A stretch of DNA of 64,000 nucleotides from Escherichia phage vB_EcoM_G2248. Below, one piece after another: positions 1-64,000 of this stretch. The stretch lies in the sequence record MK327932.1. One strand, 5' to 3'. A program made the translations under genes and the position numbers. A model generated the notes under the pieces. The model was not told the origin of the DNA, searched no databases, and saw only the letters and a list, made by a program, of their open reading frames with translations. Positions within the stretch are counted from its first letter, which is position 1, and each line of letters opens with the position of its first letter.

Positions 1-278
1 TCATGACCAGGCAATAAAACTTCTTTGAAGCACGCTCGGTCGCCATCGGAAAACCATATATTATCACCAACATCGATAGAACTAATATAATCCCCTTCGT
101 GATTATAGATTGAACGTACATTACCCCAACGGTCTACCGTAGCGACAGTAAATGGTTTATCTAGATATGTAAACACACCATCAATATTAGGTTTTTGTTC
201 GTAACGCCAACAATCACGCAAAATACGCTTTTCGTCCTCACCAACCAACTTATATGTCTTCCCTTCTTCCCATTTCAT
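1..278 (-). CDS. hypothetical protein, 3' end outside window; paralog of 283..810
   Basis: ATG at 278..276; open frame to window edge; N-terminus MKWEEGKTYK matches MEWEVGKTYK of the next gene. Confidence 0.45.
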   Translation of the reverse strand, partial: MKWEEGKTYKLVGEDEKRILRDCWRYEQKPNIDGVFTYLDKPFTVATVDRWGNVRSIYNHEGDYISSIDVGDNIWFSDGDRACFKEVLLPGH

Positions 279-282
279 AATA

Positions 283-810
283 TCATCTCTCATTTTTGAT
301 ACGTGATTCTAATTGGATCATACGGTCTCGCGTTTGCTTGTATTCGCGGATAGCACCAATCCGGCTAGGCATACCATTTAGAACGCTCTTAATACCTTCT
401 AGGGTAGTGATTTTGGCAATACTATGTTGTAGCCCCGTCTTATCGATCAACTGAATGTCGTAGGCTTCCATAAGCAGACCCAGACGTTCTAAAGTTAGGT
501 CTTCTTCTTTTTCTTCCGATTCTGGAATCTTAGGTTCAATAGTAACTTCGGTAAAGAAACGACGCTCACCCGACCAAAACCACACACCGGAACAGCCAAT
601 AGGGGATTCTTTTAACGTCATAGAGTCGAAATCACTACCAATAATAGTAATTTCTCTAACATCACCATCATCGTCAATGTCTTCTACCCTAAACGGGCGA
701 CCAGCCAACAAGTCAACAATACATCTGTTAATAGACGACGAAAATTTAGTCAGTTCGGCTTTCGACGCTTCGCATTCAATCTTGTAAGTTTTACCAACTT
801 CCCATTCCAT
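283..810 (-). CDS. hypothetical protein
   Basis: Track ORF 283..819 starts with GTG; ATG at 810 has RBS GAGGTGA upstream. Confidence 0.5.
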   Translation of the reverse strand: MEWEVGKTYKIECEASKAELTKFSSSINRCIVDLLAGRPFRVEDIDDDGDVREITIIGSDFDSMTLKESPIGCSGVWFWSGERRFFTEVTIEPKIPESEEKEEDLTLERLGLLMEAYDIQLIDKTGLQHSIAKITTLEGIKSVLNGMPSRIGAIREYKQTRDRMIQLESRIKNER

Positions 811-820
811 AATAATCACC

Positions 821-1324
821 TCAAATAATTTTCACTGGAATACTATTAACAATCTTGTATTGTACTTGATTGTCGGACCCACGCCACGGTTTTTTCGTTG
901 GCATGTCTTTAATATACCGACCATCGATGAACATGTCAACTGATTCTACAATTTTTCTTTGCTCATCATTCAATTGGTCAAGGGTATAACCGGACCATAG
1001 CCAAATATCTTTATTTGGCATCCATGATTTTACTTCATCGATGATCCGCTGTACACCCTTTAAATTGCGTTTATACAGTGGATCGCCACCTAAGAATGTT
1101 AGCCCCTGAATAAAATCAGGTCTAAGCAGATCCAGAATCAATCCCATTGTATCATCGGTGAATGGTTCCCCGTTCTTAGGATTGAGTATGCTAGCATTAA
1201 AGCAACCATCACATGCGTGTGAACATCCGGTAACGTAAAGGGAGACTCTCACTCCCTCACCGTTAACCATATCACAATCTTTAATATCGGCATAGCGTAG
1301 TTTGCCGTATGTATCAGAACTCAT
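821..1324 (-). CDS. nrdG: anaerobic ribonucleotide reductase activating protein (radical SAM)
   Basis: Cys-rich motifs CSHACDGC and overall resemblance to T4 NrdG; sits downstream of nrdD; track start TTG moved to ATG at 1324. Confidence 0.85.
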   Translation of the reverse strand: MSSDTYGKLRYADIKDCDMVNGEGVRVSLYVTGCSHACDGCFNASILNPKNGEPFTDDTMGLILDLLRPDFIQGLTFLGGDPLYKRNLKGVQRIIDEVKSWMPNKDIWLWSGYTLDQLNDEQRKIVESVDMFIDGRYIKDMPTKKPWRGSDNQVQYKIVNSIPVKII

Positions 1325-1466
1325 ATTCAATTACCCCGAACTCGTTTACAATCTGCGCTTTATAGTAACCACCGCGAGATGCCAATAGATAAGCTGGGCT
1401 TAGGTATTCGTATTCACGGATTTCTACTTGTGCGTTTTCAGTTTCCCAAATCAGTAAAGTCCACAT
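1314..1466 (-). CDS. small hypothetical protein (50 aa)
   Basis: Track ORF 1314..1541 trimmed: a promoter/stem-loop cassette lies inside its 5' part; ATG at 1466 follows the conserved RBS GGAGAATCAAAT. Confidence 0.4.
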   Translation of the reverse strand: MWTLLIWETENAQVEIREYEYLSPAYLLASRGGYYKAQIVNEFGVIEYEF

Positions 1467-1508
1467 ATTTGATTCTCCTGTAAGGTTGTATCTCGTCTTG
1501 ATGAATAT

Positions 1509-1540
1509 AGTATAGGGGATCTCGCGATCCCCGTCAAGCA
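1509..1540 (-). promoter_or_regulatory. PeSL-like early promoter (-35 TTGACG, palindromic spacer GGGGATCGCGAGATCCCC, -10 TATACT)
   Basis: Reverse complement shows sigma70-like hexamers with an 18-nt palindromic spacer. Confidence 0.45.
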
Positions 1541-1541
1541 T

Positions 1542-2069
1542 TTATTTTAAATTTTTTCGAATGTATTCAGACCATTCCTTCCCTGTCATTTCGGACCCGT
1601 TCTGGAAACTGAAATATTCATACGGCATCGAGTCAAGATAAAACAGGATCATACATCGCGCCATATAATACCAATCACGATTAAAGTAAACTACGTTATC
1701 ACCAGTACCATCAGCACCTTTATCATAACCATCGCGGGTACGGGCGACCCATTGAATAGTATCATTTTTCTCACGGATAGTAACAGGTTCCCAATATCCA
1801 GCACATCCAGCATGACCACACGAACAAGTAAGGAAATATTGACCTTTTGCTTTGTTGTCATCCCATTCACGATGGATTGGTTCGATCTCGTGAAACAATG
1901 CCAAGCAATCATGATTATGCAACACTGGCTTACCATCAATCAATGCATGGAATGTATACAAACGACCAGTAGACAGATAGCTATCCTCACGCTCAACCAG
2001 TTCAATAGCAATCTTTTTAGCTCGTTCTTTGTGTCGTTGTGCTTTACGCTTACGGTTTAATGATTTCAT
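1542..2069 (-). CDS. hypothetical Cys/His-rich protein
   Basis: ORF with ATG at 2069 and RBS GGGGTGA; motif CSCGHAGCAG. Confidence 0.5.
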   Translation of the reverse strand: MKSLNRKRKAQRHKERAKKIAIELVEREDSYLSTGRLYTFHALIDGKPVLHNHDCLALFHEIEPIHREWDDNKAKGQYFLTCSCGHAGCAGYWEPVTIREKNDTIQWVARTRDGYDKGADGTGDNVVYFNRDWYYMARCMILFYLDSMPYEYFSFQNGSEMTGKEWSEYIRKNLK

Positions 2070-2086
2070 ATTCACCCCACACATTA

Positions 2087-2626
2087 TCAAAGGTCGCGAT
2101 ATAGTACATTATGAAAATGAGAACTTGCATTACCAATATTGTAGATAATAAATTCTTCATCCGGCGCTTGCGCTACAAATTGAGTATGAGCAACCGCCAC
2201 AACCTTAAAAATACGATCCGTGATCTTGTGTTTAATTTCTGCCCCTACTTCCATAGGAACATATTCATTTGTTTCTGTTTCAGTCGCAAAACAGCCATCT
2301 TCTTCATAAGCACGAATAAATCGGTCGCAATCAGTACGCTTAACAAATTCAAGAGTATATAATTCTCGTGAATTGTCGGTATAGACCAATACAGAATTAT
2401 TATGATAGCGAATCACATACAGGTTATTATCATCGTCAATTACGCAAAAGCTACGGATTCCTTCGCCTTGACTCCAGCAGATATTAACCACCGTTCCTCT
2501 AATAAAAAAACTTTCCTTTAAATTAAAACTAGCCAATGTGCTAGCGTGCATTTTAACAACAACACCATCACCAATTTCCAGTTTACGAAGTTTAACTTCT
2601 TTGCTCAGTACACAAAACATCATCAT
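2087..2626 (-). CDS. hypothetical protein
   Basis: ORF with RBS GAGAGGA before ATG at 2626. Confidence 0.5.
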   Translation of the reverse strand: MMMFCVLSKEVKLRKLEIGDGVVVKMHASTLASFNLKESFFIRGTVVNICWSQGEGIRSFCVIDDDNNLYVIRYHNNSVLVYTDNSRELYTLEFVKRTDCDRFIRAYEEDGCFATETETNEYVPMEVGAEIKHKITDRIFKVVAVAHTQFVAQAPDEEFIIYNIGNASSHFHNVLYRDL

Positions 2627-2655
2627 GTTGTCCTCTCGTTGTTTTCGATGTGAGC

Positions 2656-2683
2656 ATTATACATTAGCTAATCATGTTGTCAA
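2656..2683 (-). promoter_or_regulatory. sigma70-like early promoter (TTGACA, 16-nt spacer, TATAAT)
   Basis: Reverse complement reads gTTGACAacatgattagctaatgTATAATg. Confidence 0.55.
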
Positions 2684-2690
2684 CACCCCA

Positions 2691-2720
2691 AAACGAAAAA
2701 GCCGACCCTTTCGGATCGGC
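2691..2720 (-). terminator. rho-independent terminator downstream of nrdD
   Basis: Hairpin GCCGACCCTTTCGGATCGGC followed by a T-run on the minus strand. Confidence 0.6.
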
Positions 2721-2726
2721 TAAAAA

Positions 2727-4589
2727 TTACATGTGCTTAACGCGGTTTACCATCTCGGAGTGTTTCCCGTGGTTGAATGGACGCAGATCAACAGATCCAA
2801 GATATCCACTAACGCGACGGATAACATTCATCTTTTCCAGATTGTCATTGCCGCAATCAGGACAAACAAAACCAGACTCGGTCGCTCTCATTTCCTTAGT
2901 AGATCCGCATACATGACATACATCAGAAGGAGTATTAACACCGAAGTAGTGCAATTTATCCATTGCATAGTCTACTACAGTTTCAAGACCTTTCAGGTTG
3001 TTTTTCATGTCTGGGAACTCAACATAAGAGATCATGCCACCGGACGCCAGCCAGTGATAATCTTTCTCAAAGTCGATTTTCTCAAATGGAGTGACTTTCC
3101 GGTCTACGTCAAGGTGGAATGAGTTGGTGTACCAGTCTTTATCGGTAGCACCCTTAACAATACCAAATTGCTCTCGGTCCAGTCGATTAAATCGATAGCA
3201 AAGGCTCTCGGCTGGCGTACCGTAAAGACTAAACCCAAGTCCGGTTTCATCCTTCCATTTTTCAGTATAATGACGCAAGATCTTAAGAATATGTTTACCG
3301 TATCGCTGCGCATCTTCCGAATCAAACGGATGAACACCAAACAGGACGCTCAATACCTCATGTAAACCAATATATCCAAGAGAGATACTAGCGCGACCAT
3401 CTTTCAGAACTTCCAAAATTTCATCGTTTTGATGAATACGGAAAAATGCACCTTCTGTATACAGTACAGGAGCAACATTGGCTTTAGCCCCTTTTAAAGC
3501 GTCTACGCGACTCATGAGCGCATCAAAGCAAATAGGCATACGATTAGCTAGCTCTTGTTCGAATAGCTCAATTCTGCGCATTACAGACGCTTTACCAGCA
3601 CGACGCGCGGCAATAAGGGCAATACGCGGAAGATTTAGAGTCACAACACCTAAGTTATTACGTCCGTCTAATACTTCTTCGCCTTTCTCATTATGCCACA
3701 CACCCAGGAAGCTACGACAACCCATCGGGCTAACCGGAACACTAGATCCAGTGATACTACGGTTATTCTTCGCAGAGATATAATCAGGGTAAAGACGCTT
3801 ACTAGAACATTCCAATGCAAGTTGCTTAATGTCGTAGTTCGGATCTTCCGGTTTAAGGTTTAATCCTTCTTCTAAGAACATCACCAGCTTAGGAAACACC
3901 GGAGTTATACCGTCTTTACCTAAACCTTTAGTTCGAACTTTCAGGATCGCTTTCTGAATCAGTTTTTCTTCCCAGCTAGTACCCATACCAAAGGTTAAAG
4001 TCACAAAAGGCGTTTGACCGTTGGTGGAGAACAAAGTGTTGATTTCATATTCCAACGCTTGATACCCGTCTAGCGTTTCTTTTTCTGTCTTCTCTTGTGC
4101 ATAGAGAGTATCAGCTTTGATTCCGTAGGTTTCGGCATCAGCAAGGTGTTTATGATATGTTTTCTCAACGTATGGCGCTAAAACCTGATCGATGTTTGCA
4201 ATTGTGGTCCCGCCATATTGATGACTTGCCACCTGTGCGATAATTTGAGCGGTTACAGCACAAGCAACGCCGATCGATTTCGGACTTTCGATTTGTGCGC
4301 TACCCAATTTAAAACCATTCTCTAACATGTCTTTGAGATTAACAAGACAGCAGTTAGTAAACGGCATAGCGGGTGCATAATCCATATCATGATAATGAAT
4401 ATCACCATCTACATGCGCTTTATAGATGTGCTCAGGTAACACGGTTTTAGCAATCTGTTTAGACACAGCACCAGCAATCAGATCTCGACGTGTCGGGAAT
4501 GTTCGCGCGTCTTTGTTCGCGTTCTCTTTGCTTACTTCGTTTTCTTTACCCGTTGCGATCTCTGTAATGTCTTTGATTAGTTTTTCCAT
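2727..4589 (-). CDS. nrdD: anaerobic ribonucleoside-triphosphate reductase (glycyl radical enzyme)
   Basis: 620 aa; C-terminal zinc site CPDCG and glycyl radical motif RVSGYLG; single uninterrupted ORF. Confidence 0.9.
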   Translation of the reverse strand: MEKLIKDITEIATGKENEVSKENANKDARTFPTRRDLIAGAVSKQIAKTVLPEHIYKAHVDGDIHYHDMDYAPAMPFTNCCLVNLKDMLENGFKLGSAQIESPKSIGVACAVTAQIIAQVASHQYGGTTIANIDQVLAPYVEKTYHKHLADAETYGIKADTLYAQEKTEKETLDGYQALEYEINTLFSTNGQTPFVTLTFGMGTSWEEKLIQKAILKVRTKGLGKDGITPVFPKLVMFLEEGLNLKPEDPNYDIKQLALECSSKRLYPDYISAKNNRSITGSSVPVSPMGCRSFLGVWHNEKGEEVLDGRNNLGVVTLNLPRIALIAARRAGKASVMRRIELFEQELANRMPICFDALMSRVDALKGAKANVAPVLYTEGAFFRIHQNDEILEVLKDGRASISLGYIGLHEVLSVLFGVHPFDSEDAQRYGKHILKILRHYTEKWKDETGLGFSLYGTPAESLCYRFNRLDREQFGIVKGATDKDWYTNSFHLDVDRKVTPFEKIDFEKDYHWLASGGMISYVEFPDMKNNLKGLETVVDYAMDKLHYFGVNTPSDVCHVCGSTKEMRATESGFVCPDCGNDNLEKMNVIRRVSGYLGSVDLRPFNHGKHSEMVNRVKHM

Positions 4590-4602
4590 TGTATCACCTA
4601 TG

Positions 4603-4625
4603 AAAAAGCGGGATTTTCTCCCGCT
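4603..4625 (-). terminator. hairpin/terminator between the upstream gene and nrdD
   Basis: AGCGGGAGAAAATCCCGCT on the transcribed strand followed by a T-run. Confidence 0.5.
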
Positions 4626-4634
4626 CGTTGATAG

Positions 4635-5129
4635 TTATTTTACCAGTTCTGCTAATTCTTTTTCTTTAGCTTCTAGTTCAGCTTTAAGCTGTTTAATCTC
4701 TTGTCGCTTCTTATTAGCGGCTTCTTGCTTACTATTTCGGATAACCTGATCTAGATACAACTCCCAATCCTGAATATTTTTGATAATGTAACCGTCAACA
4801 TTAATTGGTCGGAGATTCAGTACAGCTTCCAGTTTAGTTGCAAAAACTTTAATTGCTGGTGTGAAGTATTCATATTCGTTATCTTCAAACCAATAACCTA
4901 GACTTGCATTCTCAATACGAAGATGAAGTTTAAGATCAAGGTCTTTATCATCGGTATATAGGTCTTTTACACACCCAATAGAATTAACAACAACTTTAAA
5001 ACGAATTTTATCTACACCACCAAACACATCTTCAAGAATATCAGCAATTGAGCTATTAGCGCAAGATTGGTCGCTGAATGCGTCAAGGTTTTCTTTAGTT
5101 ACAGTATACCAAACATCTTGTACCCACAT
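4635..5129 (-). CDS. hypothetical protein with C-terminal coiled coil
   Basis: ATG at 5129 preceded by the conserved RBS module GAGGATTATATTATG. Confidence 0.55.
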   Translation of the reverse strand: MWVQDVWYTVTKENLDAFSDQSCANSSIADILEDVFGGVDKIRFKVVVNSIGCVKDLYTDDKDLDLKLHLRIENASLGYWFEDNEYEYFTPAIKVFATKLEAVLNLRPINVDGYIIKNIQDWELYLDQVIRNSKQEAANKKRQEIKQLKAELEAKEKELAELVK

Positions 5130-5152
5130 AATATAATCCTCTCGTTGTTAAG

Positions 5153-5187
5153 TGGGAGTATTATAGCATACTCCCTTCGCATGTCAA
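5153..5187 (-). promoter_or_regulatory. PeSL-like early promoter with palindrome GGGAGTATGCTATAATACTCCC
   Basis: TTGACA at 5187..5182, TATAAT at 5165..5160; the palindrome spans the -10. Confidence 0.55.
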
Positions 5188-6362
5188 GCACTAACTTTTT
5201 TCTTTACTGCTTTCACCTTCTGGCGAATTGCTCGAATCTCTTCGATCTCTTTTTCAGTCTCTTTAACAATTTCTTTGCGATTCTGAATATCTGTATCTAG
5301 ATTATCATCAAGTTTAGGCAGCATGTCAATCAAGAACTTTTTAAAGTCTTTCAGGTTTCGGATAACAGCACCTTCACCCATTACCGCCACGCCTACACCA
5401 TCCGGCAGGTCGCCAAACAGTTTAACCAGTTCAGACAGATGATCATGATCTTCTAGTGCTTCTTCCGGTTCAGATGGCAGTTCCACAAAGTAATAACGTT
5501 CATCATTGCTGATCAGGTGATACCAGCAAAGCCCAAAAGATTTAGGAGTATATTCTACACCACCAACTTCAACTGCGTCAACACTTCCGAAAGAATCTAC
5601 TTTAGTTACCTTAAATCCATGTTCCAGCGTTTTAATAATTTCAATAACATGACTGGATACGGTTTCAGTATTAAACCAATGAGGCAAATTATGTGGATTT
5701 GGCTTGTATCGTTCGCCTACTTTAAATCTCTGACCACGCTCTTGCATACGGACATATTCAACTCGCGTGATTTCCGCGAAGTATTCAAATTCGCCACCGT
5801 CAAACACAGAAGCCCATTGATCACAAAAACGATCTGCCTTAACAGTTTCACCTTTCGCGGTGATCATGGTAGCTGATCCGTGCAATTCTTCTTCAACTAA
5901 AAAGCCATATTCGACAAAATCAACAAGTTTCATAGCTTCTTTGTGATCTGGATCATGCTCTCCCCAGAATCGCTTAAATTCTTGCAAACCTTCTGGGGTA
6001 AACGAATAACATTTACCTTTTTCAAAGTAAGTCGGCATTGCATCCTCTTTCTTGTTCATCGCTTCGTATGCCTCTTTTGAGATGCGTTTAAAGTATTTAC
6101 GCTCATTGTGCATAATCATAGTAGCCCAATAATCAACAATATCATTAGCGGAATAAACTACATCTCCAGCTTCAATAGTAATAACATGACCGTGGTCATC
6201 TTTTTCTAATACTTTAAAGCCCTTTTCTACGATTTCAGCAACACGAATATGACCACGGCGCGAAGCATCGGTCAGAATAATTGAATAGCGAGAAAAGTCT
6301 AGAAACTCATCTTTACCGCCTTCACGGAATGCATAGCAATGACCTTCAAAGAATTTAGCCAT
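5184..6362 (-). CDS. hypothetical protein with repeated ~65-aa domain (member of tandem paralog family)
   Basis: 392 aa; internal repeats share GF(K/L)V and NERKYFKRI motifs with the two following genes. Confidence 0.6.
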   Translation of the reverse strand: MAKFFEGHCYAFREGGKDEFLDFSRYSIILTDASRRGHIRVAEIVEKGFKVLEKDDHGHVITIEAGDVVYSANDIVDYWATMIMHNERKYFKRISKEAYEAMNKKEDAMPTYFEKGKCYSFTPEGLQEFKRFWGEHDPDHKEAMKLVDFVEYGFLVEEELHGSATMITAKGETVKADRFCDQWASVFDGGEFEYFAEITRVEYVRMQERGQRFKVGERYKPNPHNLPHWFNTETVSSHVIEIIKTLEHGFKVTKVDSFGSVDAVEVGGVEYTPKSFGLCWYHLISNDERYYFVELPSEPEEALEDHDHLSELVKLFGDLPDGVGVAVMGEGAVIRNLKDFKKFLIDMLPKLDDNLDTDIQNRKEIVKETEKEIEEIRAIRQKVKAVKKKVSA

Positions 6363-6384
6363 AATATAATCCTCTCGTTGTTTA

Positions 6385-6422
6385 GATGGGAGTATCTTAC
6401 TACTCCCGTTTCATCATGTCAA
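6385..6422 (-). promoter_or_regulatory. PeSL-like early promoter with palindrome GGGAGTAGTAAGATACTCCC
   Basis: TTGACA at 6422..6417 overlaps the stop codon of the upstream gene. Confidence 0.5.
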
Positions 6423-6985
6423 GCGTTAAATGACTTTTGGATCTCTTTCAGTTCAGCTACTTTATCGGCGCTATATTTTGCTTGATGTTCCATGCGCTTA
6501 AGCTCACCTTTGATATAGGTTTCTAGCTTAGGTTTATTCTCAATCAGAAAATCTTTCAGGTCATCGGCATTTTTAAAGTATAGCTGATTATCAAAGCTAA
6601 AATCTTCCAGCGTCAATGATACCAAAGAAGACTTCGCAAACAAGTTAATCAGATCTTCCAGAGATTCTTCTTTCTTAATTGGTTTCATTTCTTCAAACTG
6701 CTTTTTAGTGATGCGTTTAAAGTATTTTCGCTCGTTTGCAGCAATCAGAACAGATGCACCTTCATACTCATGAGTTTCTACCAGATACACACGCCCCATC
6801 GCATCAACAGTGAGAACTTTAAAGCCGTTACAAAGCACGTCATACAAGAACTTATTATGTTGCGGACATCGTTTGATAAATTCTGCGACTGTTTCTGCAC
6901 TACGGAAAGTATAGTAACGACCTCGTTCAAAAACAGCGTCATTGGGTGACTTAACCGAATATACTTTGTATGTTTTCTGTACCAT
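6419..6985 (-). CDS. hypothetical protein, paralog of 5184..6362
   Basis: Shares NERKYFKRITKKQFEEM and GFKVLTVD motifs; start placed at ATG 6985 behind RBS GAGGATTATATT. Confidence 0.55.
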   Translation of the reverse strand: MVQKTYKVYSVKSPNDAVFERGRYYTFRSAETVAEFIKRCPQHNKFLYDVLCNGFKVLTVDAMGRVYLVETHEYEGASVLIAANERKYFKRITKKQFEEMKPIKKEESLEDLINLFAKSSLVSLTLEDFSFDNQLYFKNADDLKDFLIENKPKLETYIKGELKRMEHQAKYSADKVAELKEIQKSFNA

Positions 6986-6999
6986 AATATAATCCTCTA

Positions 7000-7272
7000 T
7001 CATTTCACTAATTGAACAGCACGGAACAGAATGCGGTCACACGGAAGCAGCATAAATTCCCAACGCGGATCAAAGTCTTTAGCGGTATATGTTTTCCCAT
7101 CAACCGAGATTTCACTTACATAACCAATAGGTGACACTTTAAGAACAGTAAATCCATTCTTGATGACTTCGTAGGTATCTTTCAATCCTTCGTAGTCATC
7201 CTCTAGGAAGTCTTTACGTGCTTGCTCAGATTTAAAAACATAGGCCACACCGGATTTAAACATCTTACGCAT
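7000..7272 (-). CDS. hypothetical protein, single copy of the paralog domain
   Basis: 90 aa with GFTVLKVSPIGYV motif; RBS AAGGAGAATCAACA before ATG 7272. Confidence 0.5.
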   Translation of the reverse strand: MRKMFKSGVAYVFKSEQARKDFLEDDYEGLKDTYEVIKNGFTVLKVSPIGYVSEISVDGKTYTAKDFDPRWEFMLLPCDRILFRAVQLVK

Positions 7273-7296
7273 TGTTGATTCTCCTTCTTGATTAGA

Positions 7297-7332
7297 TGGG
7301 AGTATTTTACTACTCCCATTTCATGTTGTCAA
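7297..7332 (-). promoter_or_regulatory. PeSL-like early promoter with palindrome GGGAGTAGTAAAATACTCCC
   Basis: TTGACA at 7332..7327, -10 TAAAAT, palindrome spans the -10. Confidence 0.5.
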
Positions 7333-7335
7333 CCA

Positions 7336-7809
7336 CTATCTTAATCTTTGTATGAATTGTTTCTTATACTTCTTCGTGATCTCTTCTCTTGTATCCGCGT
7401 CACAGTAATCGAAACCTTCTGCGTCCATAATAGCAACCATCTCCGCTCGTGTCAAGCGTGAAAATCGTTTTACTTTATCAACAGCATATTGAGGATGTAA
7501 ATGATTGTTGGTGTAGTCTCCTTTGATGTAATTAACATAGTTTGTAGCCCAAACAACGAAATCAGCACCTAAAGCACCAACACCAAACCGTTTAAAGTCT
7601 CCGGTCAACGATCCTTCTAGGCGGTTGCAACACGAATGAAGCAATCCCCTTACGCGGCCTTGCCCTTTCCCATCTAGATCGTGGTCGTGGTCAAGATGGT
7701 TTTTGCTCATATCCTCAAAAAGTGGCAATTGACAAAGGGGGCAAATGCCCCCCTGTTTTTCGAATAGTTCTTGTTTGTACTCTTTAGCACTCTTAGCAGT
7801 CAGTAACAT
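7336..7809 (-). CDS. 49: endonuclease VII (Holliday junction resolvase)
   Basis: Motifs HLDHDHD, GxVRGLL and CxxC match T4 gp49; track TTG start moved to ATG 7809 (MLLTAK...). Confidence 0.9.
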   Translation of the reverse strand: MLLTAKSAKEYKQELFEKQGGICPLCQLPLFEDMSKNHLDHDHDLDGKGQGRVRGLLHSCCNRLEGSLTGDFKRFGVGALGADFVVWATNYVNYIKGDYTNNHLHPQYAVDKVKRFSRLTRAEMVAIMDAEGFDYCDADTREEITKKYKKQFIQRLR

Positions 7810-7833
7810 AAATTCACCCTCCAAAGAAGGTAT

Positions 7834-8115
7834 TTAACCATTAATCTTGTTTTTGACTACAAAGGATCGGAACTCATCAAAACCACCGATATAATCACCA
7901 TCATAGAAAATCTGCGGCATGGTGGCAATAACTTCTACCCCTGCGCGATCCTGAATATCGGCAATGATAGAATCAATCTTTACCGGACGACCGTTTTCGT
8001 CCACACCATCATTAACCGGAATGTAGATGTAAGGGATCTTACGCGCTTCACAAAGGCGCTTTGCATTCTGGCAATACTTACAGTTGTAACCTTCAAAACC
8101 AAAAATTTCTACCAT
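7834..8115 (-). CDS. nrdC: glutaredoxin/thioredoxin-like protein
   Basis: CKYCQNAKRL active site and MPQIFYDGDYIGGFDE resemble T4 NrdC; ATG at 8115. Confidence 0.8.
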   Translation of the reverse strand: MVEIFGFEGYNCKYCQNAKRLCEARKIPYIYIPVNDGVDENGRPVKIDSIIADIQDRAGVEVIATMPQIFYDGDYIGGFDEFRSFVVKNKING

Positions 8116-8123
8116 GTTATACC

Positions 8124-8936
8124 TCAATCTACGTTAGTTACATAAACTTCTTGCGTATCAGAAGACTTACCACCTGAACGATCTAGGCAATAGGTCTTAT
8201 TCAACAGGACGCAGTTTAAATCATTCCGCTTGATAAAGTCAAGGAGATGATCATTTACCTTTCCCTTATGATGCGTGACATTACTGATACCAAACTGAAA
8301 ACCACGCGCCATAATCGATTCTACCCACTGATAGAATTTAATCTCTTCCTCGTCACTCCAGAACTTATTATATTCCGCAGAAGTGATAAGGTACGGCGGG
8401 TCCAAATAAACGAAATCACCTGGCAAGATCTCGATCTCGTCATAGCGACCAGACGTAAAACTGATTCGACCGTCTTTGTTTTCTTCCTTAAAATTCAGGA
8501 CACGCTCTACCGCGTTTTCGTTAAAAGTCCGGCGACCAAAATTAGCATTAAATTCTCCCTTCCTGTTATGGCGGTTAATGTTGCTAAAACTGTGCTGAAT
8601 CAGAACAAACAGAGATAGCGGATCTGGATTCTCATTATACTTCTTGCGGAATGCCATATAAGAATCTTTATCATCACGAGACAAACCATTCTCGGCAATA
8701 ATCAGCTTGATCGTAGAAACCGGATCAGGACACTCGTCAATCGCTTTGTACGCGTCAATTAAGCGGTGATCATAGTCATTAGCCAGAACACCCCCTTCGA
8801 CGTACAGAGACACGCTCAAGCCACCACAAAAGGCATCAACAAAGCGGTTATAGTGCTTAGGGAAATACTTACTAACACTTGGCAATAACTTTTCCTTATT
8901 GCCAGTATAGGGAATTAAACCTAATGCTTTCTTCAT
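8124..8936 (-). CDS. dam: DNA adenine methyltransferase (Dam family)
   Basis: NRFVDAFCGGLSVSL (motif I), DFVYLDPPY (motif IV), YNKFWSDEEE; close match to T4 Dam. Confidence 0.85.
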   Translation of the reverse strand: MKKALGLIPYTGNKEKLLPSVSKYFPKHYNRFVDAFCGGLSVSLYVEGGVLANDYDHRLIDAYKAIDECPDPVSTIKLIIAENGLSRDDKDSYMAFRKKYNENPDPLSLFVLIQHSFSNINRHNRKGEFNANFGRRTFNENAVERVLNFKEENKDGRISFTSGRYDEIEILPGDFVYLDPPYLITSAEYNKFWSDEEEIKFYQWVESIMARGFQFGISNVTHHKGKVNDHLLDFIKRNDLNCVLLNKTYCLDRSGGKSSDTQEVYVTNVD

Positions 8937-9367
8937 TATCCCTTCCTCAAATAAGTTCGCTCAATCTCTACCAGTTCGAAAAATTCATCCCAATCACACG
9001 GAAAATTGCAGTTTCCAAAATGGTCTTCATTGTAAAGCTCTTTACCGGATGGCAACTTAATATCTGTTACAGTATACCAACCGCAACAATCACAATCACC
9101 CTCAACAACAGAAACTTTCGTCGGAATTTGCATCATTGCCAGATAGGTCGGCACGTCAGACTGTTCAAAGATCATGTAACCTTCATTGTCAAACGAAACA
9201 AAATTATCATCGCCCAAAAAAGGGATATAGTGGTCATAATCGGTTACAGGTTGACCGTGCAATTCCCATTCTACAATTTTAACATTACCACTAAACTTGA
9301 TACCCATCATATCAACCATAAAATGAGTATCGTCAATGTAAATCTTACTAGGAGTTGGATAAACCAT
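8936..9367 (-). CDS. hypothetical protein
   Basis: ATG 9367 behind conserved RBS GAGGATTATATAATG. Confidence 0.5.
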   Translation of the reverse strand: MVYPTPSKIYIDDTHFMVDMMGIKFSGNVKIVEWELHGQPVTDYDHYIPFLGDDNFVSFDNEGYMIFEQSDVPTYLAMMQIPTKVSVVEGDCDCCGWYTVTDIKLPSGKELYNEDHFGNCNFPCDWDEFFELVEIERTYLRKG

Positions 9368-9377
9368 TATATAATCC

Positions 9378-9671
9378 TCATATCTCAGAGAATAGAATCT
9401 CTGTTAGCTTCACTGACTGCTCTCTGAATGTTAGCGTATACTCGAAAGGAAAGTCAACACCTAATTTCAGAAGAGAATAGCCTACCGCCTCTTTATGCTT
9501 ATCTGTTAGGGCAATCCTAACCAATTCCAGTTGAATCTCTTTAGGCGGTGAATGGATAGTAACACGGGTATCATGCAATGTCCAGTCACCATTACGAATC
9601 AAGATTAACGGTTTATCGTCATTGAAGATCACCGACCCCTTTCCGGTCGGTGAGTGTTTTATACTAATCAT
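9378..9671 (-). CDS. hypothetical protein
   Basis: Track ORF; start moved from TTG to ATG 9671. Confidence 0.45.
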   Translation of the reverse strand: MISIKHSPTGKGSVIFNDDKPLILIRNGDWTLHDTRVTIHSPPKEIQLELVRIALTDKHKEAVGYSLLKLGVDFPFEYTLTFREQSVKLTEILFSEI

Positions 9672-9885
9672 CAAATTCTAAGAAATATTCTGGAACGATA
9701 TAACCGTTAAAGTCATTGCACTTATAAAAATGTGGTGCATTTAATGCTGGATGAGCGTTTGTAAAGAGTTTACCCTCTAGAAACAGAATGTAATTAATAG
9801 GTCTAATACCTACAGAATCAGGGTCTAAACCTTTTTCTTTCAGTTCAGCCAGCGTTAAAACTCGTCCAGATCGTAACTTAGCCAT
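9664..9885 (-). CDS. hypothetical protein
   Basis: ATG 9885 with RBS AGGGGT. Confidence 0.45.
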   Translation of the reverse strand: MAKLRSGRVLTLAELKEKGLDPDSVGIRPINYILFLEGKLFTNAHPALNAPHFYKCNDFNGYIVPEYFLEFDD

Positions 9886-10171
9886 GATTTACCCCTAATT
9901 CATCAAGATTATGTCGCAGCATTTCAGAGTATTTTTCTACTTCCTTGATCTTAGTGTGGATCTCCACGATCTCATCTTCACTATCAGATAGTTTAATGGC
10001 AATTGCGAGCGTGCTTTTACCAGCTTTCATAGTCTCTTTCCGTTCAACCAATAGATCCGCGTGTTTCAATAGCAATTCTTCACGTCGAACATAAGCGACG
10101 GTCAAAGCCTCATCAGCAATTTCTAAAGCGTTTTCAGCGACACCAACAACCATTTTACGAGTAGACAGCAT
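9878..10171 (-). CDS. hypothetical protein
   Basis: ATG 10171 with RBS GAGGTGA. Confidence 0.45.
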   Translation of the reverse strand: MLSTRKMVVGVAENALEIADEALTVAYVRREELLLKHADLLVERKETMKAGKSTLAIAIKLSDSEDEIVEIHTKIKEVEKYSEMLRHNLDELGVNHG

Positions 10172-10185
10172 AAATTCACCTCACA

Positions 10186-10494
10186 TTATTTCACGTTAAC
10201 GCCGTCATCAATCCAGCCGACGCTATTTGGTTTAACAGTTTTACCATAGGATGCATACTTAATCAAGCATGGTTTAACATCATTATCAAATCTTCCTAAA
10301 CGTACTCCCAAATCAGGAATATCCATGTATGCGGCTTTATATCCCCATGTGCCATATTCAGAATCAATCTCAACCGGACGGCCTTTAAAAGCATACACTA
10401 CACCGTGACGGTCAACGATAACATAGCAATAGCCAGCCGGAAGATACACAGTTTCGCCGTAAACTTTAACTGGAGTAGCAGAAGAGATAAACAT
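10186..10494 (-). CDS. hypothetical protein
   Basis: ATG 10494 behind conserved RBS module and a PeSL-like promoter. Confidence 0.5.
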   Translation of the reverse strand: MFISSATPVKVYGETVYLPAGYCYVIVDRHGVVYAFKGRPVEIDSEYGTWGYKAAYMDIPDLGVRLGRFDNDVKPCLIKYASYGKTVKPNSVGWIDDGVNVK

Positions 10495-10520
10495 AATATA
10501 ATCCTCACATCGTTCATTTG

Positions 10521-10557
10521 ATGCGGTTATTATAGGATAACCGCATTTTCATGTCAA
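10521..10557 (-). promoter_or_regulatory. PeSL-like early promoter with palindrome GCGGTTATCCTATAATAACCGC
   Basis: TTGACA at 10557..10552; the palindrome contains the -10 TATAAT. Confidence 0.5.
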
Positions 10558-10563
10558 CAGTTT

Positions 10564-10872
10564 TTAAAAATCTTCTTCCGGTTTATATCGACCGTCATCA
10601 ACTGGTTTTGGACTGAATCCGGTATGTTTGCGCGGCTTCGCTTCCGGTTTCCCCGCAATCATCAAACCAAAACATTTCATCCCCTTATAACACATAACAA
10701 TATCAACCACGGTCCACGTTATAGGCCATACGATTGCAGCAATACAAAATGCTCCTGTATCGACCTCTTTGGTGTCCTTATCGAATCTGGCATACAAGCA
10801 GAATACTAGATACGAGATCATTGCACCAGTAAGCCAGATATAAAGCACATTAACAATATCTTGTGTTGTCAC
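10564..10872 (-). CDS. small membrane protein (2 predicted TM helices)
   Basis: Hydrophobic segments; probable GTG start at 10872 five nt after GGAGGA, right after the upstream stop. Confidence 0.4.
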   Translation of the reverse strand: MTTQDIVNVLYIWLTGAMISYLVFCLYARFDKDTKEVDTGAFCIAAIVWPITWTVVDIVMCYKGMKCFGLMIAGKPEAKPRKHTGFSPKPVDDGRYKPEEDF

Positions 10873-10882
10873 GTTATCCTCC

Positions 10883-11161
10883 TTACATGTCTTGCAGTGC
10901 ATAAAAGCATTTTTCTTCATAGTCATAGAAAATGTCAAAGTATGCTTTTTCTACATACTCACCATTGATCCAAGCGGCAGTAACAATCAGAGTGGTCCAG
11001 TTCGATCCACTCTCAACGGTAAAGGTTTTAATACCCAGCTTCGCTGCCAAGTCGAACGCAAACCGGACGCAACCACGGCAGGAAGTGATATTTGAAGTTT
11101 TGATTTTAAAGCCACCGCGAGTTTTGGTAATTTCTACTTTAGCGAAAGACAGGTTGCTCAT
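10883..11161 (-). CDS. hypothetical protein
   Basis: ATG 11161 behind RBS AAGGAGAATCAAA and a PeSL-like promoter. Confidence 0.5.
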   Translation of the reverse strand: MSNLSFAKVEITKTRGGFKIKTSNITSCRGCVRFAFDLAAKLGIKTFTVESGSNWTTLIVTAAWINGEYVEKAYFDIFYDYEEKCFYALQDM

Positions 11162-11180
11162 TTTGATTCTCCTTAAGAAA

Positions 11181-11232
11181 GTGTGTTTCGTTTTGATGTG
11201 TGTAGTATAGGGGATACGTGATCCCCTGTCAA
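11181..11232 (-). promoter_or_regulatory. PeSL-like early promoter (TTGACA, palindromic spacer GGGGATCACGTATCCCC, TATACT) plus conserved leader
   Basis: Reverse complement shows hexamers 17 nt apart with the palindrome in the spacer. Confidence 0.5.
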
Positions 11233-11240
11233 CAACTTTT

Positions 11241-11570
11241 TTATGATTTTAGTGAATTAACCACTACATCAAAATGATGTACAGAGTACACCTTATTAAA
11301 CACATATTCATCGTGTTTAGGAATAGCCCCTAATCGCTCTATTTCGCTCGCTGACACGATAAACCGTTTATCCGGTGCATTTACCTTATATGCTTCAACA
11401 ACGCACGGAAAACGCGTTTTAGCGAGTTCGGGATAGTTTTCTGACTCCATCAGGACAATGAATACCCTGTTACATTGATTGTAGAATCCTGTTTTTGATT
11501 TCATCAAGTTTTCTTCTATGTTCAAGTCGTGCAATCTTCTTTTCATGATTTCGTTGGTTCTTGTCTTCAC
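11241..11570 (-). CDS. hypothetical protein (start uncertain)
   Basis: Track ORF with GTG start; internal ATGs at 11546 and 11504 are alternatives. Confidence 0.35.
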   Translation of the reverse strand: MKTRTNEIMKRRLHDLNIEENLMKSKTGFYNQCNRVFIVLMESENYPELAKTRFPCVVEAYKVNAPDKRFIVSASEIERLGAIPKHDEYVFNKVYSVHHFDVVVNSLKS

Positions 11571-11808
11571 AGTTTACCCACTCAACAAGATCTTTACCTA
11601 ACTCGAAAGCCCATTCTCGGTCTTGCTTTACGTTTTGTAGGTATGGACTTTCTGACACTCTACGAAGTGATGTTGTCGTAACAAGAATGATCCCAGGAAT
11701 GGTCGGATGTTCCTTTCCATATACAATCGGACGGGAATCACTTTCGACACCTTGTAAGAAGGTGTATCCTGAATCATTCAGCAACAAATACATTTTCGGT
11801 TCGTTCAT
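11470..11808 (-). CDS. hypothetical protein
   Basis: ATG 11808 with RBS GAGGAA; TGATG overlap with upstream stop. Confidence 0.45.
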   Translation of the reverse strand: MNEPKMYLLLNDSGYTFLQGVESDSRPIVYGKEHPTIPGIILVTTTSLRRVSESPYLQNVKQDREWAFELGKDLVEWVNCEDKNQRNHEKKIARLEHRRKLDEIKNRILQSM

Positions 11809-12065
11809 CACAGATTCCTCAACCAGTTATTAAAGCGAGCAAAGCATGATTCTTTTCGTGCTTTTTCTGCTTTACGGGCAAATCTATCCAAGAAACACCA
11901 TTCATAATCATCATTGTAAATTCCCTCAAAGGAAGCTCCAGCTTTGCGTAATTCTTTGGTTGTTACCAAGAAACTATCATAGAAGGGAGTTCCTCTAACA
12001 ATGACCGGAAGTTTAACACCTTTCAAGAAAGAATAATCGGCATCATTAATAATTTCAATTTTCAT
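11808..12065 (-). CDS. hypothetical protein
   Basis: Track ORF, ATG start. Confidence 0.45.
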   Translation of the reverse strand: MKIEIINDADYSFLKGVKLPVIVRGTPFYDSFLVTTKELRKAGASFEGIYNDDYEWCFLDRFARKAEKARKESCFARFNNWLRNL

Positions 12066-12310
12066 TTTACATTATCTCCATAGATCTTTCCAGCAATATC
12101 AATTTCACCAGCACGAACATCTAGGATAAGATGCGGTAGGTGTATGCAGTTTTCCCACCCTACGCGCTTCATTTCTTCTACGGTAACGTAAGCCCACCCG
12201 TTAGCTGTAATAAAGTCTACTTCAACCTTGAGAGGAAAGCAAGACTTTTCTATGTCTCCGAATCCGACAATATGTTTTGTTGTTGAATATGGAATATATC
12301 CTGTGATCAT
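12062..12310 (-). CDS. hypothetical protein
   Basis: Track ORF, ATG start overlapping upstream stop. Confidence 0.45.
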   Translation of the reverse strand: MITGYIPYSTTKHIVGFGDIEKSCFPLKVEVDFITANGWAYVTVEEMKRVGWENCIHLPHLILDVRAGEIDIAGKIYGDNVK

Positions 12311-12741
12311 TTTGTGATCTCCTTATACTCAACACACCATAAGCGTGTAGCCCATGATAAACGCTCATAACGCTGGCAGAAATCGGACCATAGATATTGT
12401 GTACCGTCTTGCATAGTTGAAATATGCGTTTTCTCGCCTACTTTCACGAAAGATGTATTTGACTTCGTGATCTCGACCGGAGTATATCCGAAAGCGGGTT
12501 CCAAGTCAACATCTGAACTAAATGCCAATTTAACAGAATTTGTTTTTCTGACCGCTGTCCGGTTTCCTTCTGGGTACAGCACAGCAGGTTTAGAGCCTAA
12601 GCGGATAAACTCAGTATTTTTAATGAACAGAATATCATGATAACCGTCATATTCCGACACTTCCATAGTAACAGGAAAATCGATATGTGCTAAACCTGGT
12701 AGATCTCGCATATCATGAAATGTAGCCATCAACTTTTTCAT
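12307..12741 (-). CDS. hypothetical protein
   Basis: Start placed at ATG 12741 behind RBS GAGGAATAT. Confidence 0.45.
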   Translation of the reverse strand: MKKLMATFHDMRDLPGLAHIDFPVTMEVSEYDGYHDILFIKNTEFIRLGSKPAVLYPEGNRTAVRKTNSVKLAFSSDVDLEPAFGYTPVEITKSNTSFVKVGEKTHISTMQDGTQYLWSDFCQRYERLSWATRLWCVEYKEITK

Positions 12742-12751
12742 TCTATATTCC

Positions 12752-12949
12752 TCACTCTTCTGTTTCATTTCTTTTATATGGTACTATAACAGGATTAATA
12801 CAGCAAGCACCAATTACGTTATGAGCACCACAATTTAAGCATTTATAATCATGGAACTTATTAAGGAATCGCCCGAACTCATAACCGACTAACGCCGCGT
12901 GTACTTGAGTATCGATCTCATCCATATCAGCCAATGTTTTAACCTTCAT
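12752..12949 (-). CDS. small zinc-ribbon-like protein
   Basis: CLNCG...CC motif; ATG 12949 behind conserved RBS GAGGATTATATTATG. Confidence 0.45.
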   Translation of the reverse strand: MKVKTLADMDEIDTQVHAALVGYEFGRFLNKFHDYKCLNCGAHNVIGACCINPVIVPYKRNETEE

Positions 12950-12959
12950 AATATAATCC

Positions 12960-13250
12960 TCAAATACTGGTTTTGCGAAGATGGTCATTACATGCTTTTA
13001 ATGCATCAGTCGAGGTGTCATAGCGAGTATTATCATAGCACCAATAACCATCTGTCAACTGATAAATTAATCCATCCTTTTTAGCGTCGATGAAAGACAA
13101 TTCTTTGAAAGTTTCTACTTTCTTTGCTGATACTCCACGGTCACGGCGTTTATAGAGTTTAGCTAAAACGCGTTCAGCTTGTTCCTCTTTATCGCCAGAC
13201 AGATCCCAGATGACGTTTCTGATATGCTTGATTAATTGTTCAGTGGTCAT
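12960..13250 (-). CDS. hypothetical protein
   Basis: ATG 13250 behind RBS AAGGAGAATCAAAT and a PeSL-like promoter. Confidence 0.5.
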   Translation of the reverse strand: MTTEQLIKHIRNVIWDLSGDKEEQAERVLAKLYKRRDRGVSAKKVETFKELSFIDAKKDGLIYQLTDGYWCYDNTRYDTSTDALKACNDHLRKTSI

Positions 13251-13280
13251 ATTTGATTCTCCTTAGTTGGTATGGTTATC

Positions 13281-13308
13281 ATTATACGGGGATTTCTCCC
13301 CGTGTCAA
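13281..13308 (-). promoter_or_regulatory. PeSL-like early promoter (TTGACA, spacer hairpin CGGGGAGAAATCCCCG, TATAAT)
   Basis: Perfect hexamers 16 nt apart; spacer is the recurrent GGGGAGAAATCCCC hairpin. Confidence 0.6.
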
Positions 13309-13311
13309 CAA

Positions 13312-13533
13312 TTAAATGATCTCTGCTTCACCGTTAAGGAAGAAAGACCATGTTTTGTTAGGATAACGAAGCGCCCATGATTCAGCAGTTTTAACACCAG
13401 CTTCGAACAATTGACGGCTGGTTACTTTAGCCATACCATCTTCGATGGCAACGTTTTCAATAATCATCGGGTACTTAGCGCCACGCATGAAACCGAAGCC
13501 AGTGGAAGATTTGATAATTTTAACAGTTGCCAT
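13312..13533 (-). CDS. small hypothetical protein
   Basis: Start placed at ATG 13533 behind RBS AGGAGAATCAAAA. Confidence 0.45.
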   Translation of the reverse strand: MATVKIIKSSTGFGFMRGAKYPMIIENVAIEDGMAKVTSRQLFEAGVKTAESWALRYPNKTWSFFLNGEAEII

Positions 13534-13550
13534 TTTTGATTCTCCTAGAA

Positions 13551-13602
13551 AGTGTCGTGTTTCGATGGGTGTATTATGCAATAACACCGGATCGCTGTCA
13601 AC
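13551..13602 (-). promoter_or_regulatory. PeSL-like early promoter with conserved leader ATCGAAACACGACACTTTCTAGGAGA
   Basis: TTGACA at 13602..13597, -10 CATAAT; near-identical copies elsewhere. Confidence 0.55.
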
Positions 13603-13619
13603 ACTTTCTAAGAAAAATT

Positions 13620-13904
13620 TTAAATTAATCGAATATAACCAAGAATTTCAGCGCCTTTAGCCAGTCCTAAAACTTCCCATTCAAGGTCGCCGTAGTCATA
13701 ATTTGCAACCATCAACTGACCATTTTTCATGCAGCAATCATGAGAGAAAATTTTCCCCGTATAAACTACGATAGTAATAAACTTTCCTGATTCTGGCGGT
13801 GTGGAAGACAAAGCGACCATATGACCATTCAGCTTAGTCACCAGTGATGGAACAATAAAATTCGGGCTTACCTGAATACCGTTAAATTCGTTTGTGTCTT
13901 TCAT
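13620..13904 (-). CDS. hypothetical protein
   Basis: Track ORF, ATG start. Confidence 0.45.
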   Translation of the reverse strand: MKDTNEFNGIQVSPNFIVPSLVTKLNGHMVALSSTPPESGKFITIVVYTGKIFSHDCCMKNGQLMVANYDYGDLEWEVLGLAKGAEILGYIRLI

Positions 13905-14251
13905 GCCAGACCTCGCAAAACACTAATAGCATAATCATGCTGGTTATTCATAATATCAATTGCATTGTGATAACGAGCTAAACCATCAAGGATAAATTCT
14001 TGTTTATCCTGTTTCAGTTTTGTATCACGCGCAGCCATAAGAGCATCAAGAACAGGTCCAAAGTGATTATCTAATTCATCTTCGGTTGCAATGTTTCCTA
14101 TTGCCTCGTCGATCCGTGATTCTAATGCTTGCTTTTCGTTGATCACTTGCTGGGTATATTCCAACACATCAAGAATATCGCGGGTAACGTCGCCATGATA
14201 AGGTATTCCCGCATGAAAATGATCAATTAATCGCTGAATATCAATGTTCAT
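13901..14251 (-). CDS. hypothetical protein
   Basis: ATG 14251 with RBS GAGGAGGG. Confidence 0.5.
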   Translation of the reverse strand: MNIDIQRLIDHFHAGIPYHGDVTRDILDVLEYTQQVINEKQALESRIDEAIGNIATEDELDNHFGPVLDALMAARDTKLKQDKQEFILDGLARYHNAIDIMNNQHDYAISVLRGLA

Positions 14252-14586
14252 TTGTAACCCTCCTCTGAAAGCACATCCCAGATCGTTGCGTCAAGATGCA
14301 TTAAATTCCACATAATAGAGTCATAACTACCGAAGCCAGAAGTAAAAATTACATCACACTGGCGATATGTCTTATGAAAATCGGTGGCTGTCTCTGCATC
14401 AATCGGCATATCGTCACCGGAAAGCACCAGACATTTAAGAATCATAACTCTGTTAGCCGTTGGCGCTTGCTTAGTCTTTTCAGCATATTTTTCGATGATC
14501 CGTTTTGCCTTTTCTTCTTTGATACGTCCAGACCAAATCCGGTTTCGGTATTGATTCATAATAATTTCAATCACATCATTTTGCAT
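14248..14586 (-). CDS. hypothetical protein
   Basis: Track ORF, ATG start. Confidence 0.45.
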   Translation of the reverse strand: MQNDVIEIIMNQYRNRIWSGRIKEEKAKRIIEKYAEKTKQAPTANRVMILKCLVLSGDDMPIDAETATDFHKTYRQCDVIFTSGFGSYDSIMWNLMHLDATIWDVLSEEGYK

Positions 14587-14785
14587 TCTTCACGGTCTCC
14601 ATAATTGTTTTGTAAGCCAGCTTAAAATGATCACCGAAAAACTTTGCGGTGTTACCATTCGGATCGCGGAGCATGGTTTCTACGATCTCATCGGCAGTAA
14701 CAATTTCTCCTTTCTTTGCTGCATGTTCTACCATATACTTCAAAGTTTCTTCGGAGGCAAGTGCTGCGGCTACTGGATTAATCAT
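14576..14785 (-). CDS. hypothetical protein
   Basis: ATG 14785 downstream of a PeSL-like promoter. Confidence 0.45.
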   Translation of the reverse strand: MINPVAAALASEETLKYMVEHAAKKGEIVTADEIVETMLRDPNGNTAKFFGDHFKLAYKTIMETVKNAK

Positions 14786-14800
14786 TTTGGTTCTCCTTTG

Positions 14801-14843
14801 TTGTCGATGTGTGCATTATGCTATACCCTATTCCGGTTGTCAA
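14801..14843 (-). promoter_or_regulatory. PeSL-like early promoter
   Basis: TTGACA at 14843..14838 with -10 CATAAT. Confidence 0.5.
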
Positions 14844-14850
14844 CACCTAA

Positions 14851-14883
14851 AAACGAAAAAGCCACCCTTTCGGATGGCTTTTT
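14851..14883. terminator. bidirectional rho-independent terminator
   Basis: Hairpin GCCACCCTTTCGGATGGC flanked by an A-run and a T-run; follows the stop of the 714-aa gene. Confidence 0.6.
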
Positions 14884-14892
14884 GATTATATT

Positions 14893-17037
14893 TTATTCAC
14901 GTCCATTTGTATAGTAGTGTTTGAATCGACCGTAACCAGTTTCAATGGTCATTGTTCTTTGGTGAACAATAGCCCAATAACCGTTACAGGAATCTTGCAG
15001 ATACAAATCTTTACCTTTCATAAACTCATTAAAGATTGTTTTCTGCCAGTCATAATAGACAGAATCTTCAATCTTATCCATCCAACCGTGTGGGTCTTCA
15101 AGCAGTTCAACAAGTTCATCGATAACCCAATACGGACACGGACTAAATCGACCTTTACTAAATTCGTTGAACACAGTAACGGTTTTAGCTTCCGGTCTAG
15201 GTTCATCAGGTTCTTCCGGTCGACGATTAACCACAACCTGAACATATTTTGTATAACCGATAATTTCCCCAGAGTCCAACTCATCGTTATTGTTCTGGTC
15301 AGCAAAAGCAACGAATCTATAGACTCCAGAGTCACCTATAGTAGCATTAACTTTTGTGTATATCGGTGTTTTGGGATCGATAATCGGCAACCGAACACCA
15401 TTTTTACTAAACTCATACGTTGGAACGTATGTAGAAGGAGGATTTAATGTCGTTGCTTCTAATGTCAAAGTATCCCCTTCCATAATCTGTACAGGATGAG
15501 GTCCGTCAAATTCCATATTAGGAACAACTTCAACATTATAGGTTGCACGCCCTGCAATATCATAATCATGATGCGCACTATATGGGTCTACACTAGGACT
15601 ATCTCTATATTCATGCGCCCAAATGCCATTATGTTCACGATCCGCAGAGTCAGTAATTTTATACTCTTTAGCCTCAATTGGTAGTTCGGTCACAAAAACA
15701 TCATTTTTTGTTATAACCAAAGAACGAGTTTGAGTAAAATCGCTACTTGCGGGTGGCTCTGGATCGACGATCTTAATAACAATAGGTTCACCAACCTCAA
15801 TATTTCGATAATCGTATTCTTTGTCATAAATGTCAAGCATACGACGGTCGTAAAATAATGGCCTTCCTTTATTGAGGTCATATGCACCATCTTGATTAGA
15901 AGGGGCAACTAGTAATTGTAAAGCAACGCTATTATCATACTGCAAGTCCGATAAAGTAATTCGGTCATAACCTTCATCGCCATATTTTTTGCTTTGTAGA
16001 GTTTTACCACCCAACATCCACGTAAAATAAACATTATTATTAATCAAACTATAATGTCGATTCCACGTATTATCGGATGTTACTAATGGCATATCTAGAT
16101 TGACGGTGGACCCAGAAGGATAACGAAATTCAACGGAATTAAAATCACGATCAAAAAATTCATTGTCTTTGATTGTTACCGTGAATCTATGACGATCACC
16201 ATCAATATATGCTGTCCCTTCTCTGGTTTCACTTGCGGCCTTATATGCACGAACCAAAGCAACATAAACACCCGCATCGGTTTCTTGAGCATGTTTCGTT
16301 ACAAACAGAGTCCTGTCTGTAGATTCATAAATTAAGCTACCATCTTCTCTTTCCAGACGATAACGGACAACGGTATATTCATCATTGGCGGGAGAATCGT
16401 CTGTCACCGTAAAATAGACAGGAGCATATTTCTGTGCGTTAAAAATTTCCGCGCTTTCCTGAATGGTGGCCTCAAACGGATAAACAAATTTCACGTCACC
16501 CGCTTCATCGCTAAGTTCCATTCTATATGTGCCAGAAAATTCAGGCCATGCAAATTTTGCAATTTTAAATTCACGATGGTCTAAACCAAGATCCCCGTCA
16601 ATAGTATCAACAAGACCGTCATTATAATAAAGGTCGATAGAAATGTTTTCTGGGATATGAATACGAAAAACAATTTTAGCCTTTATTTCGTCACCAACCA
16701 CAAAGGAAGTTGGAGGATATACATATTCAACATACTGATTATCAAATAATTCAAATGTGAAATTTTCCGTGCCGATATCAACGGATTCACCAGCAAAATC
16801 ATTATCATCTTGGGCATAGCCACGAACATTAACAGACCATCCTGTTTTATCGCTTTCTTTCACAGATTTTAATTCAAAAGACGGTGTATCGGTTGTAGCA
16901 ACAACCACCCCACCTTTTTTCCAAACATAACCTTTTTTCGGTTTAGTTGGATCATCTGATTCGGCAGCAATTGAGCACGCGAACGTATGAGGAAGCCAAA
17001 TGGTTGTGTTAATGCTAGTATCTTTTACTTCTGGCAT
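14893..17037 (-). CDS. large hypothetical protein (714 aa)
   Basis: Long ORF, ATG 17037 with RBS AGGGGGA; no counterpart recognised among T4 genes. Confidence 0.6.
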   Translation of the reverse strand: MPEVKDTSINTTIWLPHTFACSIAAESDDPTKPKKGYVWKKGGVVVATTDTPSFELKSVKESDKTGWSVNVRGYAQDDNDFAGESVDIGTENFTFELFDNQYVEYVYPPTSFVVGDEIKAKIVFRIHIPENISIDLYYNDGLVDTIDGDLGLDHREFKIAKFAWPEFSGTYRMELSDEAGDVKFVYPFEATIQESAEIFNAQKYAPVYFTVTDDSPANDEYTVVRYRLEREDGSLIYESTDRTLFVTKHAQETDAGVYVALVRAYKAASETREGTAYIDGDRHRFTVTIKDNEFFDRDFNSVEFRYPSGSTVNLDMPLVTSDNTWNRHYSLINNNVYFTWMLGGKTLQSKKYGDEGYDRITLSDLQYDNSVALQLLVAPSNQDGAYDLNKGRPLFYDRRMLDIYDKEYDYRNIEVGEPIVIKIVDPEPPASSDFTQTRSLVITKNDVFVTELPIEAKEYKITDSADREHNGIWAHEYRDSPSVDPYSAHHDYDIAGRATYNVEVVPNMEFDGPHPVQIMEGDTLTLEATTLNPPSTYVPTYEFSKNGVRLPIIDPKTPIYTKVNATIGDSGVYRFVAFADQNNNDELDSGEIIGYTKYVQVVVNRRPEEPDEPRPEAKTVTVFNEFSKGRFSPCPYWVIDELVELLEDPHGWMDKIEDSVYYDWQKTIFNEFMKGKDLYLQDSCNGYWAIVHQRTMTIETGYGRFKHYYTNGRE

Positions 17038-17059
17038 GTATTCCCCCTTGTGACTGGCA

Positions 17060-17458
17060 TTAAGCCAGTCGAGTGAGTTTATAAATGGTTTTAAAGCATA
17101 GAGCTTTGATATCGTCTAAAACGCTCTGTAACGAGCTATCAACATCATTATAAATCTCACTAGCCATTTGCGTTAACTCTTGCAAATAGGCAATTTCGCT
17201 AATCTCCTTGCGGACGACCAACGTTGGTTGATAACGACCAGTGATCCCAATATTGGTTTCAGTGAAATTATCAACCAATTCTTGCATTTCAAGATAGAAC
17301 TCTTCTAGCGCCTTATGTTTTGCATAAGAACCAGGACCAGTCACCCCAAAATGCGCAGAATGCATATAAGTAACACTCATCAGACATTCACCGATAAAGC
17401 GGTCAACTTTATTAGCTTTCCCGTCTTCGGACGTCTTTCGAAAATCACTGAATTTCAT
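17060..17458 (-). CDS. hypothetical protein
   Basis: Start placed at ATG 17458 behind RBS GGAGAATC. Confidence 0.45.
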   Translation of the reverse strand: MKFSDFRKTSEDGKANKVDRFIGECLMSVTYMHSAHFGVTGPGSYAKHKALEEFYLEMQELVDNFTETNIGITGRYQPTLVVRKEISEIAYLQELTQMASEIYNDVDSSLQSVLDDIKALCFKTIYKLTRLA

Positions 17459-17747
17459 GTTCTCGATTCTCCATATTATGCAACATAACAAATTGGTTTG
17501 CGGCATATTCCCCCATAATAAAACACTGCTTAGAGTCCATACATTTACTACGAGCGTACATCTTCATAATGTGGGCATGAAATTTCTGGCTGGTTTCAAT
17601 GGAAGGAGATATTTTGTTTACATATACTATCATCGCACCGTCGAAATAATCAGTAAAGTCACCAGTTAGATCATATTGATCAGCACTGACACTTCCGACC
17701 GCTGTCAAGCATATTGCCGTTGTTAGAGTTTTACGAATAAATGACAT
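17445..17747 (-). CDS. rI-like lysis-inhibition regulator candidate (signal-anchor plus periplasmic domain)
   Basis: N-terminal hydrophobic segment; Y-x3-C-x5-C-x3-G-x2-A-x-Q pattern resembles T4 RI (from memory); lies just downstream of tk. Confidence 0.4.
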   Translation of the reverse strand: MSFIRKTLTTAICLTAVGSVSADQYDLTGDFTDYFDGAMIVYVNKISPSIETSQKFHAHIMKMYARSKCMDSKQCFIMGEYAANQFVMLHNMENREHEIQ

Positions 17748-17780
17748 GAGTCATTCCCCCAGATTGAAAATATTCAGTTA

Positions 17781-17788
17781 TATTTATA
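17781..17788 (-). promoter_or_regulatory. late promoter TATAAATA
   Basis: Exact TATAAATA on the minus strand about 33 nt upstream of ATG 17747. Confidence 0.5.
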
Positions 17789-17815
17789 ATCTGGGGCTTT
17801 ATTTATGATTAACTC

Positions 17816-18412
17816 TTAGTTGGTAGTGCCGTCAATAAAATGTTTACGGCACACAGAAACATATTTATCCTCTGCACCAACTTCTATTTGAGCACCATCG
17901 CGAACAACATTACCCTCTTTATCTACACGAAGGACCATAGTTGCTTTCTTACCGCAATGACAAATACCCTTCATTTCGACCAGTTTATCAGCAAATGCCA
18001 TCAATGCCGCAGATCCTTCAAATAGATTGCCCTGAAAGTCGGTGCGAAGCCCATAACACAAAACAGGGATATTGGCATCATCAACCAGTGCACACAAGCC
18101 TAAAACATGCTCTTTAGTCATAAATTGGGCTTCATCTACAAACACAGCAGCAGGACGCCAGCGATCTGGTCTACGCTTACCTAGTGATTCACGATAAACC
18201 AAATCGAAAAGATCATCTGATTTAGTGAATGTGATCGCTGGAGCACTTAGACCAATTCGGGAAACAACTTCACTCTCTGAATCTCGATTATCAATCGCTG
18301 GCTTAAGAATCAATACTCGCATATCACGTTCGGTATAGTTATAAGCACTTTGTAACAGAGAAGTTGATTTGCCAGCGTTCATAGATGCATAGTAGAAATA
18401 TAATTGCGCCAT
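17816..18412 (-). CDS. tk: thymidine kinase
   Basis: P-loop SMNAGKST, VDEAQF and a C-terminal Cys cluster typical of thymidine kinase. Confidence 0.85.
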   Translation of the reverse strand: MAQLYFYYASMNAGKSTSLLQSAYNYTERDMRVLILKPAIDNRDSESEVVSRIGLSAPAITFTKSDDLFDLVYRESLGKRRPDRWRPAAVFVDEAQFMTKEHVLGLCALVDDANIPVLCYGLRTDFQGNLFEGSAALMAFADKLVEMKGICHCGKKATMVLRVDKEGNVVRDGAQIEVGAEDKYVSVCRKHFIDGTTN

Positions 18413-18705
18413 TAATTAATCTCCAAAAATCCAACAAGACCTAAACCGATATAAGTCCAGATACCAATGAAAAAGATGTTAATGCTCATGGCAAGGATAA
18501 ACCCTTTCAGAGTTTTGGGATACCCGACCCAATATTCCAGACCATCTTCTAACCGGATCAACTTATTGCCTTGCGAGTCCATATCAACTACAACATGTTT
18601 ATTTCGAGATTGCAATAGATATTGTTTTACAATCTCTACACCCGCCATAATAACAATAACGAAAATAAAAGTCCACACAACAAGATTAATGATAGTCTCA
18701 AGCAT
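18412..18705 (-). CDS. small membrane protein
   Basis: Two hydrophobic helices; RBS GGAGGTGA before ATG 18705. Confidence 0.5.
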   Translation of the reverse strand: MLETIINLVVWTFIFVIVIMAGVEIVKQYLLQSRNKHVVVDMDSQGNKLIRLEDGLEYWVGYPKTLKGFILAMSINIFFIGIWTYIGLGLVGFLEIN

Positions 18706-18915
18706 TTTCTATCACCTCCACCCAATCAGGTGTTTCCTGAAAGACTCCTTCACCTTCATGATGGTCGCAACCTTTATTGCTGCAATACATCCACCAATCC
18801 CACATTCCCCACGGTAAACGCTGCATATCGTCGTTACAGCAAGTGAATACAATAGGCCAACCACATCTACCACAACGGCAGTTTTCCTTCATGTGAGCGG
18901 TATTAGGCTTCTTCA
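18698..18915 (-). CDS. small Cys-rich protein
   Basis: CRCGRCG...CC...C...C motifs; ATG 18915. Confidence 0.4.
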
Positions 18916-19107
18916 TAGATGACTCCAATATAATCGACATTTACATTTAGGGCAATGCGGTTCTTTAATATAATACCCGTCTGTCTTTGGAACACTAACA
19001 GGAGCGGTTTTTATATTGTATTCAGTGAAACAACGAAAACAAGTTACGTTTTCTACAGACTGACGTTTCACCCAATCACCGGAATAGAGATCATTTTTAT
19101 TTGTCAT
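18913..19107 (-). CDS. small zinc-ribbon protein
   Basis: CFRC...CPKCKC; ATG 19107 with RBS GGTGG. Confidence 0.4.
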   Translation of the reverse strand: MTNKNDLYSGDWVKRQSVENVTCFRCFTEYNIKTAPVSVPKTDGYYIKEPHCPKCKCRLYWSHL

Positions 19108-19552
19108 ATTCCACCACCACAATGTTAATGTCTGGAGTGGCAATATTAATGATTTCTTCTACACATTCCCACTCAAGGCCACCGATACCGCAACCGATTT
19201 TAGGAATATAGAAAGGCTGTATAGCACCTTCAAAAACATCATTGAGAGCCTCAAATCCTTTCAGGATAGCACCATATTCAGCATTTGGACCCGGTCGGAA
19301 TTGGGTATAGAGATTAACCCCGCACCAATTATAACCATTAACTTGATGCGTCCAGACACTAAACCCACCCAGCTTTTCGACCTTACCGCGAGAAGTTTGC
19401 TTGTCAATCTCTAACGCTTGCGGGAACTCTTTCGCGATCTTCGCAGCAATACCAGCGCCCATAGTATGAAAACAATTACAACCATGAATTAAATGACCTT
19501 TTCCTTGTTTAAACAGGGCGATGAGATCGCCCTTTACAGTATCAATAATCAT
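19097..19552 (-). CDS. macro domain (ADP-ribose binding/processing) protein
   Basis: HGCNCFHTMGAGIAAKIAKEFP resembles the macro-domain N-terminal motif; RBS GAGAGG. Confidence 0.55.
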   Translation of the reverse strand: MIIDTVKGDLIALFKQGKGHLIHGCNCFHTMGAGIAAKIAKEFPQALEIDKQTSRGKVEKLGGFSVWTHQVNGYNWCGVNLYTQFRPGPNAEYGAILKGFEALNDVFEGAIQPFYIPKIGCGIGGLEWECVEEIINIATPDINIVVVEYDK

Positions 19553-19567
19553 AATATAAACCTCTCA

Positions 19568-19927
19568 TTAGTCACGGGAAGACAACCCAGCCATAAAACG
19601 GCTTAACAGTGTGTCGCGATAAGCAAAGCATAATTGCTTATCAGGGGCAGTATCACACAGGTTGCGTTTTGTTTTAGCAAAGCTGGCAATACTCAGATCC
19701 CATGCTCGATTTTTTCGTTTTTCGTCTCGACCTTGTTTGTATGCTTCATCAAGTTCGAGCGCGATAAAATCACTACACATGTTATCATCATCACAGAAAG
19801 TTTTAATGATCTTTTTGTTGATCTCAAATCCTTTGTATTCGAACTTTGGATAATGGCGCTCATTACTAGCAAGCGCACCAGCCGATAACATCATAGCAAT
19901 CATAGCAATTATTGTCAACTTTTTCAT
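19568..19927 (-). CDS. secreted/periplasmic hypothetical protein
   Basis: N-terminal signal peptide MKKLTIIAMIAMMLSAGALA; four Cys; RBS GAGGAA. Confidence 0.5.
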   Translation of the reverse strand: MKKLTIIAMIAMMLSAGALASNERHYPKFEYKGFEINKKIIKTFCDDDNMCSDFIALELDEAYKQGRDEKRKNRAWDLSIASFAKTKRNLCDTAPDKQLCFAYRDTLLSRFMAGLSSRD

Positions 19928-19934
19928 ATATTCC

Positions 19935-20525
19935 TCAATAGCGTTTAGTCTTAAGAATGCCTTTACTCTTTAGATGGTTGGCCTTTTTTAGTACGTCATC
20001 AGCATAACCTAATCCGGCTTTATAGTTCCATCCAGCATTGTAAGAAGCTAGCGCGAGTCGGATATTACCGTTTCGAACATCCAGCCAGTATGCTAACTCA
20101 TCCATCGCGTAGAATGCAGAAACCTCGCGATTCATGATAAAGTTGATAGTCTGGCGATCACTCATTTTAACACCGCGCTTTGCATTTTTCGCTTTCACCG
20201 TTTTAAGGTAATTTTGAAATAATCCATAAGCATGATGATTTTTCTTTGGTGCTAAGTTTGCACCCGCGCTTGATTCTTGCCATGCGATACCCGCCAGGAT
20301 GTGGCCTAAACCCTTTCCGTCATAGCGAATATTCGGATGGTCATTTTTCAACTTACCGCTTTTCTCGAATTGTTCGCCATATTGATAGGCGAAATGTAAA
20401 TTATCTAGTTGGTGTGCTGTAAAGTTGTCTATCGGCGCTTTTTTGATCGGTGCGCTAGTCGATGCGTGTGTAGCACCAACGGCTAGTGACAGACTCAATA
20501 CTATCGCTTTTAGAACTTTTAACAT
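19935..20525 (-). CDS. secreted lytic transglycosylase (SLT domain)
   Basis: Signal peptide; SLT motifs GIAWQESS and AYGLFQ. Confidence 0.65.
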   Translation of the reverse strand: MLKVLKAIVLSLSLAVGATHASTSAPIKKAPIDNFTAHQLDNLHFAYQYGEQFEKSGKLKNDHPNIRYDGKGLGHILAGIAWQESSAGANLAPKKNHHAYGLFQNYLKTVKAKNAKRGVKMSDRQTINFIMNREVSAFYAMDELAYWLDVRNGNIRLALASYNAGWNYKAGLGYADDVLKKANHLKSKGILKTKRY

Positions 20526-20559
20526 TAATTTCTCCTGTTTGGCTTAACTTTCTGATTCC

Positions 20560-20589
20560 ATAATATAGCCCTATCACCAGAAAGTCAAG
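20560..20589 (-). promoter_or_regulatory. possible sigma70-like promoter (TTGACT, 18-nt spacer, TATTAT)
   Basis: Hexamers on the minus strand in the regB to SLT gap. Confidence 0.3.
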
Positions 20590-20612
20590 CATTATTTTTA
20601 ACCAATTTTCCA

Positions 20613-21035
20613 TTATTGGTCTACCTTCAAAACAACCGCCGACATTTTACCCGCCAGTCGTTTTGGATTCTCTATAATCATTCGACAGCATAGACCGTGA
20701 TATGGCTTACCCTCTTCGATTAGATCTACTGTCATCCCGATCCACATGTTGCCGTCAGTAATTTCTAATCGATTAGGTCGGTCTTCCATTTTCAGGAAGT
20801 CGAAGATCTCCGGCAAACGAGTTTCTATCTTATTGAATAATTCCATTGTCTTATGTTCATCGATATGACGATCGGTTAGACGGTCGATCATATGCGGACT
20901 AAAGCGAATGAAAATATACTCACCGTAACCATCATTCAAGCACTTTTCTTTGATCTGCGCATTGGTTTTGCGCATTTCGGTTTCGAAGAATCTACGCAGC
21001 TTACTACGGCGAACATGTACGTTAATTGTTTCCAT
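20613..21035 (-). CDS. regB: RegB-like site-specific endoribonuclease
   Basis: RRSKLRRFFETEMRK, RLEITDGNMWIGMTV and CRMIIENPKRLAGKMSAVVLK match T4 RegB (from memory); ATG 21035. Confidence 0.75.
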   Translation of the reverse strand: METINVHVRRSKLRRFFETEMRKTNAQIKEKCLNDGYGEYIFIRFSPHMIDRLTDRHIDEHKTMELFNKIETRLPEIFDFLKMEDRPNRLEITDGNMWIGMTVDLIEEGKPYHGLCCRMIIENPKRLAGKMSAVVLKVDQ

Positions 21036-21039
21036 TTTA

Positions 21040-21375
21040 TTATCCTTTCTTAAACAAATTGCGAATCCAGTATACAAACGGGATTTCTTTAAACTTGAAT
21101 TTCTCTATAGTTAATTCTTTAGTAGCAAGATGAATACCATAAGCATCATGTGTCACGATATGCCATTTTCTATAGTCCAAATGTGAACAACCGTCTGGAT
21201 CTAGGTTAATAAGAGTTTCTCGCTCACTAGGATTATTTTTCCACAATTTTGTAATAGGATCGCACATAATTCGACCTAGCGTACCATGAATAATCTCACA
21301 ACGGTAAAGTTTTCCAGCAGTGAGATAGGCGCACCCGTCATAGTCGGTATAAACAAACACTTCTTTAATACTCAT
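21040..21375 (-). CDS. hypothetical protein (GCSHL paralog family)
   Basis: Start at ATG 21375 with RBS AAGGAG; motif DGCSHLDYRKWHIV. Confidence 0.45.
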   Translation of the reverse strand: MSIKEVFVYTDYDGCAYLTAGKLYRCEIIHGTLGRIMCDPITKLWKNNPSERETLINLDPDGCSHLDYRKWHIVTHDAYGIHLATKELTIEKFKFKEIPFVYWIRNLFKKG

Positions 21376-21390
21376 TTTAATACTCCTTTG

Positions 21391-21432
21391 TTTCGATGGG
21401 GGTATATTACTACCCCCGTTTTGTTGTGTCAA
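21391..21432 (-). promoter_or_regulatory. PeSL-like early promoter with palindrome GGGGGTAGTAATATACCCCC
   Basis: TTGACA at 21432..21427; the palindrome spans the -10. Confidence 0.5.
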
Positions 21433-21678
21433 CTACTTTTTCAAGATTTTTTTAATTGCGTTCCAAAGACCTTTATTCTCAGGTTGTTTTGGTTCTTCGA
21501 TCAGTGTCCATGTTCGACCGTCTAAGTGTGCACAATTTTTAAGACAAATAAAAATCTGGTGTCCCTTATCATCACGGATATAACCACTATTCGCAAATCT
21601 TTCATGTGGTGTATATTCATACAGTGTATTTGGTGTAATATACTTGCGGTTACTATAAGGTGTCATCACATACATCAT
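21433..21678 (-). CDS. hypothetical protein (GCSHL paralog family)
   Basis: Motif NCAHLDGRTWTLI; start placed at ATG 21678. Confidence 0.4.
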   Translation of the reverse strand: MMYVMTPYSNRKYITPNTLYEYTPHERFANSGYIRDDKGHQIFICLKNCAHLDGRTWTLIEEPKQPENKGLWNAIKKILKK

Positions 21679-21869
21679 GGTACTAACTCCCAACGATCAC
21701 CGCGAAGATGAGAACATCCACCATCAAGAAGTATCGTAATACGATAACCTATATCATCTTTGATGTAACCGATTGTCGGTGGATTTTCGTCGTCTCGTGC
21801 CGGGGTAAAATCATACATCTTTCCGGGCGTAATATCTTGTCCTTTATTACTATTGGTATAAACTTGCAT
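21675..21869 (-). CDS. hypothetical protein (GCSHL paralog family)
   Basis: Motif GGCSHLRGDRWELV; RBS AGGAGA before ATG 21869. Confidence 0.45.
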   Translation of the reverse strand: MQVYTNSNKGQDITPGKMYDFTPARDDENPPTIGYIKDDIGYRITILLDGGCSHLRGDRWELVP

Positions 21870-21890
21870 TTTCTTAATCTCCTATATTAA

Positions 21891-22589
21891 CTAACCACGG
21901 GTATAGTGTTCCAGAACAACGGTCAGATGAATATATTCTAATAGATCTTTCCAAAAGTCAACATCTGGTTCTTCCGGCATACCGTTTTTCTTTGCCTCTT
22001 CACGCGCGAGTTTAACACGCTCGTAGAGATCTTTCAATTCTTCCCGCACATTATCAAAGGTTCTTTCTCCTAACTTACACGCTAAGATAGAAGAACGTCG
22101 CGCGAGCGGGAATTGTAGATCACCAGTTTGATAGATTTCAAGTAGCTGATAACCAACACGCAGAGCATGAGAAAGATCTTTCCAGTTACTGAAATACTTT
22201 TCAGATTTGGCTACCTGTTTCTTGAGATAACCAGACAAACCCCACATACCAACATGATAGAATTTATCGCGATGTGTTCGGATGTATTCCCATTCTCTGG
22301 AGGATTCGATCAACATGTTACTAGGCGCGTGCACCATATCAATAGCGCCGATATCACCTTTACATGCCAGATTGATAAACCGTTTTAGACTGAACATATT
22401 AACGTCAATATCGTCTTTGGTGTTCTTGATACCTTGACCGCTAGTGCTTTGGTCATAGTGTTCTTTCATCGATCCTAAGATAATTTCTTTCGCAGTCGGA
22501 ACAAAGATACCACGATAATCTTTATCGGAATTTTCAGTATCAAGGCCGTATAAGTGAGATCCGAAGACCATTTTAACCATTGTATGCAT
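21891..22589 (-). CDS. Pol-beta-superfamily nucleotidyltransferase
   Basis: N-terminal signature FGSHLYGLDTENSDKDYRG (GS-x9-13-D-x-D); RBS GAGGG. Confidence 0.55.
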   Translation of the reverse strand: MHTMVKMVFGSHLYGLDTENSDKDYRGIFVPTAKEIILGSMKEHYDQSTSGQGIKNTKDDIDVNMFSLKRFINLACKGDIGAIDMVHAPSNMLIESSREWEYIRTHRDKFYHVGMWGLSGYLKKQVAKSEKYFSNWKDLSHALRVGYQLLEIYQTGDLQFPLARRSSILACKLGERTFDNVREELKDLYERVKLAREEAKKNGMPEEPDVDFWKDLLEYIHLTVVLEHYTRG

Positions 22590-22632
22590 AATTAAACCCT
22601 CAGTTGATTAAGAGATTGCATCATATCATCAT

Positions 22633-22665
22633 AAAACGAAAAAGCCAACCCTTTTCGGATTGGCT
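22633..22665 (-). terminator. rho-independent terminator downstream of the GrcA-like gene
   Basis: Hairpin AGCCAATCCGAAAAGGGTTGGCT followed by a T-run on the minus strand. Confidence 0.6.
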
Positions 22666-22675
22666 TGATGAAAAA

Positions 22676-23092
22676 TTAGAGAGATTCGGTAAAGGTACGA
22701 GCGATAACATCACGTTGCTGGTCTGGAGTCAGACTATTGAAGCGCACTGCGTAACCAGAAACGCGAATTGTAAGCTGCGGGTACTTCTCAGGATTAGCAA
22801 CAGCATCCAGAAGAAGGTCGCGACTCATCACATTGATATTCGCGTGCTGACCACCTTCGACAACCGGAGCACCATTATCTACAATCACCGGACGGAAGCT
22901 AGTTGTGTGCAGTGCCAGCGAATCGACGTCTTCTTCGGTGATCACATGGTCTTCTGCGAAAGTTTTACTAACAATTACTTTAGCGCCGATCAGTGCTTTC
23001 GGTTCGGATACCAAAATCATAGGCGCGAAGTGTCCACCGATAATAGTACCTTTATGCTCACCTTTCATGATTTGAATTGCTTTAAATTCCAT
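22676..23092 (-). CDS. autonomous glycyl radical cofactor (GrcA/YfiD-like)
   Basis: C-terminal glycyl radical motif RVSGYAVRF in a 138-aa protein; T4 is known to encode a YfiD-like protein; RBS GAGGTGA. Confidence 0.7.
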
Positions 23093-23226
23093 AATTCACC
23101 TCTTATAGATCAGGACGTTCGTCATTAATTTTACCAACCAAAACACCATAGAGTTTATCAGGTTGGATTTTACGATTCTTTTTAATTGTAGCACGAAATC
23201 GACGAGCTACGCTATCTTTATTTTCA

Positions 23227-23718
23227 TTAGTTGATACCTAAGCCAATGAAAATAGGTTGGTCTTCTACATTACCCATCCCAACACTAAGTCGATTCAATT
23301 CTAAAAACTGCAATACGCTGTCAGTAAATCCGCGCATGGTAGTATCTAGGATAAAAATTGTTTTGTCAAGACTACGACCTCGCCATGTGATCGGATTCAG
23401 GAAAGTTCGGATCGACGTACAATCTACATCTGAAATATTTACATTTTCACCACGACCGCGATCTCGGATCGTTTTGGCATGTTCCCGCGTTGTTGAAACG
23501 ATAAAGACACTATAGCCTTTTCGCGTATAATGGTCATATAACTTGATTGTAGCGTCTGTATGCCCTGTCTGACGGCCTAAATTGATTGAGACAATGGAAT
23601 CTAGGTCATCAGCAAAATTGCGTCGCTTACGGCGTTCCATGATGCCATTTACAGCAGATACACACGCAGCATAAATCAAATCTTTACTTTCTAATTCTAA
23701 ATCAATGTCAATATTCAT
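23227..23718 (-). CDS. hypothetical protein
   Basis: Start placed at ATG 23718 behind RBS GGAGAC; the track ORF extends to 23766. Confidence 0.45.
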   Translation of the reverse strand: MNIDIDLELESKDLIYAACVSAVNGIMERRKRRNFADDLDSIVSINLGRQTGHTDATIKLYDHYTRKGYSVFIVSTTREHAKTIRDRGRGENVNISDVDCTSIRTFLNPITWRGRSLDKTIFILDTTMRGFTDSVLQFLELNRLSVGMGNVEDQPIFIGLGIN

Positions 23719-23780
23719 GGTAAAGTCTCCAGTGAACGGGGAGAGATCCTTAGATTGTCTCCCCATTGATGGTTAATATT

Positions 23781-24356
23781 TTATTTTGGATCTGGGAAAT
23801 TCAATAGAGCATATTCTCCATAAAATTTCCTAGCTGCATTATCATAAGCGATTGCAGCTTCGATTTCTGTGTCATATTGTCCAAGAACATGTCTTTGTAG
23901 GTTGACCATTATACTAGCTCTCCATTTCTTACGCAAATCCTTCCTGTTACACTTACTAACACCCTTATACACACTAGAAAACTTTTTAGACTTCTTCTTT
24001 CTATTATGTTGATTTTGCGCGTCGGTTGCCTCCCTAAGATTTGGAGGATTGTTATTAGCAGGATTACCGTCAATATGATCAATTAATCTAACTTGCGTCC
24101 CATGTTCTAGAAACCAAACAACCCTATGCACGAATAGATGAACTCTAGGAAGACCGTCATCTCTACTATGCCAAAATCTAAGATGACCATCTTTATTTGT
24201 TCTGACTTTAACTAAATCGCCGTGTTTATATCTACTCCCTAATGGTCGTCCTTTGATAGCTTTACTATCGACTCTATAATATAAGATACCCTCTATATGA
24301 GCATATCTAAGTTTTATCTCGTTTTGTAGGGATTCATCCCAATATTTAAAAGCCAT
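23781..24356 (-). CDS. HNH homing endonuclease with C-terminal AP2 DNA-binding domain
   Basis: HNH motif LIDHIDGNPANNNPPNLREATDAQNQHN; AP2-like SSVYKGVS...WRASI...YDTEIEAAIAYDNAARKFYG. Confidence 0.75.
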   Translation of the reverse strand: MAFKYWDESLQNEIKLRYAHIEGILYYRVDSKAIKGRPLGSRYKHGDLVKVRTNKDGHLRFWHSRDDGLPRVHLFVHRVVWFLEHGTQVRLIDHIDGNPANNNPPNLREATDAQNQHNRKKKSKKFSSVYKGVSKCNRKDLRKKWRASIMVNLQRHVLGQYDTEIEAAIAYDNAARKFYGEYALLNFPDPK

Positions 24357-24401
24357 TTTATAATCCTCACAAAGCCAGCGATTAAGCTGGCTTGATTTTA
24401 G

Positions 24402-24791
24402 TTATACCGGGTCTGGATATACCTTTTTATCGAGTTCCATATGCGGTCCGTCTTTAAAAGTAACCCAATCAACACCGCAGATAACAGGAACACCCAATTC
24501 TCGACCAGCTTGTTTAAATGCATCCGCGATCATGCGGTAGTATTTCATGTTCCATGTATCCTTATCTTTCGGATACGCTACAACGTCAACCGCGAAACCG
24601 TGAAGATGACGAGATTTCATAGTCTTAGATTTACCTTCCGCAACATATTTCTTTTGCGTTTCTAGACTACGTACACCTTCCGTAATACCAAAATCGACCG
24701 GAGTCAGTTCTAACGCACGATGAACGACTTTTACCAGGTCAGGATGCACACCAACAAGCCGATCTTTGCTTCTTTGAGATAATTTAAACAT
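24402..24791 (-). CDS. peptidase M15 family peptidoglycan endopeptidase (candidate endolysin)
   Basis: Zn-binding motifs SRHLHGFAVDV and DGPHMELD typical of L-alanyl-D-glutamate peptidases; no signal peptide. Confidence 0.65.
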   Translation of the reverse strand: MFKLSQRSKDRLVGVHPDLVKVVHRALELTPVDFGITEGVRSLETQKKYVAEGKSKTMKSRHLHGFAVDVVAYPKDKDTWNMKYYRMIADAFKQAGRELGVPVICGVDWVTFKDGPHMELDKKVYPDPV

Positions 24792-24819
24792 TATTCACCC
24801 CCTTTGTGAGTGATAATAT

Positions 24820-25011
24820 TTAGATTCCGGCGATCCTGCATAGAGTTCTTGTATTAGCACCAATCAGGATCGCATTAACGACAACCATTCCCCAATCAAC
24901 CCACTGATTATTATAAATGCTAAACCCGTTTGCAAGACCAAATACAAGCATTCCGGTACACATACTCAGAGCAATAATCAACATCACGGTAAAACCAAAT
25001 GCAAATTTCAT
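24820..25011 (-). CDS. small membrane protein
   Basis: 63 aa, hydrophobic, ATG start. Confidence 0.4.
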   Translation of the reverse strand: MKFAFGFTVMLIIALSMCTGMLVFGLANGFSIYNNQWVDWGMVVVNAILIGANTRTLCRIAGI

Positions 25012-25012
25012 A

Positions 25013-25228
25013 TTATTTTCCTTTTCTCTGTTTACGTTTATAAAAGTAATACATTACCTCATCACGTCCGGTGATCCAACATGCTAGGGCGGTAAACAGG
25101 TTTACAATTCCCAACACACCTACTGACGCGGCGCTGTCAACAGACATAGGAACAGTAAAGGCCATAGCTAACATAGCAACGCCACAAATGACATTAAGCA
25201 CCATTATAATAAGACCGAAGAAAACCAT
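25013..25228 (-). CDS. small membrane protein
   Basis: Start placed at ATG 25228 with RBS GGAGGA; two hydrophobic helices. Confidence 0.4.
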   Translation of the reverse strand: MVFFGLIIMVLNVICGVAMLAMAFTVPMSVDSAASVGVLGIVNLFTALACWITGRDEVMYYFYKRKQRKGK

Positions 25229-25230
25229 TG

Positions 25231-25422
25231 TCAATCCTCCGACACAAGAAAACCAACAATCACGCCAGTGATAAGACATGATGCGCCGCTAATCAGACAA
25301 CCCGCACCAAGTGATTCCCACCAGATCAGAGAAGCGACAATAACACAGAATCCCCATACTACCGCAATCACAACATAGGCAAGGGTCGCCCAAAACATAT
25401 ATTTGTTCATAATAAATCCCAT
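25231..25422 (-). CDS. small membrane protein
   Basis: Hydrophobic 63-aa ORF. Confidence 0.4.
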   Translation of the reverse strand: MGFIMNKYMFWATLAYVVIAVVWGFCVIVASLIWWESLGAGCLISGASCLITGVIVGFLVSED

Positions 25423-25595
25423 TCACCAAACAAATAAGAAAAAAGCCATATCAACAGAAACGAGGCAATTGATCCGGCAAGCAAAATGATATTAGAGAAT
25501 CCGCCGTCTATCCAGGCGACAAAACAGAATACGCCAGTATAGAAGCATAAACCCATTACAAAGCATACTATAAGCAACCATAGACAAAACGCCAT
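25407..25595 (-). CDS. small membrane protein
   Basis: RBS GGAGGG before ATG 25595; hydrophobic. Confidence 0.45.
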   Translation of the reverse strand: MAFCLWLLIVCFVMGLCFYTGVFCFVAWIDGGFSNIILLAGSIASFLLIWLFSYLFGEWDLL

Positions 25596-25656
25596 AGAAA
25601 GCCCTCCATCGAGATAAATTAGTGCGGGTAGGGGACTGCACTACCCGCTTTGTTAA

Positions 25657-25815
25657 TCATCGCAGAGCGTGTTCTAGAACGATTCCACACCAACCGCTAA
25701 CCACACCAAAACACACAGCAACAAGCAGATTCATTCGGTCTTTTGGAATCATCGCAAACAGAACAACACCCACACAGAAAGCCATCACCATTGAAGTTAA
25801 CATTTGTTCAACCAT
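25657..25815 (-). CDS. small membrane protein (52 aa, below track cutoff)
   Basis: Own translation MVEQMLTSMVMAFCVGVVLF...; RBS AGGTG before ATG 25815. Confidence 0.35.
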   Translation of the reverse strand: MVEQMLTSMVMAFCVGVVLFAMIPKDRMNLLVAVCFGVVSGWCGIVLEHALR

Positions 25816-25817
25816 TA

Positions 25818-26156
25818 TCACACCTTTAAAGTCATAGACGCATAAACATTAATGCCAGGCCAGTTAGGATCGCAATTATACTCAACATCCCACAAATAAA
25901 GCGGTTTAGATGTATCAGCCAAGTTTTTAAAATCTTCTACCCACATTTCAAGGCTATATGATGGATAAACTAGGCTATCATATCCGCCGTAACGTTGGCC
26001 TACTGGTCGGTCAGTAAAAACTACATCAAGATCCGGTAATTCTTTTTCAAGGATAACCGCCAGCGCATAAATCAGACTGTCTTCCTTGTTACGCTGCCGA
26101 AGGACCGTTGTCAGTTGGTTTTTCTGGTTCACTAGCAAGCACCTCCACATTTTCAC
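25818..26156 (-). CDS. hypothetical protein (start uncertain)
   Basis: Track ORF overlaps the upstream ORF by about 68 nt, so the true start may be internal. Confidence 0.35.
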   Translation of the reverse strand: MKMWRCLLVNQKNQLTTVLRQRNKEDSLIYALAVILEKELPDLDVVFTDRPVGQRYGGYDSLVYPSYSLEMWVEDFKNLADTSKPLYLWDVEYNCDPNWPGINVYASMTLKV

Positions 26157-26409
26157 AGAATGAAATTTTCACAGACACAATTTTACCATAAGTGAAGAAT
26201 GAATATACATTATCGAGATATTCAACGTCACCTACAATCACATCAAACTGAGGATCAGCCACCGCCGCAACATATTCTACCAGTTCATCAAGAGAATGCA
26301 ACTTAATTTCATCAATTCGGCTGTATTTGGTTGCATCTTTGATTTTAAAACCACGTTCTTTCAGCTTATCAATTAGAATTTCACGCGGAGTTTCAAACAG
26401 TTTGCTCAT
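26089..26409 (-). CDS. hypothetical protein
   Basis: ATG 26409 behind conserved RBS GAGGATTATATTATG. Confidence 0.5.
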   Translation of the reverse strand: MSKLFETPREILIDKLKERGFKIKDATKYSRIDEIKLHSLDELVEYVAAVADPQFDVIVGDVEYLDNVYSFFTYGKIVSVKISFCENVEVLASEPEKPTDNGPSAA

Positions 26410-26430
26410 AATATAATCCTCACATTAAAT

Positions 26431-26628
26431 CTAAAATTTGTTAACGACGAATTGCATAATTAGACTAATCACAAACATTGCAAACCAAGTATAAATGCAA
26501 CAGATAAAAGCTACATACAATTCAATCTGGTCAGAGAATACACCGGGTAAAAGCATTAGCAAAATAACAACAGTAAAAACGCTAGCGATACCCGCAACAA
26601 AACCAATATCATTTTTACTAATCGTCAT
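26431..26628 (-). CDS. small membrane protein
   Basis: Hydrophobic; ATG 26628 overlaps the upstream stop. Confidence 0.4.
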   Translation of the reverse strand: MTISKNDIGFVAGIASVFTVVILLMLLPGVFSDQIELYVAFICCIYTWFAMFVISLIMQFVVNKF

Positions 26629-26825
26629 CAAGTCACCGTTTTGTAAAGAAACACAATAAAATCCCAGACAAAAAAGACAGTGAAAATAATCATCGTCAAG
26701 ACAATAAACACTGTCAGATTTTCATCGTTAGTTAATTCATGACCGTCCATCCATATAATCACCAGATAAAACATCGAAATCAAGGAGGCGAATACCAAAT
26801 TATAAAACTCTTCCTTTAATGACAT
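26628..26825 (-). CDS. small membrane protein
   Basis: Hydrophobic 65-aa ORF. Confidence 0.4.
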   Translation of the reverse strand: MSLKEEFYNLVFASLISMFYLVIIWMDGHELTNDENLTVFIVLTMIIFTVFFVWDFIVFLYKTVT

Positions 26826-26826
26826 A

Positions 26827-27009
26827 CTACACCTCGTCGCGGCTTAAGTCAACAGCAATTGCATACAGCATAATGAATATGCTAGCCGATCCGAGAATCA
26901 ATACACCCTCACATTTTGAAACTCGCTCATCAAAATGTAACATTATCCATCCGAGGATGTTAAAGGCGCAGACCGCGCCTATGTTCGCTAACCAATTAAT
27001 CTTTTTCAT
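26827..27009 (-). CDS. small membrane protein
   Basis: Hydrophobic 60-aa ORF. Confidence 0.4.
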   Translation of the reverse strand: MKKINWLANIGAVCAFNILGWIMLHFDERVSKCEGVLILGSASIFIMLYAIAVDLSRDEV

Positions 27010-27017
27010 AATATACC

Positions 27018-27344
27018 TTAGAAAGAAACAGTTTTCAAGAAATCCAGATTTTTAGTACCGAAAACAGAAAAGTAGTGTTTTCCTTTTTCGGTTTTAGAGA
27101 AAGCGATTGTCTTCTCTACATGGTGACGGAAGCCAGACAGACGATCACCCAGGTCAAGGCGGCAAGCGTAAGTAGTGCCGTTTTCGAAAGTAACCTCGAT
27201 TTGAGTTTTGTCATATTCGCTTTCATAGGCTTTTGCTGCCGCGTCCTGTGCTTTACGCTCGAAGTCTTCGAAGTGGAATACTTCGTTTGCGTTAGCGAAT
27301 ACAGAAGATTCAGAGAAGATAACTTTAACAGATACTGGTTTCAT
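27018..27344 (-). CDS. hypothetical protein
   Basis: ATG 27344 behind RBS AAGGAGTATCAAA and a PeSL-like promoter. Confidence 0.5.
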   Translation of the reverse strand: MKPVSVKVIFSESSVFANANEVFHFEDFERKAQDAAAKAYESEYDKTQIEVTFENGTTYACRLDLGDRLSGFRHHVEKTIAFSKTEKGKHYFSVFGTKNLDFLKTVSF

Positions 27345-27360
27345 TTTGATACTCCTTAGT

Positions 27361-27415
27361 AGTTCGTGTTTCGTTTCGATGGGTGTATTATGCTATACAC
27401 CCTCTCTCGTGTCAA
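27361..27415 (-). promoter_or_regulatory. PeSL-like early promoter plus conserved leader
   Basis: TTGACA at 27415..27410, -10 CATAAT, leader ACACCCATCGAAACGAAACACGAACT. Confidence 0.55.
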
Positions 27416-27423
27416 CAACTTTT

Positions 27424-27612
27424 TTAGTCTTTTTTCATAATTTCTAGAGCAGTTTCTACAGCACCTTTCCAACCTTCCCACATAATGGACATAGTAAGGA
27501 AGTTAAAGCACCCGCAGGAATCAACCTTTTTAGAGATAAACCATTCTACAAACGCTTCGCTCATACCATGCTCTTTAGCGGATTCGCGTAATTGTTCAAT
27601 TTGGTCTTCCAT
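27424..27612 (-). CDS. hypothetical protein
   Basis: Track ORF, ATG start. Confidence 0.4.
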   Translation of the reverse strand: MEDQIEQLRESAKEHGMSEAFVEWFISKKVDSCGCFNFLTMSIMWEGWKGAVETALEIMKKD

Positions 27613-27634
27613 AGTATCACCTCAACACTTAACG

Positions 27635-27829
27635 TTATTCAAACTCAAACGGTCTATTCATCCTATTGTAAAAGTACATATAACAAGCATAGTTATGTTT
27701 TGGTTGTACCGTATCAGATAGACACGCTTTTACAGCCTCGCGGTCCGATGGGTCTACACCCTCAGCTTTAAGTAATGCTAAAATCTGGTTATAGCGTACT
27801 CTTAGTTGTACTAATGGTTTATCCCCCAT
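27635..27829 (-). CDS. hypothetical protein
   Basis: RBS AGGGGG before ATG 27829. Confidence 0.45.
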   Translation of the reverse strand: MGDKPLVQLRVRYNQILALLKAEGVDPSDREAVKACLSDTVQPKHNYACYMYFYNRMNRPFEFE

Positions 27830-27838
27830 ATTACCCCC

Positions 27839-28060
27839 TTATAGTTGATCAGCGATGTAAGCGTGACAAGCGCGGAGTTTCATTAATGCACTACCTTTCA
27901 CTTCGCCTACGATGTTCATAACTTCTAAGCGGTCGGATGGATTCATCTTAGAGCACCAGATCTGGTTAGCCAATTCCAGTTTACTCATATTTGGTTCCAT
28001 CTCAAACAGTTCACGCTCAAAGTCGATAATTTCTTTTGCTGCGTCTTTAAAGTTAATCAT
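27839..28060 (-). CDS. hypothetical protein
   Basis: ATG 28060 behind GGAGAATCAAA-type RBS and a PeSL-like promoter. Confidence 0.5.
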   Translation of the reverse strand: MINFKDAAKEIIDFERELFEMEPNMSKLELANQIWCSKMNPSDRLEVMNIVGEVKGSALMKLRACHAYIADQL

Positions 28061-28074
28061 TTTGATTCTCCCGT

Positions 28075-28118
28075 TTCGTTGATGGTTGTATTGTAGGGGA
28101 GTTATCCTCCCCTGTCAA
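28075..28118 (-). promoter_or_regulatory. PeSL-like early promoter with palindrome AGGGGAGGATAACTCCCCT
   Basis: TTGACA at 28118..28113; G-rich palindrome in the spacer. Confidence 0.5.
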
Positions 28119-28126
28119 CACTTTTA

Positions 28127-28312
28127 TCAGAAATATGCAATATAGTTTGCCAGTCCTACAGAGTCATCATTCGGCATTGCTTTTACTGCCAGTTCAAACC
28201 CTACTTCAACTTTCTGTTTAGCGGATTCTTCGTTATAACCCCAGATTACCAGAATAGCTACTACGTTTTCTTTGCTTACTGCTTTCAGTGCTTTAGTGAT
28301 GCGACGTGCCAT
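28127..28312 (-). CDS. hypothetical protein
   Basis: ATG 28312 behind RBS ACGGAGAATCAAATT. Confidence 0.45.
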   Translation of the reverse strand: MARRITKALKAVSKENVVAILVIWGYNEESAKQKVEVGFELAVKAMPNDDSVGLANYIAYF

Positions 28313-28330
28313 AATTTGATTCTCCGTTTA

Positions 28331-28385
28331 AGAAAGTGTGTTTCGTTTCGATGGGTGTATTATGCTATAGGCCGGATCTGGTGTC
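28331..28385 (-). promoter_or_regulatory. PeSL-like early promoter plus conserved leader
   Basis: Near-identical to the copy at 27361..27415. Confidence 0.55.
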
Positions 28386-28412
28386 AACAACTTTTTTAAA
28401 AAAATTTTAGGC

Positions 28413-28437
28413 AATAAAAAAGCCACTCCGAAGAGTG
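28413..28437 (-). terminator. rho-independent terminator
   Basis: Hairpin GCCACTCTTCGGAGTGGC with a UUCG-type loop followed by TTTTTTATT on the minus strand. Confidence 0.65.
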
Positions 28438-28440
28438 GCT

Positions 28441-28588
28441 TATAGGGAAGGTAGCGAATCTTCCTTGTCTCCAACCTGCTAGCGGCCTAGCAAGTGAATG
28501 CTTTAGCGTACCGGATCGCCCATACGCTGCAATAAATGCGGCTAGGTGACGTCCAAATCATTCTAACCGCGCTGTCTTTAGTTCACTA
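28441..28588 (-). ncRNA. candidate structured non-coding region or small RNA just upstream of a terminator
   Basis: About 145 nt without a credible ORF, more GC-rich than its surroundings, several local hairpins (GGAAG...CTTCC, GCGTA...TACGC). Confidence 0.25.
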
Positions 28589-28807
28589 TTATTTATATCG
28601 CTTTCTCTCGCGACGTTTTTGATCTTCTTCCTTGATAGAGTTAAATGCATCAAAAAGACACATGACACTAATAATAAACATAACCGTATTTTCTACGGTA
28701 TCCCACGGCTTCGCATCAGTACAGATCCCCCAAACGGTAAGAAATGCAAATAAGGCAGAAGAGATCACAAGAATGATACTTGCTAAAATATAAAAAGTCA
28801 TTTTCAT
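28589..28807 (-). CDS. small membrane protein
   Basis: Hydrophobic 72-aa ORF. Confidence 0.4.
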   Translation of the reverse strand: MKMTFYILASIILVISSALFAFLTVWGICTDAKPWDTVENTVMFIISVMCLFDAFNSIKEEDQKRRERKRYK

Positions 28808-28998
28808 GGTTTTACCTCAATTCTTCGATATTCATCACACATCCACGCAGTAAGCAAGAATCCCAACACATAAGCAACAAAATACGTTAATGCTTCTTCT
28901 GGTTCGGTGCTATGCGCCATCATCAGACCAGCGAGAAAGGTCTTAACAATTACATTTAAAATAATTAGCCACGCAAATAATTTCATCGTTTGCCCCAT
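28804..28998 (-). CDS. small membrane protein
   Basis: Hydrophobic 64-aa ORF. Confidence 0.4.
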   Translation of the reverse strand: MGQTMKLFAWLIILNVIVKTFLAGLMMAHSTEPEEALTYFVAYVLGFLLTAWMCDEYRRIEVKP

Positions 28999-29207
28999 TT
29001 CGGTCGAGTCTTTTCAAACTTATACATTCCGTAACAATCTCGAATCATCCACGTAACAAGAGCACCAGTCAACACAGACAATACACAGAAGAAGTAAAAC
29101 GGTCCGGTTGCATTATCAACATGAGCAAGCCAGGTAAAGAAAACACATGCAAGGAATGTAAAGAACATCATAAAGCACAAGAAAGCGAAATATTTTATAC
29201 TACTCAT
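28983..29207 (-). CDS. small membrane protein
   Basis: Start placed at ATG 29207 with RBS GGTGG. Confidence 0.4.
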   Translation of the reverse strand: MSSIKYFAFLCFMMFFTFLACVFFTWLAHVDNATGPFYFFCVLSVLTGALVTWMIRDCYGMYKFEKTRPKWGKR

Positions 29208-29310
29208 AGCGCCACCATACAACAGATCATAAGAAACCCCAACGCAATAAGAATTGCATCAAATTTAGTGAACTCAGGTCCACCTATCAACATCATTCGT
29301 TCCTGTTCAT

Positions 29311-29550
29311 TCATAGATCACAGAGCCATCTTACAGCACCACATAAAGCGATCAAAAGACTAGGTATAAACGAGACTAAAACAAGACTACAAAAATCATC
29401 TAAGGTAACGCCGGAATAGCTACCTACTGTAACAACACCGATCATCAGACACAGAAAGAAAACAAATGCAATCAGAAACAAAGTATTGCTAAACAGTTTA
29501 GTGATCATTAGACACCCCACGACGATCAATTTCAAAAACTTTTTTATCAT
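29311..29550 (-). CDS. small membrane protein
   Basis: Hydrophobic; start moved to ATG 29550. Confidence 0.4.
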   Translation of the reverse strand: MIKKFLKLIVVGCLMITKLFSNTLFLIAFVFFLCLMIGVVTVGSYSGVTLDDFCSLVLVSFIPSLLIALCGAVRWLCDL

Positions 29551-29701
29551 CAACGAAGCATGTCACAACTGCATCGTTGACTTCCGCAAATTGTTGTGTT
29601 ACCCACTTAAGGTCAGAGCGAAACAATGTTCTATTAATAACAAATGTTTTACCGCTCTTATCCTTACCCATAAATTTTGCTTTAACCATATCAAATTCCA
29701 T
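29498..29701 (-). CDS. hypothetical protein
   Basis: Track ORF, ATG 29701. Confidence 0.4.
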   Translation of the reverse strand: MEFDMVKAKFMGKDKSGKTFVINRTLFRSDLKWVTQQFAEVNDAVVTCFVDDKKVFEIDRRGVSNDH

Positions 29702-29710
29702 ATTATCACC

Positions 29711-29869
29711 TTATTTGCTAATCGCTAAACCCAATCCGAAGAGAGCACCCGATGCTACAGTATACCCGAAAGTTTCAAATGCAGTAAAGATATCTAAGCC
29801 ACCAGCTAACAGAGTTGCAGTAAACAGAGTACCAGCTACGAACATAAAAGTTTTACCGATAAATTTCAT
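29711..29869 (-). CDS. small membrane protein (52 aa, below track cutoff)
   Basis: Own translation MKFIGKTFMFVAGTLFTATLLAGG...; RBS AGGAGAATCAAA; PeSL-like promoter directly upstream. Confidence 0.45.
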   Translation of the reverse strand: MKFIGKTFMFVAGTLFTATLLAGGLDIFTAFETFGYTVASGALFGLGLAISK

Positions 29870-29880
29870 TTTGATTCTCC

Positions 29881-29929
29881 TTTCGTTTGTTTGTGGGGGT
29901 ATCTTACTACCCCCGTTTCATGTTGTCAA
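29881..29929 (-). promoter_or_regulatory. PeSL-like early promoter with palindrome GGGGGTAGTAAGATACCCCC
   Basis: TTGACA at 29929..29924; the palindrome spans the -10. Confidence 0.5.
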
Positions 29930-29935
29930 CTATTT

Positions 29936-30310
29936 TTAAGAATATTTTACTTCGTCTACAATGTCTTTCATGACATTGATTTCCATTCCGGTCAGAACAC
30001 GTTGGAACATGTGCTGCACATACGCTTTCAGGTATTCATTTGATGGCTTACTATCGAAAGTCTTTTTAGTGTAGTAGTCATCACCGAAAGCTACTGTAAT
30101 TACATTTTCGTCGTCGTTCCAAGCGATATAAGCAAATTTGCCGTTATCCCAGAAGCGAGCACTAATTGCTACTTTTGTTGAATCGAATCCTACTTCGCTG
30201 TGAGATTCAAGAACTACTTGCGTACCAGTTTCTTTATGAATGTAGTAGCGGGATACTAAGTCAAAGTTACGGGTGTAGTGACATTCGAATTTATCTTTAA
30301 ACATCATCAT
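29936..30310 (-). CDS. hypothetical protein
   Basis: Start placed at ATG 30310 behind RBS AGGAGAATCAAA; the track ORF extends further. Confidence 0.45.
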   Translation of the reverse strand: MMMFKDKFECHYTRNFDLVSRYYIHKETGTQVVLESHSEVGFDSTKVAISARFWDNGKFAYIAWNDDENVITVAFGDDYYTKKTFDSKPSNEYLKAYVQHMFQRVLTGMEINVMKDIVDEVKYS

Positions 30311-30322
30311 TTTGATTCTCCT

Positions 30323-30376
30323 AAGTGTGTTTCGTTTCGATATGTGCATTATGCTATAGTCGTTTATGGTTGTCAA
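30323..30376 (-). promoter_or_regulatory. PeSL-like early promoter plus conserved leader
   Basis: TTGACA at 30376..30371, -10 CATAAT, leader ATCGAAACGAAACACACTTAGGAGA. Confidence 0.55.
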
Positions 30377-30381
30377 CACCT

Positions 30382-30412
30382 AAAAACAAAAAACCCCGAA
30401 AAATTTTCGGGG
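30382..30412 (-). terminator. rho-independent terminator downstream of 57B
   Basis: Hairpin CCCCGAAAATTTTTCGGGG followed by a T-run on the minus strand. Confidence 0.6.
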
Positions 30413-30419
30413 TATAAAA

Positions 30420-30884
30420 TTACAGTTTGGTCGTCCACTCCAGGTCTAGATCTTCGACATACTCATGAGATCGGACAATCTCTAAATCGAACTCTAGGTC
30501 AGTGCCAAATTTACGCGCACCAACATCATAAGAAAGCGTGATATGCGGTACATATTCAGGATAATCCCACGTCGCACCTAAAGCAGTGCCGATATCGTGT
30601 CTGAATTGCATGTAGTCGCTTTCAAATGCCAGCACAAGCGCATTAGTACCGGATTGAGTTTCAAACACTTTCAGATGGCATAGAGAGCCTAAGAACTTCT
30701 CCCCTTCTTCTGGGATAAACGGAACATAGACACGAGAATATAAGATAGTGCTATGCAGTTTATCACGAGGAACGGCATTAGGCAGATCGTAGAACTCCTG
30801 CAATTTTTCAATGCGGTCTAGTGTATCCTCAGTGAATTTAACCGCCGCATATGTACCTTTAACGGATTCTCTAAACGGGGTCAT
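30420..30884 (-). CDS. 57B: 2H phosphoesterase (Acb1-like anti-CBASS nuclease, gene 57B position)
   Basis: Two H-x-T/S-x motifs (HSTILY, HITLSY); located immediately downstream of 57A as in T4; track TTG start moved to ATG 30884. Confidence 0.65.
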   Translation of the reverse strand: MTPFRESVKGTYAAVKFTEDTLDRIEKLQEFYDLPNAVPRDKLHSTILYSRVYVPFIPEEGEKFLGSLCHLKVFETQSGTNALVLAFESDYMQFRHDIGTALGATWDYPEYVPHITLSYDVGARKFGTDLEFDLEIVRSHEYVEDLDLEWTTKL

Positions 30885-30886
30885 AA

Positions 30887-31147
30887 TCAAGCCTCCGTGA
30901 TCAGTTCTACTTCCTCTTCTGCGTCTTCCGCTGCTTCGTCTTTAGGGAGAAGTGCTTTCACTTCTTCGACAATAGCATCAAGGGAAACAGTCCCGTTTTC
31001 GTCTGGCTGAATACCCAGAATGCGTACCAGTTCCATCAATACACGCTCACGATCTTTCAGTTGGCCTTCTAAGAATGCGGCCTTTTCTTGAGTGTCAAAC
31101 AGACGTACTTTCAGGACATTAATCATTTGTTCATGCTGATTGGACAT
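30887..31147 (-). CDS. 57A: tail fiber assembly chaperone gp57A
   Basis: Small acidic coiled-coil protein resembling T4 gp57A; start at ATG 31147 with RBS AGGAG. Confidence 0.75.
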   Translation of the reverse strand: MSNQHEQMINVLKVRLFDTQEKAAFLEGQLKDRERVLMELVRILGIQPDENGTVSLDAIVEEVKALLPKDEAAEDAEEEVELITEA

Positions 31148-31179
31148 ATTCACATCTCCTACTTGTTGATAACTTTTTA

Positions 31180-31836
31180 TTAAATGTTCGCGAGAATCGC
31201 GCTTTCAAATTCTTCTAATGTACCATTATTTATGATAATGGTTTCACCGTCAATAGGCAAAATTCCTTTTTCGGTGGAGTGAGTCGATACAATACCAGTA
31301 TCACGCTGAATATGCAACACCTTAGCACCCATAGCACGCATGAGAGCAATTTCAATAGGCTGACGCACATCAACCACTACAAAATACCCTTCTTCATTTT
31401 TGCGCTTCATAAACTCATTCACGAAGAGATTACACCAATAAAGCGGATTGATCAAGTTAACCATTATATCAGTACCGAGAGTGGTTAACATGAGACGAAT
31501 AGACCAGACGTTATTATGTTTTTCGCCGATCTCATTAACGACCTTGTAAATCTCAGCCAGACGATCACAAGTAAAGGAACTACCGCCATACTTCGAATCT
31601 AGCATAAGCAGACACTGAATAAACCACTTATGCGCGGTATAGGTATCAATACCTAGATCGGCTTCTCTGTCACGCCCTAACCCGTCAAAGTCAAGATAAG
31701 TCAGACCTAAGTCTGGTTGACATTCGCATAAGATTTCTTTGATCGGTGCTGCCAGTTGATAACTGTGTCCATCAATGATTAACGCGGCAGTATCTTTTCC
31801 TACTCGCTTTTTACCACAAAGTGCAATCAATTTCAT
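31180..31836 (-). CDS. 1: deoxynucleoside monophosphate kinase
   Basis: P-loop LCGKKRVGKDT and overall resemblance to T4 gp1. Confidence 0.85.
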   Translation of the reverse strand: MKLIALCGKKRVGKDTAALIIDGHSYQLAAPIKEILCECQPDLGLTYLDFDGLGRDREADLGIDTYTAHKWFIQCLLMLDSKYGGSSFTCDRLAEIYKVVNEIGEKHNNVWSIRLMLTTLGTDIMVNLINPLYWCNLFVNEFMKRKNEEGYFVVVDVRQPIEIALMRAMGAKVLHIQRDTGIVSTHSTEKGILPIDGETIIINNGTLEEFESAILANI

Positions 31837-31851
31837 TATATAAGCCTCTTA

Positions 31852-32442
31852 TTACTTTCTAAAAGCAGGGTGCATAGCTTTAATACCTTCCACCCTCTGA
31901 CGATCCGCCGCCTGAATTGCTGGGCGAGGAACGATCAGTTGACCATCACGTTCAATGCTCATTGTTTTAAAGGGAAGAATTGCAGTACACACCAGAGATT
32001 CATGCATATCATCGGTGTATGTTAACTCAAGTTCCCCCAATTGTGAACACCAACAACCATAAAAGTTAAAAGTGCACACAATGTTACGTCGTTCGTTGTC
32101 CATCATGTGAACTTGAACGGCTTCCGGCATTGAATCCTTCCACGCGGTGGAGTTACCGTTATTGTAGTCTACTATAGAAAGCATCCATGTGTAAAGGTTT
32201 AGATAGCTTTCCAAATGCTCATCGACAATAAACCGGACTACCAACGGGTCAAACTCCACATGACTAGACGGATAATCAGCGACCGCCAAACCATATTGAC
32301 CAGCAACTTGCTTAGTCGGTGGAATGGTTATAGCCGGAAGTGTAACACCTTGAGCATTTAAAGTAAAGCCTTTTGTTAGTTGTCCATCTGGAATATTGAT
32401 CTGCCAGTTGCTGGGGTTAGCATAGTTAAAGAGATTAGACAT
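31852..32442 (-). CDS. 3: tail completion/sheath stabilizer protein gp3 (assigned by position)
   Basis: 196-aa ORF upstream of gene 1, the T4 position of gene 3; RBS GAGGAA. Confidence 0.5.
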   Translation of the reverse strand: MSNLFNYANPSNWQINIPDGQLTKGFTLNAQGVTLPAITIPPTKQVAGQYGLAVADYPSSHVEFDPLVVRFIVDEHLESYLNLYTWMLSIVDYNNGNSTAWKDSMPEAVQVHMMDNERRNIVCTFNFYGCWCSQLGELELTYTDDMHESLVCTAILPFKTMSIERDGQLIVPRPAIQAADRQRVEGIKAMHPAFRK

Positions 32443-32463
32443 TACTGATTCCTCAAATGAAAA

Positions 32464-32471
32464 TATTTATT
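32464..32471 (-). promoter_or_regulatory. possible late promoter variant AATAAATA upstream of gene 3
   Basis: One mismatch from TATAAATA, about 25 nt upstream of ATG 32442. Confidence 0.3.
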
Positions 32472-32631
32472 AACAATTGTCGCTTTGCGACGTGCCGGAG
32501 GCACTGACTACTTTTTAACCGAAACAAATTTTTATTATTCTAAAGATCTTTCTTCGTTTTGGTTATGTTTTAACCAATAACTATATTTTTATACAGTAAT
32601 AAATAAAACGGGTACTATACGAGGACTTCTT

Positions 32632-32886
32632 ATGACAGAAGACATTTTGTTAAAACTCTATGATCGTCTGGATAACGAATTAGCAACATTGCGGGGTGAA
32701 GTTCTCTATTTGTCTAAATGCAATACAGATCTGCTTAAGCAGATTGCAGAAAGGGATGACCAAATAAAATCCCTTTCAGGTGCATTACGTGATCGCGACA
32801 AAGCATTAGAGATTTTACAGCGTGTTACCAATAAGGAAGAATTAAAAGACTTCTTACATGGTTATGCTCATGCCATCGATCTATAA
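32632..32886 (+). CDS. small coiled-coil protein, antisense to the flanking genes
   Basis: 84-aa ORF with RBS GAGGA before ATG 32632; ends at a terminator. Confidence 0.45.
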   Translation: MTEDILLKLYDRLDNELATLRGEVLYLSKCNTDLLKQIAERDDQIKSLSGALRDRDKALEILQRVTNKEELKDFLHGYAHAIDL

Positions 32887-32919
32887 TAAAAAAGCCCGTC
32901 AATGACGGGCTTAATTTTT
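32886..32919. terminator. bidirectional rho-independent terminator
   Basis: Hairpin GCCCGTCAATGACGGGC flanked by an A-run and a T-run. Confidence 0.65.
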
Positions 32920-33946
32920 AATATGTATCAGCTAATTTAATTATGTTATCAAGTTCCGTTATTGGTAAAGTTTCTGTGTATCCATCTTTCAACATAGATT
33001 TATCAACAACGCCACATTGATAAGTTCTCTTTATTTCCTTTTCAAGTTCCCACGGAATCCAGCCATCAACACTTTGTTTGACGTAAACAAGTTTATGAAC
33101 AAACTTAGATTTCTGCATATGTTGTTTCATTCTGGTTTCCGGTAATTCATTGGTTACACCAAACTTTATAAATTTATCATCTAACGTCTGGATATAAAAA
33201 TATCCTATCTCAGATGGACGATAGCCAGAAGAACTACATTTCGGACACCCTTTAGCATTTCTGCTGAACGTACAATATCTTACGGAAAATTCGGCGTCAT
33301 GTTTTGTACATTTAAGTTTTATCCATGAATTTGCAGTACCTATCCATTCACCATCGACACCTATATATTCATACCCTAACTTTTTACATTTATCTTCTAT
33401 TCTAGATAGTGCATCTTCTACGGGAACGACATATTCCGTCTTAAATTGTTCAGCCGCACATTTCTTACAACCACATGTACCATGATTTTTAAAATCAAAG
33501 AACTTTGTATTCTTCCAAATATGGTCATGTTTCTTGCATCTAAGAATAATCTTAGTAATTTGTGATTTCCAGCCACCAACAAATCCCAAAAATTCATAAT
33601 CAAGATCTTTACATTTTTCTTCAATGAATTTGGTTGCTTCCTCTTCTGTCATAACTCCCCTACATTGAGGACAACCAACAATAACCTTTTTAGCATAGAA
33701 ACTATTACTGGAAACATCATAGACAGATCCATGCTTATTGCATTGGATAACAGATCTAGTCAATTTTCCTTTCCATTCTCCAGAAAATCCTAAGAATGTA
33801 TGGTCGACAAGTTTACACCTTTCAATAACTTTATCCGCAAATTCTCTAGGAGATTTTGTTACTTTGTTTACTCTGTATTCTATTTCTTCCGGTTGACGAA
33901 GATAATAAACGTGGGGATTGCTCCCCACGGAATTAATATTAAGCAT
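32918..33946 (-). CDS. putative GIY-YIG-like nuclease with three N-terminal zinc-ribbon repeats (candidate homing endonuclease)
   Basis: Three ~45-aa repeats each ending in a CxxC-type motif (CPQCRG, CGCKKC, CPKCSS); C-terminal GYFYIQTL...FIKFGVT...R...H; ATG 33946 with RBS AAGGAAGG. Confidence 0.4.
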   Translation of the reverse strand: MLNINSVGSNPHVYYLRQPEEIEYRVNKVTKSPREFADKVIERCKLVDHTFLGFSGEWKGKLTRSVIQCNKHGSVYDVSSNSFYAKKVIVGCPQCRGVMTEEEATKFIEEKCKDLDYEFLGFVGGWKSQITKIILRCKKHDHIWKNTKFFDFKNHGTCGCKKCAAEQFKTEYVVPVEDALSRIEDKCKKLGYEYIGVDGEWIGTANSWIKLKCTKHDAEFSVRYCTFSRNAKGCPKCSSSGYRPSEIGYFYIQTLDDKFIKFGVTNELPETRMKQHMQKSKFVHKLVYVKQSVDGWIPWELEKEIKRTYQCGVVDKSMLKDGYTETLPITELDNIIKLADTY

Positions 33947-34760
33947 CCTTCCACACCTTCCTTGCATCATAGTTTTTACCTTTAGAAACAAATTTATATG
34001 TGTTAAGGTAGATAATATTGCTCCAGTCTTTCGGGCTAATCTCAACAAGTTTTGTTTTAATGTGTCCCGGTAGATATGCTTTGATCATGTGATCACTTCC
34101 ACGCATACCTTTTACATCGCTCCATTTGATTTTTAAGCGTGTTTTATTGCTCAAGGTAGGAGTAGATGCATATTGCTTTAAAAGTGCCTCTAAAAACTGC
34201 TGACGGGCTTTAGGAGTTACATAGTGTAAGTTAAGACCCAGCATCACAGTATTACCCGCCTTTGTCTTAGAATCACCCAGACAAATGATCAGCGGGAAAA
34301 CATCCCAATATGGCAAAGTGTCTTTATACTTAGCATCATACATAAAGGTATAGATTCGCCCTACTTGCGGTTTTACAATCTGGTGTCCCTTTATTCCAGC
34401 TTTTATTGTTTTAGTAAACCACTCCTGTGATTTTTCTTTAGGACGACTCTTTGATACAGCACGCATAGACGCACGAAAATCATTAATCATCATCATTGCG
34501 CGTTGCTGCTTATTGAGACCCTTTGCGCCTTTCCCTTTTAGTTTTTCAACTTCTATTGCTGTTTTAATTTCGCTGGCATAACGAGACATACTTTTAGTGA
34601 AAGTCGCATAGGCTATTCCCTTAGAATCTGCAAATGCTTTAGCTGTCATGCCTTTGGCTTTTGCTTTCGCAAATTCTACACCCAATTCGACCCACTGTTT
34701 AGACTTTCTTTTTTGGGGAGACGGCTTTTCGTCTTCTGTGATTATTTCAAATACGCTCAT
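33939..34760 (-). CDS. 2: DNA end protector protein gp2
   Basis: 273-aa basic protein at the T4 gene 2 position upstream of gene 4. Confidence 0.65.
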   Translation of the reverse strand: MSVFEIITEDEKPSPQKRKSKQWVELGVEFAKAKAKGMTAKAFADSKGIAYATFTKSMSRYASEIKTAIEVEKLKGKGAKGLNKQQRAMMMINDFRASMRAVSKSRPKEKSQEWFTKTIKAGIKGHQIVKPQVGRIYTFMYDAKYKDTLPYWDVFPLIICLGDSKTKAGNTVMLGLNLHYVTPKARQQFLEALLKQYASTPTLSNKTRLKIKWSDVKGMRGSDHMIKAYLPGHIKTKLVEISPKDWSNIIYLNTYKFVSKGKNYDARKVWKDA

Positions 34761-34771
34761 AATATTATCCT

Positions 34772-35245
34772 CTATTTGTTAAGCCCTTTAAAGCCAAACA
34801 CTTTCTTTAATGCATGTTCGGTGATGATCTTAAACTCCATGTTATGCTTTTGGCATAATTTCACGGCAGCTAACCATTTTTCAGTATTTTTTGTGTATGT
34901 CCATACTTCATGCATATATCGTTGCTTTGTCTTCGCGGTCATTCTTTTTGGCTTTTCCGGTGGCCTTGTCTCTTTAGCTGGTTTAACTTCCCATAAATGC
35001 TCCTTGCCATCATCAAACTTAACGTAAAAATCCATAAAGTATCTGTGTCTTTTTCCGTCTGTTGATGACTCATAAGGAATTACTACGGTCTCAGATCCCC
35101 ATTTTGCAACTCTAGGATTGCGGTCTAGCCACTGCATGATCCATCTTTCCCAGCTTGAACGGTATGTGATCTTACGTATATCCCCTTTATACTTTTCCTT
35201 ATTCTCAGGAACATACTTGCCCTTATAAGTGTTAGATCCTCCCAT
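34772..35245 (-). CDS. 4: head completion protein gp4
   Basis: 157 aa, divergently arranged next to gene 53 as in T4. Confidence 0.7.
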   Translation of the reverse strand: MGGSNTYKGKYVPENKEKYKGDIRKITYRSSWERWIMQWLDRNPRVAKWGSETVVIPYESSTDGKRHRYFMDFYVKFDDGKEHLWEVKPAKETRPPEKPKRMTAKTKQRYMHEVWTYTKNTEKWLAAVKLCQKHNMEFKIITEHALKKVFGFKGLNK

Positions 35246-35260
35246 TTTAGCACCCTTTAT

Positions 35261-35268
35261 TATAAATA
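35261..35268 (+). promoter_or_regulatory. late promoter TATAAATA for gene 53
   Basis: Exact TATAAATA about 33 nt upstream of ATG 35301. Confidence 0.6.
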
Positions 35269-35276
35269 CATAATAC

Positions 35277-35284
35277 TATTTATC
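35277..35284 (-). promoter_or_regulatory. probable late promoter GATAAATA for genes 4 and 2
   Basis: One mismatch from TATAAATA, about 32 nt upstream of ATG 35245. Confidence 0.35.
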
Positions 35285-35300
35285 AATTGAGGGTGCTAAA

Positions 35301-35855
35301 ATGCTCTTTTCTTTCTTCCCTGCCATTGAATACAACGGCAAGATGATTACTGACATTGTGCGCAATTACCGCGCATATTTCAACGCAATAATTTCTGATT
35401 ATAACATACAAACATATTACATTCAAGGTAGTCCACGACCGGAACAAGTTGCATATGAAGTATACGGAAACCAACAACTTTATTGGATCTTGCTGATGCT
35501 TAATGACGTATACGATCCGTTCCATGACTGGATCACCGATCAAGAGACAGCATATGAATCAGCCGAACAACGATATGCAAACGTAGGAGGAAATCAAGTA
35601 TTATACCACGTTGATATTGACGGAAACAAGTATTGGAATCTTACCGAATATCCGAAAGGATCAAGCAATTGGTATGATAAAGGGGATATTCATCACCGTT
35701 ATTTGCAGTTTCAGGGTGCATTATCGGCAGTAGACACACTGGAAGATGCGATCCTCCGTAATGAGGAACGACGCAAGATCAAGATCATAGATCCTACACA
35801 AATTAAACAATTTATTAACGCATTCATTCGAGAAATGGAAAAGGCTGATGTGTAA
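35301..35855 (+). CDS. 53: baseplate wedge protein gp53
   Basis: 184 aa, immediately upstream of gene 5 as in T4. Confidence 0.7.
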   Translation: MLFSFFPAIEYNGKMITDIVRNYRAYFNAIISDYNIQTYYIQGSPRPEQVAYEVYGNQQLYWILLMLNDVYDPFHDWITDQETAYESAEQRYANVGGNQVLYHVDIDGNKYWNLTEYPKGSSNWYDKGDIHHRYLQFQGALSAVDTLEDAILRNEERRKIKIIDPTQIKQFINAFIREMEKADV

Positions 35856-35866
35856 GGTGATTAATT

Positions 35867-37666
35867 ATGCTAATGTTTAATAACTCCGTTAAATGGTTTA
35901 CCGGAATTGTAGAAAACAGGGAAGACCCATTAATGCTGGGGCGTGTTCAGGTTAGGATTCATGGTATACATCCCTCGCTATCCGCGCACGGTGACATTCA
36001 AGGTCTTCCAACCGAAGATCTATTATGGATTACGCCAGTACAAGATATTACAAGCGCGGCGATCTCCGGTATAGGTCAAAGCCCTACTGGTATTGTTGAA
36101 GGTTCAATGGTATTTGGTTTGGCTTTAGATGAACGTTATTTAAACTGCGTTATTCTGGGTACTATTGCCGGACAATATACAGAGAAACCACTCACTACAG
36201 AAGGTTTTTGCGACCCTTCTGGTGCATATCCTCGTTATATTGGTAATGATGTTAATATTCTTGCTCGTGGCGGTATTAACCCAGAAACCGGACAAACAAC
36301 AAAACCTGATAGTGTCTATATTCGAGATGAAAACACTGGAGTTGCAGTAAATCCAGACGACGAGCCATTAGACCAAATTCCGGTTGATGATAATCCTGAT
36401 TTTACAATAGAAAAAATGCTGCGGGGCGATGAGGGGTATCGCGAGAAATGGTATCTTGATTCAGAAGGATATCCGACAATAGGCATCGGGCATTTGATCA
36501 TTTATAAGAAAACCAGTGATCTTGGTATTATCAATAATGAACTTTCTAAGCTGGTAGGGCGTGAAGTTACAAACGGAAGACTTACCGCCGAAGAAGTTAG
36601 TAAAGTATTTGCTGACGATATAGAAAAGACTCGTCGTGATATGCGCAAACATCCACGAATTGCACCTGTCTATAATAAATGTAATGCCTCACGTCGTATG
36701 GCATTAGAAAATATGGCGTTTCAAATGGGTGTTGGTGGATTGGGTAAATTTAAGAATAGTCTTGCTGCGATGTTAGCGGAAGAATGGAAACAAGCCTATG
36801 ATGGATTACGTCAATCGGTATGGGCTAACCAAACTCCAGGACGCTCCAGCCGTGTTTCTAAAATTATTTTAACTGGTAACTTAGAATCATATGGCGTAAT
36901 TGCTCCAAAGAAAGAGGAATCAATTTCTGATGATCCGCGAGCACGTTTGAGAAATGCCCGTATTGCTGCCTATAAGACGCAGAGAGCAGAAGAAGACCCA
37001 GAAGCACCGTTTACCCCACAAGACACACGAATCATGTTTAAAGAGCCTAAGAGTTCGTATTCTGCTAGGTATCCTTATAACCATGTGTACGAGTCAGAGA
37101 GCGGTCATATTATCGAGATTGATGATACTCCTTCTCATGAGCGATATCATCGTAAACATCCTTCGGGTACATTTGAAGAAACCAGACCGGACGGAACGAG
37201 GGTAGAAAAGATTGAAGGCGATGATTATCTGATCGTTAAACAAGGCCGGAAAGTAAACGTTAAGGGTAATTTGCAAGTTGTTGTTGAAGGTGACGCGCAA
37301 GTTTATTATATGGGTAATGTGATGCAAACCGTTGATGGCAACGTCACTGAATTTATTCGTGGCAATGTTAATCAGACCGTTGAAGGTACTGCTAACATGC
37401 ATGTTGTTGGTGATGTTATCGCACAGCTTGACGCTAATTTGACGGCTAACGTCAAGGGTAATGCTGAATTAATGATCGAGGGTAACACTACCGAAACAAT
37501 TAAAGGTAACTATGATTTAACCGTTGAGGGTAATTTTAATATGACCGTCAATGGCACTAAATCAGATCAGGTTAATGGTGACTGGTCCCGTAATTGTGGT
37601 GCAAGCGTTAAAGATATTGCATCTGGTACAGTTCAAATTGATGGTAGCCGTATTGATTTTGGGTGA
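35867..37666 (+). CDS. 5: baseplate hub and tail lysozyme gp5
   Basis: T4-lysozyme-like domain (LRGDEGYREKWYLDSEGYPTIGIGHLI) and C-terminal repeats of the type VxGNxxxxVxG. Confidence 0.9.
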   Translation: MLMFNNSVKWFTGIVENREDPLMLGRVQVRIHGIHPSLSAHGDIQGLPTEDLLWITPVQDITSAAISGIGQSPTGIVEGSMVFGLALDERYLNCVILGTIAGQYTEKPLTTEGFCDPSGAYPRYIGNDVNILARGGINPETGQTTKPDSVYIRDENTGVAVNPDDEPLDQIPVDDNPDFTIEKMLRGDEGYREKWYLDSEGYPTIGIGHLIIYKKTSDLGIINNELSKLVGREVTNGRLTAEEVSKVFADDIEKTRRDMRKHPRIAPVYNKCNASRRMALENMAFQMGVGGLGKFKNSLAAMLAEEWKQAYDGLRQSVWANQTPGRSSRVSKIILTGNLESYGVIAPKKEESISDDPRARLRNARIAAYKTQRAEEDPEAPFTPQDTRIMFKEPKSSYSARYPYNHVYESESGHIIEIDDTPSHERYHRKHPSGTFEETRPDGTRVEKIEGDDYLIVKQGRKVNVKGNLQVVVEGDAQVYYMGNVMQTVDGNVTEFIRGNVNQTVEGTANMHVVGDVIAQLDANLTANVKGNAELMIEGNTTETIKGNYDLTVEGNFNMTVNGTKSDQVNGDWSRNCGASVKDIASGTVQIDGSRIDFG

Positions 37667-37674
37667 GGTAACTA

Positions 37675-38241
37675 ATGGTTGAAATTCTTCCGATGAGTTC
37701 AAAATTGGAGGATATCAGCGAGCGAGAAATCTTTGAGGTGGTGTTCTCTTATAAAGCAACGCCACCGGATGCAAATACCACATACACGATTAAAGAGTTT
37801 AAGATCAGCGAGTATCGCCCTAATAAGGGCGTTACCGTTGAAGAAACTAAAATATCTGGTGAGTATAGGGATAGTTTTTCGCTTGGCGCGGATTCTCTTA
37901 AATATATAACGAAAGATCGAATTAAAAAATCTGCCGGAAGTTTTGATGATTTACCAGATCCAACTACCGCAGATCTATATTATTTTAACGCTCCTACACG
38001 TCTACAGGAGGTTTATACTTATAAAGTAACCCTAACCTATATCCAATCTGTTTCAGAGTCTCCTGGTGGTTCTGGTGAAGGAAATAGTGGTGGTTCCAAT
38101 AGCCGAGAGGGTGCTGGTGAAACTAATCCGCCTCCGGTAGTAACCGAGCACACAATAGAGAAAGTTTATACTCAAACCGTTTTTGGAAATTGGGATGTGT
38201 GGGCGCAGCAACTAAGAGATTATGTACATAGGGGTGTTTAA
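37675..38241 (+). CDS. hypothetical baseplate-region protein (gp5.1 position)
   Basis: 188-aa ORF between genes 5 and 5.4. Confidence 0.5.
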
Positions 38242-38534
38242 TGGCTGGATTATCCTACGATAAAGCTAAAACTACAGGGCACGGAAACTACCCACCTACT
38301 GTAATTAATGCAACTCAATCGAAGGTATTTGTTGAGGGTATCCCTGTATTAGTAGAAGGAGACCCAATTACACCACACACAAAAACAACAAAGCCTTATG
38401 ATACACACGGGGGAACTACGGTCGCCAGTACCCCGAAAGTCTTTGTTACCGGAAAGAAAGCAATTCAAATGGCAGATCGTATTAGCTGTGGCGATACCGT
38501 CGCTATGGCATCACCGAAGGTTTATATCAAATGA
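38241..38534 (+). CDS. 5.4: PAAR-repeat baseplate spike tip protein gp5.4
   Basis: 97 aa, size and position as T4 gp5.4. Confidence 0.7.
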
Positions 38535-40435
38535 CAAAGCAAAAGATTACACAAATTCCTGATATTTTTAATGCTGCTACATTCGATGAAATTAAAAGCG
38601 CATTAACAGACTGGATGAGAAACCAGGAAGAATTTAAAGATTTTGATTTTAATGGTGCTGGTATTAACGTATTGATGGACTTGCTCGCATATAATACCCT
38701 TTATATTCAGCAATTTGCCAACGCCGCGCTATATGAATCTTTTATCAGAACGGCAATTAAGCGTAGTTCAGTTGTTCAAGCCGCGCAAGATTTAGGATAT
38801 TTGCCAGCAAGTAAAACTAGTGCATCAACTACAATTATGTTGCATGTATCACATCCACGAAATCCGGCAAGTATTCGAATCCCACGAGGAACTAAATTTA
38901 TTGCAAGTGTGGATCGCCAGACTTCTTACCCATTTGTGACTACAGAAGACGTTGTGAGCGTTTTAGGTTCAAATGGTTTATATACGCCTATGCTTAAAGT
39001 CGCACAAGGTCGTATTGTTCGTACAGAAATGTTATTTGATCCGAAGAAACAAATTCTGATCCGCGACCCTGATATTGACCGCGCTCAGGTTAAGTTGTGG
39101 GTAGATGGTGCTGAATGGAAAGACTGGACACGAGAAAGCATTGTTAACGCAACTGGCGCTAGTAATATTTTCTATATGCGTGAAACCGTAGACGGTCATA
39201 CAGAAATCTTCTTTGGTGAAGGTGAATCAACTTTATCTGCTGCTGGCGGGGCGCTGGAAGCAAATTATATTGGTGGACTTAAGCCGTCAACTGGTGCTAA
39301 TATTGTTATCGAATATATTAGCACTAAAGGCGCGGAAGCAAACGGTTCAGTTAATTTTACATATGCGGATACCCTTGCATCTATCTCTATTGTTAAAATT
39401 ATTGAGAATCCGACAAATGATCGTGATTATGTCGGTGCAGATGGTGGTGGTGATCCTGAATCAATCGAACGTATCCGTGAACTTGCTCCGGTAATGCGTG
39501 AATCTCAGCGTCGTTGTGTTACTGCTTCTGACTATGAGGCTTTTGTATCTAGCCGTTTTGGTAGTATTGTTCAGGCGGTACAATGTTTCACCGACCGAGA
39601 AAAACCGGGTTATGCTTTTGTTGCGGTTAAGCCTAAATCTGGCTTGCGCTTGACAACTGTTCAAAAAGAAGATATGCGGGATTATCTGGCAAAATATAAT
39701 CTTGCCCCTATCACGCCGAGCATCATTGACCCTAACTATCTGTATATTAAACAGAATATTAAAGTTTCCTATTCAATCAATGACTTGTCAGAATCAGAGC
39801 AGTGGTTGCGAGGTGCGGTTATTGATCAGATAGATGCATATTATACCGACGAAGTGGAAATTTTTAACCAGACCTTTAGTAAGTCTAAAATGCTTGCTCG
39901 TATTGACAAGGCTGACGTGTCTGTGATAGGTTCTAGTGCAGAAATAGAGATGGTACGAGAGATCGACAACTTCTATAAAGCACCTATGGCTGGAATCAAG
40001 TTCTTAAACCAATATAAGAGCGGAATCAAGTCTAGTTCGTTCAACTTCGAAAAGGACGGTAAACAATACCCGATCCATTATGTAAGTACAGAAATGAACA
40101 AAGAATCAGGTTTAGCTAAATTGCTGGTTGGACCTTTCCCTGTTGGTTCTACAATCGCTTTACCGCACTATTCCGGCACTGATTTTGATAAAGAGGTTAT
40201 CGACGGTGCGGACCTATACTTTGAGGTTGGAGAGGTTCAGCATTATGAAGACCTTATTTCATGGGATCTGGGTAAACTGAATATCAATAGCGATCGCTTT
40301 ACTGGTTCATATATTGAGTTGACAGCTAAACCGATTGCTGATAACATTTTTACTAAAGACGGTTCTTTGATCGTGTTTGAAAACGATCTCCGTCCTCAGT
40401 ACACAACTATTAGTCTGGAGGCAATTGCTCAATGA
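38531..40435 (+). CDS. 6: baseplate wedge protein gp6
   Basis: 634 aa, synteny and size. Confidence 0.8.
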
Positions 40436-43400
40436 TTAAAGCGCCTAGTGTAACTAGCTTGACAATAGAAAAATTGTCTGCTAATCAGGCGTATATCACA
40501 TGGGATGACGTAGGCGAAAACTTCTTTTATTTTGTGGAGTTAGCCGAAACCAGAACACGAGACGGGGAGATCATCCCCGTCGATGAGTTAAGCTGGGTAA
40601 ACCTGGGATATACTGCCGACCAAAACTGGTTTGAGGACAAAAACCTTTTTCCAGAATATTATTACAAGTTTCGTGTAGCAGTAGCCGCAGAAGGATTTGA
40701 ACAAAGTAAATGGATTGAAACCGAAGAATTTCAGACATTTAAAACAAACGCATATAATTTTTCTATGATGCGAGAGTTCAACCTTGCAAACGAGTTTGTT
40801 AAGCAAAAGTTTACATATGATAATCGTGATTATATTAAATTCAATACTGATTTAATTCAAGCATCATTGATGCAGGAAGATTTTGTTTTCAGTCCTGAAT
40901 ATGCAAACATCACAAATATTTCTAACAAAATTATTGTTGATGAAAACTTTCATGAAATACAGGATCACATAGAAAAAGTTTGTATTGATATAAACCGCAC
41001 TATGTTAGCGGAAATGAACGGTGTTTTGTACCTTTTCGAACGGTTCCAGCCGATCGTGAAAGTGTCAAATGATAAAGGTCAATCATGGAAAGCATATAAA
41101 GCGTTTAACGACCGTGTAGGCAATCCGGTTTCCCGTACATGCGTTTATCAGTCTAAAACCACTACTTACGTTTTAGGATATGACCGAATCTTTTACGGAC
41201 GACAAGCTAGAGATACTCGATGGAGCGCGGACGATGTTCGATTTAGTGATGATACGATCACTTTTGCAAAGGTTGGTGACGAGAACGATTTAGGCTTTGA
41301 CGTTGAGGTCTTTGGTGTATTTTCCAGATTAACAGGGGACACCACAAAATACGCCGAAGCTATGGCATGTAGTGATGACTATTTGTGGGTTGGTGCTAAG
41401 GATGTTATTCGCCGGATTCGTCTTAAGAATACTCCTGTTGATACCGTACAGGGTTCGCCTACGTTTGGAGAAAAAATATTCGATCCTGATGTTATCCGAG
41501 TAACAGGAAATGATAAAGCTGTCATTCAGAAAATGGATGTGATCGACGGTAAATTGCTTGTATTTGTTACTGGTGAAGTTAAACAGCGTTATCAAGATCC
41601 GACTAAACCTGAAAACGTTGTCCCGTCAGACGATGCGGGTGTATACTTAATTGGGAGTGATGGTCTGTCTTTTCAGAGAGTATTTGGCAACACTCCGCAG
41701 GAAAGGGAATATATTCATCATGGGTTCAGTAATATGTCAACCAATGGTGATGAGGTGTTCATAAGCCATTATAATCATCATTTCGAAAGCATTTTACCTG
41801 ATCCAGAAACTGCCGCGAAATATGAATTAAGCGAAGCTGTAAAATATTCTCAGGAGCCAACTTATCTAACTGATAAGAAAATACATCAAACTACTTTCAG
41901 AGCAAGTTATGATGATTTGCGTATTTGGGAATTAGGACCGCAAGCGTATTATAATGAGGCTGATTATACATGGATGCGTCGAAACGGTGTTCGTGTATGG
42001 ATCACAAATGATAATCGCCCGTTGGTTGTTTATCCAGAAGTTGTCTATACGCAGGAAGTTGATACTTCCGGCATTCTTGATAAAAACAGAATTAACCGTG
42101 AAGTTTATGATAAAGGGACCGTGACCTGTTATCTTAACAATGTTAAATTTGAAGGATTCAAACAATATGCATCCGGTGTAATGTTCCATAAAAACACGGG
42201 GGAGATCATTGGGTTCTATCAATTTAACTATCGCGTTCGTGATCAGGTTGGTGTATATTGGAAACCTACAAATGTAGCATTTGTTGCTGAATTGCAAAAT
42301 CAGGTTCGGGAGGTTCCCTGGGTTCCGGTTCACTACGATCGAGAGCAAGATCCAGATTTGCGACCTTTACTGAATAAGATGACACCGGATAGCTTTTTAC
42401 TTGAGAACGAAAATTTCAGAAAATTCTCTGAATATTATCTGCAATTCTTAAGTGATGGTTCAGGAACATATTATAATAAACTAAAAAATCTGATTAAAAA
42501 CAAATATCCACGCGAGCAAGATGCATATGAGTATCTTTGGTCAGAGATGAACAAACGAAACATCTATGCAGATAAAAACAAGCGAGATGCGGTCGTAAGA
42601 TTCTTTGAATCCCGCAAATCAGATTTTTATTCCACTAAGGGCGTGGAGGCTTCTTACAAGTTCTTGTTTAAGTTACTTTATAATGAAGATGTGGAAATTG
42701 AGGTTGAATCACAAGCCGGACTAGAGTATGATATTGTTGTTAGTTCAACGAACATTGACGAGGATATCGTAGGTCGCACGATTTATACTCCAACCGGACG
42801 GGCTAACGTGACGTATCTTGAAAGGGAATATGAAGGTGGACGTCTACGCTGGCGAGTAACCATTCATAACCTGATCGGGCGGTTTGAAGAAGGTCAAGTG
42901 ATCAAATCAGAGAAAACAGCGTTTGAGGGGATGATCCTTGTTGGTGTACGTGGTAAAGAGTTGTTGAGTAGTTCAATCGACTATATCAACCGCTCACGAA
43001 GCCAATACACCATGAAGATTAAAAGTGCATTGCCAGTTTCGCGCTATGCAAATGATGTAATGCGATTCGTTCATCCTGTCGGCTTTGGGTTTATCGGTGT
43101 TACCCTGCTTACGATGTTCATTAACAGCGGGTTAAGTATGAGACACGTAGAAACTATAATTCAATCTCTGAAAAATTATAAGTTTGACAGCGGATTGCCT
43201 AGCGTGTATCCTGATCGTGTTGCTGATCTTGATGTTGATGGAAATATTAAGATTGACCCACTAACAGGGAAACCATTATACTTAACGTCACCGACAATTG
43301 GCGAAGAGTTCCCTGTTCCTCCTGAATATGATCAGGAGAACAGCGAATTGTTCCACGGACTTAAAGCAAGCGAACGAAGATTTGCAATGAGTCCACTGTT

Positions 43401-43518
43401 TGACCAGTCGGCGGTAACATTCTCTATGTTCCGTGAACTTGTAGATAAACGGTTGAAGGATAATATAGGAAATCCACGAGACCCGAAGAATCCGACACAG
43501 AGGAAAATTAATGGCTAA
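40432..43518 (+). CDS. 7: baseplate wedge initiator gp7
   Basis: 1028 aa, synteny and size (T4 gp7 about 1030 aa). Confidence 0.85.
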   Translation: MIKAPSVTSLTIEKLSANQAYITWDDVGENFFYFVELAETRTRDGEIIPVDELSWVNLGYTADQNWFEDKNLFPEYYYKFRVAVAAEGFEQSKWIETEEFQTFKTNAYNFSMMREFNLANEFVKQKFTYDNRDYIKFNTDLIQASLMQEDFVFSPEYANITNISNKIIVDENFHEIQDHIEKVCIDINRTMLAEMNGVLYLFERFQPIVKVSNDKGQSWKAYKAFNDRVGNPVSRTCVYQSKTTTYVLGYDRIFYGRQARDTRWSADDVRFSDDTITFAKVGDENDLGFDVEVFGVFSRLTGDTTKYAEAMACSDDYLWVGAKDVIRRIRLKNTPVDTVQGSPTFGEKIFDPDVIRVTGNDKAVIQKMDVIDGKLLVFVTGEVKQRYQDPTKPENVVPSDDAGVYLIGSDGLSFQRVFGNTPQEREYIHHGFSNMSTNGDEVFISHYNHHFESILPDPETAAKYELSEAVKYSQEPTYLTDKKIHQTTFRASYDDLRIWELGPQAYYNEADYTWMRRNGVRVWITNDNRPLVVYPEVVYTQEVDTSGILDKNRINREVYDKGTVTCYLNNVKFEGFKQYASGVMFHKNTGEIIGFYQFNYRVRDQVGVYWKPTNVAFVAELQNQVREVPWVPVHYDREQDPDLRPLLNKMTPDSFLLENENFRKFSEYYLQFLSDGSGTYYNKLKNLIKNKYPREQDAYEYLWSEMNKRNIYADKNKRDAVVRFFESRKSDFYSTKGVEASYKFLFKLLYNEDVEIEVESQAGLEYDIVVSSTNIDEDIVGRTIYTPTGRANVTYLEREYEGGRLRWRVTIHNLIGRFEEGQVIKSEKTAFEGMILVGVRGKELLSSSIDYINRSRSQYTMKIKSALPVSRYANDVMRFVHPVGFGFIGVTLLTMFINSGLSMRHVETIIQSLKNYKFDSGLPSVYPDRVADLDVDGNIKIDPLTGKPLYLTSPTIGEEFPVPPEYDQENSELFHGLKASERRFAMSPLFDQSAVTFSMFRELVDKRLKDNIGNPRDPKNPTQRKING

Positions 43519-44506
43519 TGAAAATAGTGTGATCTATCGCTCAATCATTACTAGCAAATTCAGAACAGAAAAACTTCTGAACTTCTATAATTCTGTAGGC
43601 GATGGAGCAAATCAAATTACAATTTATGGAACGTTTGGACGTTCGGAGCCGTGGTCAGAAAACGAAAAAGAGGTGGGCTTTGCCCCACCTTATCCGACCG
43701 ATTCAACGGCTGGTGTTGTTGACGTGTGGACCCATATGATGGGGGCGGTTAAGATTAACAAATCACTTCTTGATGCGGTTATCCCTCGTAAAGATTGGGG
43801 TGATACCGGACAGGATAACCCGCGCACGTTCTTTATCAATGACATTGTTGTCGTAAACTCAGCACCATATAACCGAACTGATGTTGGTAGCGGCTGGATG
43901 GTGTATCGCGTAACCGATGTTCCTGATCGCGGTTACTGCTCGATTTCAAGCATTGACGCTAAAGTAGAGTGTTTGAAGTTGGGCGGAAAGTGGACCCCCA
44001 CTCATGAATCAATTGCGCCACCTGTAGGAAAGGGCGATTCTATTGATATGGGTGATGGGTATCGTTGGGAATATCTGTACACAATTCCACCTGATGCGGC
44101 GATCAACCGTTGCACCAATGAACATATTGTTGTACCGTTCCCCGATGAACTGCGACAAGATCCGGCGCGTTGGGGCTATGACAATGTGATCACCTGGTAT
44201 AATGACTATAATCTGCTTTATCGGCTGAAAGTAGTAACTTTGCGTTTTCAGGCTTATATGGACTCTGCGCAATTCCCAACTACCGCGTTAGTGGGTAATA
44301 CTGGTTTCCGTCAGTTAAGCATTATCCTTAACCCATTGGAAAAGAAAGCACGCCCTAGCGATCCAGACGTTAAAGCGGTCAAAGATAAGTACCGACCGCA
44401 AGACTTAGAGCCACACTCAGGCGAAATGATCTACATGGAAAACCGACAACCTATCGTTCGGTCATTAGATCAAACAGAACTTGTTTCTGTATTGTTTGAG
44501 TTCTAA
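43511..44506 (+). CDS. 8: baseplate wedge protein gp8
   Basis: 331 aa, synteny and size. Confidence 0.8.
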   Translation: MANENSVIYRSIITSKFRTEKLLNFYNSVGDGANQITIYGTFGRSEPWSENEKEVGFAPPYPTDSTAGVVDVWTHMMGAVKINKSLLDAVIPRKDWGDTGQDNPRTFFINDIVVVNSAPYNRTDVGSGWMVYRVTDVPDRGYCSISSIDAKVECLKLGGKWTPTHESIAPPVGKGDSIDMGDGYRWEYLYTIPPDAAINRCTNEHIVVPFPDELRQDPARWGYDNVITWYNDYNLLYRLKVVTLRFQAYMDSAQFPTTALVGNTGFRQLSIILNPLEKKARPSDPDVKAVKDKYRPQDLEPHSGEMIYMENRQPIVRSLDQTELVSVLFEF

Positions 44507-44521
44507 GTGTATGATTTTAAA

Positions 44522-44548
44522 AGCCAATTCGAGAGAGTTGGCTTTTTC
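44522..44548 (+). terminator. rho-independent terminator after gene 8
   Basis: Hairpin AGCCAATTCGAGAGAGTTGGCT followed by TTTTT. Confidence 0.65.
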
Positions 44549-44559
44549 CATTTTTGGTG

Positions 44560-44587
44560 TTGACAATCTTATTTGGTAAGGTATAAT
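44560..44587 (+). promoter_or_regulatory. near-consensus sigma70 early promoter (TTGACA, 16-nt spacer, TATAAT)
   Basis: TTGACA at 44560..44565 and TATAAT at 44582..44587; RBS GGAGGA before ATG 44617. Confidence 0.7.
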
Positions 44588-44616
44588 ACACACATCTAAA
44601 CAACGGAGGATAAATT

Positions 44617-44874
44617 ATGGCACGTCGTAAATTTACAGATAATTGTGAAGCAATTCAGGTATCCCCTTGCGGTTGGGATGTGATCGCGAACGGTGAAAAG
44701 ATTGGAGAGATCATCGATCATACTCATTCATCACTAGCCGATTACACCGATGAACTATGGGAGGGTATCAACTTCATGAATGACACTAAACGATTCAAGA
44801 CTATCGACGAAGCTATCTATTTTGTGTATAATCCAACTTTCGGTATGTGGGGAACTAGAAAATGGCACGCGTAA
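44617..44874 (+). CDS. small hypothetical protein (cassette ORF 1)
   Basis: 85 aa, RBS GGAGGA. Confidence 0.5.
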   Translation: MARRKFTDNCEAIQVSPCGWDVIANGEKIGEIIDHTHSSLADYTDELWEGINFMNDTKRFKTIDEAIYFVYNPTFGMWGTRKWHA

Positions 44875-45188
44875 ATATTAAACTGCATTATACAATGGGT
44901 AAACCAAAACATCCAATGCATAAAGTGTTTTGGGGCTTGCATCTTCAAGAAAAATGGCATGATAACTATTGGTTTTGTGACCATGATAAGAAGTGGCATT
45001 CTCAAGATGAAGTTAATGCGATGATGGAACAGGGTATCAAATTTAATTACTCTAATTATGACCATAGCATTACTTGTATTCGAAAATTGAAACGGTTTAT
45101 TCGAAAGAATCCGCAATTTAAAAACTTTGTGTTCTTTATGTCTCATGTTTATTTGGGGCATAGCGTTACCGTAACAGCAAAAGGTTAA
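44862..45188 (+). CDS. small His/Trp-rich hypothetical protein (cassette ORF 2)
   Basis: 108 aa, start overlaps the upstream ORF. Confidence 0.45.
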   Translation: MARVNIKLHYTMGKPKHPMHKVFWGLHLQEKWHDNYWFCDHDKKWHSQDEVNAMMEQGIKFNYSNYDHSITCIRKLKRFIRKNPQFKNFVFFMSHVYLGHSVTVTAKG

Positions 45189-45191
45189 ATA

Positions 45192-46031
45192 ATGGCACGA
45201 CTTTCTAAACAAGAGCAAAAATTACACGATCGGGCGATGGAGTTGATTAATTCAGATCGTCCATTGACATTTGAAGAAAAAGAATTTTGCTATAACAACT
45301 ATCATGGCGATGGACTAGGTGGTTCCGGTGCATTCTTTACCCCAGAATGGCTTGCCTGGGATTTTACCATTGATGCATATTGCACCGGAAAAGTATTAGA
45401 TCTTTGTGCGGGGATCGGTCGCTTATCTTTTTGTATGTTACATCGTTGTAAGCCAGAAAAGATCGTATGCGTCGAACTCAATCCAGAATTTGCGCGGATC
45501 GGCAAGCGACTATTACCGGAGGCAGAATGGATCACCAGCGATGTATTCGAATTTGAGTCAAACGAGAAATTCGATGTTGTAATTAGCAATCCACCTTTCG
45601 GGAAAATCAATACTACCAACACAAAGGATGTATTTGAATATACTGGCGGTGAGTTTGAATTTAAAGTTATGACGTTAGGCCAGAAGTTTGCCGATGTAGG
45701 TTACTTTATTGTTCCTTCTAGTTCCGCTGGTTTTGCATATTCCGGCAGACCTTATTATGATGAATCAGTGAAGTCTAATAAATATCTAAAATGGAGCAAA
45801 CAAACTGGTTTGGTGACTTATGCCGGATGTGGGATCGATACATCAGTCTATCGCGATGAATGGCATAATACCAACGTTTTAACAGAAGTGGTTGAGGTTC
45901 GGTATTACGAGAAAGAAGCCGTAGAAGCGCCTAAATCGCGTCCTAACGAACAGATAGAAGAAAGTAAGGAGATTACCTTACCGGAACAAGAAACAGCGTC
46001 TGGGACGCTCTCAGACTTGTTTGACATTTAA
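45192..46031 (+). CDS. gamma-class N6-adenine methyltransferase (M.TaqI/HsdM-like motifs)
   Basis: FFTPEWLAWDF (motif X-like), VLDLCAGIGRLS (motif I), VVISNPPFG (motif IV), in that order. Confidence 0.65.
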   Translation: MARLSKQEQKLHDRAMELINSDRPLTFEEKEFCYNNYHGDGLGGSGAFFTPEWLAWDFTIDAYCTGKVLDLCAGIGRLSFCMLHRCKPEKIVCVELNPEFARIGKRLLPEAEWITSDVFEFESNEKFDVVISNPPFGKINTTNTKDVFEYTGGEFEFKVMTLGQKFADVGYFIVPSSSAGFAYSGRPYYDESVKSNKYLKWSKQTGLVTYAGCGIDTSVYRDEWHNTNVLTEVVEVRYYEKEAVEAPKSRPNEQIEESKEITLPEQETASGTLSDLFDI

Positions 46032-46038
46032 TTATAAT

Positions 46039-46061
46039 CCGTCCTCGTGGGCGGCTTTTTT
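46039..46061 (+). terminator. rho-independent terminator after the methyltransferase gene
   Basis: Hairpin CCGTCCTCGTGGGCGG followed by TTTTTT. Confidence 0.6.
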
Positions 46062-46071
46062 GTATGTATTT

Positions 46072-46079
46072 TATAAATA
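46072..46079 (+). promoter_or_regulatory. late promoter TATAAATA for gene 9
   Basis: Exact TATAAATA 28 nt upstream of ATG 46107. Confidence 0.6.
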
Positions 46080-46106
46080 ATACATCATAACACGAGGAAT
46101 TAAACA

Positions 46107-46961
46107 ATGGCACAAGTTCCAAAGAAAAGAATAGACACAGGTACGGTCGGCAATCCATCGACTGGCGATATATTATATGATGGCGGTAATAAAATTAACG
46201 ATAACTTTGATTCAATATATGACGCATTTGCTGATCAACGTCTAAAAGAGATTGATCATGGTGCTGGTCGAATGGTTATTCATGCCACTGGATACTATCA
46301 GAAACACCCACGACAAAGCTATGCAGGATCGGCGGTAGAGATTGGTAGTCTGCATGATATTGACACAACTCAAGGCGCATTAATAGCAATTCTTCCTAAA
46401 GCTAAAGTTGGTGAGGGTGTTGTGTTCATAAATAGTAACGGTAGCTTTTCGGCAACAACACCACTAAACATTAGAACTCAAGCAGGAGATTCTATTAGCG
46501 GGTATTCAGGTGACGCGGTAATAACTCAACCTTTCTCAAAAGTCACCGTCTGGTGTACTGCCGTCGAAGGTAGTAGAGTTACCTGGCGGCTGGGCATCGA
46601 AAGTATGTTTGCCGACACAACCACACCACTAGATAGGACCGTTAATGTAACTGGAGTTGCAACCAACGTTGCTATTGCAGCAAAAACAGAATATGTATCA
46701 ATTAAACTATTAACAACCGCTAGCAATACGACGGGTTCAAAAATGCGCTCAAGCGAAACTCTATTGATGATTGATGCCAGAGCCGGAAAAGTTTACGCGA
46801 CAGAATATGCGGTTTTACAGAAAACAGAAGACGAATTATACACGGTTCGTTATTTCATTGGTTCCGGCGATAAAGTATATGCAGAGTATAAGGCTACTGG
46901 CGAAAATATTCGTTTAGCAGTTAAAGCCACAGACACTATTAAAATCGGGGTTGCTACATGA
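46107..46961 (+). CDS. 9: baseplate wedge / long tail fiber socket protein gp9
   Basis: N-terminus PKKRIDTGTVGNPSTGDILYDGGNKINDNFDSIYDAF closely resembles T4 gp9. Confidence 0.9.
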   Translation: MAQVPKKRIDTGTVGNPSTGDILYDGGNKINDNFDSIYDAFADQRLKEIDHGAGRMVIHATGYYQKHPRQSYAGSAVEIGSLHDIDTTQGALIAILPKAKVGEGVVFINSNGSFSATTPLNIRTQAGDSISGYSGDAVITQPFSKVTVWCTAVEGSRVTWRLGIESMFADTTTPLDRTVNVTGVATNVAIAAKTEYVSIKLLTTASNTTGSKMRSSETLLMIDARAGKVYATEYAVLQKTEDELYTVRYFIGSGDKVYAEYKATGENIRLAVKATDTIKIGVAT

Positions 46962-48760
46962 AACAATTAATTAATATCGGTAACGTTGTAGATGACGGTA
47001 CTGGTGATTATCTAAGAAAAGGCGGTCAAAAGATCAACGACAACTTTTCTGAACTTTATACTAAGCTGGGGGACGGCGATACCCCCCACGCATCCGGCGC
47101 ATGGAAAACGCATACAGCGCCATTATTAAAGCCTAATTTTGGTGATGCGTGGGCCATCAATACAACAAACAACGCGGTGTCGGTAGAGCTTCCTAAAGGT
47201 GGAGTTGGTGATTATAACAAGACAATTAAACTTCGTGATGTTTGGCGCTCGTGGGCGTCTCATAACGTAACACTTAAGCCAGCACAAGGCGATACAATTA
47301 AAGGATCACCAATTGACCGAGAATTGTATAAAGATTTTATGGATGTTGAACTGGTTTATTGTGCGCCTGGACGCTGGGAATATATCGAAAACAAGCGAGT
47401 TGACACGATCACCACGTCTGACCTAAGCACAGTAGCTAAGGAAGTTTATATTGCCACAGAAGGGCAAACAGATTTCCCTAATGTATTTGGTTCTAACACA
47501 TATAACACTCGAAATGTTGAAGTATATTATCGAGGAAACCTTTTATATTATGGCAAGTCTTTTAGTAATGACTCTAACTACGGTTCAATTGGTGAGGATG
47601 GATCACTTGTTGAACTTGATGGCAAAAGCATAAAACTTCGTTTTCCTTGTTCTGCTGGGGACACCGTTCAAATTATTACATATATGGACGGAATTGCGTC
47701 TTTCCGTTCTAGTTATATCACGCACACAATTAGAGTGTATGATACCGGAATGACAGCACTAGAAACTATTCCGGGTGAAGTATGGGTTGGTGATTTGTCT
47801 AAGAAAAAAGAATTTACTAATGCTGATTTGGGCGTTAGTAAACGTGATATAATTAACCCAAATTCATTTGAGTTATTAATAAATGGTACTCAAATGATTA
47901 AAGCTGGTGATGCTGATCTTCCTTCGTTTGTCTGTGAAGGTGCTGACGGAGAAACCGAAGAGAGTTGCGCACTTGCTGGCGGTCAGTGGGTACAGTCTGG
48001 AGAAGATTATTCACTGGTATTTGATGAGAATAGCATTGTAACAGGGATTAAATTAGCTAAAGCGTTGGACAATAGAGATACTATAACAATTCGTTGGTTT
48101 AATAACGATATCGGAACTCTATTAGAATGGGATGGTGTCGGCGGAATTAAAGAAAAAGCAGACAAGATTTATCTCAATAACGAAGACGAAGTTAATTTAA
48201 CAAAACAAATTGAATATACAGACTTCCAGAATCCTAGCCAGAAAAACACTCGTCCGGCGGAAGAGTATTCAGGTCGAATTATGGATATATATTCACTGTT
48301 TGATATTTTCCATCCGGTCGGCACGATATACGAAAACGCACATAACCCAGCTAACCCAGCGACCTATATGGGGTTTGGTATCTGGGTTCGGTATGCGGAA
48401 GGAGAATTTCTTGCTGGTTGGTCTTCCGATGCCAGCGACCAGAATTTTGCATTAAACAATAACGATCTTGATATTCATGGACAACCTACACACACCGCTG
48501 GTGGTACTGGTGGTGAAGTTGCCTATCAAATCAAGAAAGATATGATTCCTGAATTACAATCCAGCGATCGTGTTTTGGTGAAAGACGATACAGGGTCAAT
48601 TATCATTGGTGGCTGTCAAGTTGATCCTGATGCGGCAGGTCCAGCGTTTACGAAATATAGAGAGGATATCGTAAAAGTTAATTCTGGAAATGCTGATCCA
48701 TCAATGATGGGTATTCTTCCTCCATATCGCACCGTTCATCGCTGGTTAAGGGTAGGTTAA
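46958..48760 (+). CDS. 10: baseplate wedge / tail pin protein gp10
   Basis: 600 aa, synteny and size. Confidence 0.85.
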   Translation: MKQLINIGNVVDDGTGDYLRKGGQKINDNFSELYTKLGDGDTPHASGAWKTHTAPLLKPNFGDAWAINTTNNAVSVELPKGGVGDYNKTIKLRDVWRSWASHNVTLKPAQGDTIKGSPIDRELYKDFMDVELVYCAPGRWEYIENKRVDTITTSDLSTVAKEVYIATEGQTDFPNVFGSNTYNTRNVEVYYRGNLLYYGKSFSNDSNYGSIGEDGSLVELDGKSIKLRFPCSAGDTVQIITYMDGIASFRSSYITHTIRVYDTGMTALETIPGEVWVGDLSKKKEFTNADLGVSKRDIINPNSFELLINGTQMIKAGDADLPSFVCEGADGETEESCALAGGQWVQSGEDYSLVFDENSIVTGIKLAKALDNRDTITIRWFNNDIGTLLEWDGVGGIKEKADKIYLNNEDEVNLTKQIEYTDFQNPSQKNTRPAEEYSGRIMDIYSLFDIFHPVGTIYENAHNPANPATYMGFGIWVRYAEGEFLAGWSSDASDQNFALNNNDLDIHGQPTHTAGGTGGEVAYQIKKDMIPELQSSDRVLVKDDTGSIIIGGCQVDPDAAGPAFTKYREDIVKVNSGNADPSMMGILPPYRTVHRWLRVG

Positions 48761-48761
48761 T

Positions 48762-49406
48762 ATGATTTCTAAAACACGTTCTAAAGCAAGCGTATTTTCT
48801 AGTGACGCAGCATTCATTTCATACGATCCGGGGTTGAAAGACCCCGTTATTGGCAACATTCGCCCAATTGGTGGATTAAACGTAGACCAATCTCGCAAAG
48901 GTTCTTTTATTAACAACGTGCAGTCGGCAATTGATGACCTGTATAGCATTTCTATGCTTAATGTTGGTGATGTATTGGTAACTACAAATTCAACTCCACC
49001 GGAAGCGGCAGGACAAATAGAAACTCTTTCTTTCACTGGAACGGTAACAAATAAACACGATCCAGCCGCGCAAAAAGTTGTAATTGAAGTTTTGGGCTAT
49101 CCATTTGTTGTTAATGTTGGAACATCGAATGTTGCATTGTGCGAGACAGTTGCAGAAAAATTTACTGAATTGAAAGACAAAAGCATCCTGTTCTCTAAAG
49201 TTCAGAGGAAAGGCACTGGCAACGATCAAATAGAGATTCAGTATATTGATTCAAACGCACACGAAGCAACGGTCGTAGAAAAATATGGTATTAGCGTTCG
49301 TGGGGAAATAAATTCCCCTGCTCGTTATGGTTATGGTGCATGGTCCAAATTGGGAACGGAAGAAAAATTTGATACAACACTATTTTATTTTAAGCGTATT
49401 GCGTAA
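48762..49406 (+). CDS. 11: baseplate wedge / tail pin protein gp11
   Basis: 214 aa; resembles T4 gp11. Confidence 0.85.
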   Translation: MISKTRSKASVFSSDAAFISYDPGLKDPVIGNIRPIGGLNVDQSRKGSFINNVQSAIDDLYSISMLNVGDVLVTTNSTPPEAAGQIETLSFTGTVTNKHDPAAQKVVIEVLGYPFVVNVGTSNVALCETVAEKFTELKDKSILFSKVQRKGTGNDQIEIQYIDSNAHEATVVEKYGISVRGEINSPARYGYGAWSKLGTEEKFDTTLFYFKRIA

Positions 49407-49416
49407 GGTGTAAATT

Positions 49417-50820
49417 ATGAATAACACTATTAATCACGTAAAAGACGATGCACAGTATGTTAAGTTTGACCCTACCGGAAATTGGCCTAGCAATATAAAA
49501 AACGTACAAGCGGCATTAGCCGCTATTCAGGGGTTTGCTATTGCAGGTCTTCCAACGGCAACCGAAGAAACAGCGGGTATTGCTGAAATTGCTACTCAAA
49601 AAGAAGTAGATGATGGGTTGGATGGAACTAAAATTGTTACCCCAAAAACATTGGCTGTTAAGCTGTCAAGACCGGACGCAACAAAATTTGTTAAAGGGAT
49701 CACTCGCTATGCTAATAACGACGAAGCTATGGGCGATACTCCAAATATTGCAATTGGTCCTGATACATTAACCCATGTATTCGAGAAGAAGAAAGCAACG
49801 GAAACCGTACAGGGTACAATTAAAATTTGTTCTATGGATGCAGCAAAAATAGGTAGCGATGACACTATGGCGGTTACGCCTAAAAAGATGCACGCTGCTA
49901 TTGCTCAGATTGTTCCTGGGTTGATTCCAGAACAAAACACGGCGACCGAGTCCCGTGAGGGTTTAGTTAGACTGGCGACAAGCCAACAAACGCTTGCTGG
50001 TACTATCAGAGAAGGATTTGCCGTTAGTCCATATGCATTTTCCAACGCAAGAGCAAATGAAAATCAGGCGGGTACGGTTAAAATTGCCTCATCCCAACAA
50101 ATGATTGACGGTAATGACAACACAGTAGTAGTATCAGCACAAAAATTTGCGAACACTAAAGCAACCACTGGACAATTCGGTGTTGTTAAGCTAACAGATA
50201 ATCCCGGTTCCGGTGAAGCAAATGCTGCGTTATCTGCAAATGCTCGTGTATTGCCTCTAAGCGGTGGTGTCGTTACTGGTGATGTGTATCGTCATAGCGG
50301 AGGCGACGGAAACCAGTTTACCACTAAAAACGAAATGGATGCATGGTGTATGCCAATTGGTGCAATTATTCTAACTGCATTCAATAGCAATGATCATGGC
50401 GCATTTAAAATTTGTAACGGGCAATGGTTGAATAAACACCAATATCCTACGCTATTTGCTCGCATCGGATTTACATATGGTGGTGACGGTGGAGACCATT
50501 TCGCTGTTCCAGATATGCGCGGTCTTGTTGCTCGTGGGTGCGATTGGGGAAGAGGTTTAGACCCAGGTCGTGGATTTGGTACTTATCAAGACGACACCAT
50601 GCAACATATGACAGGTAACTTCCCTGTAGCTAACCGCTATCGCGGTTGGACTGGTGGTGCATTTACCATCACAGGTGGTCAATGGAGCACGAACTATAAA
50701 AACGGTGGCGGCGATGATTGGGGTAGTATTGTTAACTTTGACAGCGCAAGACAGGTTAGAACGTCTGGCGAAACTCGCGTTAAAAGCCTTGCATTAAACT
50801 ACGTTATAAGGGTACAATAA
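49417..50820 (+). CDS. 12: short tail fiber protein gp12
   Basis: YVKFDPT, ATESREGLVRLAT, PDMRGLVARG and C-terminal LALNYVIRVQ match T4 gp12. Confidence 0.9.
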   Translation: MNNTINHVKDDAQYVKFDPTGNWPSNIKNVQAALAAIQGFAIAGLPTATEETAGIAEIATQKEVDDGLDGTKIVTPKTLAVKLSRPDATKFVKGITRYANNDEAMGDTPNIAIGPDTLTHVFEKKKATETVQGTIKICSMDAAKIGSDDTMAVTPKKMHAAIAQIVPGLIPEQNTATESREGLVRLATSQQTLAGTIREGFAVSPYAFSNARANENQAGTVKIASSQQMIDGNDNTVVVSAQKFANTKATTGQFGVVKLTDNPGSGEANAALSANARVLPLSGGVVTGDVYRHSGGDGNQFTTKNEMDAWCMPIGAIILTAFNSNDHGAFKICNGQWLNKHQYPTLFARIGFTYGGDGGDHFAVPDMRGLVARGCDWGRGLDPGRGFGTYQDDTMQHMTGNFPVANRYRGWTGGAFTITGGQWSTNYKNGGGDDWGSIVNFDSARQVRTSGETRVKSLALNYVIRVQ

Positions 50821-52589
50821 TGATCGAACAATTAAACATTCGAAAGATCCCTAACGTCGATGGTGTCCCCGGAGAGGGACAACATTCTATTAGCTGGATT
50901 AAAAATGGTGAATGTCTAAGCGCAGCAACCACAGAAACAGGACACGAGGGGACGCTTAACCGCGCCCCTTATGCGATTCAAGAAAATATTGTTCGTCTGG
51001 ATGAAAATTCTAAGACAACGGTAACAAAAGTTAACGAAGTTGTTACAGCAGTTAATGATATTAAAACTACTTTAGGCGCGGTTGCTGATGGTAGTATTAT
51101 TGATATTGTCAATCAAACTATTGCAAAGGTTGAGTCTGTAGAAGAAAATTTAGGAGAAACTTCAAGGACATTACAAACCACAGTAGATGAACTGGCGGAG
51201 ACAGGAAAGAAAATTGGTGTTCGTCCGGCAGCAGATCCGAGTACACGAACAATATATGATGATATTTCTTTCATCAAACAAGAATTGGGTGCTTTCCCTA
51301 ACTTCAACATCAACGGTTATCCAGATCCAGGTAGTTCCGGTTCCGGTATCAAATATCGAGTTATCCAGAATACGGAAGCATTAAACAACCACGGTCAGCG
51401 AATCCGCCAACTAGAAAACGACTGGCAAGATTCTGACGTTGGAGAGCTAACAAAACAAGTTAACAAAATGCGAAGCGAGCTAGGCGACCCATCACTAGCA
51501 ACACAGGACAATGTTTATCTTCGTCTTCGTACCAACACTCGCAATATCGCTAGTATATCAAACGAAGTTCAGGAAGTAAAGAAAGCGATTCTATTTGAAT
51601 CAATTCCTGATATCGGTACTAAAGTAACCAAGCTACAATCTGATTATACACAGCTTAATGATGAAGTCAACGGCGTTGACGCTGGTATCCGTCCTCGTTT
51701 AACTCGTCTGGAAAATAAGATTGGCAATCCTCAATCCGCTGGAAGTATTGATTATCGATTGACTAATCAAGAACGGGAATTTGTAGATCTTAAATCTATT
51801 GTCGGTGTCAGTGGTGCTGATGGCCTACGTGGTGAGGTTGCACGAATCACTAACACCGTCGGCACGGATAACGAGCGTCACACAATCGCTGGTCGACTGA
51901 AAATCGTCGAAAACACGCAAGGGCGTTTAGAAGCAAACGTGCAGGATATCGAGCAAATGATCGGCAATCGAGATTCCGGTCTAATCGCTGGGGTTATTAA
52001 GCTGTCAAGCGACATGTACGGCAATCCAGAAGGAAGCACGCAGTTTGAACAAGATGGGATCGTGAAAACTGTTAAGGCATTGAGCACGTCAAATGAAAGC
52101 AAGATAACAGACGTTCCTGATGATGGGTTCCACTATCTCCGCAAACACGGAGAATGGGTCCAAGTTGCGTGGGCTGCTGGTGCATTTAAAAACACCACTC
52201 AGATTGATCTTACGCTAGACGAACAAGACCAATACAAAGGAATCCCGCTTACTGACATGACCGCAGAAGTTCCAGTGCGTGGATTGGTTAAGAGCGAATC
52301 TCTTGTTACGGTTAACGACAAAGGCTTATTCCGTTGTGTTTTCCGTTGTTCTGTACACGCGGCACATAACGCTACTTTCGTAGTCGGTATTGCTAAAAAT
52401 GGTCAGATTGTACATGAGGTACGAAATGGTCATTATGGAACTGATGAATTAATTAGCTATTCTACCAGTGCTTTCCTAAATATTGAAAAGGGCGACCGGA
52501 TCGATATTCGTATTAAGGGTGTATCCGTAGAAGCATTAGCGCAACCGCTACAAATTAAAGAGTTCCTCTTTGGAATTTCTCCGGTATAA
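50820..52589 (+). CDS. wac: fibritin (whisker protein) with an extra C-terminal domain
   Basis: Coiled-coil heptads; foldon-like GFHYLRKHGEWVQV followed by about 140 additional residues. Confidence 0.8.
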   Translation: MIEQLNIRKIPNVDGVPGEGQHSISWIKNGECLSAATTETGHEGTLNRAPYAIQENIVRLDENSKTTVTKVNEVVTAVNDIKTTLGAVADGSIIDIVNQTIAKVESVEENLGETSRTLQTTVDELAETGKKIGVRPAADPSTRTIYDDISFIKQELGAFPNFNINGYPDPGSSGSGIKYRVIQNTEALNNHGQRIRQLENDWQDSDVGELTKQVNKMRSELGDPSLATQDNVYLRLRTNTRNIASISNEVQEVKKAILFESIPDIGTKVTKLQSDYTQLNDEVNGVDAGIRPRLTRLENKIGNPQSAGSIDYRLTNQEREFVDLKSIVGVSGADGLRGEVARITNTVGTDNERHTIAGRLKIVENTQGRLEANVQDIEQMIGNRDSGLIAGVIKLSSDMYGNPEGSTQFEQDGIVKTVKALSTSNESKITDVPDDGFHYLRKHGEWVQVAWAAGAFKNTTQIDLTLDEQDQYKGIPLTDMTAEVPVRGLVKSESLVTVNDKGLFRCVFRCSVHAAHNATFVVGIAKNGQIVHEVRNGHYGTDELISYSTSAFLNIEKGDRIDIRIKGVSVEALAQPLQIKEFLFGISPV

Positions 52590-52597
52590 GAAATTAA

Positions 52598-52621
52598 AGG
52601 GGCGTTAAGCCCCTTTTTCGT
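52598..52621 (+). terminator. rho-independent terminator after wac
   Basis: Hairpin AGGGGCGTTAAGCCCCT followed by TTTTCGTTT. Confidence 0.65.
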
Positions 52622-52635
52622 TTATAGGTGATATT

Positions 52636-53568
52636 ATGTCAGGATATGTAACCAATAACCCAAGAGAATTAAAAGACGCTATTCTGCGTCGTTTAGGCGC
52701 ACCAGTAATTAACGTAGAAGTCACAGAAGACCAGATTTACGATTGTATTCAGAGAGCACTAGAACTCTATGGGGAATATCATTTCGATGGTGTGAATAAA
52801 GGATATAAAGTATTTCGTGTTAGTGCAGAGCAAGCGCAACACGGGGTATTTGATTTAAGCGATTCTGGAGTATTCGCAGTAACTAAAATAATTCGAACAA
52901 ACGTAGGTAGCGCGGCTACGATGGATGGTACTGCCGTTTATCCGTGGTTTACTGACTTTCTGTTGGGTTTAGCGGGTGTAAATGGCGGTTTAGGATCTGG
53001 CTGTAGTAAATTTTATGGTCCAAATGCAATGGGCGGTGATCTGGGATATTTCGAACAGCTTATGAGCTATCGCGCAACTATGCAAAACATGCTTAATCCT
53101 CTTCCCGATTACTGGTATAACAGCGCAAACGGACAACTTAAGATTACAGGAAATTTTCGAGAAGGTGATCTCATTGTTGTTGAATTATATGTTAAAAGCT
53201 ATGTAGATGTTCCTGATATGATCGGCGCGGTTGCTGGCTATGCCCATGCAGGAGGATGTTCTACCGCTGGCGGGATTAGTGCCGTTTATGATAACCCAAC
53301 CGCAGGATTGAGCGGTATTTCGGCAGGAATGGGACCAATTAGAGAAAACAAACAGGGCGCATATAATAACCGTTGGGTGAAAGATATGGCTACCGCTTTC
53401 ACTAAGGAGGTGTGGGGGTCCATCATGGCTAAACATCAAGGTCTGCAATTACCTGGCGGTGTCACTGTTGATGGTATCCGAATCATTGAAGAAGCACGCG
53501 CCGATATTGAGAAATTGCGACAAGAACTAGAATTATTAGATCCTCCGTTCGGCATCCTCATGATTTGA
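52636..53568 (+). CDS. 13: neck protein gp13
   Basis: Strong resemblance to T4 gp13 throughout ([23 protein letters not shown]..., C-terminal LDPPFGIL). Confidence 0.9.
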
Positions 53569-53574
53569 TTTATT

Positions 53575-53590
53575 GGGGGAGTATTCCCCC
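53575..53590 (+). promoter_or_regulatory. intergenic RNA hairpin GGGGGAGTATTCCCCC between genes 13 and 14
   Basis: Perfect palindrome with no T-run; probable mRNA structural element. Confidence 0.4.
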
Positions 53591-53604
53591 ATTTGGAGTA
53601 ACAT

Positions 53605-54345
53605 ATGTTTAACAACACTCTTTTTGCTCGCCTTGAATCGCAAAAGGATTATGAGAATACACGACAAACAGAGATTCTTAATCCTTATGTGAACTTTCAC
53701 AAATATACAAATACTCAGACGTTAGCCGACGTTATGGTCGCCGAAGCTATTCAGATGCGAGGTGTAGAATTATATTACATCCCTCGTGAATTTGTCAAAC
53801 CAGATATGATATTTGGTGAGGATGTTCAAAGCAAATTTACTAAAGCATGGAAATTTGCGGCTTATATTAACTCATTTGATGGGTATGAAGGAGCGGGTAA
53901 CTTCTTCTCTAGTTTCGGTTATCAAGCCAATGATGAACTAACTTTTACGGTTAACCCCAACCTATTCAAGCATCAAGTAGATGATCAAGAGCCAAAATCA
54001 GGTGACTTGATTTATATTCCAATGAGTAATGATTTATTTGAAATCTCATATGTAGAGCCATATCAGCCGTTTTTTCAGGCTGGCAAAAATGCCATGCGTA
54101 AAATTATTGCAGAGAAATTCGTGTATAGCGGCGAGGAATTGCGACCAGAATTACAACGCAATGAGGGAATTAATGTTGATGAGTTTGCGGATCTGGACCT
54201 TGCACCGATCACTAATCTGGACGGATTAACAGATATCAACTTAGAACAGTACAAAGAAGATAAGCAATTCAGAAGCGAAGGACAAGATTTTATTGACCCG
54301 TTTGATCCTATTAATGGCAAGGGTTCACCTTTTGCTAATTTTTGA
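53605..54345 (+). CDS. 14: neck protein gp14
   Basis: 246 aa, synteny and size. Confidence 0.8.
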
Positions 54346-54371
54346 TAAATACTCATAAACAAGGGGGTCAA

Positions 54372-55205
54372 ATGTTCGGTTGGCACTATAATTCGTCAAT
54401 TAGACGGTATATTGTATTGCTGGGTAATTTATTCTCCGGCGTACAAATTAAAAGGGTGCGTAGTGACGGTGAGCGGTTTATTAAAGTTCCTATCACCTAC
54501 GCAAAGAAAGAAAAATTCATGATGACTCTGGACAAATATAACAATATCTCAAGTGAGGAAGACGTAGCAAAGGTAGAAACTATTTTACCGCGCATGTGTC
54601 TTTCTTTGATTGATATGACATACGCCCAGAACTTTAAAACCAATATTGCAAATAAGACAGTACCAAAATATACAGCGGATGGAATCAGGAGCGTAACACA
54701 ATATAATCCTGTACCATATAAGTTTACTTTCGAGTTAGGGATTTATACGCGTAACGAAGATGATATGTTTCAGATAATTGAACAGATTCTTCCTTACTTC
54801 CAGCCTCATTTTAACTGTAAGATTAAAGAACTACACGGTAATGATGTATGGATTGATCGAGATATTCAGGTCACAATTAGTTCTATTACTCCAGATGAAC
54901 AGGTAGGCGAAGATAAGTTTTCTCGTCGTCGTCTTGAGTGGACCATTATGTTTGAGTTCATCGGGTTTATCTATCCTCCAGCTACTGACGTTAAGGGGGA
55001 AATCAGAACGATTTATCTTGATTTTCATGCTAATTCTCGTGAATTAAATCCTAGCGGTAATTTTGAATCTGTGGATCACGAGGTCGTTAAACGTGATGTT
55101 GAGCAAGAAGAATGGGATGGAACAATCAAAGAATCATATTCTAGTGATATTCCAATACCAGTTGCACCGACTCCACCGGGTCCACGTATTGTAAGAGAAT
55201 TTTAA
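54372..55205 (+). CDS. 15: tail sheath stabilizer / tail completion protein gp15
   Basis: Start placed at ATG 54372 behind RBS AGGGGGT (track ORF starts with TTG at 54342). Confidence 0.8.
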   Translation: MFGWHYNSSIRRYIVLLGNLFSGVQIKRVRSDGERFIKVPITYAKKEKFMMTLDKYNNISSEEDVAKVETILPRMCLSLIDMTYAQNFKTNIANKTVPKYTADGIRSVTQYNPVPYKFTFELGIYTRNEDDMFQIIEQILPYFQPHFNCKIKELHGNDVWIDRDIQVTISSITPDEQVGEDKFSRRRLEWTIMFEFIGFIYPPATDVKGEIRTIYLDFHANSRELNPSGNFESVDHEVVKRDVEQEEWDGTIKESYSSDIPIPVAPTPPGPRIVREF

Positions 55206-55218
55206 GAGGTATTTTATT

Positions 55219-57539
<2,321 letters not shown>

Positions 57540-57570
57540 CGATAATGCATAAAAAGATGAGGAAATTCTA

Positions 57571-59568
57571 ATGACTCTATTATCACCGGGTTTCGAAACG
57601 AAAGAAACTACTCTCTCCACTACCATTGTGCAATCTGCGACTGGTCGCGCGGCGCTGGTAGGTAAATTCCAATGGGGTCCAGCTTTCCAGATTGTTCAAG
57701 TAACTAATGAAGTTGAATTAGTTAATAAATTTGGTCAGCCGGATAATAACACCGCAGACTATTTCATGAGCGGGGCTAACTTCCTCCAGTACGGTAATGA
57801 CCTGCGTGTTGTTCGTGTCCTGAATAAAGCAAAAGCGAAAAACGCAACTGCACTGGCGGGTAACGTAGAATTTAATATTACCAACGAAGGTTCTAACTAC
57901 AAAGTAGGCGATACTATTAAAGTAAAATATAAAAACACCGATGTTGAGACTGGCGGTAAAGTTACTAAAATCAGCACAGAAGGTAAAATTAAGGGTATTT
58001 TTATCCCAACCAGGAAAATCATTTCTCTGGCTAAGTCTATTGGTGTTTACCCTAATCTGGATGGATTTACCGTAGAAATCACTTCCAGCACTGGTAACTC
58101 AACTGCGGCGATCACCATTTCCAAAATTGTTACCGATTCCGGTCTTCTCTTAACGGATCTGGAAACTTCCCGCGCCAATATCACCAATCAAGAATTTTTG
58201 ACTAAGCTCAAAAAGTATGATATGCCAGCGGTAAGTGCAATCTATGCGGGTGAGATCGGGGACTCTCTGGAAGTTGAAATTCTGGCACGTAGTGCGTTTA
58301 AGAACACCGCACCGGAACTGACAATGTATCCTTACGGCGGTACTCGCACCGCAGCACGCAACCTGATTCCATATGCACCGCAGAATGATAACCAGTATGC
58401 GTTTATTGTTCGTCGAGATGGTGTTGTGGTAGAATCCTATGTACTGTCTACTCTGAAAGGTGATAAAGACGTTTACGGAAATTCTATCTATATGGACGAC
58501 TTCTTCGCTCGTGGTGCTAGTCAGTACATCTATGCAACCGCTCAGGGTTGGGTAGATGGTTTCAGTGGCATTATCTCTCTTGCTGGTGGTGTTTCTGCGA
58601 ACGAAGCCAGCACGAGCGATCGCGAAAATGACCCGTTCATTGGTGCGATGATGCAAGGTTGGGATCTGTTCGCTGAACGCGAATCTATTCACGTAAACCT
58701 GCTGATTGCTGGTGCATGTGCTGGTGAGAGTGACGCATTCTCTACTGTACAGAAACATGCTGTTTCCATCGGTGATGAGCGTCAGGATTGCTTAGTGATG
58801 GTTTCTCCGCCGCGTAGCACCGTTGTTAATATTCCGGTGACTACCGCAATTGATAACCTGATTGCATGGCGCGAAGGAAAGAGCAATTACTCAGACAACA
58901 ACATGAACATTAATACCACTTACGCGGTTATTGATGGTAACTACAAATATCAGTATGACAAATACAACGACGTAAACCGTTGGGTTCCGTTGGCTGCTGA
59001 TATTGCTGGCTTGTGTGCTCGTACTGATGTTGTATCCCAGCCGTGGATGAGTCCGGCAGGTTATAACCGTGGTCAGATCATGAACGTGGTTAAGTTGGCT
59101 ATTGAGCCTCGCAAGGCGCACCGTGATCGTCTGTATCAGGCCGCAATTAACCCGGTAATCGGTGCTGGTGGTGAAGGGTTTATCCTGATGGGTGATAAAA
59201 CCGCTACGACTGTCCCTAGCCCGTTTGACCGCATTAACGTTCGTCGTCTGTTTAACATGCTGAAAAAGAATATCGGCGATTCAAGCAAATACAAACTGTT
59301 TGAAAACAACGATAACTTTACTCGCGCTTCCTTCCGTATGGAGGTTTCGCAATATCTCAGCACGATTCGCTCTCTGGGTGGCATTTATGACTTCCGAGTA
59401 CAGTGCGACACCACAAACAACACGCCGGATGTAATTGATCGTAACGAATTTGTTGCTAGTATGTTCATCAAACCAGCAAAATCGATCAACTATATCATGC
59501 TCAATTTCACTGCTGTTGCAACTGGTGCTGATTTTGACGAAATTATCGGTCCAGCTAACCAGGCATAA
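57571..59568 (+). CDS. 18: tail sheath protein gp18
   Basis: 665 aa, synteny and size. Confidence 0.9.
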   Translation: MTLLSPGFETKETTLSTTIVQSATGRAALVGKFQWGPAFQIVQVTNEVELVNKFGQPDNNTADYFMSGANFLQYGNDLRVVRVLNKAKAKNATALAGNVEFNITNEGSNYKVGDTIKVKYKNTDVETGGKVTKISTEGKIKGIFIPTRKIISLAKSIGVYPNLDGFTVEITSSTGNSTAAITISKIVTDSGLLLTDLETSRANITNQEFLTKLKKYDMPAVSAIYAGEIGDSLEVEILARSAFKNTAPELTMYPYGGTRTAARNLIPYAPQNDNQYAFIVRRDGVVVESYVLSTLKGDKDVYGNSIYMDDFFARGASQYIYATAQGWVDGFSGIISLAGGVSANEASTSDRENDPFIGAMMQGWDLFAERESIHVNLLIAGACAGESDAFSTVQKHAVSIGDERQDCLVMVSPPRSTVVNIPVTTAIDNLIAWREGKSNYSDNNMNINTTYAVIDGNYKYQYDKYNDVNRWVPLAADIAGLCARTDVVSQPWMSPAGYNRGQIMNVVKLAIEPRKAHRDRLYQAAINPVIGAGGEGFILMGDKTATTVPSPFDRINVRRLFNMLKKNIGDSSKYKLFENNDNFTRASFRMEVSQYLSTIRSLGGIYDFRVQCDTTNNTPDVIDRNEFVASMFIKPAKSINYIMLNFTAVATGADFDEIIGPANQA

Positions 59569-59602
59569 TCAGTAAATTAGCATAGATTAAAGGTTAAAAT
59601 CA

Positions 59603-59622
59603 AGCGGGGAGAAATCCCCGCT
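59603..59622 (+). promoter_or_regulatory. conserved RNA hairpin AGCGGGGAGAAATCCCCGCT upstream of gene 19
   Basis: Perfect 8-bp G-rich stem; same motif recurs at 60149, 13286 and 4607 in transcript-sense orientation. Confidence 0.5.
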
Positions 59623-59641
59623 CTATTAAGGAATATCAATT

Positions 59642-60136
59642 ATGGCACTCGATTTGAATGATATTACACGCGGTTTCGAGTCTGGCGATTTTGCTCGTCC
59701 TAACCTGTTTGAAGTTGAGATCCCGTATCTGGGGCAAAACTTTAAGCTGATGTGTAAAGCGGCAACTGTCCCGGCCGCAACCGTAGAAAAAATCGCTATC
59801 GGTTATCAAAACCGTAAAATTAACATCGCTGGCGACCGTGTATATGACGACTGGACCATCACTGTATTCAACGATGACGCACACAAGATCCGTGACGCTA
59901 TCGTTGCATGGAGCGATCAGACACATGGCACTGGATCGGCGATCACTGGTGCAACTCCTGCACAGTATAAGAAACAAGCTATTGTTCGTCAACTTAACCG
60001 TAACACCGAATCAACTAGCGAAAAAACATTGTACGGTATTTTCCCGACTAATGTCGGTGAAGTAACCCTCGATTGGGAACAAAACAACGAAGTTGAAACG
60101 TTTGAAGTTACTTTTGCTATCGATTGGGTAGAATAA
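59642..60136 (+). CDS. 19: tail tube protein gp19
   Basis: 164 aa, synteny and size. Confidence 0.85.
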   Translation: MALDLNDITRGFESGDFARPNLFEVEIPYLGQNFKLMCKAATVPAATVEKIAIGYQNRKINIAGDRVYDDWTITVFNDDAHKIRDAIVAWSDQTHGTGSAITGATPAQYKKQAIVRQLNRNTESTSEKTLYGIFPTNVGEVTLDWEQNNEVETFEVTFAIDWVE

Positions 60137-60148
60137 ATATATTATCAT

Positions 60149-60167
60149 GCGGGGAGAAGTTCCCCGC
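60149..60167 (+). promoter_or_regulatory. conserved RNA hairpin GCGGGGAGAAGTTCCCCGC downstream of gene 19
   Basis: Second copy of the G-rich hairpin, flanking the tail tube gene. Confidence 0.5.
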
Positions 60168-60194
60168 TTAATTTCTCCCAATTCGAGGTGAATA

Positions 60195-61760
60195 ATGTTT
60201 AGTAGATTAAAAATGCTTGCGCGTTGGGCTGATTTTGACAACGACAAATACGAAGAACAAATTAAAGATAAAGCAGAGTCTATAGCCGCACCTAAAAACA
60301 ATGATGGTGCTACGGAAGTAGAAATTAATGATAATTCACCTGCTAGCGCGTGGAACTCTCTTACCCAGCAATTTTACAGCACCGACCAGAAAATCAGTAC
60401 AACTAAGCAATTAGTTAACACATATCGCGGTTTGATGAATAACCATGAAGTCGAAAACGCTGTACAGAATATCGTTAACGATGCGATTGTATTTGAAGAC
60501 GGTCATGACGTTGTTTCATTAAATCTTGAGGCGACTGGCTTTAGTGAATCTGTAAAAGAGCGCATTCATGAAGAATTTAAAGATCTTTTAAACACTATCC
60601 AGTTTGATAGGCGCGGTCAGGATATGTTCCGTCGCTGGTATGTCGATTCGCGTATTTTCTTCCATAAGATCATCGGTAAAAACCCAAAAGATGGTATCGT
60701 AGAATTACGCCAGCTTGATCCACGTAATCTTGAATATGTTCGCGAGATCATTACAGAAGACACACCGGAAGGTAAAATTTATAAAGCAACGAAAGAATAT
60801 TTCATTTACACTGTAGTCAATAGCTCTTATTGCGCAGGTGGTCAAGTATTCTCTCCTAATAGTCGCGTTAAAATCCCGCGTAGTGCCATTACATACGCTC
60901 ATAGCGGCTTGATGGATTGCGATGATAAATATATCATTGGTTATTTGCATCGGGCTGTTAAGCCAGCAAACCAACTTAAACTGTTGGAAGACGCAATGGT
61001 CGTTTATCGTATCACGCGTGCACCTGAACGCCGAGTGTTCTTTATTGATACCGGAAACATGAACAACCGCAAGGCTGCACAGCACATGAACTCAGTGGCA
61101 CAGTCTTTTAAAAACCGCGTTGTTTATGATGCATCGACTGGTAAACTTAAAAACCAGCAAGCAAACCTATCAATGACAGAGGACTACTGGTTACAGCGTC
61201 GAGATGGTAAAGCAATCACCGATGTTACTACTTTACCCGGTGCATCTGGTATGAGTGATATCGATGATATTCGCTACTTTAACCGTAAATTGTATGAAGC
61301 GTTGCGTGTACCATTGTCCCGTAGTAATCTCTCTGATGCTAATATGGTTATTGGTGGTGATGGTTCAGAAATTACGCGCGATGAGTTGGAATTTTCGAAA
61401 TTCATTAGAACTCTGCAAACACAGTTTTCGGAAGTATTGCGCGATCCACTTAAATATAATCTGATCCTTAAAAATGTAATTACGGAAGACGATTGGGATC
61501 GTGAAATAAATAATATCAAGGTGGTTTTCCATCGGGACTCTTATTATACAGAAGTTAAAGACGCGGAAATTTTAGAACGTCGAATCGGTCTAATCGAACG
61601 TATCGCCCCTTACATTGGTAAGTATTTCTCTAACCAGACAGTGATGCGTGACATTCTGAAATATACCGATGACCAGATGGACACCGAGAAGAAACAGATC
61701 GAAGAAGAAGCGAACGATCCGCGCTTTAAACAAACTCCCGATGAAATAGAGGATTTTTAA
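60195..61760 (+). CDS. 20: portal vertex protein gp20
   Basis: 521 aa, synteny and size. Confidence 0.9.
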   Translation: MFSRLKMLARWADFDNDKYEEQIKDKAESIAAPKNNDGATEVEINDNSPASAWNSLTQQFYSTDQKISTTKQLVNTYRGLMNNHEVENAVQNIVNDAIVFEDGHDVVSLNLEATGFSESVKERIHEEFKDLLNTIQFDRRGQDMFRRWYVDSRIFFHKIIGKNPKDGIVELRQLDPRNLEYVREIITEDTPEGKIYKATKEYFIYTVVNSSYCAGGQVFSPNSRVKIPRSAITYAHSGLMDCDDKYIIGYLHRAVKPANQLKLLEDAMVVYRITRAPERRVFFIDTGNMNNRKAAQHMNSVAQSFKNRVVYDASTGKLKNQQANLSMTEDYWLQRRDGKAITDVTTLPGASGMSDIDDIRYFNRKLYEALRVPLSRSNLSDANMVIGGDGSEITRDELEFSKFIRTLQTQFSEVLRDPLKYNLILKNVITEDDWDREINNIKVVFHRDSYYTEVKDAEILERRIGLIERIAPYIGKYFSNQTVMRDILKYTDDQMDTEKKQIEEEANDPRFKQTPDEIEDF

Positions 61761-61982
61761 ATGAAACAATTTATCGAAGCAATTAAAACTCGCGATCTAA
61801 CGCTGATCGAAAAAGAATTTGATAAGATCATGGAGGCTAAAAAAGCCCAGATCATCGAATCCCAGCGTGTCGAAATCGCATCCAGCGTCATGATCGAAGG
61901 TGAAGAAGAAAAAGACCTCGATGATGAGGACGACGAAGACGAAGATCGCAAAGACGATAAAAAAGACAAAGACGACGAATAA
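61761..61982 (+). CDS. 67: prohead core protein gp67
   Basis: 73 aa with a highly acidic C-terminus, between genes 20 and 68 as in T4. Confidence 0.7.
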   Translation: MKQFIEAIKTRDLTLIEKEFDKIMEAKKAQIIESQRVEIASSVMIEGEEEKDLDDEDDEDEDRKDDKKDKDDE

Positions 61983-61994
61983 TAGGAAGCCAAC

Positions 61995-62402
61995 ATGATT
62001 AAAGATTTTACTCCTAAAGCTGACTTGGAAACTTTTCTGCCGGAAGCACAGGAAAAATTGGACATGTTGGCTATGTTTGAGTCAGAAGAACTATTGAAAA
62101 TCGTTGAAGGTATCGCCGAAGATGAGCCGGAATTGGCTGTAGCAATGCTGTCTATCATCGACGGAATCACTGTAAACGAGGCAATGGTTAAACATGTAAA
62201 CGCACGCGGGGAAGTTGCACGCAAGAAAGATCGCAAAACCCGTGAGCGCAATGCTTACATGACTACTGGCCTAAGCAAAGCTAAACGCCGTCAAATTGCC
62301 CGTCGTGCTGCAAAAACCAAACGTGCAAATCCATCTATCGAACGTCATGCGGAACGTAAGCGCAAAAAAGCAATGCGTAAACGTAAGGCGTTAGGATTAT
62401 AA
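61995..62402 (+). CDS. 68: prohead core protein gp68
   Basis: 135 aa with basic C-terminus; synteny. Confidence 0.7.
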   Translation: MIKDFTPKADLETFLPEAQEKLDMLAMFESEELLKIVEGIAEDEPELAVAMLSIIDGITVNEAMVKHVNARGEVARKKDRKTRERNAYMTTGLSKAKRRQIARRAAKTKRANPSIERHAERKRKKAMRKRKALGL

Positions 62403-62413
62403 CAGGAAACAAC

Positions 62414-63109
62414 ATGGAAAAGAACGAATTACTGATCGAACAATGGGGCGTTCCTTGTGCTCGCGGTAGTTCGTCATTGCTTGAATCATTTGATGATAAG
62501 GCTACAGGAAATCTCTATATTCAAGGGATTTTCCTGCAAGCCGAAACAGTAAACCGTAATAAACGCTGGTATCCTCGCAGTGTTCTAGAAAATGCGGTTA
62601 CTAAATACATACATGAACAAGTTGAGACACATCAAGCTCTAGGCGAACTTAATCACCCAGCAAGAGCAATGCCAGATCCATCTAATGCTTGCATCATAAT
62701 TGAAAAATTGTGGTGGGAAGGTAATAACGTGATGGGTAAAGCCCGTGTCATTGAAGGGGATAAAGGCGCAGGTGATAAACTTGCTGCGCTGATTCGCGCT
62801 GGCTGGATTCCTGGCGTTTCCTCCCGTGGATTGGGTCGGTTGAAAGACTCTGGTCGCGGATACAATATTGTACAGGAAGGTTTTGTGTTGACGGTTGGTG
62901 TTGATGTTGTGTGGGGTCCGAGCGCACCAGATGCGTGGGTAACTCCGGTGGTTGAGTCAACGGATAGCGATTCTAGCGCGTCAGACGCACCAGAAAGCGA
63001 TAAAACCGAAAAAGTGACTAACCCTACAGCCTCACAACAAAACATCGTAGAATCGAATAATAGCGCGTTTATGGCGCTCGCGGAAGCGTTATCTAAACGC
63101 TATAAATAA
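62414..63109 (+). CDS. 21: prohead core scaffold protease gp21
   Basis: 231 aa at the gene 21 position, between genes 68 and 22. Confidence 0.85.
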   Translation: MEKNELLIEQWGVPCARGSSSLLESFDDKATGNLYIQGIFLQAETVNRNKRWYPRSVLENAVTKYIHEQVETHQALGELNHPARAMPDPSNACIIIEKLWWEGNNVMGKARVIEGDKGAGDKLAALIRAGWIPGVSSRGLGRLKDSGRGYNIVQEGFVLTVGVDVVWGPSAPDAWVTPVVESTDSDSSASDAPESDKTEKVTNPTASQQNIVESNNSAFMALAEALSKRYK

Positions 63110-63140
63110 TAACGTCGTTATCAACAAGAAGGTTATAACC

Positions 63141-63935
63141 ATGCTTAAAGAAATGCTGCTCGAAGAAGCAAAACAGATCACCGTAGACGTTGCTCTCGAT
63201 GACCTGTTTGAATCCGTCGAACTGTCGCCGGAAGTAAAAGAAAATTTTGGTACTATCTACGCTCAAGCGGTAAAAGCTAATGCCGTTGCACTGGCAGAAA
63301 GCCACATTGAAAAAATCGCCGCTAAAGCCGATGAACTGGTAGAATCAAAGGTCGAAGAAGCACGCACCGAGATTGAAACCAAACTGTACGAAGATGCAGA
63401 TAAATTCCTGAATCACTTAGGCGCTAAATGGCTGGCAGAAAATAAAGAAGCCGTTACCCGTAATATTAAAGCGGATCTGTGCGAATCCCTGATTGGTTCT
63501 CTGAAAGATGTTTTCGTTACTCACAATGTTGTAGTACCGGAAGAATCTGTGGACGTTGTTGCTGAACTGGACGAAGCACTCAAAGAAGAAAAAGAAAAAA
63601 CCTCTGAACTCTTTGATGCCAAACTGCAACTCGAAAGCGAAATTCGCGGCATGAAGCGTGAACAAGCGATCAATGAAAGCACTCGTGATCTTTCCGATAC
63701 CCAGAAAGAAAAAGTAACCGCGCTGATTGAAGGTCTGGAATATAGCGAAACTTTCGATAAGAAATTAACTGCAATTGTCGAAATGGTTGCTAAGAAAGAA
63801 GACAAACCAGCGAAGATTGAAGAATCACTAAATACTGATGCCGACAAGCTGAATGTTATTGCAGAAAATGTCGAAAAATCAGATAAAAAGGCAACTGTAG
63901 ATTCCGGCGTATCCCGCTACCTGAATTTCATCTAA
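63141..63935 (+). CDS. 22: prohead core scaffold protein gp22
   Basis: 264 aa, Glu/Lys-rich coiled coil; synteny. Confidence 0.85.
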   Translation: MLKEMLLEEAKQITVDVALDDLFESVELSPEVKENFGTIYAQAVKANAVALAESHIEKIAAKADELVESKVEEARTEIETKLYEDADKFLNHLGAKWLAENKEAVTRNIKADLCESLIGSLKDVFVTHNVVVPEESVDVVAELDEALKEEKEKTSELFDAKLQLESEIRGMKREQAINESTRDLSDTQKEKVTALIEGLEYSETFDKKLTAIVEMVAKKEDKPAKIEESLNTDADKLNVIAENVEKSDKKATVDSGVSRYLNFI

Positions 63936-63953
63936 TGTAATTCAAATCTACTT

Positions 63954-63961
63954 TATAAATA
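63954..63961 (+). promoter_or_regulatory. late promoter TATAAATA (probably for gene 23, which starts at 63995)
   Basis: Exact TATAAATA 34 nt upstream of an ATG at 63995 at the window edge. Confidence 0.55.
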
Positions 63962-64000
63962 CTTTAGGTTAACAACAAACAAGGTTTAAAGAACATGAAA

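Follow-up and report, generated by a model that had tools for sequence, protein, structure and literature searches.

A Krischvirus ortholog of T4 vs.6 encodes a stand-alone glycyl radical protein, a probable spare part for host pyruvate formate-lyase

We analyzed a 64,000-nucleotide stretch of Escherichia phage vB_EcoM_G2248 (MK327932.1), referred to as the window, with a focus on one short gene of its minus strand (Table 1). Between 22000 and 24400, the DNA is 97% identical to the Krischvirus genomes RB49, KMB43, G5211, and JSE; the window belongs to a Krischvirus, an RB49/JSE-like relative of T4 in the Straboviridae. An earlier note, based on the letters alone, had placed a 138-aa open reading frame (ORF) at 22676–23092, and the ORF list contains it with the same ends and length; its strand had gone unstated. 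The gene lies within a conserved block (tk-vs-regB-vs.6-vs.8-endolysin) common to JSE, RB14, T4, and Pm5461, and the window ORFs from 19097 to 24791 follow the same order. The orthologous coding sequence of JSE is annotated as vs.6, and T4 vs.6 bears the RefSeq name "autonomous glycyl radical cofactor GrcA" (NP_049730.1). The homolog that the note had attributed to T4 is this gene, vs.6, whose product is known as Y06I, and the two are syntenic orthologs. A 174-aa ORF on the plus strand (22604..23128) was taken as a shadow of vs.6 because all homology evidence backs the minus-strand frame. At the position of T4 gene e, the endolysin of the window is of the Peptidase_M15_4 (L-alanyl-D-glutamate peptidase) type and not a T4-type lysozyme.

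Table 1. Coordinates of genes and sequence features in the window, with the basis of each assignment.
Feature	Position	Strand	Basis or remark
nrdG, radical-SAM activase of NrdD	821..1330	-	Pfam Fer4_12; TIGR02491, 166 bits (cut-off 126)
nrdD, class III anaerobic ribonucleotide reductase, 620 aa, intact	2727..4589	-	Pfam NRDD, 586 bits; NCBIfam NF006732 equivalog, 880 bits
tk.4	19097..19552		Block gene
vs	19568..19927		Block gene
vs.1	19935..20525		Block gene
regB	about 20613..21077		Block gene; small ORFs between regB and nrdC.11
nrdC.11 nucleotidyltransferase, downstream neighbor of vs.6	21891..22589	-	Pfam RlaP; PHROG 388; JSE annotation
Intrinsic terminator, AAGCCAATCC-GAAAA-GGGTTGGCTT then TTTCGTTTTA	22632..22666	-	Starts 10 nt past the vs.6 stop; terminators annotated at the same place in related records
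vs.6 ortholog, 138-aa autonomous glycyl radical cofactor (GrcA/Y06I type)	22676..23092, stop codon included	-	ATG ORF; Pfam Gly_radical; PHROG 1209; JSE annotation; T4 synteny
C-terminal glycyl radical domain, residues 77–138	22679..22864	-	Identities to GrcA, PflB, and TdcE; Foldseek
RVSGYAVRF motif, residues 110–118	22739..22765	-	Translation
N-terminal half, residues 1–76	22865..23092	-	Alignments; homolog counts; AlphaFold2 model
Shine-Dalgarno sequence AAGAGGTG, 4 nt upstream of the vs.6 ATG	23097..23104	-	Read from the sequence
vs.8 homolog, upstream neighbor of vs.6	23227..23766	-	PHROG 1488; JSE annotation
HNH_3 + AP2-domain homing endonuclease between vs.8 and endolysin	23781..24356	-	
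Endolysin	24402..24791	-	Peptidase_M15_4

Downstream of vs.6, the strong terminator consists of a 10-bp stem (22666..22642) followed by a T tract. A promoter scan returned sigma-70-like matches within and upstream of vs.6, but their total over the region, 14, compares with 9.3 in shuffled sequences (sd 3.0) and is thus only ~1.5 sd higher, and no T4 late-type TATAAATA was read in the 134-nt spacer upstream of vs.6. The gene was assigned no promoter, and its co-transcription with vs.8 is assumed. The G+C content of vs.6 (46%) and of its C-terminal module (49%) is raised relative to the window (40%), which would fit a module that ultimately came from the host, or else strong constraint at the codon level. 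The spacer itself corresponds to a 126-nt ORF between vs.8 and vs.6 in JSE, JK32, and phiS, which is not open in the window (23096..23227, minus strand): the alignment contains a 1-nt indel, an in-frame TAG stands at codon 7 from the ATG at 23227, and a 32-aa ORF with a GTG start is left. The 126-nt ORF is thus either not a real gene or has been inactivated in G2248.

Pfam Gly_radical matched residues 78–119 of Vs.6 (58 bits, E 1.5e-15), and among proteins of solved structure the best sequence match was E. coli GrcA (6owr, E 5e-30), followed by pyruvate formate-lyase (PFL; 1h16, E 4e-26). BLASTP against E. coli PflB aligned the C-terminal 61 residues with 47 identities (77%, E 1e-32). Over the 62 residues of the C-terminal domain, 51 are identical to GrcA, 49 to T4 Vs.6, 47 to PflB, and 45 to TdcE. 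The Pfam, 6owr, and PflB matches, all well above what chance would give, bear out the initial description of a GrcA/YfiD-like, stand-alone glycyl radical protein. Its glycyl radical motif, RVSGYAVRF, is present as had been claimed; the protein was loosely said to end in it, the motif standing 20 residues before the C-terminus. The glycine within it, Gly113 (codon 22754..22756, minus strand), aligns with GrcA G102 and with PflB G734 (mature numbering; residue 735 of the 760-aa PflB translation). The loss of this conserved glycine, which the earlier note had named as the observation that would speak against a GrcA relationship, was not seen. In a 77-sequence alignment, Gly113 and 22 further C-terminal positions were invariant, including H83, N85, N87, L94, A97, P101, Y104, L107, T108, R110, S112, Y114, A115, and R117; at eight positions of its C-terminal domain, however, Vs.6 has a residue found in none of the three E. 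coli PFL-family sequences.

Vs.6 has the makeup by which GrcA proteins are recognized (TIGR04365, IPR011140), in that it is small, stands alone, and over its C-terminal ~60 residues shows homology to the glycyl radical domain of PFL. GrcA (TIGR04365) was also its best NCBIfam match (E 4e-37), with a score that falls short of the equivalog cut-off (127.3 bits vs 170) and an alignment confined to residues 37–138. The shortfall arises because the N-terminal half of Vs.6 is phage-specific and carries an insertion. Given this diverged N-terminus, Vs.6 is placed in a phage subfamily, outside the bacterial equivalog. The phage family profile PHROG 1209, by comparison, is covered end to end (E 1e-48, residues 3–138 on profile positions 1–121 of 121). 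Homologs were detected by tblastn in 1580 of 50,697 phage records, comprising T4-like phages of Escherichia, Salmonella, Klebsiella, Aeromonas, and Proteus as well as shorter forms in T5-like phages.

The N-terminal half is only loosely homologous to GrcA, the HMMER alignment beginning at residue 37, and displays a phage-type signature (GxHKGTI ... AKVIVSKTF) that it has in common with T4 Vs.6 (KAxQIxxGxHKGTI, VSKTF). Among 120 database homologs, 49 carried GxHKGTI and 37 the bacterial LLNSFW, with no overlap between the two types. Relative to T4 Vs.6, the window protein has an insertion of ~12–17 residues after GTI (around residues 17–33). An AlphaFold2 model computed from the 77-sequence alignment (mean pLDDT 77.7) predicted four beta strands and a helix for the N-terminal half at moderate confidence (pLDDT 76–85), with the insertion poorly defined and of low confidence, and the expected helix, Gly-tipped hairpin, and helix for the C-terminal domain. 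The sole significant PDB match of the model in Foldseek was the NMR structure of YfiD (6owr); large glycyl radical enzymes superposed through their glycyl loops at 0.8–1.0 Å. For the N-terminal half, Foldseek gave no significant match, returning KOW and ribosomal hits only (probability at most 0.33, E at least 0.58).

With its T4 counterpart, Vs.6 shares the genomic block, the N-terminal signature, PHROG 1209, and the C-terminal domain (49/62). The Krischvirus protein is longer (138 aa vs 120 aa; overall identity about 55–61%), and its gene is followed by nrdC.11 where T4 has vs.5. E. coli GrcA/YfiD (P68066, PDB 6OWR) is likewise a small protein that stands alone, its C-terminal ~60 residues being a copy of the glycyl radical domain of PFL, with the radical glycine aligned. 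It differs in its N-terminus, described as disordered for YfiD (PMC13450708), whereas that of Vs.6 is of phage type and predicted to be partly folded; moreover, Vs.6 is virus-encoded and without the regulation of host grcA. The short GrcA2/GrcA3-like forms of T5-like phages (Demerecviridae) have the same C-terminal domain (61–69% identity by tblastn), but they align only to Vs.6 residues 54–138 or 65–138 and are located in the tRNA region instead of the vs block.

Compared with PflB and TdcE, Vs.6 lacks the ~700-residue barrel bearing the catalytic Cys418/Cys419 and therefore cannot be an enzyme on its own. Of the traits that define a pyruvate formate-lyase (a ten-stranded barrel and Cys418/Cys419), none was found in this cysteine-free protein, which matches the last 61 residues of PflB alone. 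Several GenBank records nevertheless name the 138-aa protein "pyruvate formate-lyase", and PHROG 1209 is labelled "unknown function" in PHROGs v4; other GenBank records already use "autonomous glycyl radical cofactor". The "pyruvate formate-lyase" labels are over-annotations, and together with the PHROG label they amount to annotation errors and gaps in view of the biochemistry published on the T4 member in 2001.

According to that work (Wagner et al. 2001, BBRC 285:456, as cited in PMC8683613 and PMC13450708), T4 Y06I receives a glycyl radical from PFL-activating enzyme and forms an active complex with oxygen-cleaved PFL in vitro. In the passages of PMC8683613 and PMC13450708 that cite it, no spare-part proteins other than YfiD and Y06I are counted as validated. 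Searches of the literature for later phage-specific work on Vs.6 or GrcA returned citations of Wagner 2001 only. The reading of vs.6 is already known, its family having been characterized on the T4 member and annotated in public records. Because the T4 case dates from 2001 and appears in many GenBank annotations, Krischvirus Vs.6 adds a member to the family and not a concept.

We consider it quite probable that Vs.6, the Krischvirus ortholog of T4 vs.6 (Y06I), is a stand-alone spare part of the GrcA/YfiD type that rescues oxygen-cleaved host PFL. The earlier note had left open whether the phage protein serves host PFL or the phage NrdD, a choice that is largely settled for PFL by the 77% identity to PflB over 61 residues, the restriction of the NrdD similarity to RVSGY, and the PFL rescue by T4 Y06I reported in the papers citing Wagner 2001. 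Alignments with YfiD and with the NrdD C-terminus had been proposed as the check; the former yielded the 51/62 identities to GrcA, and the latter the pentapeptide RVSGY only (E 1.7). The Y06I rescue, the PflB identity, the RVSGY-only match to NrdD, and the lack of cysteine all indicate that the target of Vs.6 would, with high probability, be host PFL.

The opposite assignment, in which Vs.6 would replace the glycyl loop of phage NrdD after oxygen cleavage at its glycine, draws on the RVSGY common to Vs.6 and the window NrdD, on the position of vs.6 beside nrdD and nrdG in Aeromonas phage Aeh1 and some jumbo phages, and on the published remark that other glycyl radical enzymes could conceivably have spare parts as well (PMC8683613). 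However, the BLASTP match to the window NrdD (E 1.7) contrasts with E 1e-32 for PflB. In NrdD, a CxxC...CxxC zinc ribbon (CHVC...CPDC; Pfam A2L_zn_ribbon) stands ahead of the loop, and Vs.6, with 0 cysteines, is consequently without such a ribbon. The NrdD loops also vary (RRVSGYLG, after the Cys4 zinc ribbon, in the window; RRVCGYLG in Aeh1), whereas Vs.6 keeps the PFL-type sequence, and the DNA of the T4 vs.6 module matches host grcA at 98% identity. We rejected an NrdD spare part on the RVSGY-only BLASTP match and the missing cysteines, and regard it as highly improbable.

Under the preferred reading of PFL rescue, host PflA (the radical-SAM PFL-activating enzyme) would remove a hydrogen from Gly113, the glycine of the RVSGY loop. 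The activated 15-kDa Vs.6 would then dock on host PFL whose C-terminus oxygen has cut at Gly734 and supply a new radical glycine, by which the conversion of pyruvate to acetyl-CoA and formate would be restored. We infer that Krischvirus Vs.6 acts as its T4 ortholog does, and the benefit to the phage would presumably lie in fermentative ATP and formate kept flowing in micro-oxic hosts. A decoy role, in which Vs.6 would titrate PFL-activating enzyme or bind PFL without restoring activity and thereby redirect host fermentation, has no specific point in its favor; Vs.6 retains every residue that does not vary among functional GrcA and PFL domains, Gly113 included, and the T4 ortholog restores activity as cited in PMC8683613, which makes a decoy very hard to credit. 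As to which host enzyme the module resembles, the divergent Krischvirus alleles showed no clear preference between TdcE and PflB, with 42–51 of 62 residues identical to each.

The initial description had also set vs.6 alongside nrdD and nrdG. The window does contain both genes, and they share the strand of vs.6, but they are not adjacent to it, lying 18.1 and 21.3 kb away with dozens of ORFs in between. No gene-neighborhood link of vs.6 to nrdDG exists in the window, where the local context is the tk-vs-regB-vs.6-vs.8-endolysin block. The window nrdD is 100% identical to that of phage Cognac, and in JSE a homing endonuclease gene interrupts nrdD, dividing it into two parts. Other phages do cluster these genes. 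The order in Aeh1 is nrdD-nrdG-vs.6-nrdC-nrdH (2374..5660 of the retrieved locus), with the vs.6 start overlapping the nrdG stop. In a set of 80 IMG/VR loci, nrdD-vs.6-nrdG falls within 4 kb on three jumbo-phage contigs (345–357 kb), and one 235-kb contig has nrdD-nrdG-vs.6-nrdC (loci L016, L033, L039, and L057, around 7100..12000). T5-like phages with the short form also possess nrdD (e.g. OR845129.1).

These arrangements bear on how the radical is installed. In a variant of the same PFL rescue, phage NrdG would install the radical instead of, or besides, host PflA, making rescue independent of the host activase supply. The natural substrate loop of NrdG in G2248 is RRVSGY, with the same five residues as in Vs.6; the overlap of vs.6 with nrdG in Aeh1 and its location between nrdD and nrdG in jumbo phages point the same way, as does the phage-specific N-terminus, which replaces a YfiD region affecting radical installation (PMC13450708). 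Against this stand the activation of T4 Y06I by PFL-activating enzyme (as cited in PMC8683613), the glycine-flanking residues of Vs.6, which are identical to the substrate of PFL-activating enzyme and not to NrdD, and the 21 kb between nrdG and vs.6 in the window. Activation by NrdG is therefore unlikely in our assessment, and host PflA stays the expected activase of Vs.6.

Metabolically, PFL is the cell's formate source. Formate in turn is the reductant of most characterized class III ribonucleotide reductases, and a formate site has been suggested for T4 NrdD (PMC4493059). A plausible bridge between PFL rescue and phage NrdD would accordingly be formate, a link that gene order in other phages suggests, while cross-activation of Vs.6 by NrdG is the less likely bridge. 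A broader scheme, in which Vs.6 is part of a phage-run anaerobic dNTP chain (PFL kept alive under micro-oxic stress, formate supplied as the obligatory reductant, NrdD driven), with NrdG perhaps activating and the module serving as an exchangeable cassette matched to the host PFL and activase, is possible but doubtful. T4-like coliphages have a third glycyl-radical component in addition to NrdD and NrdG, one that would act on a host enzyme, and the combination of NrdD, NrdG, and Vs.6 fits replication in an oxygen-fluctuating gut.

The history of the glycyl radical module differs between T4 and the window. In T4 vs.6, the last 185 nt, from the IEGGQH codons to the stop (4558..4742 of the retrieved T4 locus), are identical to E. 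coli K-12 grcA at 181 positions (98%), with a sharp boundary at the IEGGQH codons and no similarity upstream. Given this match, the T4 module appears to be a recent acquisition from the host gene or the product of gene conversion by it. By contrast, window vs.6 is only 73–75% identical in DNA to grcA, pflB, or T4 vs.6, and its third codon positions agree with grcA at 28 of 62. Recent host capture was rejected for the window gene: the highest identity that blastn reached across 5426 E. coli genomes was 73%, and the match was confined to the 3' end of pflB. On these comparisons, window vs.6 is an older, independent lineage whose protein likeness has been maintained by selection.

A second pattern of divergence emerged among close relatives. 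Between the window and JSE, JK32, and phiS, DNA identity is 90–100% in vs.8, in the spacer, in the 5' half of vs.6, and in nrdC.11, but drops to 54–83% over the 3' ~250 nt of vs.6, in the 3' half of the gene (22676..22900). At the protein level, residues 1–76 are 86–99% identical among close relatives and residues 77–138 only 64–74%, even though the latter are the most conserved part of the Vs.6 family overall; all alleles keep the invariant residues. JSE, JK32, and phiS carry a NUMOD4-HNH homing endonuclease gene between vs.6 and nrdC.11, adjoining the diverged 3' stretch, and the window is without it. Such a pattern is what a free-standing homing endonuclease with a co-converted or cleavage-resistant flank usually leaves. 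The 3' divergence of vs.6 looks like such homing-endonuclease flank divergence or co-conversion, and the C-terminal module looks like a hot spot of recombination. In the doubtful broader scheme, the glycyl radical module would be overwritten time and again through gene conversion from host grcA, as in T4, or swapped along with a neighboring homing endonuclease, as in Krischviruses. On the other side of vs.8, the HNH_3 + AP2 gene of the window is covered by only 13 of 63 related phage records, and in the others listed the match stops at query position 1797 (about window position 23796); this gene is therefore an optional insertion.

Follow-up and report, generated by a model that had tools for sequence, protein, structure and literature searches.

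The genome of Escherichia phage vB_EcoM_G2248, a Krischvirus (RB49/JSE/Phi1-like) of which a window of 64,000 nucleotides was analysed here (MK327932.1), carries an intact, previously catalogued free-standing homing endonuclease gene (HEG) of the HNH-AP2 type, known from RB49/JSE-like coliphages. The gene sits within the last codons of an M15 endolysin ORF, and forms part of a cassette of ~690 bp that also supplies the endolysin with a new 3' end. The intact domains of the product and the pattern of sequence variation around the cassette make it quite probable that the enzyme acts, or acted until very recently, as a free-standing homing endonuclease and that the cassette is spreading among Krischvirus by intronless homing.

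The gene and the domains of its product

The HEG, recognised in a first-pass annotation as an HNH motif followed by an AP2-type DNA-binding domain, is exactly one minus-strand ORF (23781..24356, stop included; 191 aa), a separate ORF with its own start codon and its own ribosome-binding site, a GAGGA Shine-Dalgarno sequence at 24364-24368, 7 nt from the ATG. Counterparts in phages JSE, KMB43, TB34, JK32, Whisky, G5211 and others, 99.5-100% identical to this protein, are encoded at the corresponding locus, flanked by the M15 endolysin and vs.8 and with unchanged orientation, and represent the same gene with no substantive difference; identity is 100% to EpJSE_00105 of JSE (ACL78054.1) and to the copies in KMB43, TB34 and Whisky. 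The labels attached to these copies vary, from 'homing endonuclease' for that of KMB43 (WQN06428.1) to 'pathogenesis-related transcriptional factor and ERF protein' in TB34 and JK32 and 'hypothetical' in several records. All 13 GenBank copies are at least 99% identical, with the next homologue at 49-52%; paralogues at other loci are 44-52% identical, and the nearest homologues (52%) adjoin gp47/46 and dsbA, not an endolysin. No paralogue was found elsewhere in the window, either by tblastn or with a profile HMM of 28 homologues applied to all six-frame ORFs.

The nuclease domain (residues 75-116; 24009..24134, minus strand) is of the HNH_3 family (His-Me finger, 'HNN' type). The Pfam profile PF13392 matches above its curated threshold (40.2 bits against a cut-off of 24.8; E 2.6e-10), and the PHROG family phrog_99, 'HNH endonuclease', matches the protein with an E value of 1.4e-43. 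Residues D93, H94, N106 and N115 align with D74, H75, N87 and N96 of I-HmuI, the intron-encoded HNH nicking homing endonuclease of Bacillus phage SPO1, and among 28 homologues H94, N106 and N115 are invariant and D93 is conserved in at least 90%; D93 and H94 are the predicted general base and metal ligand of the domain. None of these residues is degenerate, and the sign that would have suggested a decayed pseudogene is not seen. The AF2 model of the protein (pLDDT 93.2) contains the beta-beta-alpha-metal fold, with strands at 92-94 and 107-109, a helix at 112-116 and a local pLDDT of 95-98, and Foldseek aligns the model with the structure of I-HmuI (PDB 1u3e; E 8.9e-4) over 105 columns at an rmsd of 3.5 A. 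This likeness takes in the catalytic core and the preceding beta-sheet region, although the sequences are only weakly similar (E 0.005; 105 columns at 28% identity). Unlike I-HmuI, the HEG is free-standing, and the C-terminal region of I-HmuI is reportedly a helix-turn-helix region, not an AP2 domain. By analogy with I-HmuI, strand-specific nicking is the likely chemistry of the HEG enzyme, because it would be monomeric with one active site.

The AP2 DNA-binding domain occupies residues 129-180 (23817..23972, minus strand). The Pfam AP2 profile (PF00847) aligns over 52 of its 54 positions there, and its score of 25.2 bits (E 2.1e-5) lies below the cut-off of 33.3; the same gene is marked AP2 '(weak)' in metagenome loci, and PF00847 is present in the precomputed Pfam listing of a 99%-identical cluster representative (P0001). 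Searches with phmmer against solved plant AP2 domains matched WRI1 (E 1.4e-9), TEM1 (4.8e-5) and ERF1 (8e-4). The C-terminal domain of the model has the AP2 fold, with strands at 133-135, 145-151 and 154-161 and a helix at 164-182; it superposes on the AP2 domains of TEM1 (7et4/7et5) and ERF1 with an rmsd of 1.0-1.9 A over 63 columns at 40-41% identity, and reaches a TMt of 0.82 against AtERF1 (1gcc). Both domains, in the order originally proposed, are thereby borne out, the AP2 domain by phmmer and fold in spite of its sub-threshold Pfam score.

The cassette and its junctions with the endolysin gene

The host gene of the insertion, and likely the target gene of the HEG, is the M15 endolysin gene that lies upstream on the same strand (24402..24791, minus; M15_4, L-alanyl-D-glutamate peptidase type, from Pfam Peptidase_M15_4 and phrog_465); homologues of vs.8, vs.6 and nrdC.11 lie downstream. 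The first-pass annotation had placed the HEG between the endolysin and early ORFs, and the gene does adjoin the endolysin, but the insertion falls within the final codons of the endolysin ORF. At the left junction, the original last four codons and stop of the resident endolysin (C CCA GAT CCA AAA TAA on the gene strand; 23781..23796, minus) now encode the C-terminal PDPK and stop of the HEG, and the same 16 nt close the endolysin ORF in 8 of the 8 HEG-less genomes aligned (with 2 mismatches in Phi1). The mobile cassette itself, absent or replaced in HEG-less genomes, covers 23797..24487 (minus) and consists of the body of the HEG, its leader and a replacement 3' end for the endolysin gene; its GC content is 36.9% compared with a window mean of 40.4%.

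The replacement 3' end (24402..24487, minus; the last ~27 codons and stop, with the protein tail VICGVDWVTFKDGPHMELDKKVYPDPV) is marked by a drop in identity, as it shares 63-65% of its nucleotides with the HEG-less allele and the remainder of the endolysin gene shares 97-98%. It is linked to the HEG throughout the GenBank records, being present in 13 of 13 that have the HEG and in none of the ~50 that lack it. The endolysin is 129 aa in every HEG+ and HEG-less genome, including the chimeric form in the window, and the junctions are identical across all 10 HEG+ genomes aligned. Both reading frames survive the insertion, since the cassette copy finishes the endolysin and the resident codons finish the HEG. 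A search of Rfam over 22000-26000 yielded no group I intron and no meaningful score, only a single chance-level snoRNA match; with a Shine-Dalgarno sequence of its own and an adjoining endolysin that is complete without splicing, the gene is free-standing and lacks any intron context, as first described.

The leader of the HEG (24357..24401, minus) contains a hairpin directly 3' of the endolysin stop, followed by the Shine-Dalgarno sequence. The hairpin (24372-24393; stem AAGCCAGC/GCTGGCTT; an 86-nt stretch has an MFE of -21.4 kcal/mol, z -1.9) is labelled a putative terminator in the G5211 and TB34 records. A terminator scan called it on the opposite strand only, where a T-run follows, and found no U-run after it on the gene strand, for which it is at most a candidate terminator. 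No T4-type late promoter (TATAAATA) was found on the gene strand within 4 kb upstream, and none closer than 28590; in the search for a promoter belonging to the HEG, sigma-70-like matches numbered 10, against 8.1 expected from shuffled controls. The HEG is probably expressed by transcription that starts at upstream promoters and reads through the hairpin, as for T4 mobE.

Distribution and diversity among related phages

Among GenBank relatives, 13 carry the HEG at this locus and ~50 do not, the latter appearing in the alignment with a gap of ~625 bp; the original RB49 record is among those without this copy. The flanking gene order is identical in the HEG-less relatives, and the element behaves as a simple indel within the genus, which leaves no place for the suggestion of the first-pass annotation that it might explain local differences in gene order from T4. 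We take the order in T4 to be e ... vs.8 ... regB-vs, with which the endolysin, vs.8, vs.6 ... regB, vs.1 and vs of the window would be broadly collinear.

Within the group of phages that carry it, the cassette is far more uniform than its surroundings. Across 10 HEG+ genomes there are 10 segregating sites in the 691 nt of the cassette (1.4%) and 157 in 1993 nt of flanks (7.9%; Fisher p = 1.5e-11), with pi at 0.002-0.008 in the cassette and 0.016-0.03 in the flanks. Judged by these sequences, a cassette diversity about 5-fold below that of the flanks indicates a recent spread, and not an old neutral polymorphism. The flanks, moreover, do not separate the two groups of phages: flank divergence between HEG+ and HEG-less genomes equals pi within the groups, genomes of both kinds interleave in flank clustering on both sides of the cassette, and polymorphisms common to both are met at a distance of 38 bp on its right side and ~90 bp on its left. 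Within 40-100 bp of the cassette, polymorphisms in the flanks cease to follow its presence. The two groups of genomes show fixed differences in 24402-24487 only; those that the MAFFT alignment placed at 24161-24178 are an artefact caused by 23 nt of the HEG-less genomes being misplaced inside the HEG, and this stretch was recomputed on ungapped sequence.

The endolysin tail is itself hypervariable among HEG-less genomes, where pi over 89 nt is 0.089 as against 0.02-0.03 in the flanks, at least five allele classes can be distinguished, and serine codons alternate between AGT and TCG. By its diversity the locus behaves as the recombination hotspot that it had been suspected to be. Five tail alleles are told apart by type (RB49/kvi, Phi1, KFS-EC, P0030, and P0031 or HEG+). 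A second polymorphic HEG slot is found 1.1 kb downstream of the HEG.

Metagenomes extend this distribution. The exact HEG protein occurs in 84 metagenome-index blocks, and the order endolysin-HEG-vs.8 is kept in the 10 loci listed (of 23 contigs). One metagenomic contig of a sister lineage, L031, has 30 consecutive sister-type sites from 24831 to 24621, is donor-type from 24600 across the HEG to ~23250, and then returns to sister-type; a donor-type tract of ~1.35 kb, centred on the HEG, thus lies in a diverged backbone in this one contig. A tail allele like the one presumed to be immune (86.5% nt identity) is native to phages of the sister lineage, and if this sister-type tail is uncleavable, the backbone of L031 would not have been entered by homing at that site. 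A search of 50,697 phage records for the donor of the cassette, in which the cassette was compared by distant blastn and the endolysin tail by tblastn, recovered nothing closer than the HEG-less allele. With the full endolysin as query, related tails were found in HEG-less metagenomic relatives at 82-86.5% nt identity; the donor itself was not found.

The comparison of this locus across related phages, which had been proposed as the way to check the first-pass annotation, has yielded presence and absence with sharp boundaries, a diverged endolysin tract linked to the HEG, and the conversion tract of L031. Several features typical of a free-standing HEG are found here: a polymorphism at one locus with precise junctions, an element that appears younger than its flanks and is uncoupled from them, and a co-converted flank.

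Probable homing, its alternatives and known relatives

In the homing process that we propose, the enzyme, during a mixed infection, would bind DNA through its AP2 domain and its N-terminal beta-sheet domain and would nick or cut HEG-less alleles at the endolysin 3' end or close to it. Phage recombination would then repair the break from the HEG+ genome, so that the HEG is copied in and the neighbouring endolysin tail is co-converted with it. The HEG+ genome would be immune, either because its endolysin tail, in which alone HEG+ and HEG-less genomes differ consistently, has lost the match to the recognition site or because that site is interrupted by the insertion.

A more specific version of this process can be offered only tentatively, and is perhaps rather doubtful. 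The recognition site may fall within the terminal ~90 nt of the M15 endolysin gene, in which case homing would overwrite the C-terminus of the protein and the hypervariability of the tail would record repeated rounds of invasion, target-site escape and loss. A G-rich segment, GAATGGGGTGGGGATTGG, is proposed as the candidate recognition element. Between HEG+ and HEG-less phages 13 of the 27 C-terminal residues are changed, including WGGDW to CGVDW beside the DGPH motif, which presumably carries the zinc-ligand His in M15 peptidases. The swapped tail might alter the behaviour of the endolysin, and the tail of a lysis gene would, if this version is true, be a battleground.

T4-like phages recombine very often, and the shuffled flanks and the mosaic of L031 could have resulted from ordinary homologous recombination after a single acquisition. 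General recombination of this kind is what one would expect if the HEG were an inactive or decaying passenger that entered once, does not cut, and is reshuffled by the background recombination of its hosts; its presence in only 13 of ~63 GenBank relatives, and the frameshift in the copy of pEJ01 (a 1-nt deletion, from decay or sequencing error), fit such a history as well. We nevertheless regard this as unlikely, as the catalytic residues and both folds are intact, the ORF is full length in 12 of 13 GenBank records, and the identical protein is widespread in metagenomes. Substitutions in the ORF are, moreover, nearly all synonymous, with 2 amino-acid changes among 14 pairwise nucleotide differences when each of the 9 other HEG+ copies is set against that of the window, and the roughly 5-fold deficit in cassette diversity points to a recent spread rather than to an old neutral polymorphism.

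The shortage of amino-acid changes is also compatible with purifying selection on a domesticated gene that mainly benefits the phage, for instance by excluding or cutting competing HEG-less Krischviruses or satellites or by serving as an AP2-based DNA-binding regulator. The co-option of HEG-derived genes in other phages and the reuse of AP2 domains as regulators are discussed in PMC10448857, and T4 HEGs are known to cause marker exclusion as a side effect (PMC2988022). Such a role is, to our judgement, more improbable still. The HEG is dispensable, as ~80% of close relatives are without it and have an unchanged gene order; an intact nuclease site makes a pure regulator unlikely; the exclusion of competitors would be a consequence of homing and not an alternative mechanism; and the architecture and polymorphism pattern are exactly those of a selfish HEG.

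Presence and absence alone do not give the direction of change, but the idea that the HEG was ancestral to the genus and was repeatedly lost from the HEG-less lineages, with no mobile insertion, is so improbable that it was rejected: the last 16 nt of the endolysin tail in HEG-less genomes recur as the end of the HEG, which is the mark of an insertion that duplicated the end of the gene, diversity is far lower in the cassette than in its flanks and its GC content is under the window mean, the HEG+ genomes are polyphyletic on both flanks, and many identical precise deletions would be needed, each also swapping the endolysin tail.

HNH-AP2 putative homing endonucleases were reportedly described in 2004 by Magnani, Sjolander and Hake in cyanobacteria, Tetrahymena and phages RB49 and Felix 01. 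For T4-related phages, Table 5 of Petrov et al. (2010; PMC2993671) gives HNH-AP2 HEGs as a class apart from the mob-like HEGs, with 1 in RB49, 2 in JSE, 3 in RB43 and 6 in RB16. Members of this class resemble the present HEG in having an N-terminal HNN-type HNH_3 domain and a C-terminal AP2 domain, and in being free-standing, multi-copy and variably placed in phage genomes. The precedent for promoterless, nicking, co-converting free-standing HNH HEGs is MobE of T4 (PMC2790892; reviewed in PMC2988022). Like MobE and the mob/seg HEGs of T-even phages, the HEG forms a free-standing cassette within a conserved gene cluster, has no detected promoter of its own and lies beside a hairpin, and it also shares with the T4 mob/seg genes a presumed target in the neighbouring gene, adjacent co-conversion and a patchy occurrence among close relatives (PMC2790892, PMC2988022). 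It differs from them in possessing an AP2 DNA-binding domain, in having an activity that is predicted only, and in its position inside the last codons of a neighbouring ORF, with a duplicate that restores that ORF, whereas mob/seg genes lie in intergenic spacer. A biochemically characterised HNH-AP2 HEG of a T4-related phage was not found in the literature.

This is a well-documented but ordinary case, and little changes for the field, as the HNH-AP2 HEGs of RB49/JSE-type phages have been catalogued since 2004-2010 and the exact protein was already in GenBank. The gene would be better annotated as an HNH-AP2 homing endonuclease, 'hypothetical protein' and 'pathogenesis-related transcriptional factor and ERF protein' being poor labels. 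The pair JSE and Phi1 is a clean natural system in which the function of an HNH-AP2 enzyme could first be tested, with a candidate target region of ~90 bp. The endolysins of HEG+ Krischvirus are chimeric, their last 27 residues moving with the HEG, which is relevant to the comparison and engineering of these endolysins and to the use of the locus for typing.

An HNH nuclease joined to an AP2 domain

The window belongs to a Krischvirus (RB49/JSE/Phi1-like, Straboviridae), and the 3-kb stretch spanning the HNH-AP2 homing endonuclease gene (HEG) is 94.5-98% identical to 13 HEG-carrying relatives. The gene is a single minus-strand ORF of 191 aa (23781..24356), exactly as delimited in the first-pass annotation, which had read it as an HNH motif followed by an AP2-type domain. 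In Pfam, HNH_3 covers residues 75-116 (40.2 bits against a cut-off of 24.8, E 2.6e-10) and AP2 covers residues 129-180 at 25.2 bits (E 2.1e-5), below its curated cut-off of 33.3. The protein also matches phrog_99 'HNH endonuclease' in PHROGs (E 1.4e-43) and, in a PDB sequence search, plant AP2 domains (WRI1, E 1.4e-9; TEM1, 4.8e-5; ERF1, 8e-4) as well as the SPO1 homing endonuclease I-HmuI (E 0.005). An AlphaFold2 model computed from a 28-homologue alignment has a mean pLDDT of 93.2, and Foldseek against the PDB superimposes it on the TEM1 AP2 domain (rmsd 1.0-1.9 Å, 63 columns, 41% identity), on AtERF1 (TMt 0.82) and on I-HmuI (105 columns, rmsd 3.5 Å, E 8.9e-4).

The catalytic residues are not degenerate, as they might have been in a decayed pseudogene. 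In the pairwise alignment, with numbers counted off the printed alignment, D74/H75/N87/N96 of I-HmuI correspond to D93/H94/N106/N115; across the 28 homologues, H94, N106 and N115 never vary and conservation of D93 is at least 90%. In I-HmuI, H75 is reportedly the general base and D74 and N96 the metal ligands. The database matches, the aligned catalytic residues and the modelled fold therefore confirm the HNH-AP2 assignment. One copy, in phage vB_ESM-pEJ01 (OP114734.1, 157556-158274), has a locus of 719 nt, not 720, and a protein match in two pieces; it is a frameshift by a 1-nt deletion, representing early decay or a sequencing error.

Position within the end of the endolysin gene

All the HEG's neighbours lie on the minus strand: the M15_4 endolysin gene (24402..24791) upstream and, downstream, homologues of vs.8 (23227..23766), vs.6 (a GrcA-like glycyl-radical protein, 22676..23092) and nrdC.11 (21891..22589). 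The HEG is present in 13 of the 63 GenBank phage records matching the locus, and about 50 lack some 625 bp; JSE carries it, and the original RB49 and Phi1 records do not. The flanking gene order is identical in HEG-less relatives, which argues against the suggestion that the HEG accounts for gene-order differences from T4.

An alignment of ten HEG+ genomes (the window included) and eight HEG-less genomes places the left junction directly after TTATTTTGGATCTGGG (23781-23796), 16 nt that form the last four endolysin codons and stop in HEG-less genomes (...YPDPK*) and the end of the HEG in HEG+ genomes (...NFPDPK*). The right boundary lies at about 24487. From the endolysin stop at 24402 to this point the two groups are 63-65% identical, as against 97-98% over the remaining endolysin gene. 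Endolysin length is constant at 129 aa across the genomes, whereas the last 27 residues read VICGVDWVTFKDGPHMELDKKVYPDPV in HEG+ genomes and VEWGGDW(T/V)SFKDG(P/V)H(L/F)QLPHSKYPD(P/Q)K in HEG-less ones, and in GenBank the former tail is linked absolutely to the HEG (13/13 HEG+ versus 0/~50 HEG-less). The mobile cassette (23797-24487) sits within the endolysin ORF end and brings a replacement end, leaving both ORFs intact. Describing the element as lying between genes is therefore too simple.

An Rfam scan of 22000-26000 detected no family and therefore no group I intron, and the HEG has its own Shine-Dalgarno sequence (GAGGA, 24364-24368, 7 nt before the ATG), bearing out its description as free-standing. 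Between that ribosome-binding site and the stop codon of the endolysin lies a hairpin (24372-24393), which two GenBank records label a putative terminator; on the gene strand, however, it is not followed by a U-run. No T4-type late promoter lies on the HEG strand closer than 28590. Most probably, then, the HEG is a cassette without a promoter of its own that relies on read-through for expression, as was shown for T4 mobE (PMC2790892).

Other features of the region may be recorded here. A second hairpin (23738-23764; GGGGAGA, 13 nt, TCTCCCC) is found in every relative, just 3' of the endolysin stop or, in HEG+ genomes, of the HEG stop, which makes it part of the backbone preceding vs.8. At 23765 a window-specific G-to-A change (all relatives have G) introduces an ATG further upstream, which extends the mechanically called vs.8-homologue ORF to 179 aa where relatives annotate 161-163 aa; translation probably begins at the ATG with its first base (minus strand) at 23718 (MNIDIDLE...). 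Directly upstream of the endolysin, 24820-27009 (minus strand) holds about eight very small ORFs (54-88 aa), hydrophobic and membrane-protein-like, annotated in W115 as putative membrane proteins; they may be lysis- or superinfection-related. Within this stretch, 25600-25800 is highly variable among relatives (pi 0.10 in HEG+ genomes versus ~0.02-0.03 nearby), JK32 has ~265 bp extra, and ORF calls vary between records.

Evidence for recent spread

The 13 HEG copies share 99.4-100% protein identity, the next best homologue anywhere being 49-52% identical. Among the ten aligned HEG+ genomes the cassette holds 10 segregating sites in 691 nt against 157 in 1993 nt of flank (Fisher p = 1.5e-11; pi 0.002-0.008 versus 0.016-0.03), with two amino-acid changes only among the ten HEG copies. 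Flank divergence between HEG+ and HEG-less genomes equals the diversity inside each group, and the two interleave when clustered on either flank. Both groups share a polymorphism at 24525, 38 bp right of the cassette, and a 6-bp indel at 23699-23704, ~90 bp to its left. An identical HEG protein occurs in 84 indexed blocks of a metagenome and assembly collection, lying between endolysin and vs.8 in the 10 loci listed (of 23 contigs).

The most telling case for mobility is L031, a metagenomic contig whose backbone is that of a sister lineage; over its full length, the endolysin of this lineage shares ~87% identity with the window's. L031 is sister-type at 30 consecutive lineage-distinguishing sites (24831-24621), window-type from 24600 across the entire HEG to ~23250, and sister-type again beyond, 62 such sites lying at 22937-22748. 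With the HEG at its centre, this donor-type tract of ~1.35 kb is the footprint expected of break repair with co-conversion; the comparison of relatives proposed at first pass thus yielded both presence/absence (13 versus ~50) and a conversion tract. T4-like phages recombine very freely, so the shuffled flanks and the L031 mosaic could also arise by ordinary recombination without endonuclease action. The tail native to the sister lineage is itself similar to the presumed immune allele, and the HEG may therefore have reached that backbone by some route other than homing at that site.

Probable homing, the endolysin tail and related elements

I-HmuI is an HNH enzyme that nicks one strand. T4 MobE, likewise HNH, also nicks one strand (PMC2790892), and by analogy the HEG product would act in mixed infections as a monomeric single-site enzyme, probably nicking or cutting the DNA of HEG-less phages within or close to the 3' end of the endolysin gene. 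Phage recombination would then repair the break from the HEG+ genome, bringing in the HEG and the adjacent endolysin tail together; intronless homing that co-converts neighbouring genes is a standard part of the biology of T-even phages (PMC2988022). No sequence other than the tail consistently separates HEG+ from HEG-less genomes, which makes it the best candidate for both recognition site and immunity determinant, although the insertion itself might instead confer immunity by splitting the recognition site. HEG-less genomes have the G-rich segment GAATGGGGTGGGGATTGG where HEG+ genomes have ATCTGCGGTGTTGATTGG, and this segment could hypothetically be the AP2 target, GC-rich DNA being the reported preference of this class of AP2 domains (cited in PMC10448857).

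No donor of the cassette was found among the phage records and metagenomic relatives searched. Its GC content is 36.9% (window mean 40.4%; 6th percentile among same-size windows). Its tail allele class occurs natively without any HEG in metagenomic relatives, namely the P0031 lineage (VVCGVDWVTFKDGPHIELDKKVYPDPR, 86.5% nucleotide identity to the cassette tail) and the P0030 contigs (82%); the best explanation of the tail is thus that it came from the endolysin of a related phage and travelled along with the HEG, not that it diverged in situ. Among HEG-less genomes the 89-nt tail is hypervariable (pi 0.089, three alleles), with multi-nucleotide codon replacements such as ACT AGT versus GTA TCG, which fits the recombination hotspot suggested at first pass. 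Across Krischvirus-like phages (HEG-less loci L002, L011-L017 and L022-L030), the equivalents of 24402-24490 fall into at least five allele classes differing by clustered multi-nucleotide changes, the remaining gene being nearly identical within the RB49 group.

Nearby, another slot is polymorphic for a second HEG; in the window its empty site is the 86-bp nrdC.11/vs.6 spacer (22590-22675). A NUMOD4/HNH_3 ORF of 175-176 aa fills it in JSE, Whisky and phiS, and a different NUMOD4+HNH_3 ORF of 197 aa in FL04, JK32 and several metagenomic contigs (loci for comparison, L001:2476-3006, L010:3399-3992 and L033:4225-4818). The adjoining vs.6 3' end, where identity of the window to JSE or Whisky falls to ~82%, is another diverged gene end linked to a HEG. 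T4 mobD likewise adjoins nrdC.11 (PMC2988022, Table 1). In the genomes sampled the second HEG is confined to those also carrying the HNH-AP2 HEG (5/10 versus 0/8 HEG-less).

The element is of an already known kind. The HNH-AP2 class is established and was reportedly described by Magnani et al. (2004). For that description they are cited in PMC10448857 and PMC2248197, and Petrov et al. (2010) counted one HNH-AP2 HEG in RB49, two in JSE, three in RB43 and six in RB16 (PMC2993671, Table 5). JSE EpJSE_00105 is the same gene as the window's HEG, and the label homing endonuclease is already attached to it in several records; our literature search found no biochemically characterised HNH-AP2 HEG from a T4-related phage. 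The first-pass observation is confirmed and its interpretation largely right. The new detail is modest: an insertion inside an ORF with an ORF-restoring, HEG-linked endolysin tail, and population and mosaic evidence for recent spread of the HEG.

Follow-up and report, generated by a model that had tools for sequence, protein, structure and literature searches.

The window, by which we mean the whole 64,000-nucleotide stretch of Escherichia phage vB_EcoM_G2248 that was analysed (MK327932.1), is a segment of a Krischvirus (RB49/JSE-like, Straboviridae) genome. The 5.5-kb stretch around the endolysin ORF matched 63 phage records, with 95–99% identity in 52 of them, and all 63 are RB49/JSE-like coliphages assigned to that genus. 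The region of phage JSE from 33.2 to 98 kb is colinear with the window, with 91–99% nucleotide identity over the aligned blocks. The features discussed here are as follows.

24402–24791, minus strand: endolysin gene, encoding a 129-aa single-domain M15C zinc peptidase (ATG-initiated ORF, PF13539, PHROG 465)
24582–24614, minus strand: motif SRHLHGFAVDV, residues 60–70, with zinc ligands H62 and D69 (alignment, PMC10487532)
24429–24452, minus strand: motif DGPHMELD, residues 114–121, with catalytic D114 and zinc ligand H117 (alignment, PMC10487532)
24402–24482, minus strand: substitute endolysin 3' end (B-type tail), codons 104–129 plus stop (alignment with RB49)
24357–24401, minus strand: 45-nt spacer with a terminator-like hairpin and the Shine-Dalgarno sequence of the HNH gene (terminator scan, G5211 annotation)
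23781–24356, minus strand: free-standing HNH (plus AP2-like) homing endonuclease gene, 191 aa (PF13392, PHROG 99)
24785–24822, minus strand: predicted RNA hairpin over the endolysin Shine-Dalgarno sequence and AUG (centroid −12.3 kcal/mol)
24820–25815, minus strand: five small ORFs (63, 71, 59, 62 and 52 aa), each with two TM-like segments (hydropathy)
17448–17747, minus strand: rI antiholin homologue (tblastn, 92% identity to JSE RI)
36407–36892, plus strand: lysozyme domain of the gp5 baseplate hub, within the gene at 35867–37663 (tblastn with T4 e)

The ORF at 24402–24791 matched Pfam PF13539 (Peptidase_M15_4) at 33.9 bits (cutoff 25; E = 4.8e-8) and PHROG 465, annotated as 'endolysin', at 5.5e-63. 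The Pfam scan gave no match to PF00959, and NCBIfam returned nothing more than a MepK match below threshold. Among solved structures, the ORF matched 23ri_A (2.3e-77), described as 'l-alanoyl-d-glutamate peptidase bacteriophage RB49 complex with Zn2+', and 8q2g_A (2.9e-74), with weaker matches to Serratia ChiX, EndoT5, LysB4, and Ply500. The proteins of JSE and G5211, annotated as endolysin or peptidase, are 100% identical to the window endolysin, while those of RB49 and GEC-3S are 91% identical to it overall. The RB49 protein, EndoRB49 (NP_891673.1, PDB 23ri), has the same residues 1–103 as the window endolysin and is a published L-alanoyl-D-glutamate peptidase (PMC8140593). The digestion assay proposed in the initial annotation is thus already in the literature for the RB49 enzyme. 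From these matches, the window endolysin is the JSE-type allele of EndoRB49, with the same peptidase activity predicted.

In EndoRB49, H62, D69, and H117 bind zinc, D114 is catalytic, and full activity requires W109, the mutation of which leaves 5% activity (PMC10487532). All five residues are present in the window endolysin, which also has the zinc pattern of the family, H-x6-D followed by a further His with an Asp three residues ahead of it. In a conservation alignment of 46 homologues (54–94% identity), S60, R61, H62, G65, A67, and D69 were invariant in 46/46, D114 and H117 were likewise invariant, and W109 was at least 90% conserved. One family feature is missing, namely the near-invariant W-G-G before W109, which reads C105-G106-V107 in the window allele; W-G-G is a conserved, non-catalytic feature. 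The endolysin is assigned to MEROPS M15 subfamily C, EndoT5/EndoRB49 type, on its profile match, zinc ligands, catalytic Asp, W109, and modelled fold.

An AF2 model of the endolysin, built on the 46-homologue alignment, reached a pLDDT of 94.1 and a pTM of 0.89. It superposed on 8q2g with a TM score of 0.87 and on ChiX with one of 0.92, and also superposed on 23ri and EndoT5. Foldseek matches of the model were 23ri, 8q2g, 5opz, 2mxz, and 2vo9, and more distantly VanY/VanXY/LdcB. The fold of the model is of the Hedgehog/DD-peptidase type, as in solved family members. By hydropathy, the protein has no TM-like, signal-like, or SAR segment.

We examined whether the phage also carries a T4-type lysozyme. 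In the window, tblastn with T4 e found the gp5 lysozyme domain only (43% identity over 162 aa, 1.3e-37), and there is no e gene in the window because this sole T4-e-like sequence sits inside gp5. The initial annotation had proposed that the rest of the genome be searched for homologues of e and of the t-type holin, and we ran these searches on the complete genome of the close relative JSE. T4 e again matched gp5 only (69569–70054, 43% identity, about 1e-37), and the JSE gp5 protein has PF00959 plus Gp5 domains; beyond gp5, both the window and the complete JSE genome yielded only noise (E above 2). The JSE annotation contains no e gene and no other candidate endolysin.

Gene order places the peptidase where T4 has its lysozyme. 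The T4 order is vs.6, vs.7, vs.8, denV, ipII, ipIII, e, nudE ... tRNAs ... ipI, 57B, 57A, 1, 3, and that of JSE and the window is vs.6, vs.8, (HNH), M15 endolysin, small ORFs ... dmd ... 57B, 57A, 1, 3. The peptidase thus lies in the vs.8-to-57B interval that holds e in T4, which indicates non-orthologous displacement in place. The initial annotation had seen no T4 e-type lysozyme at the expected place, had read this ORF as a 129-aa M15-family peptidase with the motifs SRHLHGFAVDV and DGPHMELD, and had suggested that the lysis module would differ from T4 in enzymatic class. Each of these observations is borne out by the exact minus-strand ORF and its family matches, by the two motifs at residues 60–70 and 114–121, and by a zinc peptidase in the map interval of an e gene that is absent in JSE.

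The other components of a T4-like lysis system could be traced in JSE and, in part, in the window itself. JSE encodes a T-type holin of 218 aa (PF11031, 1.6e-60), located after the distal tail-fibre genes, so that the proposed search for a t-type holin was successful in a close relative; it also encodes an RI antiholin (PF24205 Antiholin, 9.1e-23), the homologue of which lies within the window. The JSE annotation lists the spanins pseT.2/pseT.3, for which our Pfam scan returned sub-threshold noise only, and a spanin survey puts RB49, Phi1, and JSE in T4 spanin groups (PMC6139136). The t and spanin genes lie outside the window and would therefore be expected in this genome on the strength of relatives with 91–99% nucleotide identity.

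We conclude with high confidence that the ORF at 24402–24791 is the phage endolysin, that it depends on a holin, and that the T4 lysis partners are kept while e is displaced by a peptidase. The bond specificity and in vivo role of the window allele would be those of the 91%-identical EndoRB49, by analogy. Since the endolysin has no signal peptide and no SAR or TM segment, it should build up in the cytoplasm. It would reach the wall only once the inner membrane is opened by the T-type holin, whose gene lies elsewhere, behind the tail-fibre genes, and whose timing is set by the RI antiholin; T4-type spanins would then disrupt the outer membrane. Under this scheme, the phage would retain the holin, antiholin, and spanin set of T4, and a T5/ChiX-type peptidase would have displaced the glycosidase e without a change of map position.

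A different role for the peptidase was also considered, in which it would be an accessory wall-remodelling enzyme serving secretion or entry, as ChiX does, with lysis carried out instead by vs.1 or gp5. Serratia ChiX is structurally close to the window endolysin (46% identity) and serves chitinase secretion, not phage lysis. Other wall-active domains are also at hand, as gp5 has its lysozyme domain and a vs.1 homologue at 19938–20525 (minus strand) has an SLT transglycosylase domain (PF01464, 26.1 bits against a cutoff of 21.3, from a scan of the 99%-identical JSE protein), making vs.1 a second putative wall hydrolase. The vs.1 gene is, however, present in T4 too, at the same map position, and T4, which carries both vs.1 and gp5, still depends on e for lysis. 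Moreover, the M15 gene occupies the position of e, the JSE annotation offers no other candidate endolysin, and lysis of Gram-negative cell walls has been published for both EndoRB49 and LysECD7. We regard an accessory role as extremely improbable and retain the endolysin assignment.

Directly upstream of the endolysin gene, the initial annotation had noticed a run of tiny membrane ORFs that could include a holin. The run itself was confirmed, as the five small ORFs at 24820–25815 on the same strand, but a holin among them was not. The five ORFs fall in PHROGs 15016, 15232, 16151, 19354, and 16035, all of 'unknown function', and three further small two-TM ORFs, likewise in PHROG families without an assigned function, lie at 26431–27009 (minus strand). 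Pfam (at E up to 10), NCBIfam, and PHROGs gave no significant holin-family match for the small ORFs, the best being Phage_holin_3_5 at E 0.18 and 12 bits against a cutoff of 27. With phmmer, no paralogy was detected among the eight small ORFs (52–71 aa).

The five ORFs nevertheless show some generic holin traits, being small, with two TM-like segments each, and adjoining the endolysin on the same strand, and one of them could be imagined as a second holin or pinholin, belonging to a local holin-endolysin cassette acquired with the M15 gene. The best candidate would be the 71-aa ORF (25013–25228), the only one of the five with a basic tail (KRKQRKGK). Size, TM segments, and a charged tail are, however, also common in small membrane proteins that are not holins. 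Homologues of the 71-aa ORF were found by tblastn in 58 Krischvirus records only, a confinement at odds with a holin travelling with M15 endolysins elsewhere. The relatives already own a T holin and an RI antiholin, the endolysin has no SAR segment to suit a pinholin, and similar membrane ORFs go on upstream at 26431–27009, where there is no lysis context. Together with the missing family match, these points make a second holin very unlikely, and we continue to place the holin function with T.

Signals for expression of the endolysin gene were also examined. The T4 late promoter sequence (TATAAATA) does not occur immediately 5' of the gene; its closest minus-strand copy is at 28590–28597, and the window holds 7 occurrences of this sequence against 6.25 expected by chance. 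The predicted hairpin over the ribosome binding site is reminiscent of the translational block on early transcripts of T4 gene e, and its sequence is invariant among relatives. The folding z-score of the 76-nt stretch that contains it was −1.64, which is not statistically distinguishable from shuffles.

Downstream of the endolysin gene, we found a homing endonuclease gene that interrupts the original endolysin 3' end, together with a substitute endolysin tail. The HNH ORF matched PF13392 (HNH_3) at 40.2 bits (cutoff 24.8) and PHROG 99 (HNH endonuclease) at 1.4e-43, and gave an AP2 match of 25.2 bits, below the cutoff of 33.3. The gene is absent at this site in RB49 and GEC-3S, where vs.8 directly follows the endolysin gene. 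The last 16 nt of the HNH ORF (23781–23796), CCCAGATCCAAAATAA, equal the original A-type (RB49-type) endolysin 3' end, and the flank beyond the end of the ORF is also RB49-type. Between the two genes, the terminator-like hairpin of the spacer spans 24372–24393, the place at which G5211 annotates a terminator; the 45-nt spacer arrived with the insert and is absent from genomes that lack the homing endonuclease gene (HEG).

The altered endolysin end, or B-type tail, reads ICGVDWVTFKDGPHMELDKKVYPDPV. Over codons 1–103, 7 of 309 nt (2.3%) are changed relative to RB49, all synonymously, whereas over codons 104–129 plus the stop 31 of 81 nt (38%) are changed, and the breakpoint between RB49-type and variant sequence is sharp at codon 104. 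As a result, the window allele departs from EndoRB49 at 12 of the last 26 residues. Since RB49-type sequence bounds both sides, the window can be described as an RB49-type backbone with a patch composed of the B-type tail and the HNH gene. Across the genus, the HNH gene was present in 13 of 63 Krischvirus records (12 phages, as JSE appears twice), and the variant tail plus spacer occurred in exactly the same 13. In the remaining Krischvirus records, the tail is the canonical one; by identity, 13 records stood at 99% or more and 42 at 90–95%.

The 12 amino-acid changes in the variant tail include W105C and G107V (codons 105–107, 24471–24479), at positions where W105 and G107 are at least 90% conserved in the 46 homologues; D114, H117, and W109 are kept. 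No characterised or solved enzyme of the family has this tail, the RB49 and ECD7 enzymes both having the canonical one. The loss of W105 and G107 raises the question of whether the HEG-linked allele is functionally impaired, the phage tolerating a weak endolysin, and the replacements do flank W109, at which mutation reduces activity to 5% (PMC10487532). On the other hand, 12 independently isolated, plaque-forming phages have exactly this allele, which argues that the variant tail works. The catalytic residues are intact, confidence of the AF2 model is high across the tail (pLDDT 88–95), and many HEG-less metagenomic contigs of Krischvirus-like type share a related CGV tail. Impairment is therefore unlikely in our view, and we treat the variant as a probably working endolysin allele.

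The mosaic pattern is that expected of intronless homing with co-conversion, from which we infer both cleavage and the polarity of the exchange. A diverged tail would plausibly give immunity to cleavage. We tentatively propose, as a reading with somewhat less than even support, that the HNH(-AP2) enzyme recognises the canonical endolysin 3' end and spreads by gene conversion together with a cleavage-immune tail. HNH-AP2 endonuclease genes in RB49, JSE, and RB43-type phages have been tabulated (PMC2993671). Our literature search found no description of an HNH insertion at the endolysin 3' end, and the HEG-linked endolysin tail variant may be a small, undescribed detail.

We also looked for a source of the variant tail. 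A blastn search of the phage collection with the variant tail plus spacer recovered only the 13 HEG-positive records. A large protein database contained a third endolysin allele, P0003, with the tail VCGVDWVTFKDGPHIELDKKVYPDPR, in metagenomic Krischvirus-like contigs, whose tails were the closest to the variant tail in that database; it is listed in 81 blocks of the collection and lies at 4001–4390 of contigs L009–L014, with no HNH gene downstream. A CGV-type tail thus exists independently of the endonuclease. Between the P0003 lineage and the window, divergence is 13% over codons 1–103, 13.6% in the tail, and about 13% in the flanks. As divergence in the tail matches that in codons 1–103, we rejected this lineage as the immediate donor, and which way the exchange ran is still something we infer.

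Elsewhere in the window, several further differences from JSE were observed. A homing endonuclease that splits JSE nrdD is absent from the window (~3710–3720), as are the JSE homing endonucleases between nrdC.11 and vs.6 (22602–22619) and between genes 14 and 15 (54353–54387). A 376-aa endonuclease ORF at 32918–34048 (minus strand), located between the gene 3 and gene 2 regions, contains CapR homology domains (PF21817; PHROG 681, 2.1e-79), and the stretch that holds it does not align with an endonuclease gene at the same place in JSE. One of the main ways in which these near-identical Krischvirus genomes differ is in the mobile endonucleases that they carry. The window also has a 714-aa ORF at 14893–17037 (minus strand) without a counterpart at that position in JSE, positions 14931–16918 having no JSE match; the C-terminal third of its product gave a weak Hoc-like head-decoration match (PHROG 1149, 4.3e-11) and no Pfam domain.

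Compared with characterised systems, the window endolysin is closest to EndoRB49 (RB49p102), with which it shares locus, genus, length, fold, zinc ligands, D114, and W109; apart from the tail, the two loci differ in that the RB49 gene has no homing endonuclease downstream. LysECD7, from the Krischvirus phage ECD7 (PDB 8q2g), is an orthologue with 88% identity over aligned residues, and its description is that of an endolysin that acts on Gram-negative bacteria; unlike the window allele, it has the canonical A-type tail (EWGGDWVSFKDGVHFQLPHSKYPDP). [quoted passage not shown] EndoT5 has a Ca2+-binding regulatory loop, which RB49-type enzymes do not have (PMC10487532). ChiX of Serratia marcescens (PDB 5opz), the best structural match, is an L-Ala-D-Glu endopeptidase that is single-domain like the window endolysin; it is a bacterial chromosomal enzyme for chitinase secretion, whereas the window endolysin is a phage lysis gene.

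T4 e, a GH24 muramidase, has the same lysis role and the same vs.8–57B interval as the window endolysin, and presumably shares T holin, RI antiholin, and spanin partners with endolysins of this type. The two enzymes have no sequence similarity and unrelated folds; e is a glycosidase that cuts the glycan strand, whereas the window endolysin is a zinc peptidase directed at the stem peptide. That an M15 endolysin replaces the T4 lysozyme in RB49-like phages is already known and is annotated in RB49, JSE, and many relatives. Lysis by M15 L-Ala-D-Glu peptidases in RB49-like phages has been established since about 2018 through biochemistry, NMR, X-ray structures, and genome annotation. The locus offers a clean textbook case in which a single lysis component has undergone non-orthologous displacement while the map position is conserved.

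As EndoRB49 and LysECD7 are under study as enzybiotics, the tail variant has a modest practical interest. If the homing scenario is true, homing would create the two endolysin alleles found among isolated Krischvirus phages, and would drag the active-site-proximal substitutions W105C and G107V into an enzyme under antibacterial development. The two alleles could then differ in activity, stability, or substrate range.

Follow-up and report, generated by a model that had tools for sequence, protein, structure and literature searches.

Small predicted membrane-protein genes form three clusters between the endolysin and Acb1 genes of the RB49-like coliphage vB_EcoM_G2248

The window analysed here, a 64,000-nucleotide stretch of Escherichia phage vB_EcoM_G2248 (MK327932.1), comes from a Krischvirus (RB49-like) genome, that of a T4-type coliphage, and its positions 24820-29869 are the counterpart of RB49 ORF103-ORF124, the variable (hyperplastic) region flanked by the M15 endolysin gene and 57B/Acb1. 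Small hydrophobic proteins of 36-74 aa are the products of 14 of the 22 minus-strand genes of this interval (Table 1), and the other eight ORFs are soluble and lie between or within three hydrophobic clusters: cluster A (29869-28589), whose six hydrophobic ORFs share an operon with the embedded dmd antitoxin gene, cluster B (27009-26431) with three and cluster C (25815-24820) with five. A preliminary description had spoken of a dense 5-kb array of about 15 tiny membrane proteins, with at least ten ORFs of 52-88 aa; its ORFs are present where it had placed them, on the minus strand, and the tight packing and membrane character hold, but the count comes to 14 and the array is broken up by the soluble ORFs. 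The size range also changes, as a 36-aa ORF lies at 29204-29314 and the most likely start of the 88-aa ORF (25013-25279) is at 25228, which gives 71 aa, because a GGAGG motif stands 7 nt upstream of that start and the annotation in relatives agrees with it. The two sub-60-aa ORFs that it had singled out (25657-25815 and 29711-29869, both of 52 aa) prove to be genuine genes that are conserved, and the overlapping start and stop codons that it reported occur at six junctions and take the form ATGA at five, including those where ORF121 starts on the stop of ORF122 and ORF105 on that of ORF106. Existing annotation covers all 14 genes, as hypothetical proteins; independently, the GenBank record of W115, whose paper used TMHMM for transmembrane domain detection, gives 11 of them the label "putative membrane protein".

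Table 1. Features in and beside the interval (KD19, 19-residue Kyte-Doolittle maximum; helices are predicted).
Feature	Coordinates	Strand	Evidence
57B, anti-CBASS protein Acb1; upstream boundary of variable region	30420..30884	-	Pfam Acb1 E = 1.5e-51
Sigma-70-type early promoter TTGACA-17-TAAGAT with G/C-tract stem-loop, upstream of ORF124, dmd, ORF122-118	29901..29929	-	GEC-3S promoter annotated at equivalent place
ORF124 homologue, 52 aa, Gly-rich two-helix hairpin; first gene of dmd operon	29711..29869	-	KD19 1.64; pN/pS 0.08; AAGGAG 7 nt upstream; phrog_16462
dmd, antitoxin against RnlA/LsoA, soluble, inside cluster A	29498..29701	-	Pfam Dmd E = 2e-15; phrog_2102
ORF122 homologue, 65 aa, two transmembrane helices	29311..29508	-	KD19 3.02; dN/dS 0.46-0.53 vs divergent relatives; phrog_17225
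ORF121 homologue, 36 aa, single C-terminal transmembrane helix	29204..29314	-	KD19 2.57; dN/dS 0.16-0.25; phrog_15282
ORF120 homologue, 74 aa, two transmembrane helices, basic C-terminal tail	28983..29207	-	Hydropathy; dN/dS 0.05-0.17
ORF119 homologue, 60 aa, two transmembrane helices, acidic loop	28804..28986	-	Hydropathy; dN/dS 0.14-0.32
ORF118 homologue, 72 aa, two transmembrane helices, highly charged C-terminal tail	28589..28807	-	Hydropathy; dN/dS 0.15-0.21
Intrinsic terminator-like stem-loop, end of cluster A operon, part of PeSL cassette	28420..28441	-	GEC-3S terminator annotated at equivalent place
PeSL repeat copy, promoter 28387-28359, drives soluble ORF117 (DUF7421)	28338..28398	-	Repeat and promoter match, conserved hexamers
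Early promoter TTGACA-17-TACAAT upstream of soluble ORF116-114	28090..28118	-	Conserved hexamers
PeSL repeat copy, promoter 27415-27387, heads ORF113-ORF103 unit (clusters B and C)	27366..27426	-	Repeat and promoter match, conserved hexamers
ORF112 homologue, 60 aa, two transmembrane helices	26827..27009	-	Hydropathy; dN/dS 0.22-0.26
ORF111 homologue, 65 aa, two transmembrane helices, very acidic loop	26628..26825	-	Hydropathy; dN/dS 0.33
ORF110 homologue, 65-66 aa, two transmembrane helices	26431..26631	-	AlphaFold2 hairpin, helices 6-32 and 38-65, pLDDT 85.6
ORF107 homologue, 52 aa, two transmembrane helices	25657..25815	-	Hydropathy; pN/pS 0.21
ORF106 homologue, 62 aa, two transmembrane helices	25407..25595	-	Hydropathy; dN/dS 0.33; GGAGG 7 nt upstream
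ORF105 homologue, 59 aa, two transmembrane helices	25231..25410	-	Hydropathy; dN/dS 0.20-0.21
ORF104 homologue, 71 aa, two transmembrane helices, basic tail YKRKQRKGK	25013..25228	-	Hydropathy; dN/dS 0.09-0.27
ORF103 homologue, 63 aa, two transmembrane helices; last gene ahead of endolysin	24820..25011	-	Hydropathy; dN/dS 0.17-0.27
M15 L-alanyl-D-glutamate-type endolysin	24402..24791	-	Pfam Peptidase_M15_4; phrog_465

Hydropathy profiles predict an N-in/C-in helical hairpin for 13 of the 14 proteins and a single C-terminal helix for the remaining one, and the predicted topology carries a positive-inside bias, with basic termini (44 K/R against 25 D/E) and short, acidic periplasmic loops (5 K/R against 25 D/E; p = 2e-5). 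When a membrane gene of RB49 is defined by a 19-residue Kyte-Doolittle maximum of at least 1.6 and compared with other genes of up to 110 aa, 14 of the 22 interval genes qualify as opposed to 6 of the 119 others (Fisher p = 1.2e-9), so that 3.1% of the RB49 genome holds 14 of its 20 small predicted membrane genes. The equivalent region contains 1 of the 16 such genes of Kanagawavirus, 2 of the 13 of Tulanevirus and 4 of the 13 of T4, and the hydrophobicity is absent from other small same-strand ORFs of equal base composition.

All reading frames are uninterrupted in 10 isolates, where four families differ locally at the N-terminus, and also in divergent metagenomic relatives that retain full synteny; every relative examined preserves them, even where alleles are only 48-65% identical. 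Against divergent relatives, dN/dS is 0.05-0.53 in the 13 families with estimable dS, variable sites are in excess at the third codon position (66:36:114), and a Shine-Dalgarno motif precedes 11 of the 14 starts as compared with 15% of control ATGs. Allele replacement has occurred in several families (ORF107, ORF111, ORF110 and ORF118): the ORF107 and ORF111 copies in this phage are divergent alleles (83% and 86% DNA identity, respectively, to most relatives), ORF110 falls into two allele classes that are about 33% identical and in both of which S17, P29, Y47 and W49 are invariant, and a 65%-identical allele of ORF118 keeps the WDxVEN loop motif, FDAF and the tail. Likewise, an 80%-identical metagenomic allele of ORF104 has its second helix and tail unchanged. 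The 14 ORFs are thus very probably real, selected membrane-protein genes, and the earlier claim of tiny membrane proteins is well supported by the hairpin hydropathy, the positive-inside bias, purifying selection, the Shine-Dalgarno motifs and, for one family, the confident AlphaFold2 hairpin, while the scenario named in advance as its refutation, a composition artefact, is excluded by the clustering, intact frames, selection, Shine-Dalgarno motifs and charge pattern. No mutual relatedness is detectable among the 14 proteins, and the four families searched against large protein libraries (up to 5.8 billion protein clusters) occur on Krischvirus-type contigs only; for ORF120 there was no match outside Krischvirus-type records among the 5.8 billion clusters.

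The promoter cassettes reported between the ORFs are also real, and consist of 61-nt repeat copies at 27366-27426 and 28338-28398 (90% identical), a 67% copy at 30327-30387, and TTGACA-17-nt-CATAAT/TACAAT/TAAGAT promoters at 27415, 28118, 28387, 29929 and 30376. Each of these five promoters agrees with the sigma-70 consensus in 10 or 11 positions out of 12. In 12 relatives the spacers differ but the hexamers never do, and the GEC-3S annotation has the same promoters. Cassettes of this kind (PeSLs) are strong early promoters and terminators, as shown in RB49 and phi1 (PMC2839356), and because the conserved sigma-70-type cassettes serve the membrane-ORF genes, these are, to judge by promoter sequence, probably expressed early in infection. 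The single late-promoter-like motif near the clusters (TCTAAATA, 24817-24824) lies downstream of all membrane ORFs and is overlapped by the 5' arm of a hairpin (-12.3 kcal/mol, z = -3.3; conserved in 12 relatives) that sequesters the Shine-Dalgarno sequence and AUG of the endolysin gene, which appears to be under its own late-type control, apart from the membrane ORFs.

As for what the proteins do, we tentatively favour a role in conflict at the level of the envelope, either superinfection exclusion or counter-defence, as the most likely single answer, while holding it at somewhat under even chances. The ORFs would be transcribed from the conserved early cassettes by host sigma-70 RNA polymerase, so that the proteins would be synthesised at the onset of infection and would enter the inner membrane of the host. 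The genes for Acb1, Dmd and a protein with an LPD25 domain, situated within the array or next to it, provide a conflict context, and the equivalent interval of T4 contains ipI and 57B, with ipII just past gene e; the products of these two ip genes act against type IV restriction (10.1101/2023.04.06.535777). Superinfection exclusion, already named as a candidate in the preliminary description, remains plausible because RB49 is without an Imm homologue anywhere in its genome (nor did tblastn with Imm find one in the window). The small inner-membrane protein Imm acts by binding the tape-measure protein as it comes in (10.64898/2026.03.06.709160), and, like HK97 gp15, which also does so, it resembles the array proteins in being a small, early, phage-encoded, helical inner-membrane protein, but there is no sequence relation (none of the 14 matches Pfam Imm_superinfect at E up to 1), and the model of Imm has more helices and places the N-terminus in the periplasm. 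Against a conflict role also stand the weakness of any neighbourhood association where a phage early region is densely packed, the lack of a periplasmic-loop bias of variable residues (0.40 in loops versus 0.32-0.37 elsewhere), and the failure of all 14 proteins to match any family in Pfam, NCBIfam or PADLOC. Moreover, the genes have come close to fixation in the genus and are not variably present, a pattern more in keeping with a housekeeping function during infection than with counter-defence genes of the classic, rapidly turned-over kind.

That near-fixation bears on a second possibility, which we consider unlikely, namely that the hairpins bind host transporters, respiratory complexes or envelope-synthesis complexes and tune or block them for phage production, with no competitor phage or defence involved. 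Modulation of host membrane proteins, which the preliminary description had listed for transporters, is plausible in itself: most characterised bacterial small membrane proteins act by tuning larger host membrane complexes, and AcrZ, MgrB, SgrT and KdpF, which do so, come close to the array proteins in size and have one or two helices, although they are host-encoded, single and scattered, and have no homology to the 14 ORFs. Architecture, size and predicted early timing suit this explanation as well as they do conflict, and near-universal retention in the genus with intact frames and mostly low dN/dS (0.05-0.3) would suit a constant host target. However, 14 regulators in one genus, absent from other T4-type genera on the same host, would be unusual for a general need, the deeply diverged alleles (33-65% identity) in several families suggest a changing target, and counter-defence genes adjoin the array.

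Lysis control, in which some hairpins would be holins, pinholins or antiholins for the acquired M15 endolysin, is less probable still. The best candidates would be ORF103-107, directly upstream of the endolysin gene, and the basic-tailed ORF104, ORF120 and ORF118, since proteins of 60-75 aa with two transmembrane helices and a highly charged C-terminus conform to the class II holin format; known class II holins and pinholins (65-95 aa; S21 of phage 21 is an example) likewise have a charged C-terminal tail and an adjacent endolysin gene. Here cluster C adjoins the endolysin gene, the endolysin is an M15 peptidase and not a T4 e-type lysozyme, and there are weak, sub-threshold matches of ORF120 to Phage_holin_3_6 (E = 0.076) and of ORF104 to Phage_holin_3_5 (E = 0.18). 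Yet no ORF has a significant Pfam holin match, RB49 has the full T4 set (t holin, rI antiholin, pseT.2/pseT.3 spanins and rIIA/B), the promoters ahead of the clusters are exclusively sigma-70-type, early and not late as for class II holins, and a Slopekvirus phage with a homologous endolysin has no such array. The endolysin start hairpin is, in addition, the arrangement of T4 gene e and uncouples endolysin translation from upstream early transcripts. The holin or antiholin-like function first proposed is therefore disfavoured, because the T4 holin, antiholin and spanins are present and the endolysin is apparently regulated separately.

It is very improbable that the ORFs are proto-genes, chance hydrophobic frames without selected function that annotation pipelines pick up in T-rich, recombination-prone sequence. 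In favour of this reading, second codon positions are 46% thymine compared with 30% in the soluble neighbours, the searched families have no homologues outside the genus, and the ratios are relaxed in ORF122 (0.46-0.67), ORF106 (0.33-0.67) and ORF124 (0.69 versus L017), but the frames are kept in diverged alleles in which specific residues stay invariant, most dN/dS values are well under 1, and third-position bias, Shine-Dalgarno motifs and charge pattern all speak against it.

Among known systems, T4 e.2, e.3, e.4 and trna.4 also encode hypothetical predicted membrane proteins in the endolysin-57B interval, but these are four, mostly larger (61-130 aa), and without detectable sequence similarity to the 14. 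The PeSL-flanked ORFan cassettes of RB49 and phi1 (Arbiol et al., 2010; PMC2839356) belong to the same phage group, have the same promoter/stem-loop cassettes and, as in the array, combine a hyperplastic-region location with allele replacement between close relatives; that paper covers gene shuffling and expression, and the dominance of membrane microproteins in the array region is not mentioned there. If envelope-level conflict is indeed their role, the hairpins would be accessory conflict genes, each binding a different membrane-embedded or membrane-inserting partner, and the likely partners would be the DNA-injection machinery of superinfecting phages, comparable to the binding of tape-measure protein by T4 Imm, or a membrane-associated host defence or abortive-infection effector.

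The array (24820-29869) corresponds to ORF103 through ORF124 of RB49, with every gene on the minus strand, and the window as a whole covers the RB49 map between the nrdH region and the genes of the baseplate. Window 24400-30400 had matches in about 60 genomes of the genus Krischvirus (RB49-like, Straboviridae), 53 with near-full coverage and 95-99% DNA identity, and vB-Eco-KMB43 is the closest phage at 97.2%. An endolysin gene of the M15 L-alanyl-D-glutamate type flanks the array on one side, and ORF125, 57B, 57A, gene 1 and gene 3 lie on the other. Since the T4 counterpart interval (e to 57B) differs in gene content, holding nudE, e.2-e.8, tRNA genes, segB, trna.2-4 and ipI, I count the array among the variable regions called "hyperplastic" in T4-type phages. 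Rfam returned no RNA family across the whole window, there are no tRNAs in it, and GC skew flips sign at approximately 36 kb, where the minus-strand early genes give way to plus-strand baseplate genes. An HNH_3 + AP2 homing-endonuclease gene directly downstream of the endolysin gene also appears in the annotations of KMB43, JK32 and PTE-Eco09, and the seven other isolates examined lack it at that site; only those three phages and pEJ01 share the window version of the final ~39 nt of the endolysin gene, a pattern of sharing as expected for co-conversion during homing.

Kyte-Doolittle scans (19-residue window) of the translated minus-strand ORFs showed 14 of the 22 genes to be hydrophobic, and these fall into three clusters (see the table). 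The preliminary description had spoken of about 15 tiny membrane proteins, with at least ten mostly hydrophobic ORFs of 52 to 88 aa; the kind of protein is borne out and the number is 14. Both of the ORFs below 60 aa that it singled out are real (ORF107 and ORF124), its 88-aa ORF is the longest-frame version of ORF104, whose start most likely gives a protein of 71 aa, and the overlapping stop and start codons that it reported are present at six gene junctions.

Features of the array and its flanks (window coordinates)
Feature	Position	Strand	Remarks
Homing-endonuclease gene	23781-24356	-	HNH_3 + AP2
Endolysin gene	24402-24791		M15 type
Hairpin at endolysin start	24783-24832	-	-12.3 kcal/mol, z = -3.3
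Late-promoter-like motif TCTAAATA	24817-24824		26 nt upstream of endolysin start
Cluster C	25815-24820	-	ORF107, 106, 105, 104, 103
Promoter-like TTGACA-17-TATTAT	25234-25206		internal
ORF104, most likely start	25228	-	71 aa
ORF107	25657-25815	-	mosaic allele
Cluster B	27009-26431	-	ORF112, 111, 110
ORF111	26628-26825	-	mosaic allele
ORF113	27018-27344	-	LPD25 domain, E = 3e-14
Promoter	27415	-	inferred unit: ORF113, cluster B, ORF109-108, cluster C
ORF115/116	27630-28063	-	soluble
ORF116	27839-28060	-	mosaic allele
Promoter	28118	-	inferred unit: ORF116-114
ORF117	28142-28325	-	soluble, DUF7421
Promoter	28387	-	inferred unit: ORF117
Terminator-like hairpin	28441-28420		inferred end of the unit from 29929
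T4 late-promoter motif TATAAATA	28590-28597	-	extreme end of ORF118
Cluster A	29869-28589	-	ORF124, 122, 121, 120, 119, 118; dmd embedded
Promoter	29929	-	inferred unit: ORF124, dmd, ORF122-118
Promoter	30376	-	
Terminator-like hairpin	30413-30393		
57B	30420-30884	-	Acb1 anti-CBASS family, Pfam E = 1.5e-51

That these 14 ORFs are a real and statistically striking set of selected membrane microprotein genes is well supported. In RB49 the hydropathy threshold is exceeded by 14 of 22 genes inside the interval versus 6 of the 119 other annotated genes of at most 110 aa (Fisher p = 1.2e-9), so that 70% of the small predicted membrane genes are concentrated in 3.1% of the genome length, and the earlier concern that hydrophobicity could be an artefact of composition is ruled out by dozens of small early ORFs on the same strand that have equal base composition and are not hydrophobic. 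Several lines of evidence identify the ORFs as coding: beyond the overlapping junctions, all 14 reading frames are intact in 10 isolate genomes, the exceptions being local N-terminal differences in four families; variable sites distribute over codon positions 1, 2 and 3 as 66:36:114; pooled pN/pS among close relatives is mostly 0.08-0.32; and a Shine-Dalgarno motif (at least 4 nt, 3-12 nt upstream) precedes 11 of the 14 starts versus 15% of other ATGs in the interval. A divergent metagenomic lineage, with contigs of up to 175 kb, also keeps the full gene order from Acb1 to endolysin, and dN/dS against this lineage is 0.05-0.53 in every family with estimable dS, at amino-acid identities of 48% to 99%. 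Even the diverged alleles of ORF118 retain the hairpin layout, WDxVEN, FDAF and the charged tail, and those of ORF110 retain the layout together with S17, P29, Y47 and W49.

Thirteen of the ORFs have two hydrophobic segments and ORF121 (36 aa) has one. The inter-helix loops of the 13 hairpins contain 5 K/R versus 25 D/E and their termini 44 K/R versus 25 D/E (p = 2e-5), which, by the positive-inside rule, predicts that both ends are cytoplasmic and that a short acidic loop faces the periplasm. For ORF110, AlphaFold2 modelling from an alignment of 16 sequences gave a hairpin of two helices (6-32 and 38-65, mean pLDDT 85.6), whose sole Foldseek match among viral structures is the orthologue from phage JSE. 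The GenBank record of phage W115 labels 11 of the 14 as "putative membrane protein", and the W115 paper states that transmembrane domains were detected with TMHMM v2. Cysteine content is 3.6% in the 14 membrane ORFs and 1.3% in their soluble neighbours, and some cysteines are invariant (e.g., C29 and C50 of ORF118) while others vary; tryptophan and phenylalanine are abundant as well.

Homology searches place these proteins in families of their own. None of the 14 had a significant family match in Pfam (E up to 1) or NCBIfam (E up to 0.1), nor did the ten compared with PADLOC or ORF104 compared with PDB sequences, and in PHROGs each falls into its own single orphan family. All-against-all BLASTP and phmmer comparisons in a 25-sequence set found no paralogy among them below E = 0.002, nor any similarity below that value to T4 e.2, e.3, e.4, e.7 and trna.4. 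Large-library searches (5.8 billion and 1.84 billion proteins) covered four families, ORF120 and ORF104 as sequences and ORF110 and ORF118 as profiles, and returned only Krischvirus-type sequences; at the DNA level, a search at 65-70% sensitivity reached beyond the genus only with the endolysin and the soluble ORF115-117. ORF115/116 and ORF117 are 73-84% identical in DNA to genes carried by E. coli and Shigella phages of about 50 kb, such as SECphi27, tunus and pSf-1, which points to recent gene exchange between unrelated phage groups. The membrane ORFs combine two marks of de novo transmembrane proto-genes, lineage restriction (in the four families searched) and T-rich coding, with thymine at 46% of second codon positions; no outgroup with alignable non-coding sequence at the array was found, the equivalent regions of other genera consisting of unrelated genes.

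The density of the array is specific to the genus. The equivalent interval contains 4 of 13 membrane ORFs in T4, 2 of 13 in Tulanevirus and 1 of 16 in Kanagawavirus, and no array adjoins the homologous endolysin gene of a Slopekvirus phage, so richness in membrane ORFs is rejected as a general property of the locus. Within the genus, differences consist of allele replacement (ORF107, 111, 116, 110 and 118) and a few small insertions. The mosaic alleles of ORF107, ORF111 and ORF116 show 77-86% DNA identity to most relatives, their flanking genes 96-99%, and ORF110 exists as two allele classes with ~33% protein identity (seen at 8594-8797 of L014, a compared stretch of phage DNA). JK32 is ~300 nt longer than RB49 between ORF104 and ORF107, with no annotated genes in the span (L004 1429-2124), and Skers has two additional small annotated ORFs, adjoining ORF107 and ORF113 (L005 2134-2238 and 3859-4002), so the region is still gaining and losing material.

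The promoter cassettes of the preliminary description were likewise found, as five sigma-70-type minus-strand promoters with 10-11 of 12 matches to TTGACA-17 nt-TATAAT, two of which lie inside a 61-nt repeat (family D1) whose copies are 90% identical. Across 12 relatives the hexamers do not change, in contrast to the spacers, and the record of phage GEC-3S has promoters annotated at the same places. These promoter and stem-loop units were described as PeSL cassettes by Arbiol et al. (2010; PMC2839356), who showed them to have strong sigma-70 promoter and terminator activity and proposed a role for them in gene shuffling. Like the hyperplastic-region ORFans of that study, the array genes are flanked by repeated cassettes and are lineage-restricted orphans (as judged from four families) in a variable region between conserved modules. 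I infer from these promoters that the array genes are expressed early. The interval's only exact T4 late-promoter motif on the coding strand, TATAAATA, lies directly upstream of a terminator and PeSL, and I take a promoter-like sequence within cluster C to be incidental, since it is not conserved in the divergent relatives.

What, then, might the hairpins do? I favor a putative role in conflict at the level of the envelope, in which they would act in superinfection exclusion, in neutralizing membrane-associated defence effectors, or in both, with each hairpin binding a distinct membrane partner. This reading draws on the company that the array keeps and on what RB49 lacks. Known counter-defence genes are co-located with it: the boundary gene 57B (labelled "RNA ligase" in RefSeq) belongs to the Acb1 family, and dmd (E = 2e-15), within the array, encodes the antitoxin against RnlA and LsoA. 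ORF113 carries LPD25, a domain otherwise found in large polyvalent proteins of phages and conjugative elements. T4 has ipI in the same interval and ipII just past gene e, whose products disable type IV restriction (10.1101/2023.04.06.535777), and in several hairpin families the alleles found within Krischvirus are deeply divergent. Furthermore, no Imm homologue is detectable anywhere in the RB49 genome, where uvsX is followed by a small ORF and gene 43, genes 42, beta-gt, imm and imm.1 being missing there; tblastn with T4 Imm gave nothing better than E = 8.8 in the window, the related stretch L014 or whole RB49. A recent preprint (10.64898/2026.03.06.709160) shows that Imm, a small protein of the inner membrane, binds the tape-measure protein of an incoming phage and thereby blocks superinfection. 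Like Imm, the 14 are predicted, from hydropathy, charge bias and promoter type, to be small inner-membrane proteins made early; unlike it, they have no Imm_superinfect match in Pfam at E up to 1 and no detectable similarity to Imm.

The main rival is that the hairpins modulate host membrane machinery. All 14 genes were found in every relative examined, and such genus-wide retention counts against a conflict role, as does the finding that variable residues are not concentrated in the periplasmic loops.

A role in lysis, the holin or antiholin function first suggested for the array, is disfavoured: ORF104, ORF120 and ORF118 do have the format of class II holins or pinholins (two transmembrane helices, fewer than 100 aa, a charged C-terminal tail), but the remaining ORFs lack the tail, the best Pfam holin matches (E = 0.076 and E = 0.18) fall far below cut-offs, RB49 has its own full T4 lysis set (t holin, rI antiholin, pseT.2/pseT.3 spanins and rIIA/B), none of the clusters has a late promoter motif upstream, and translation of the endolysin appears to be sequestered from read-through transcripts. 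A hairpin that is almost invariant in sequence across 12 relatives pairs up the Shine-Dalgarno site and AUG of the endolysin gene, and the only late-promoter-like motif nearby, TCTAAATA, overlaps its 5' arm, downstream of all the membrane ORFs. This resembles the arrangement at T4 gene e, where only the late transcripts, which start inside the hairpin, can be translated and the early read-through ones cannot. Endolysin and membrane ORFs would accordingly be expressed at different times. A paper on "holins of coliphage ASEC2201" is unrelated to the array.

One can extend the envelope-conflict reading to a multi-specific immunity battery, although I think it improbable that the array is one. Each unrelated microprotein would then have been born de novo from T-rich sequence of the variable region and retained because it neutralizes its own kind of membrane-inserting attacker, for instance a competitor phage's tape-measure protein, a pore-forming colicin or a membrane suicide effector of the host, and translationally coupled neighbours may assemble into hetero-oligomers.

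The array is a well-documented set of uncharacterized genes and not a new kind of system. About 60 public genomes already list its genes as hypothetical proteins, PHROGs includes them too, and they belong to a known category, small-membrane-protein genes among the orphan accessory genes of phage variable regions. In the literature I came upon no account of their clustering; Arbiol et al. (2010) mention neither the membrane proteins nor the cluster, and the W115 paper does not comment on it. Few viral genes are as poorly understood as those for small phage membrane proteins, and the handful that have been characterized, such as Imm, decide whether other phages can enter the cell. Here, a single 5-kb stretch holds 14 candidates that are short, clonable, conserved and unrelated to one another, beside proven counter-defence genes, in a group of phages that is used in therapy cocktails. 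If even a few are exclusion or anti-defence factors, they would account in part for how RB49-like phages compete and add new mechanisms, and if the de novo origin is true, the array would be a clear viral example of membrane gene birth.
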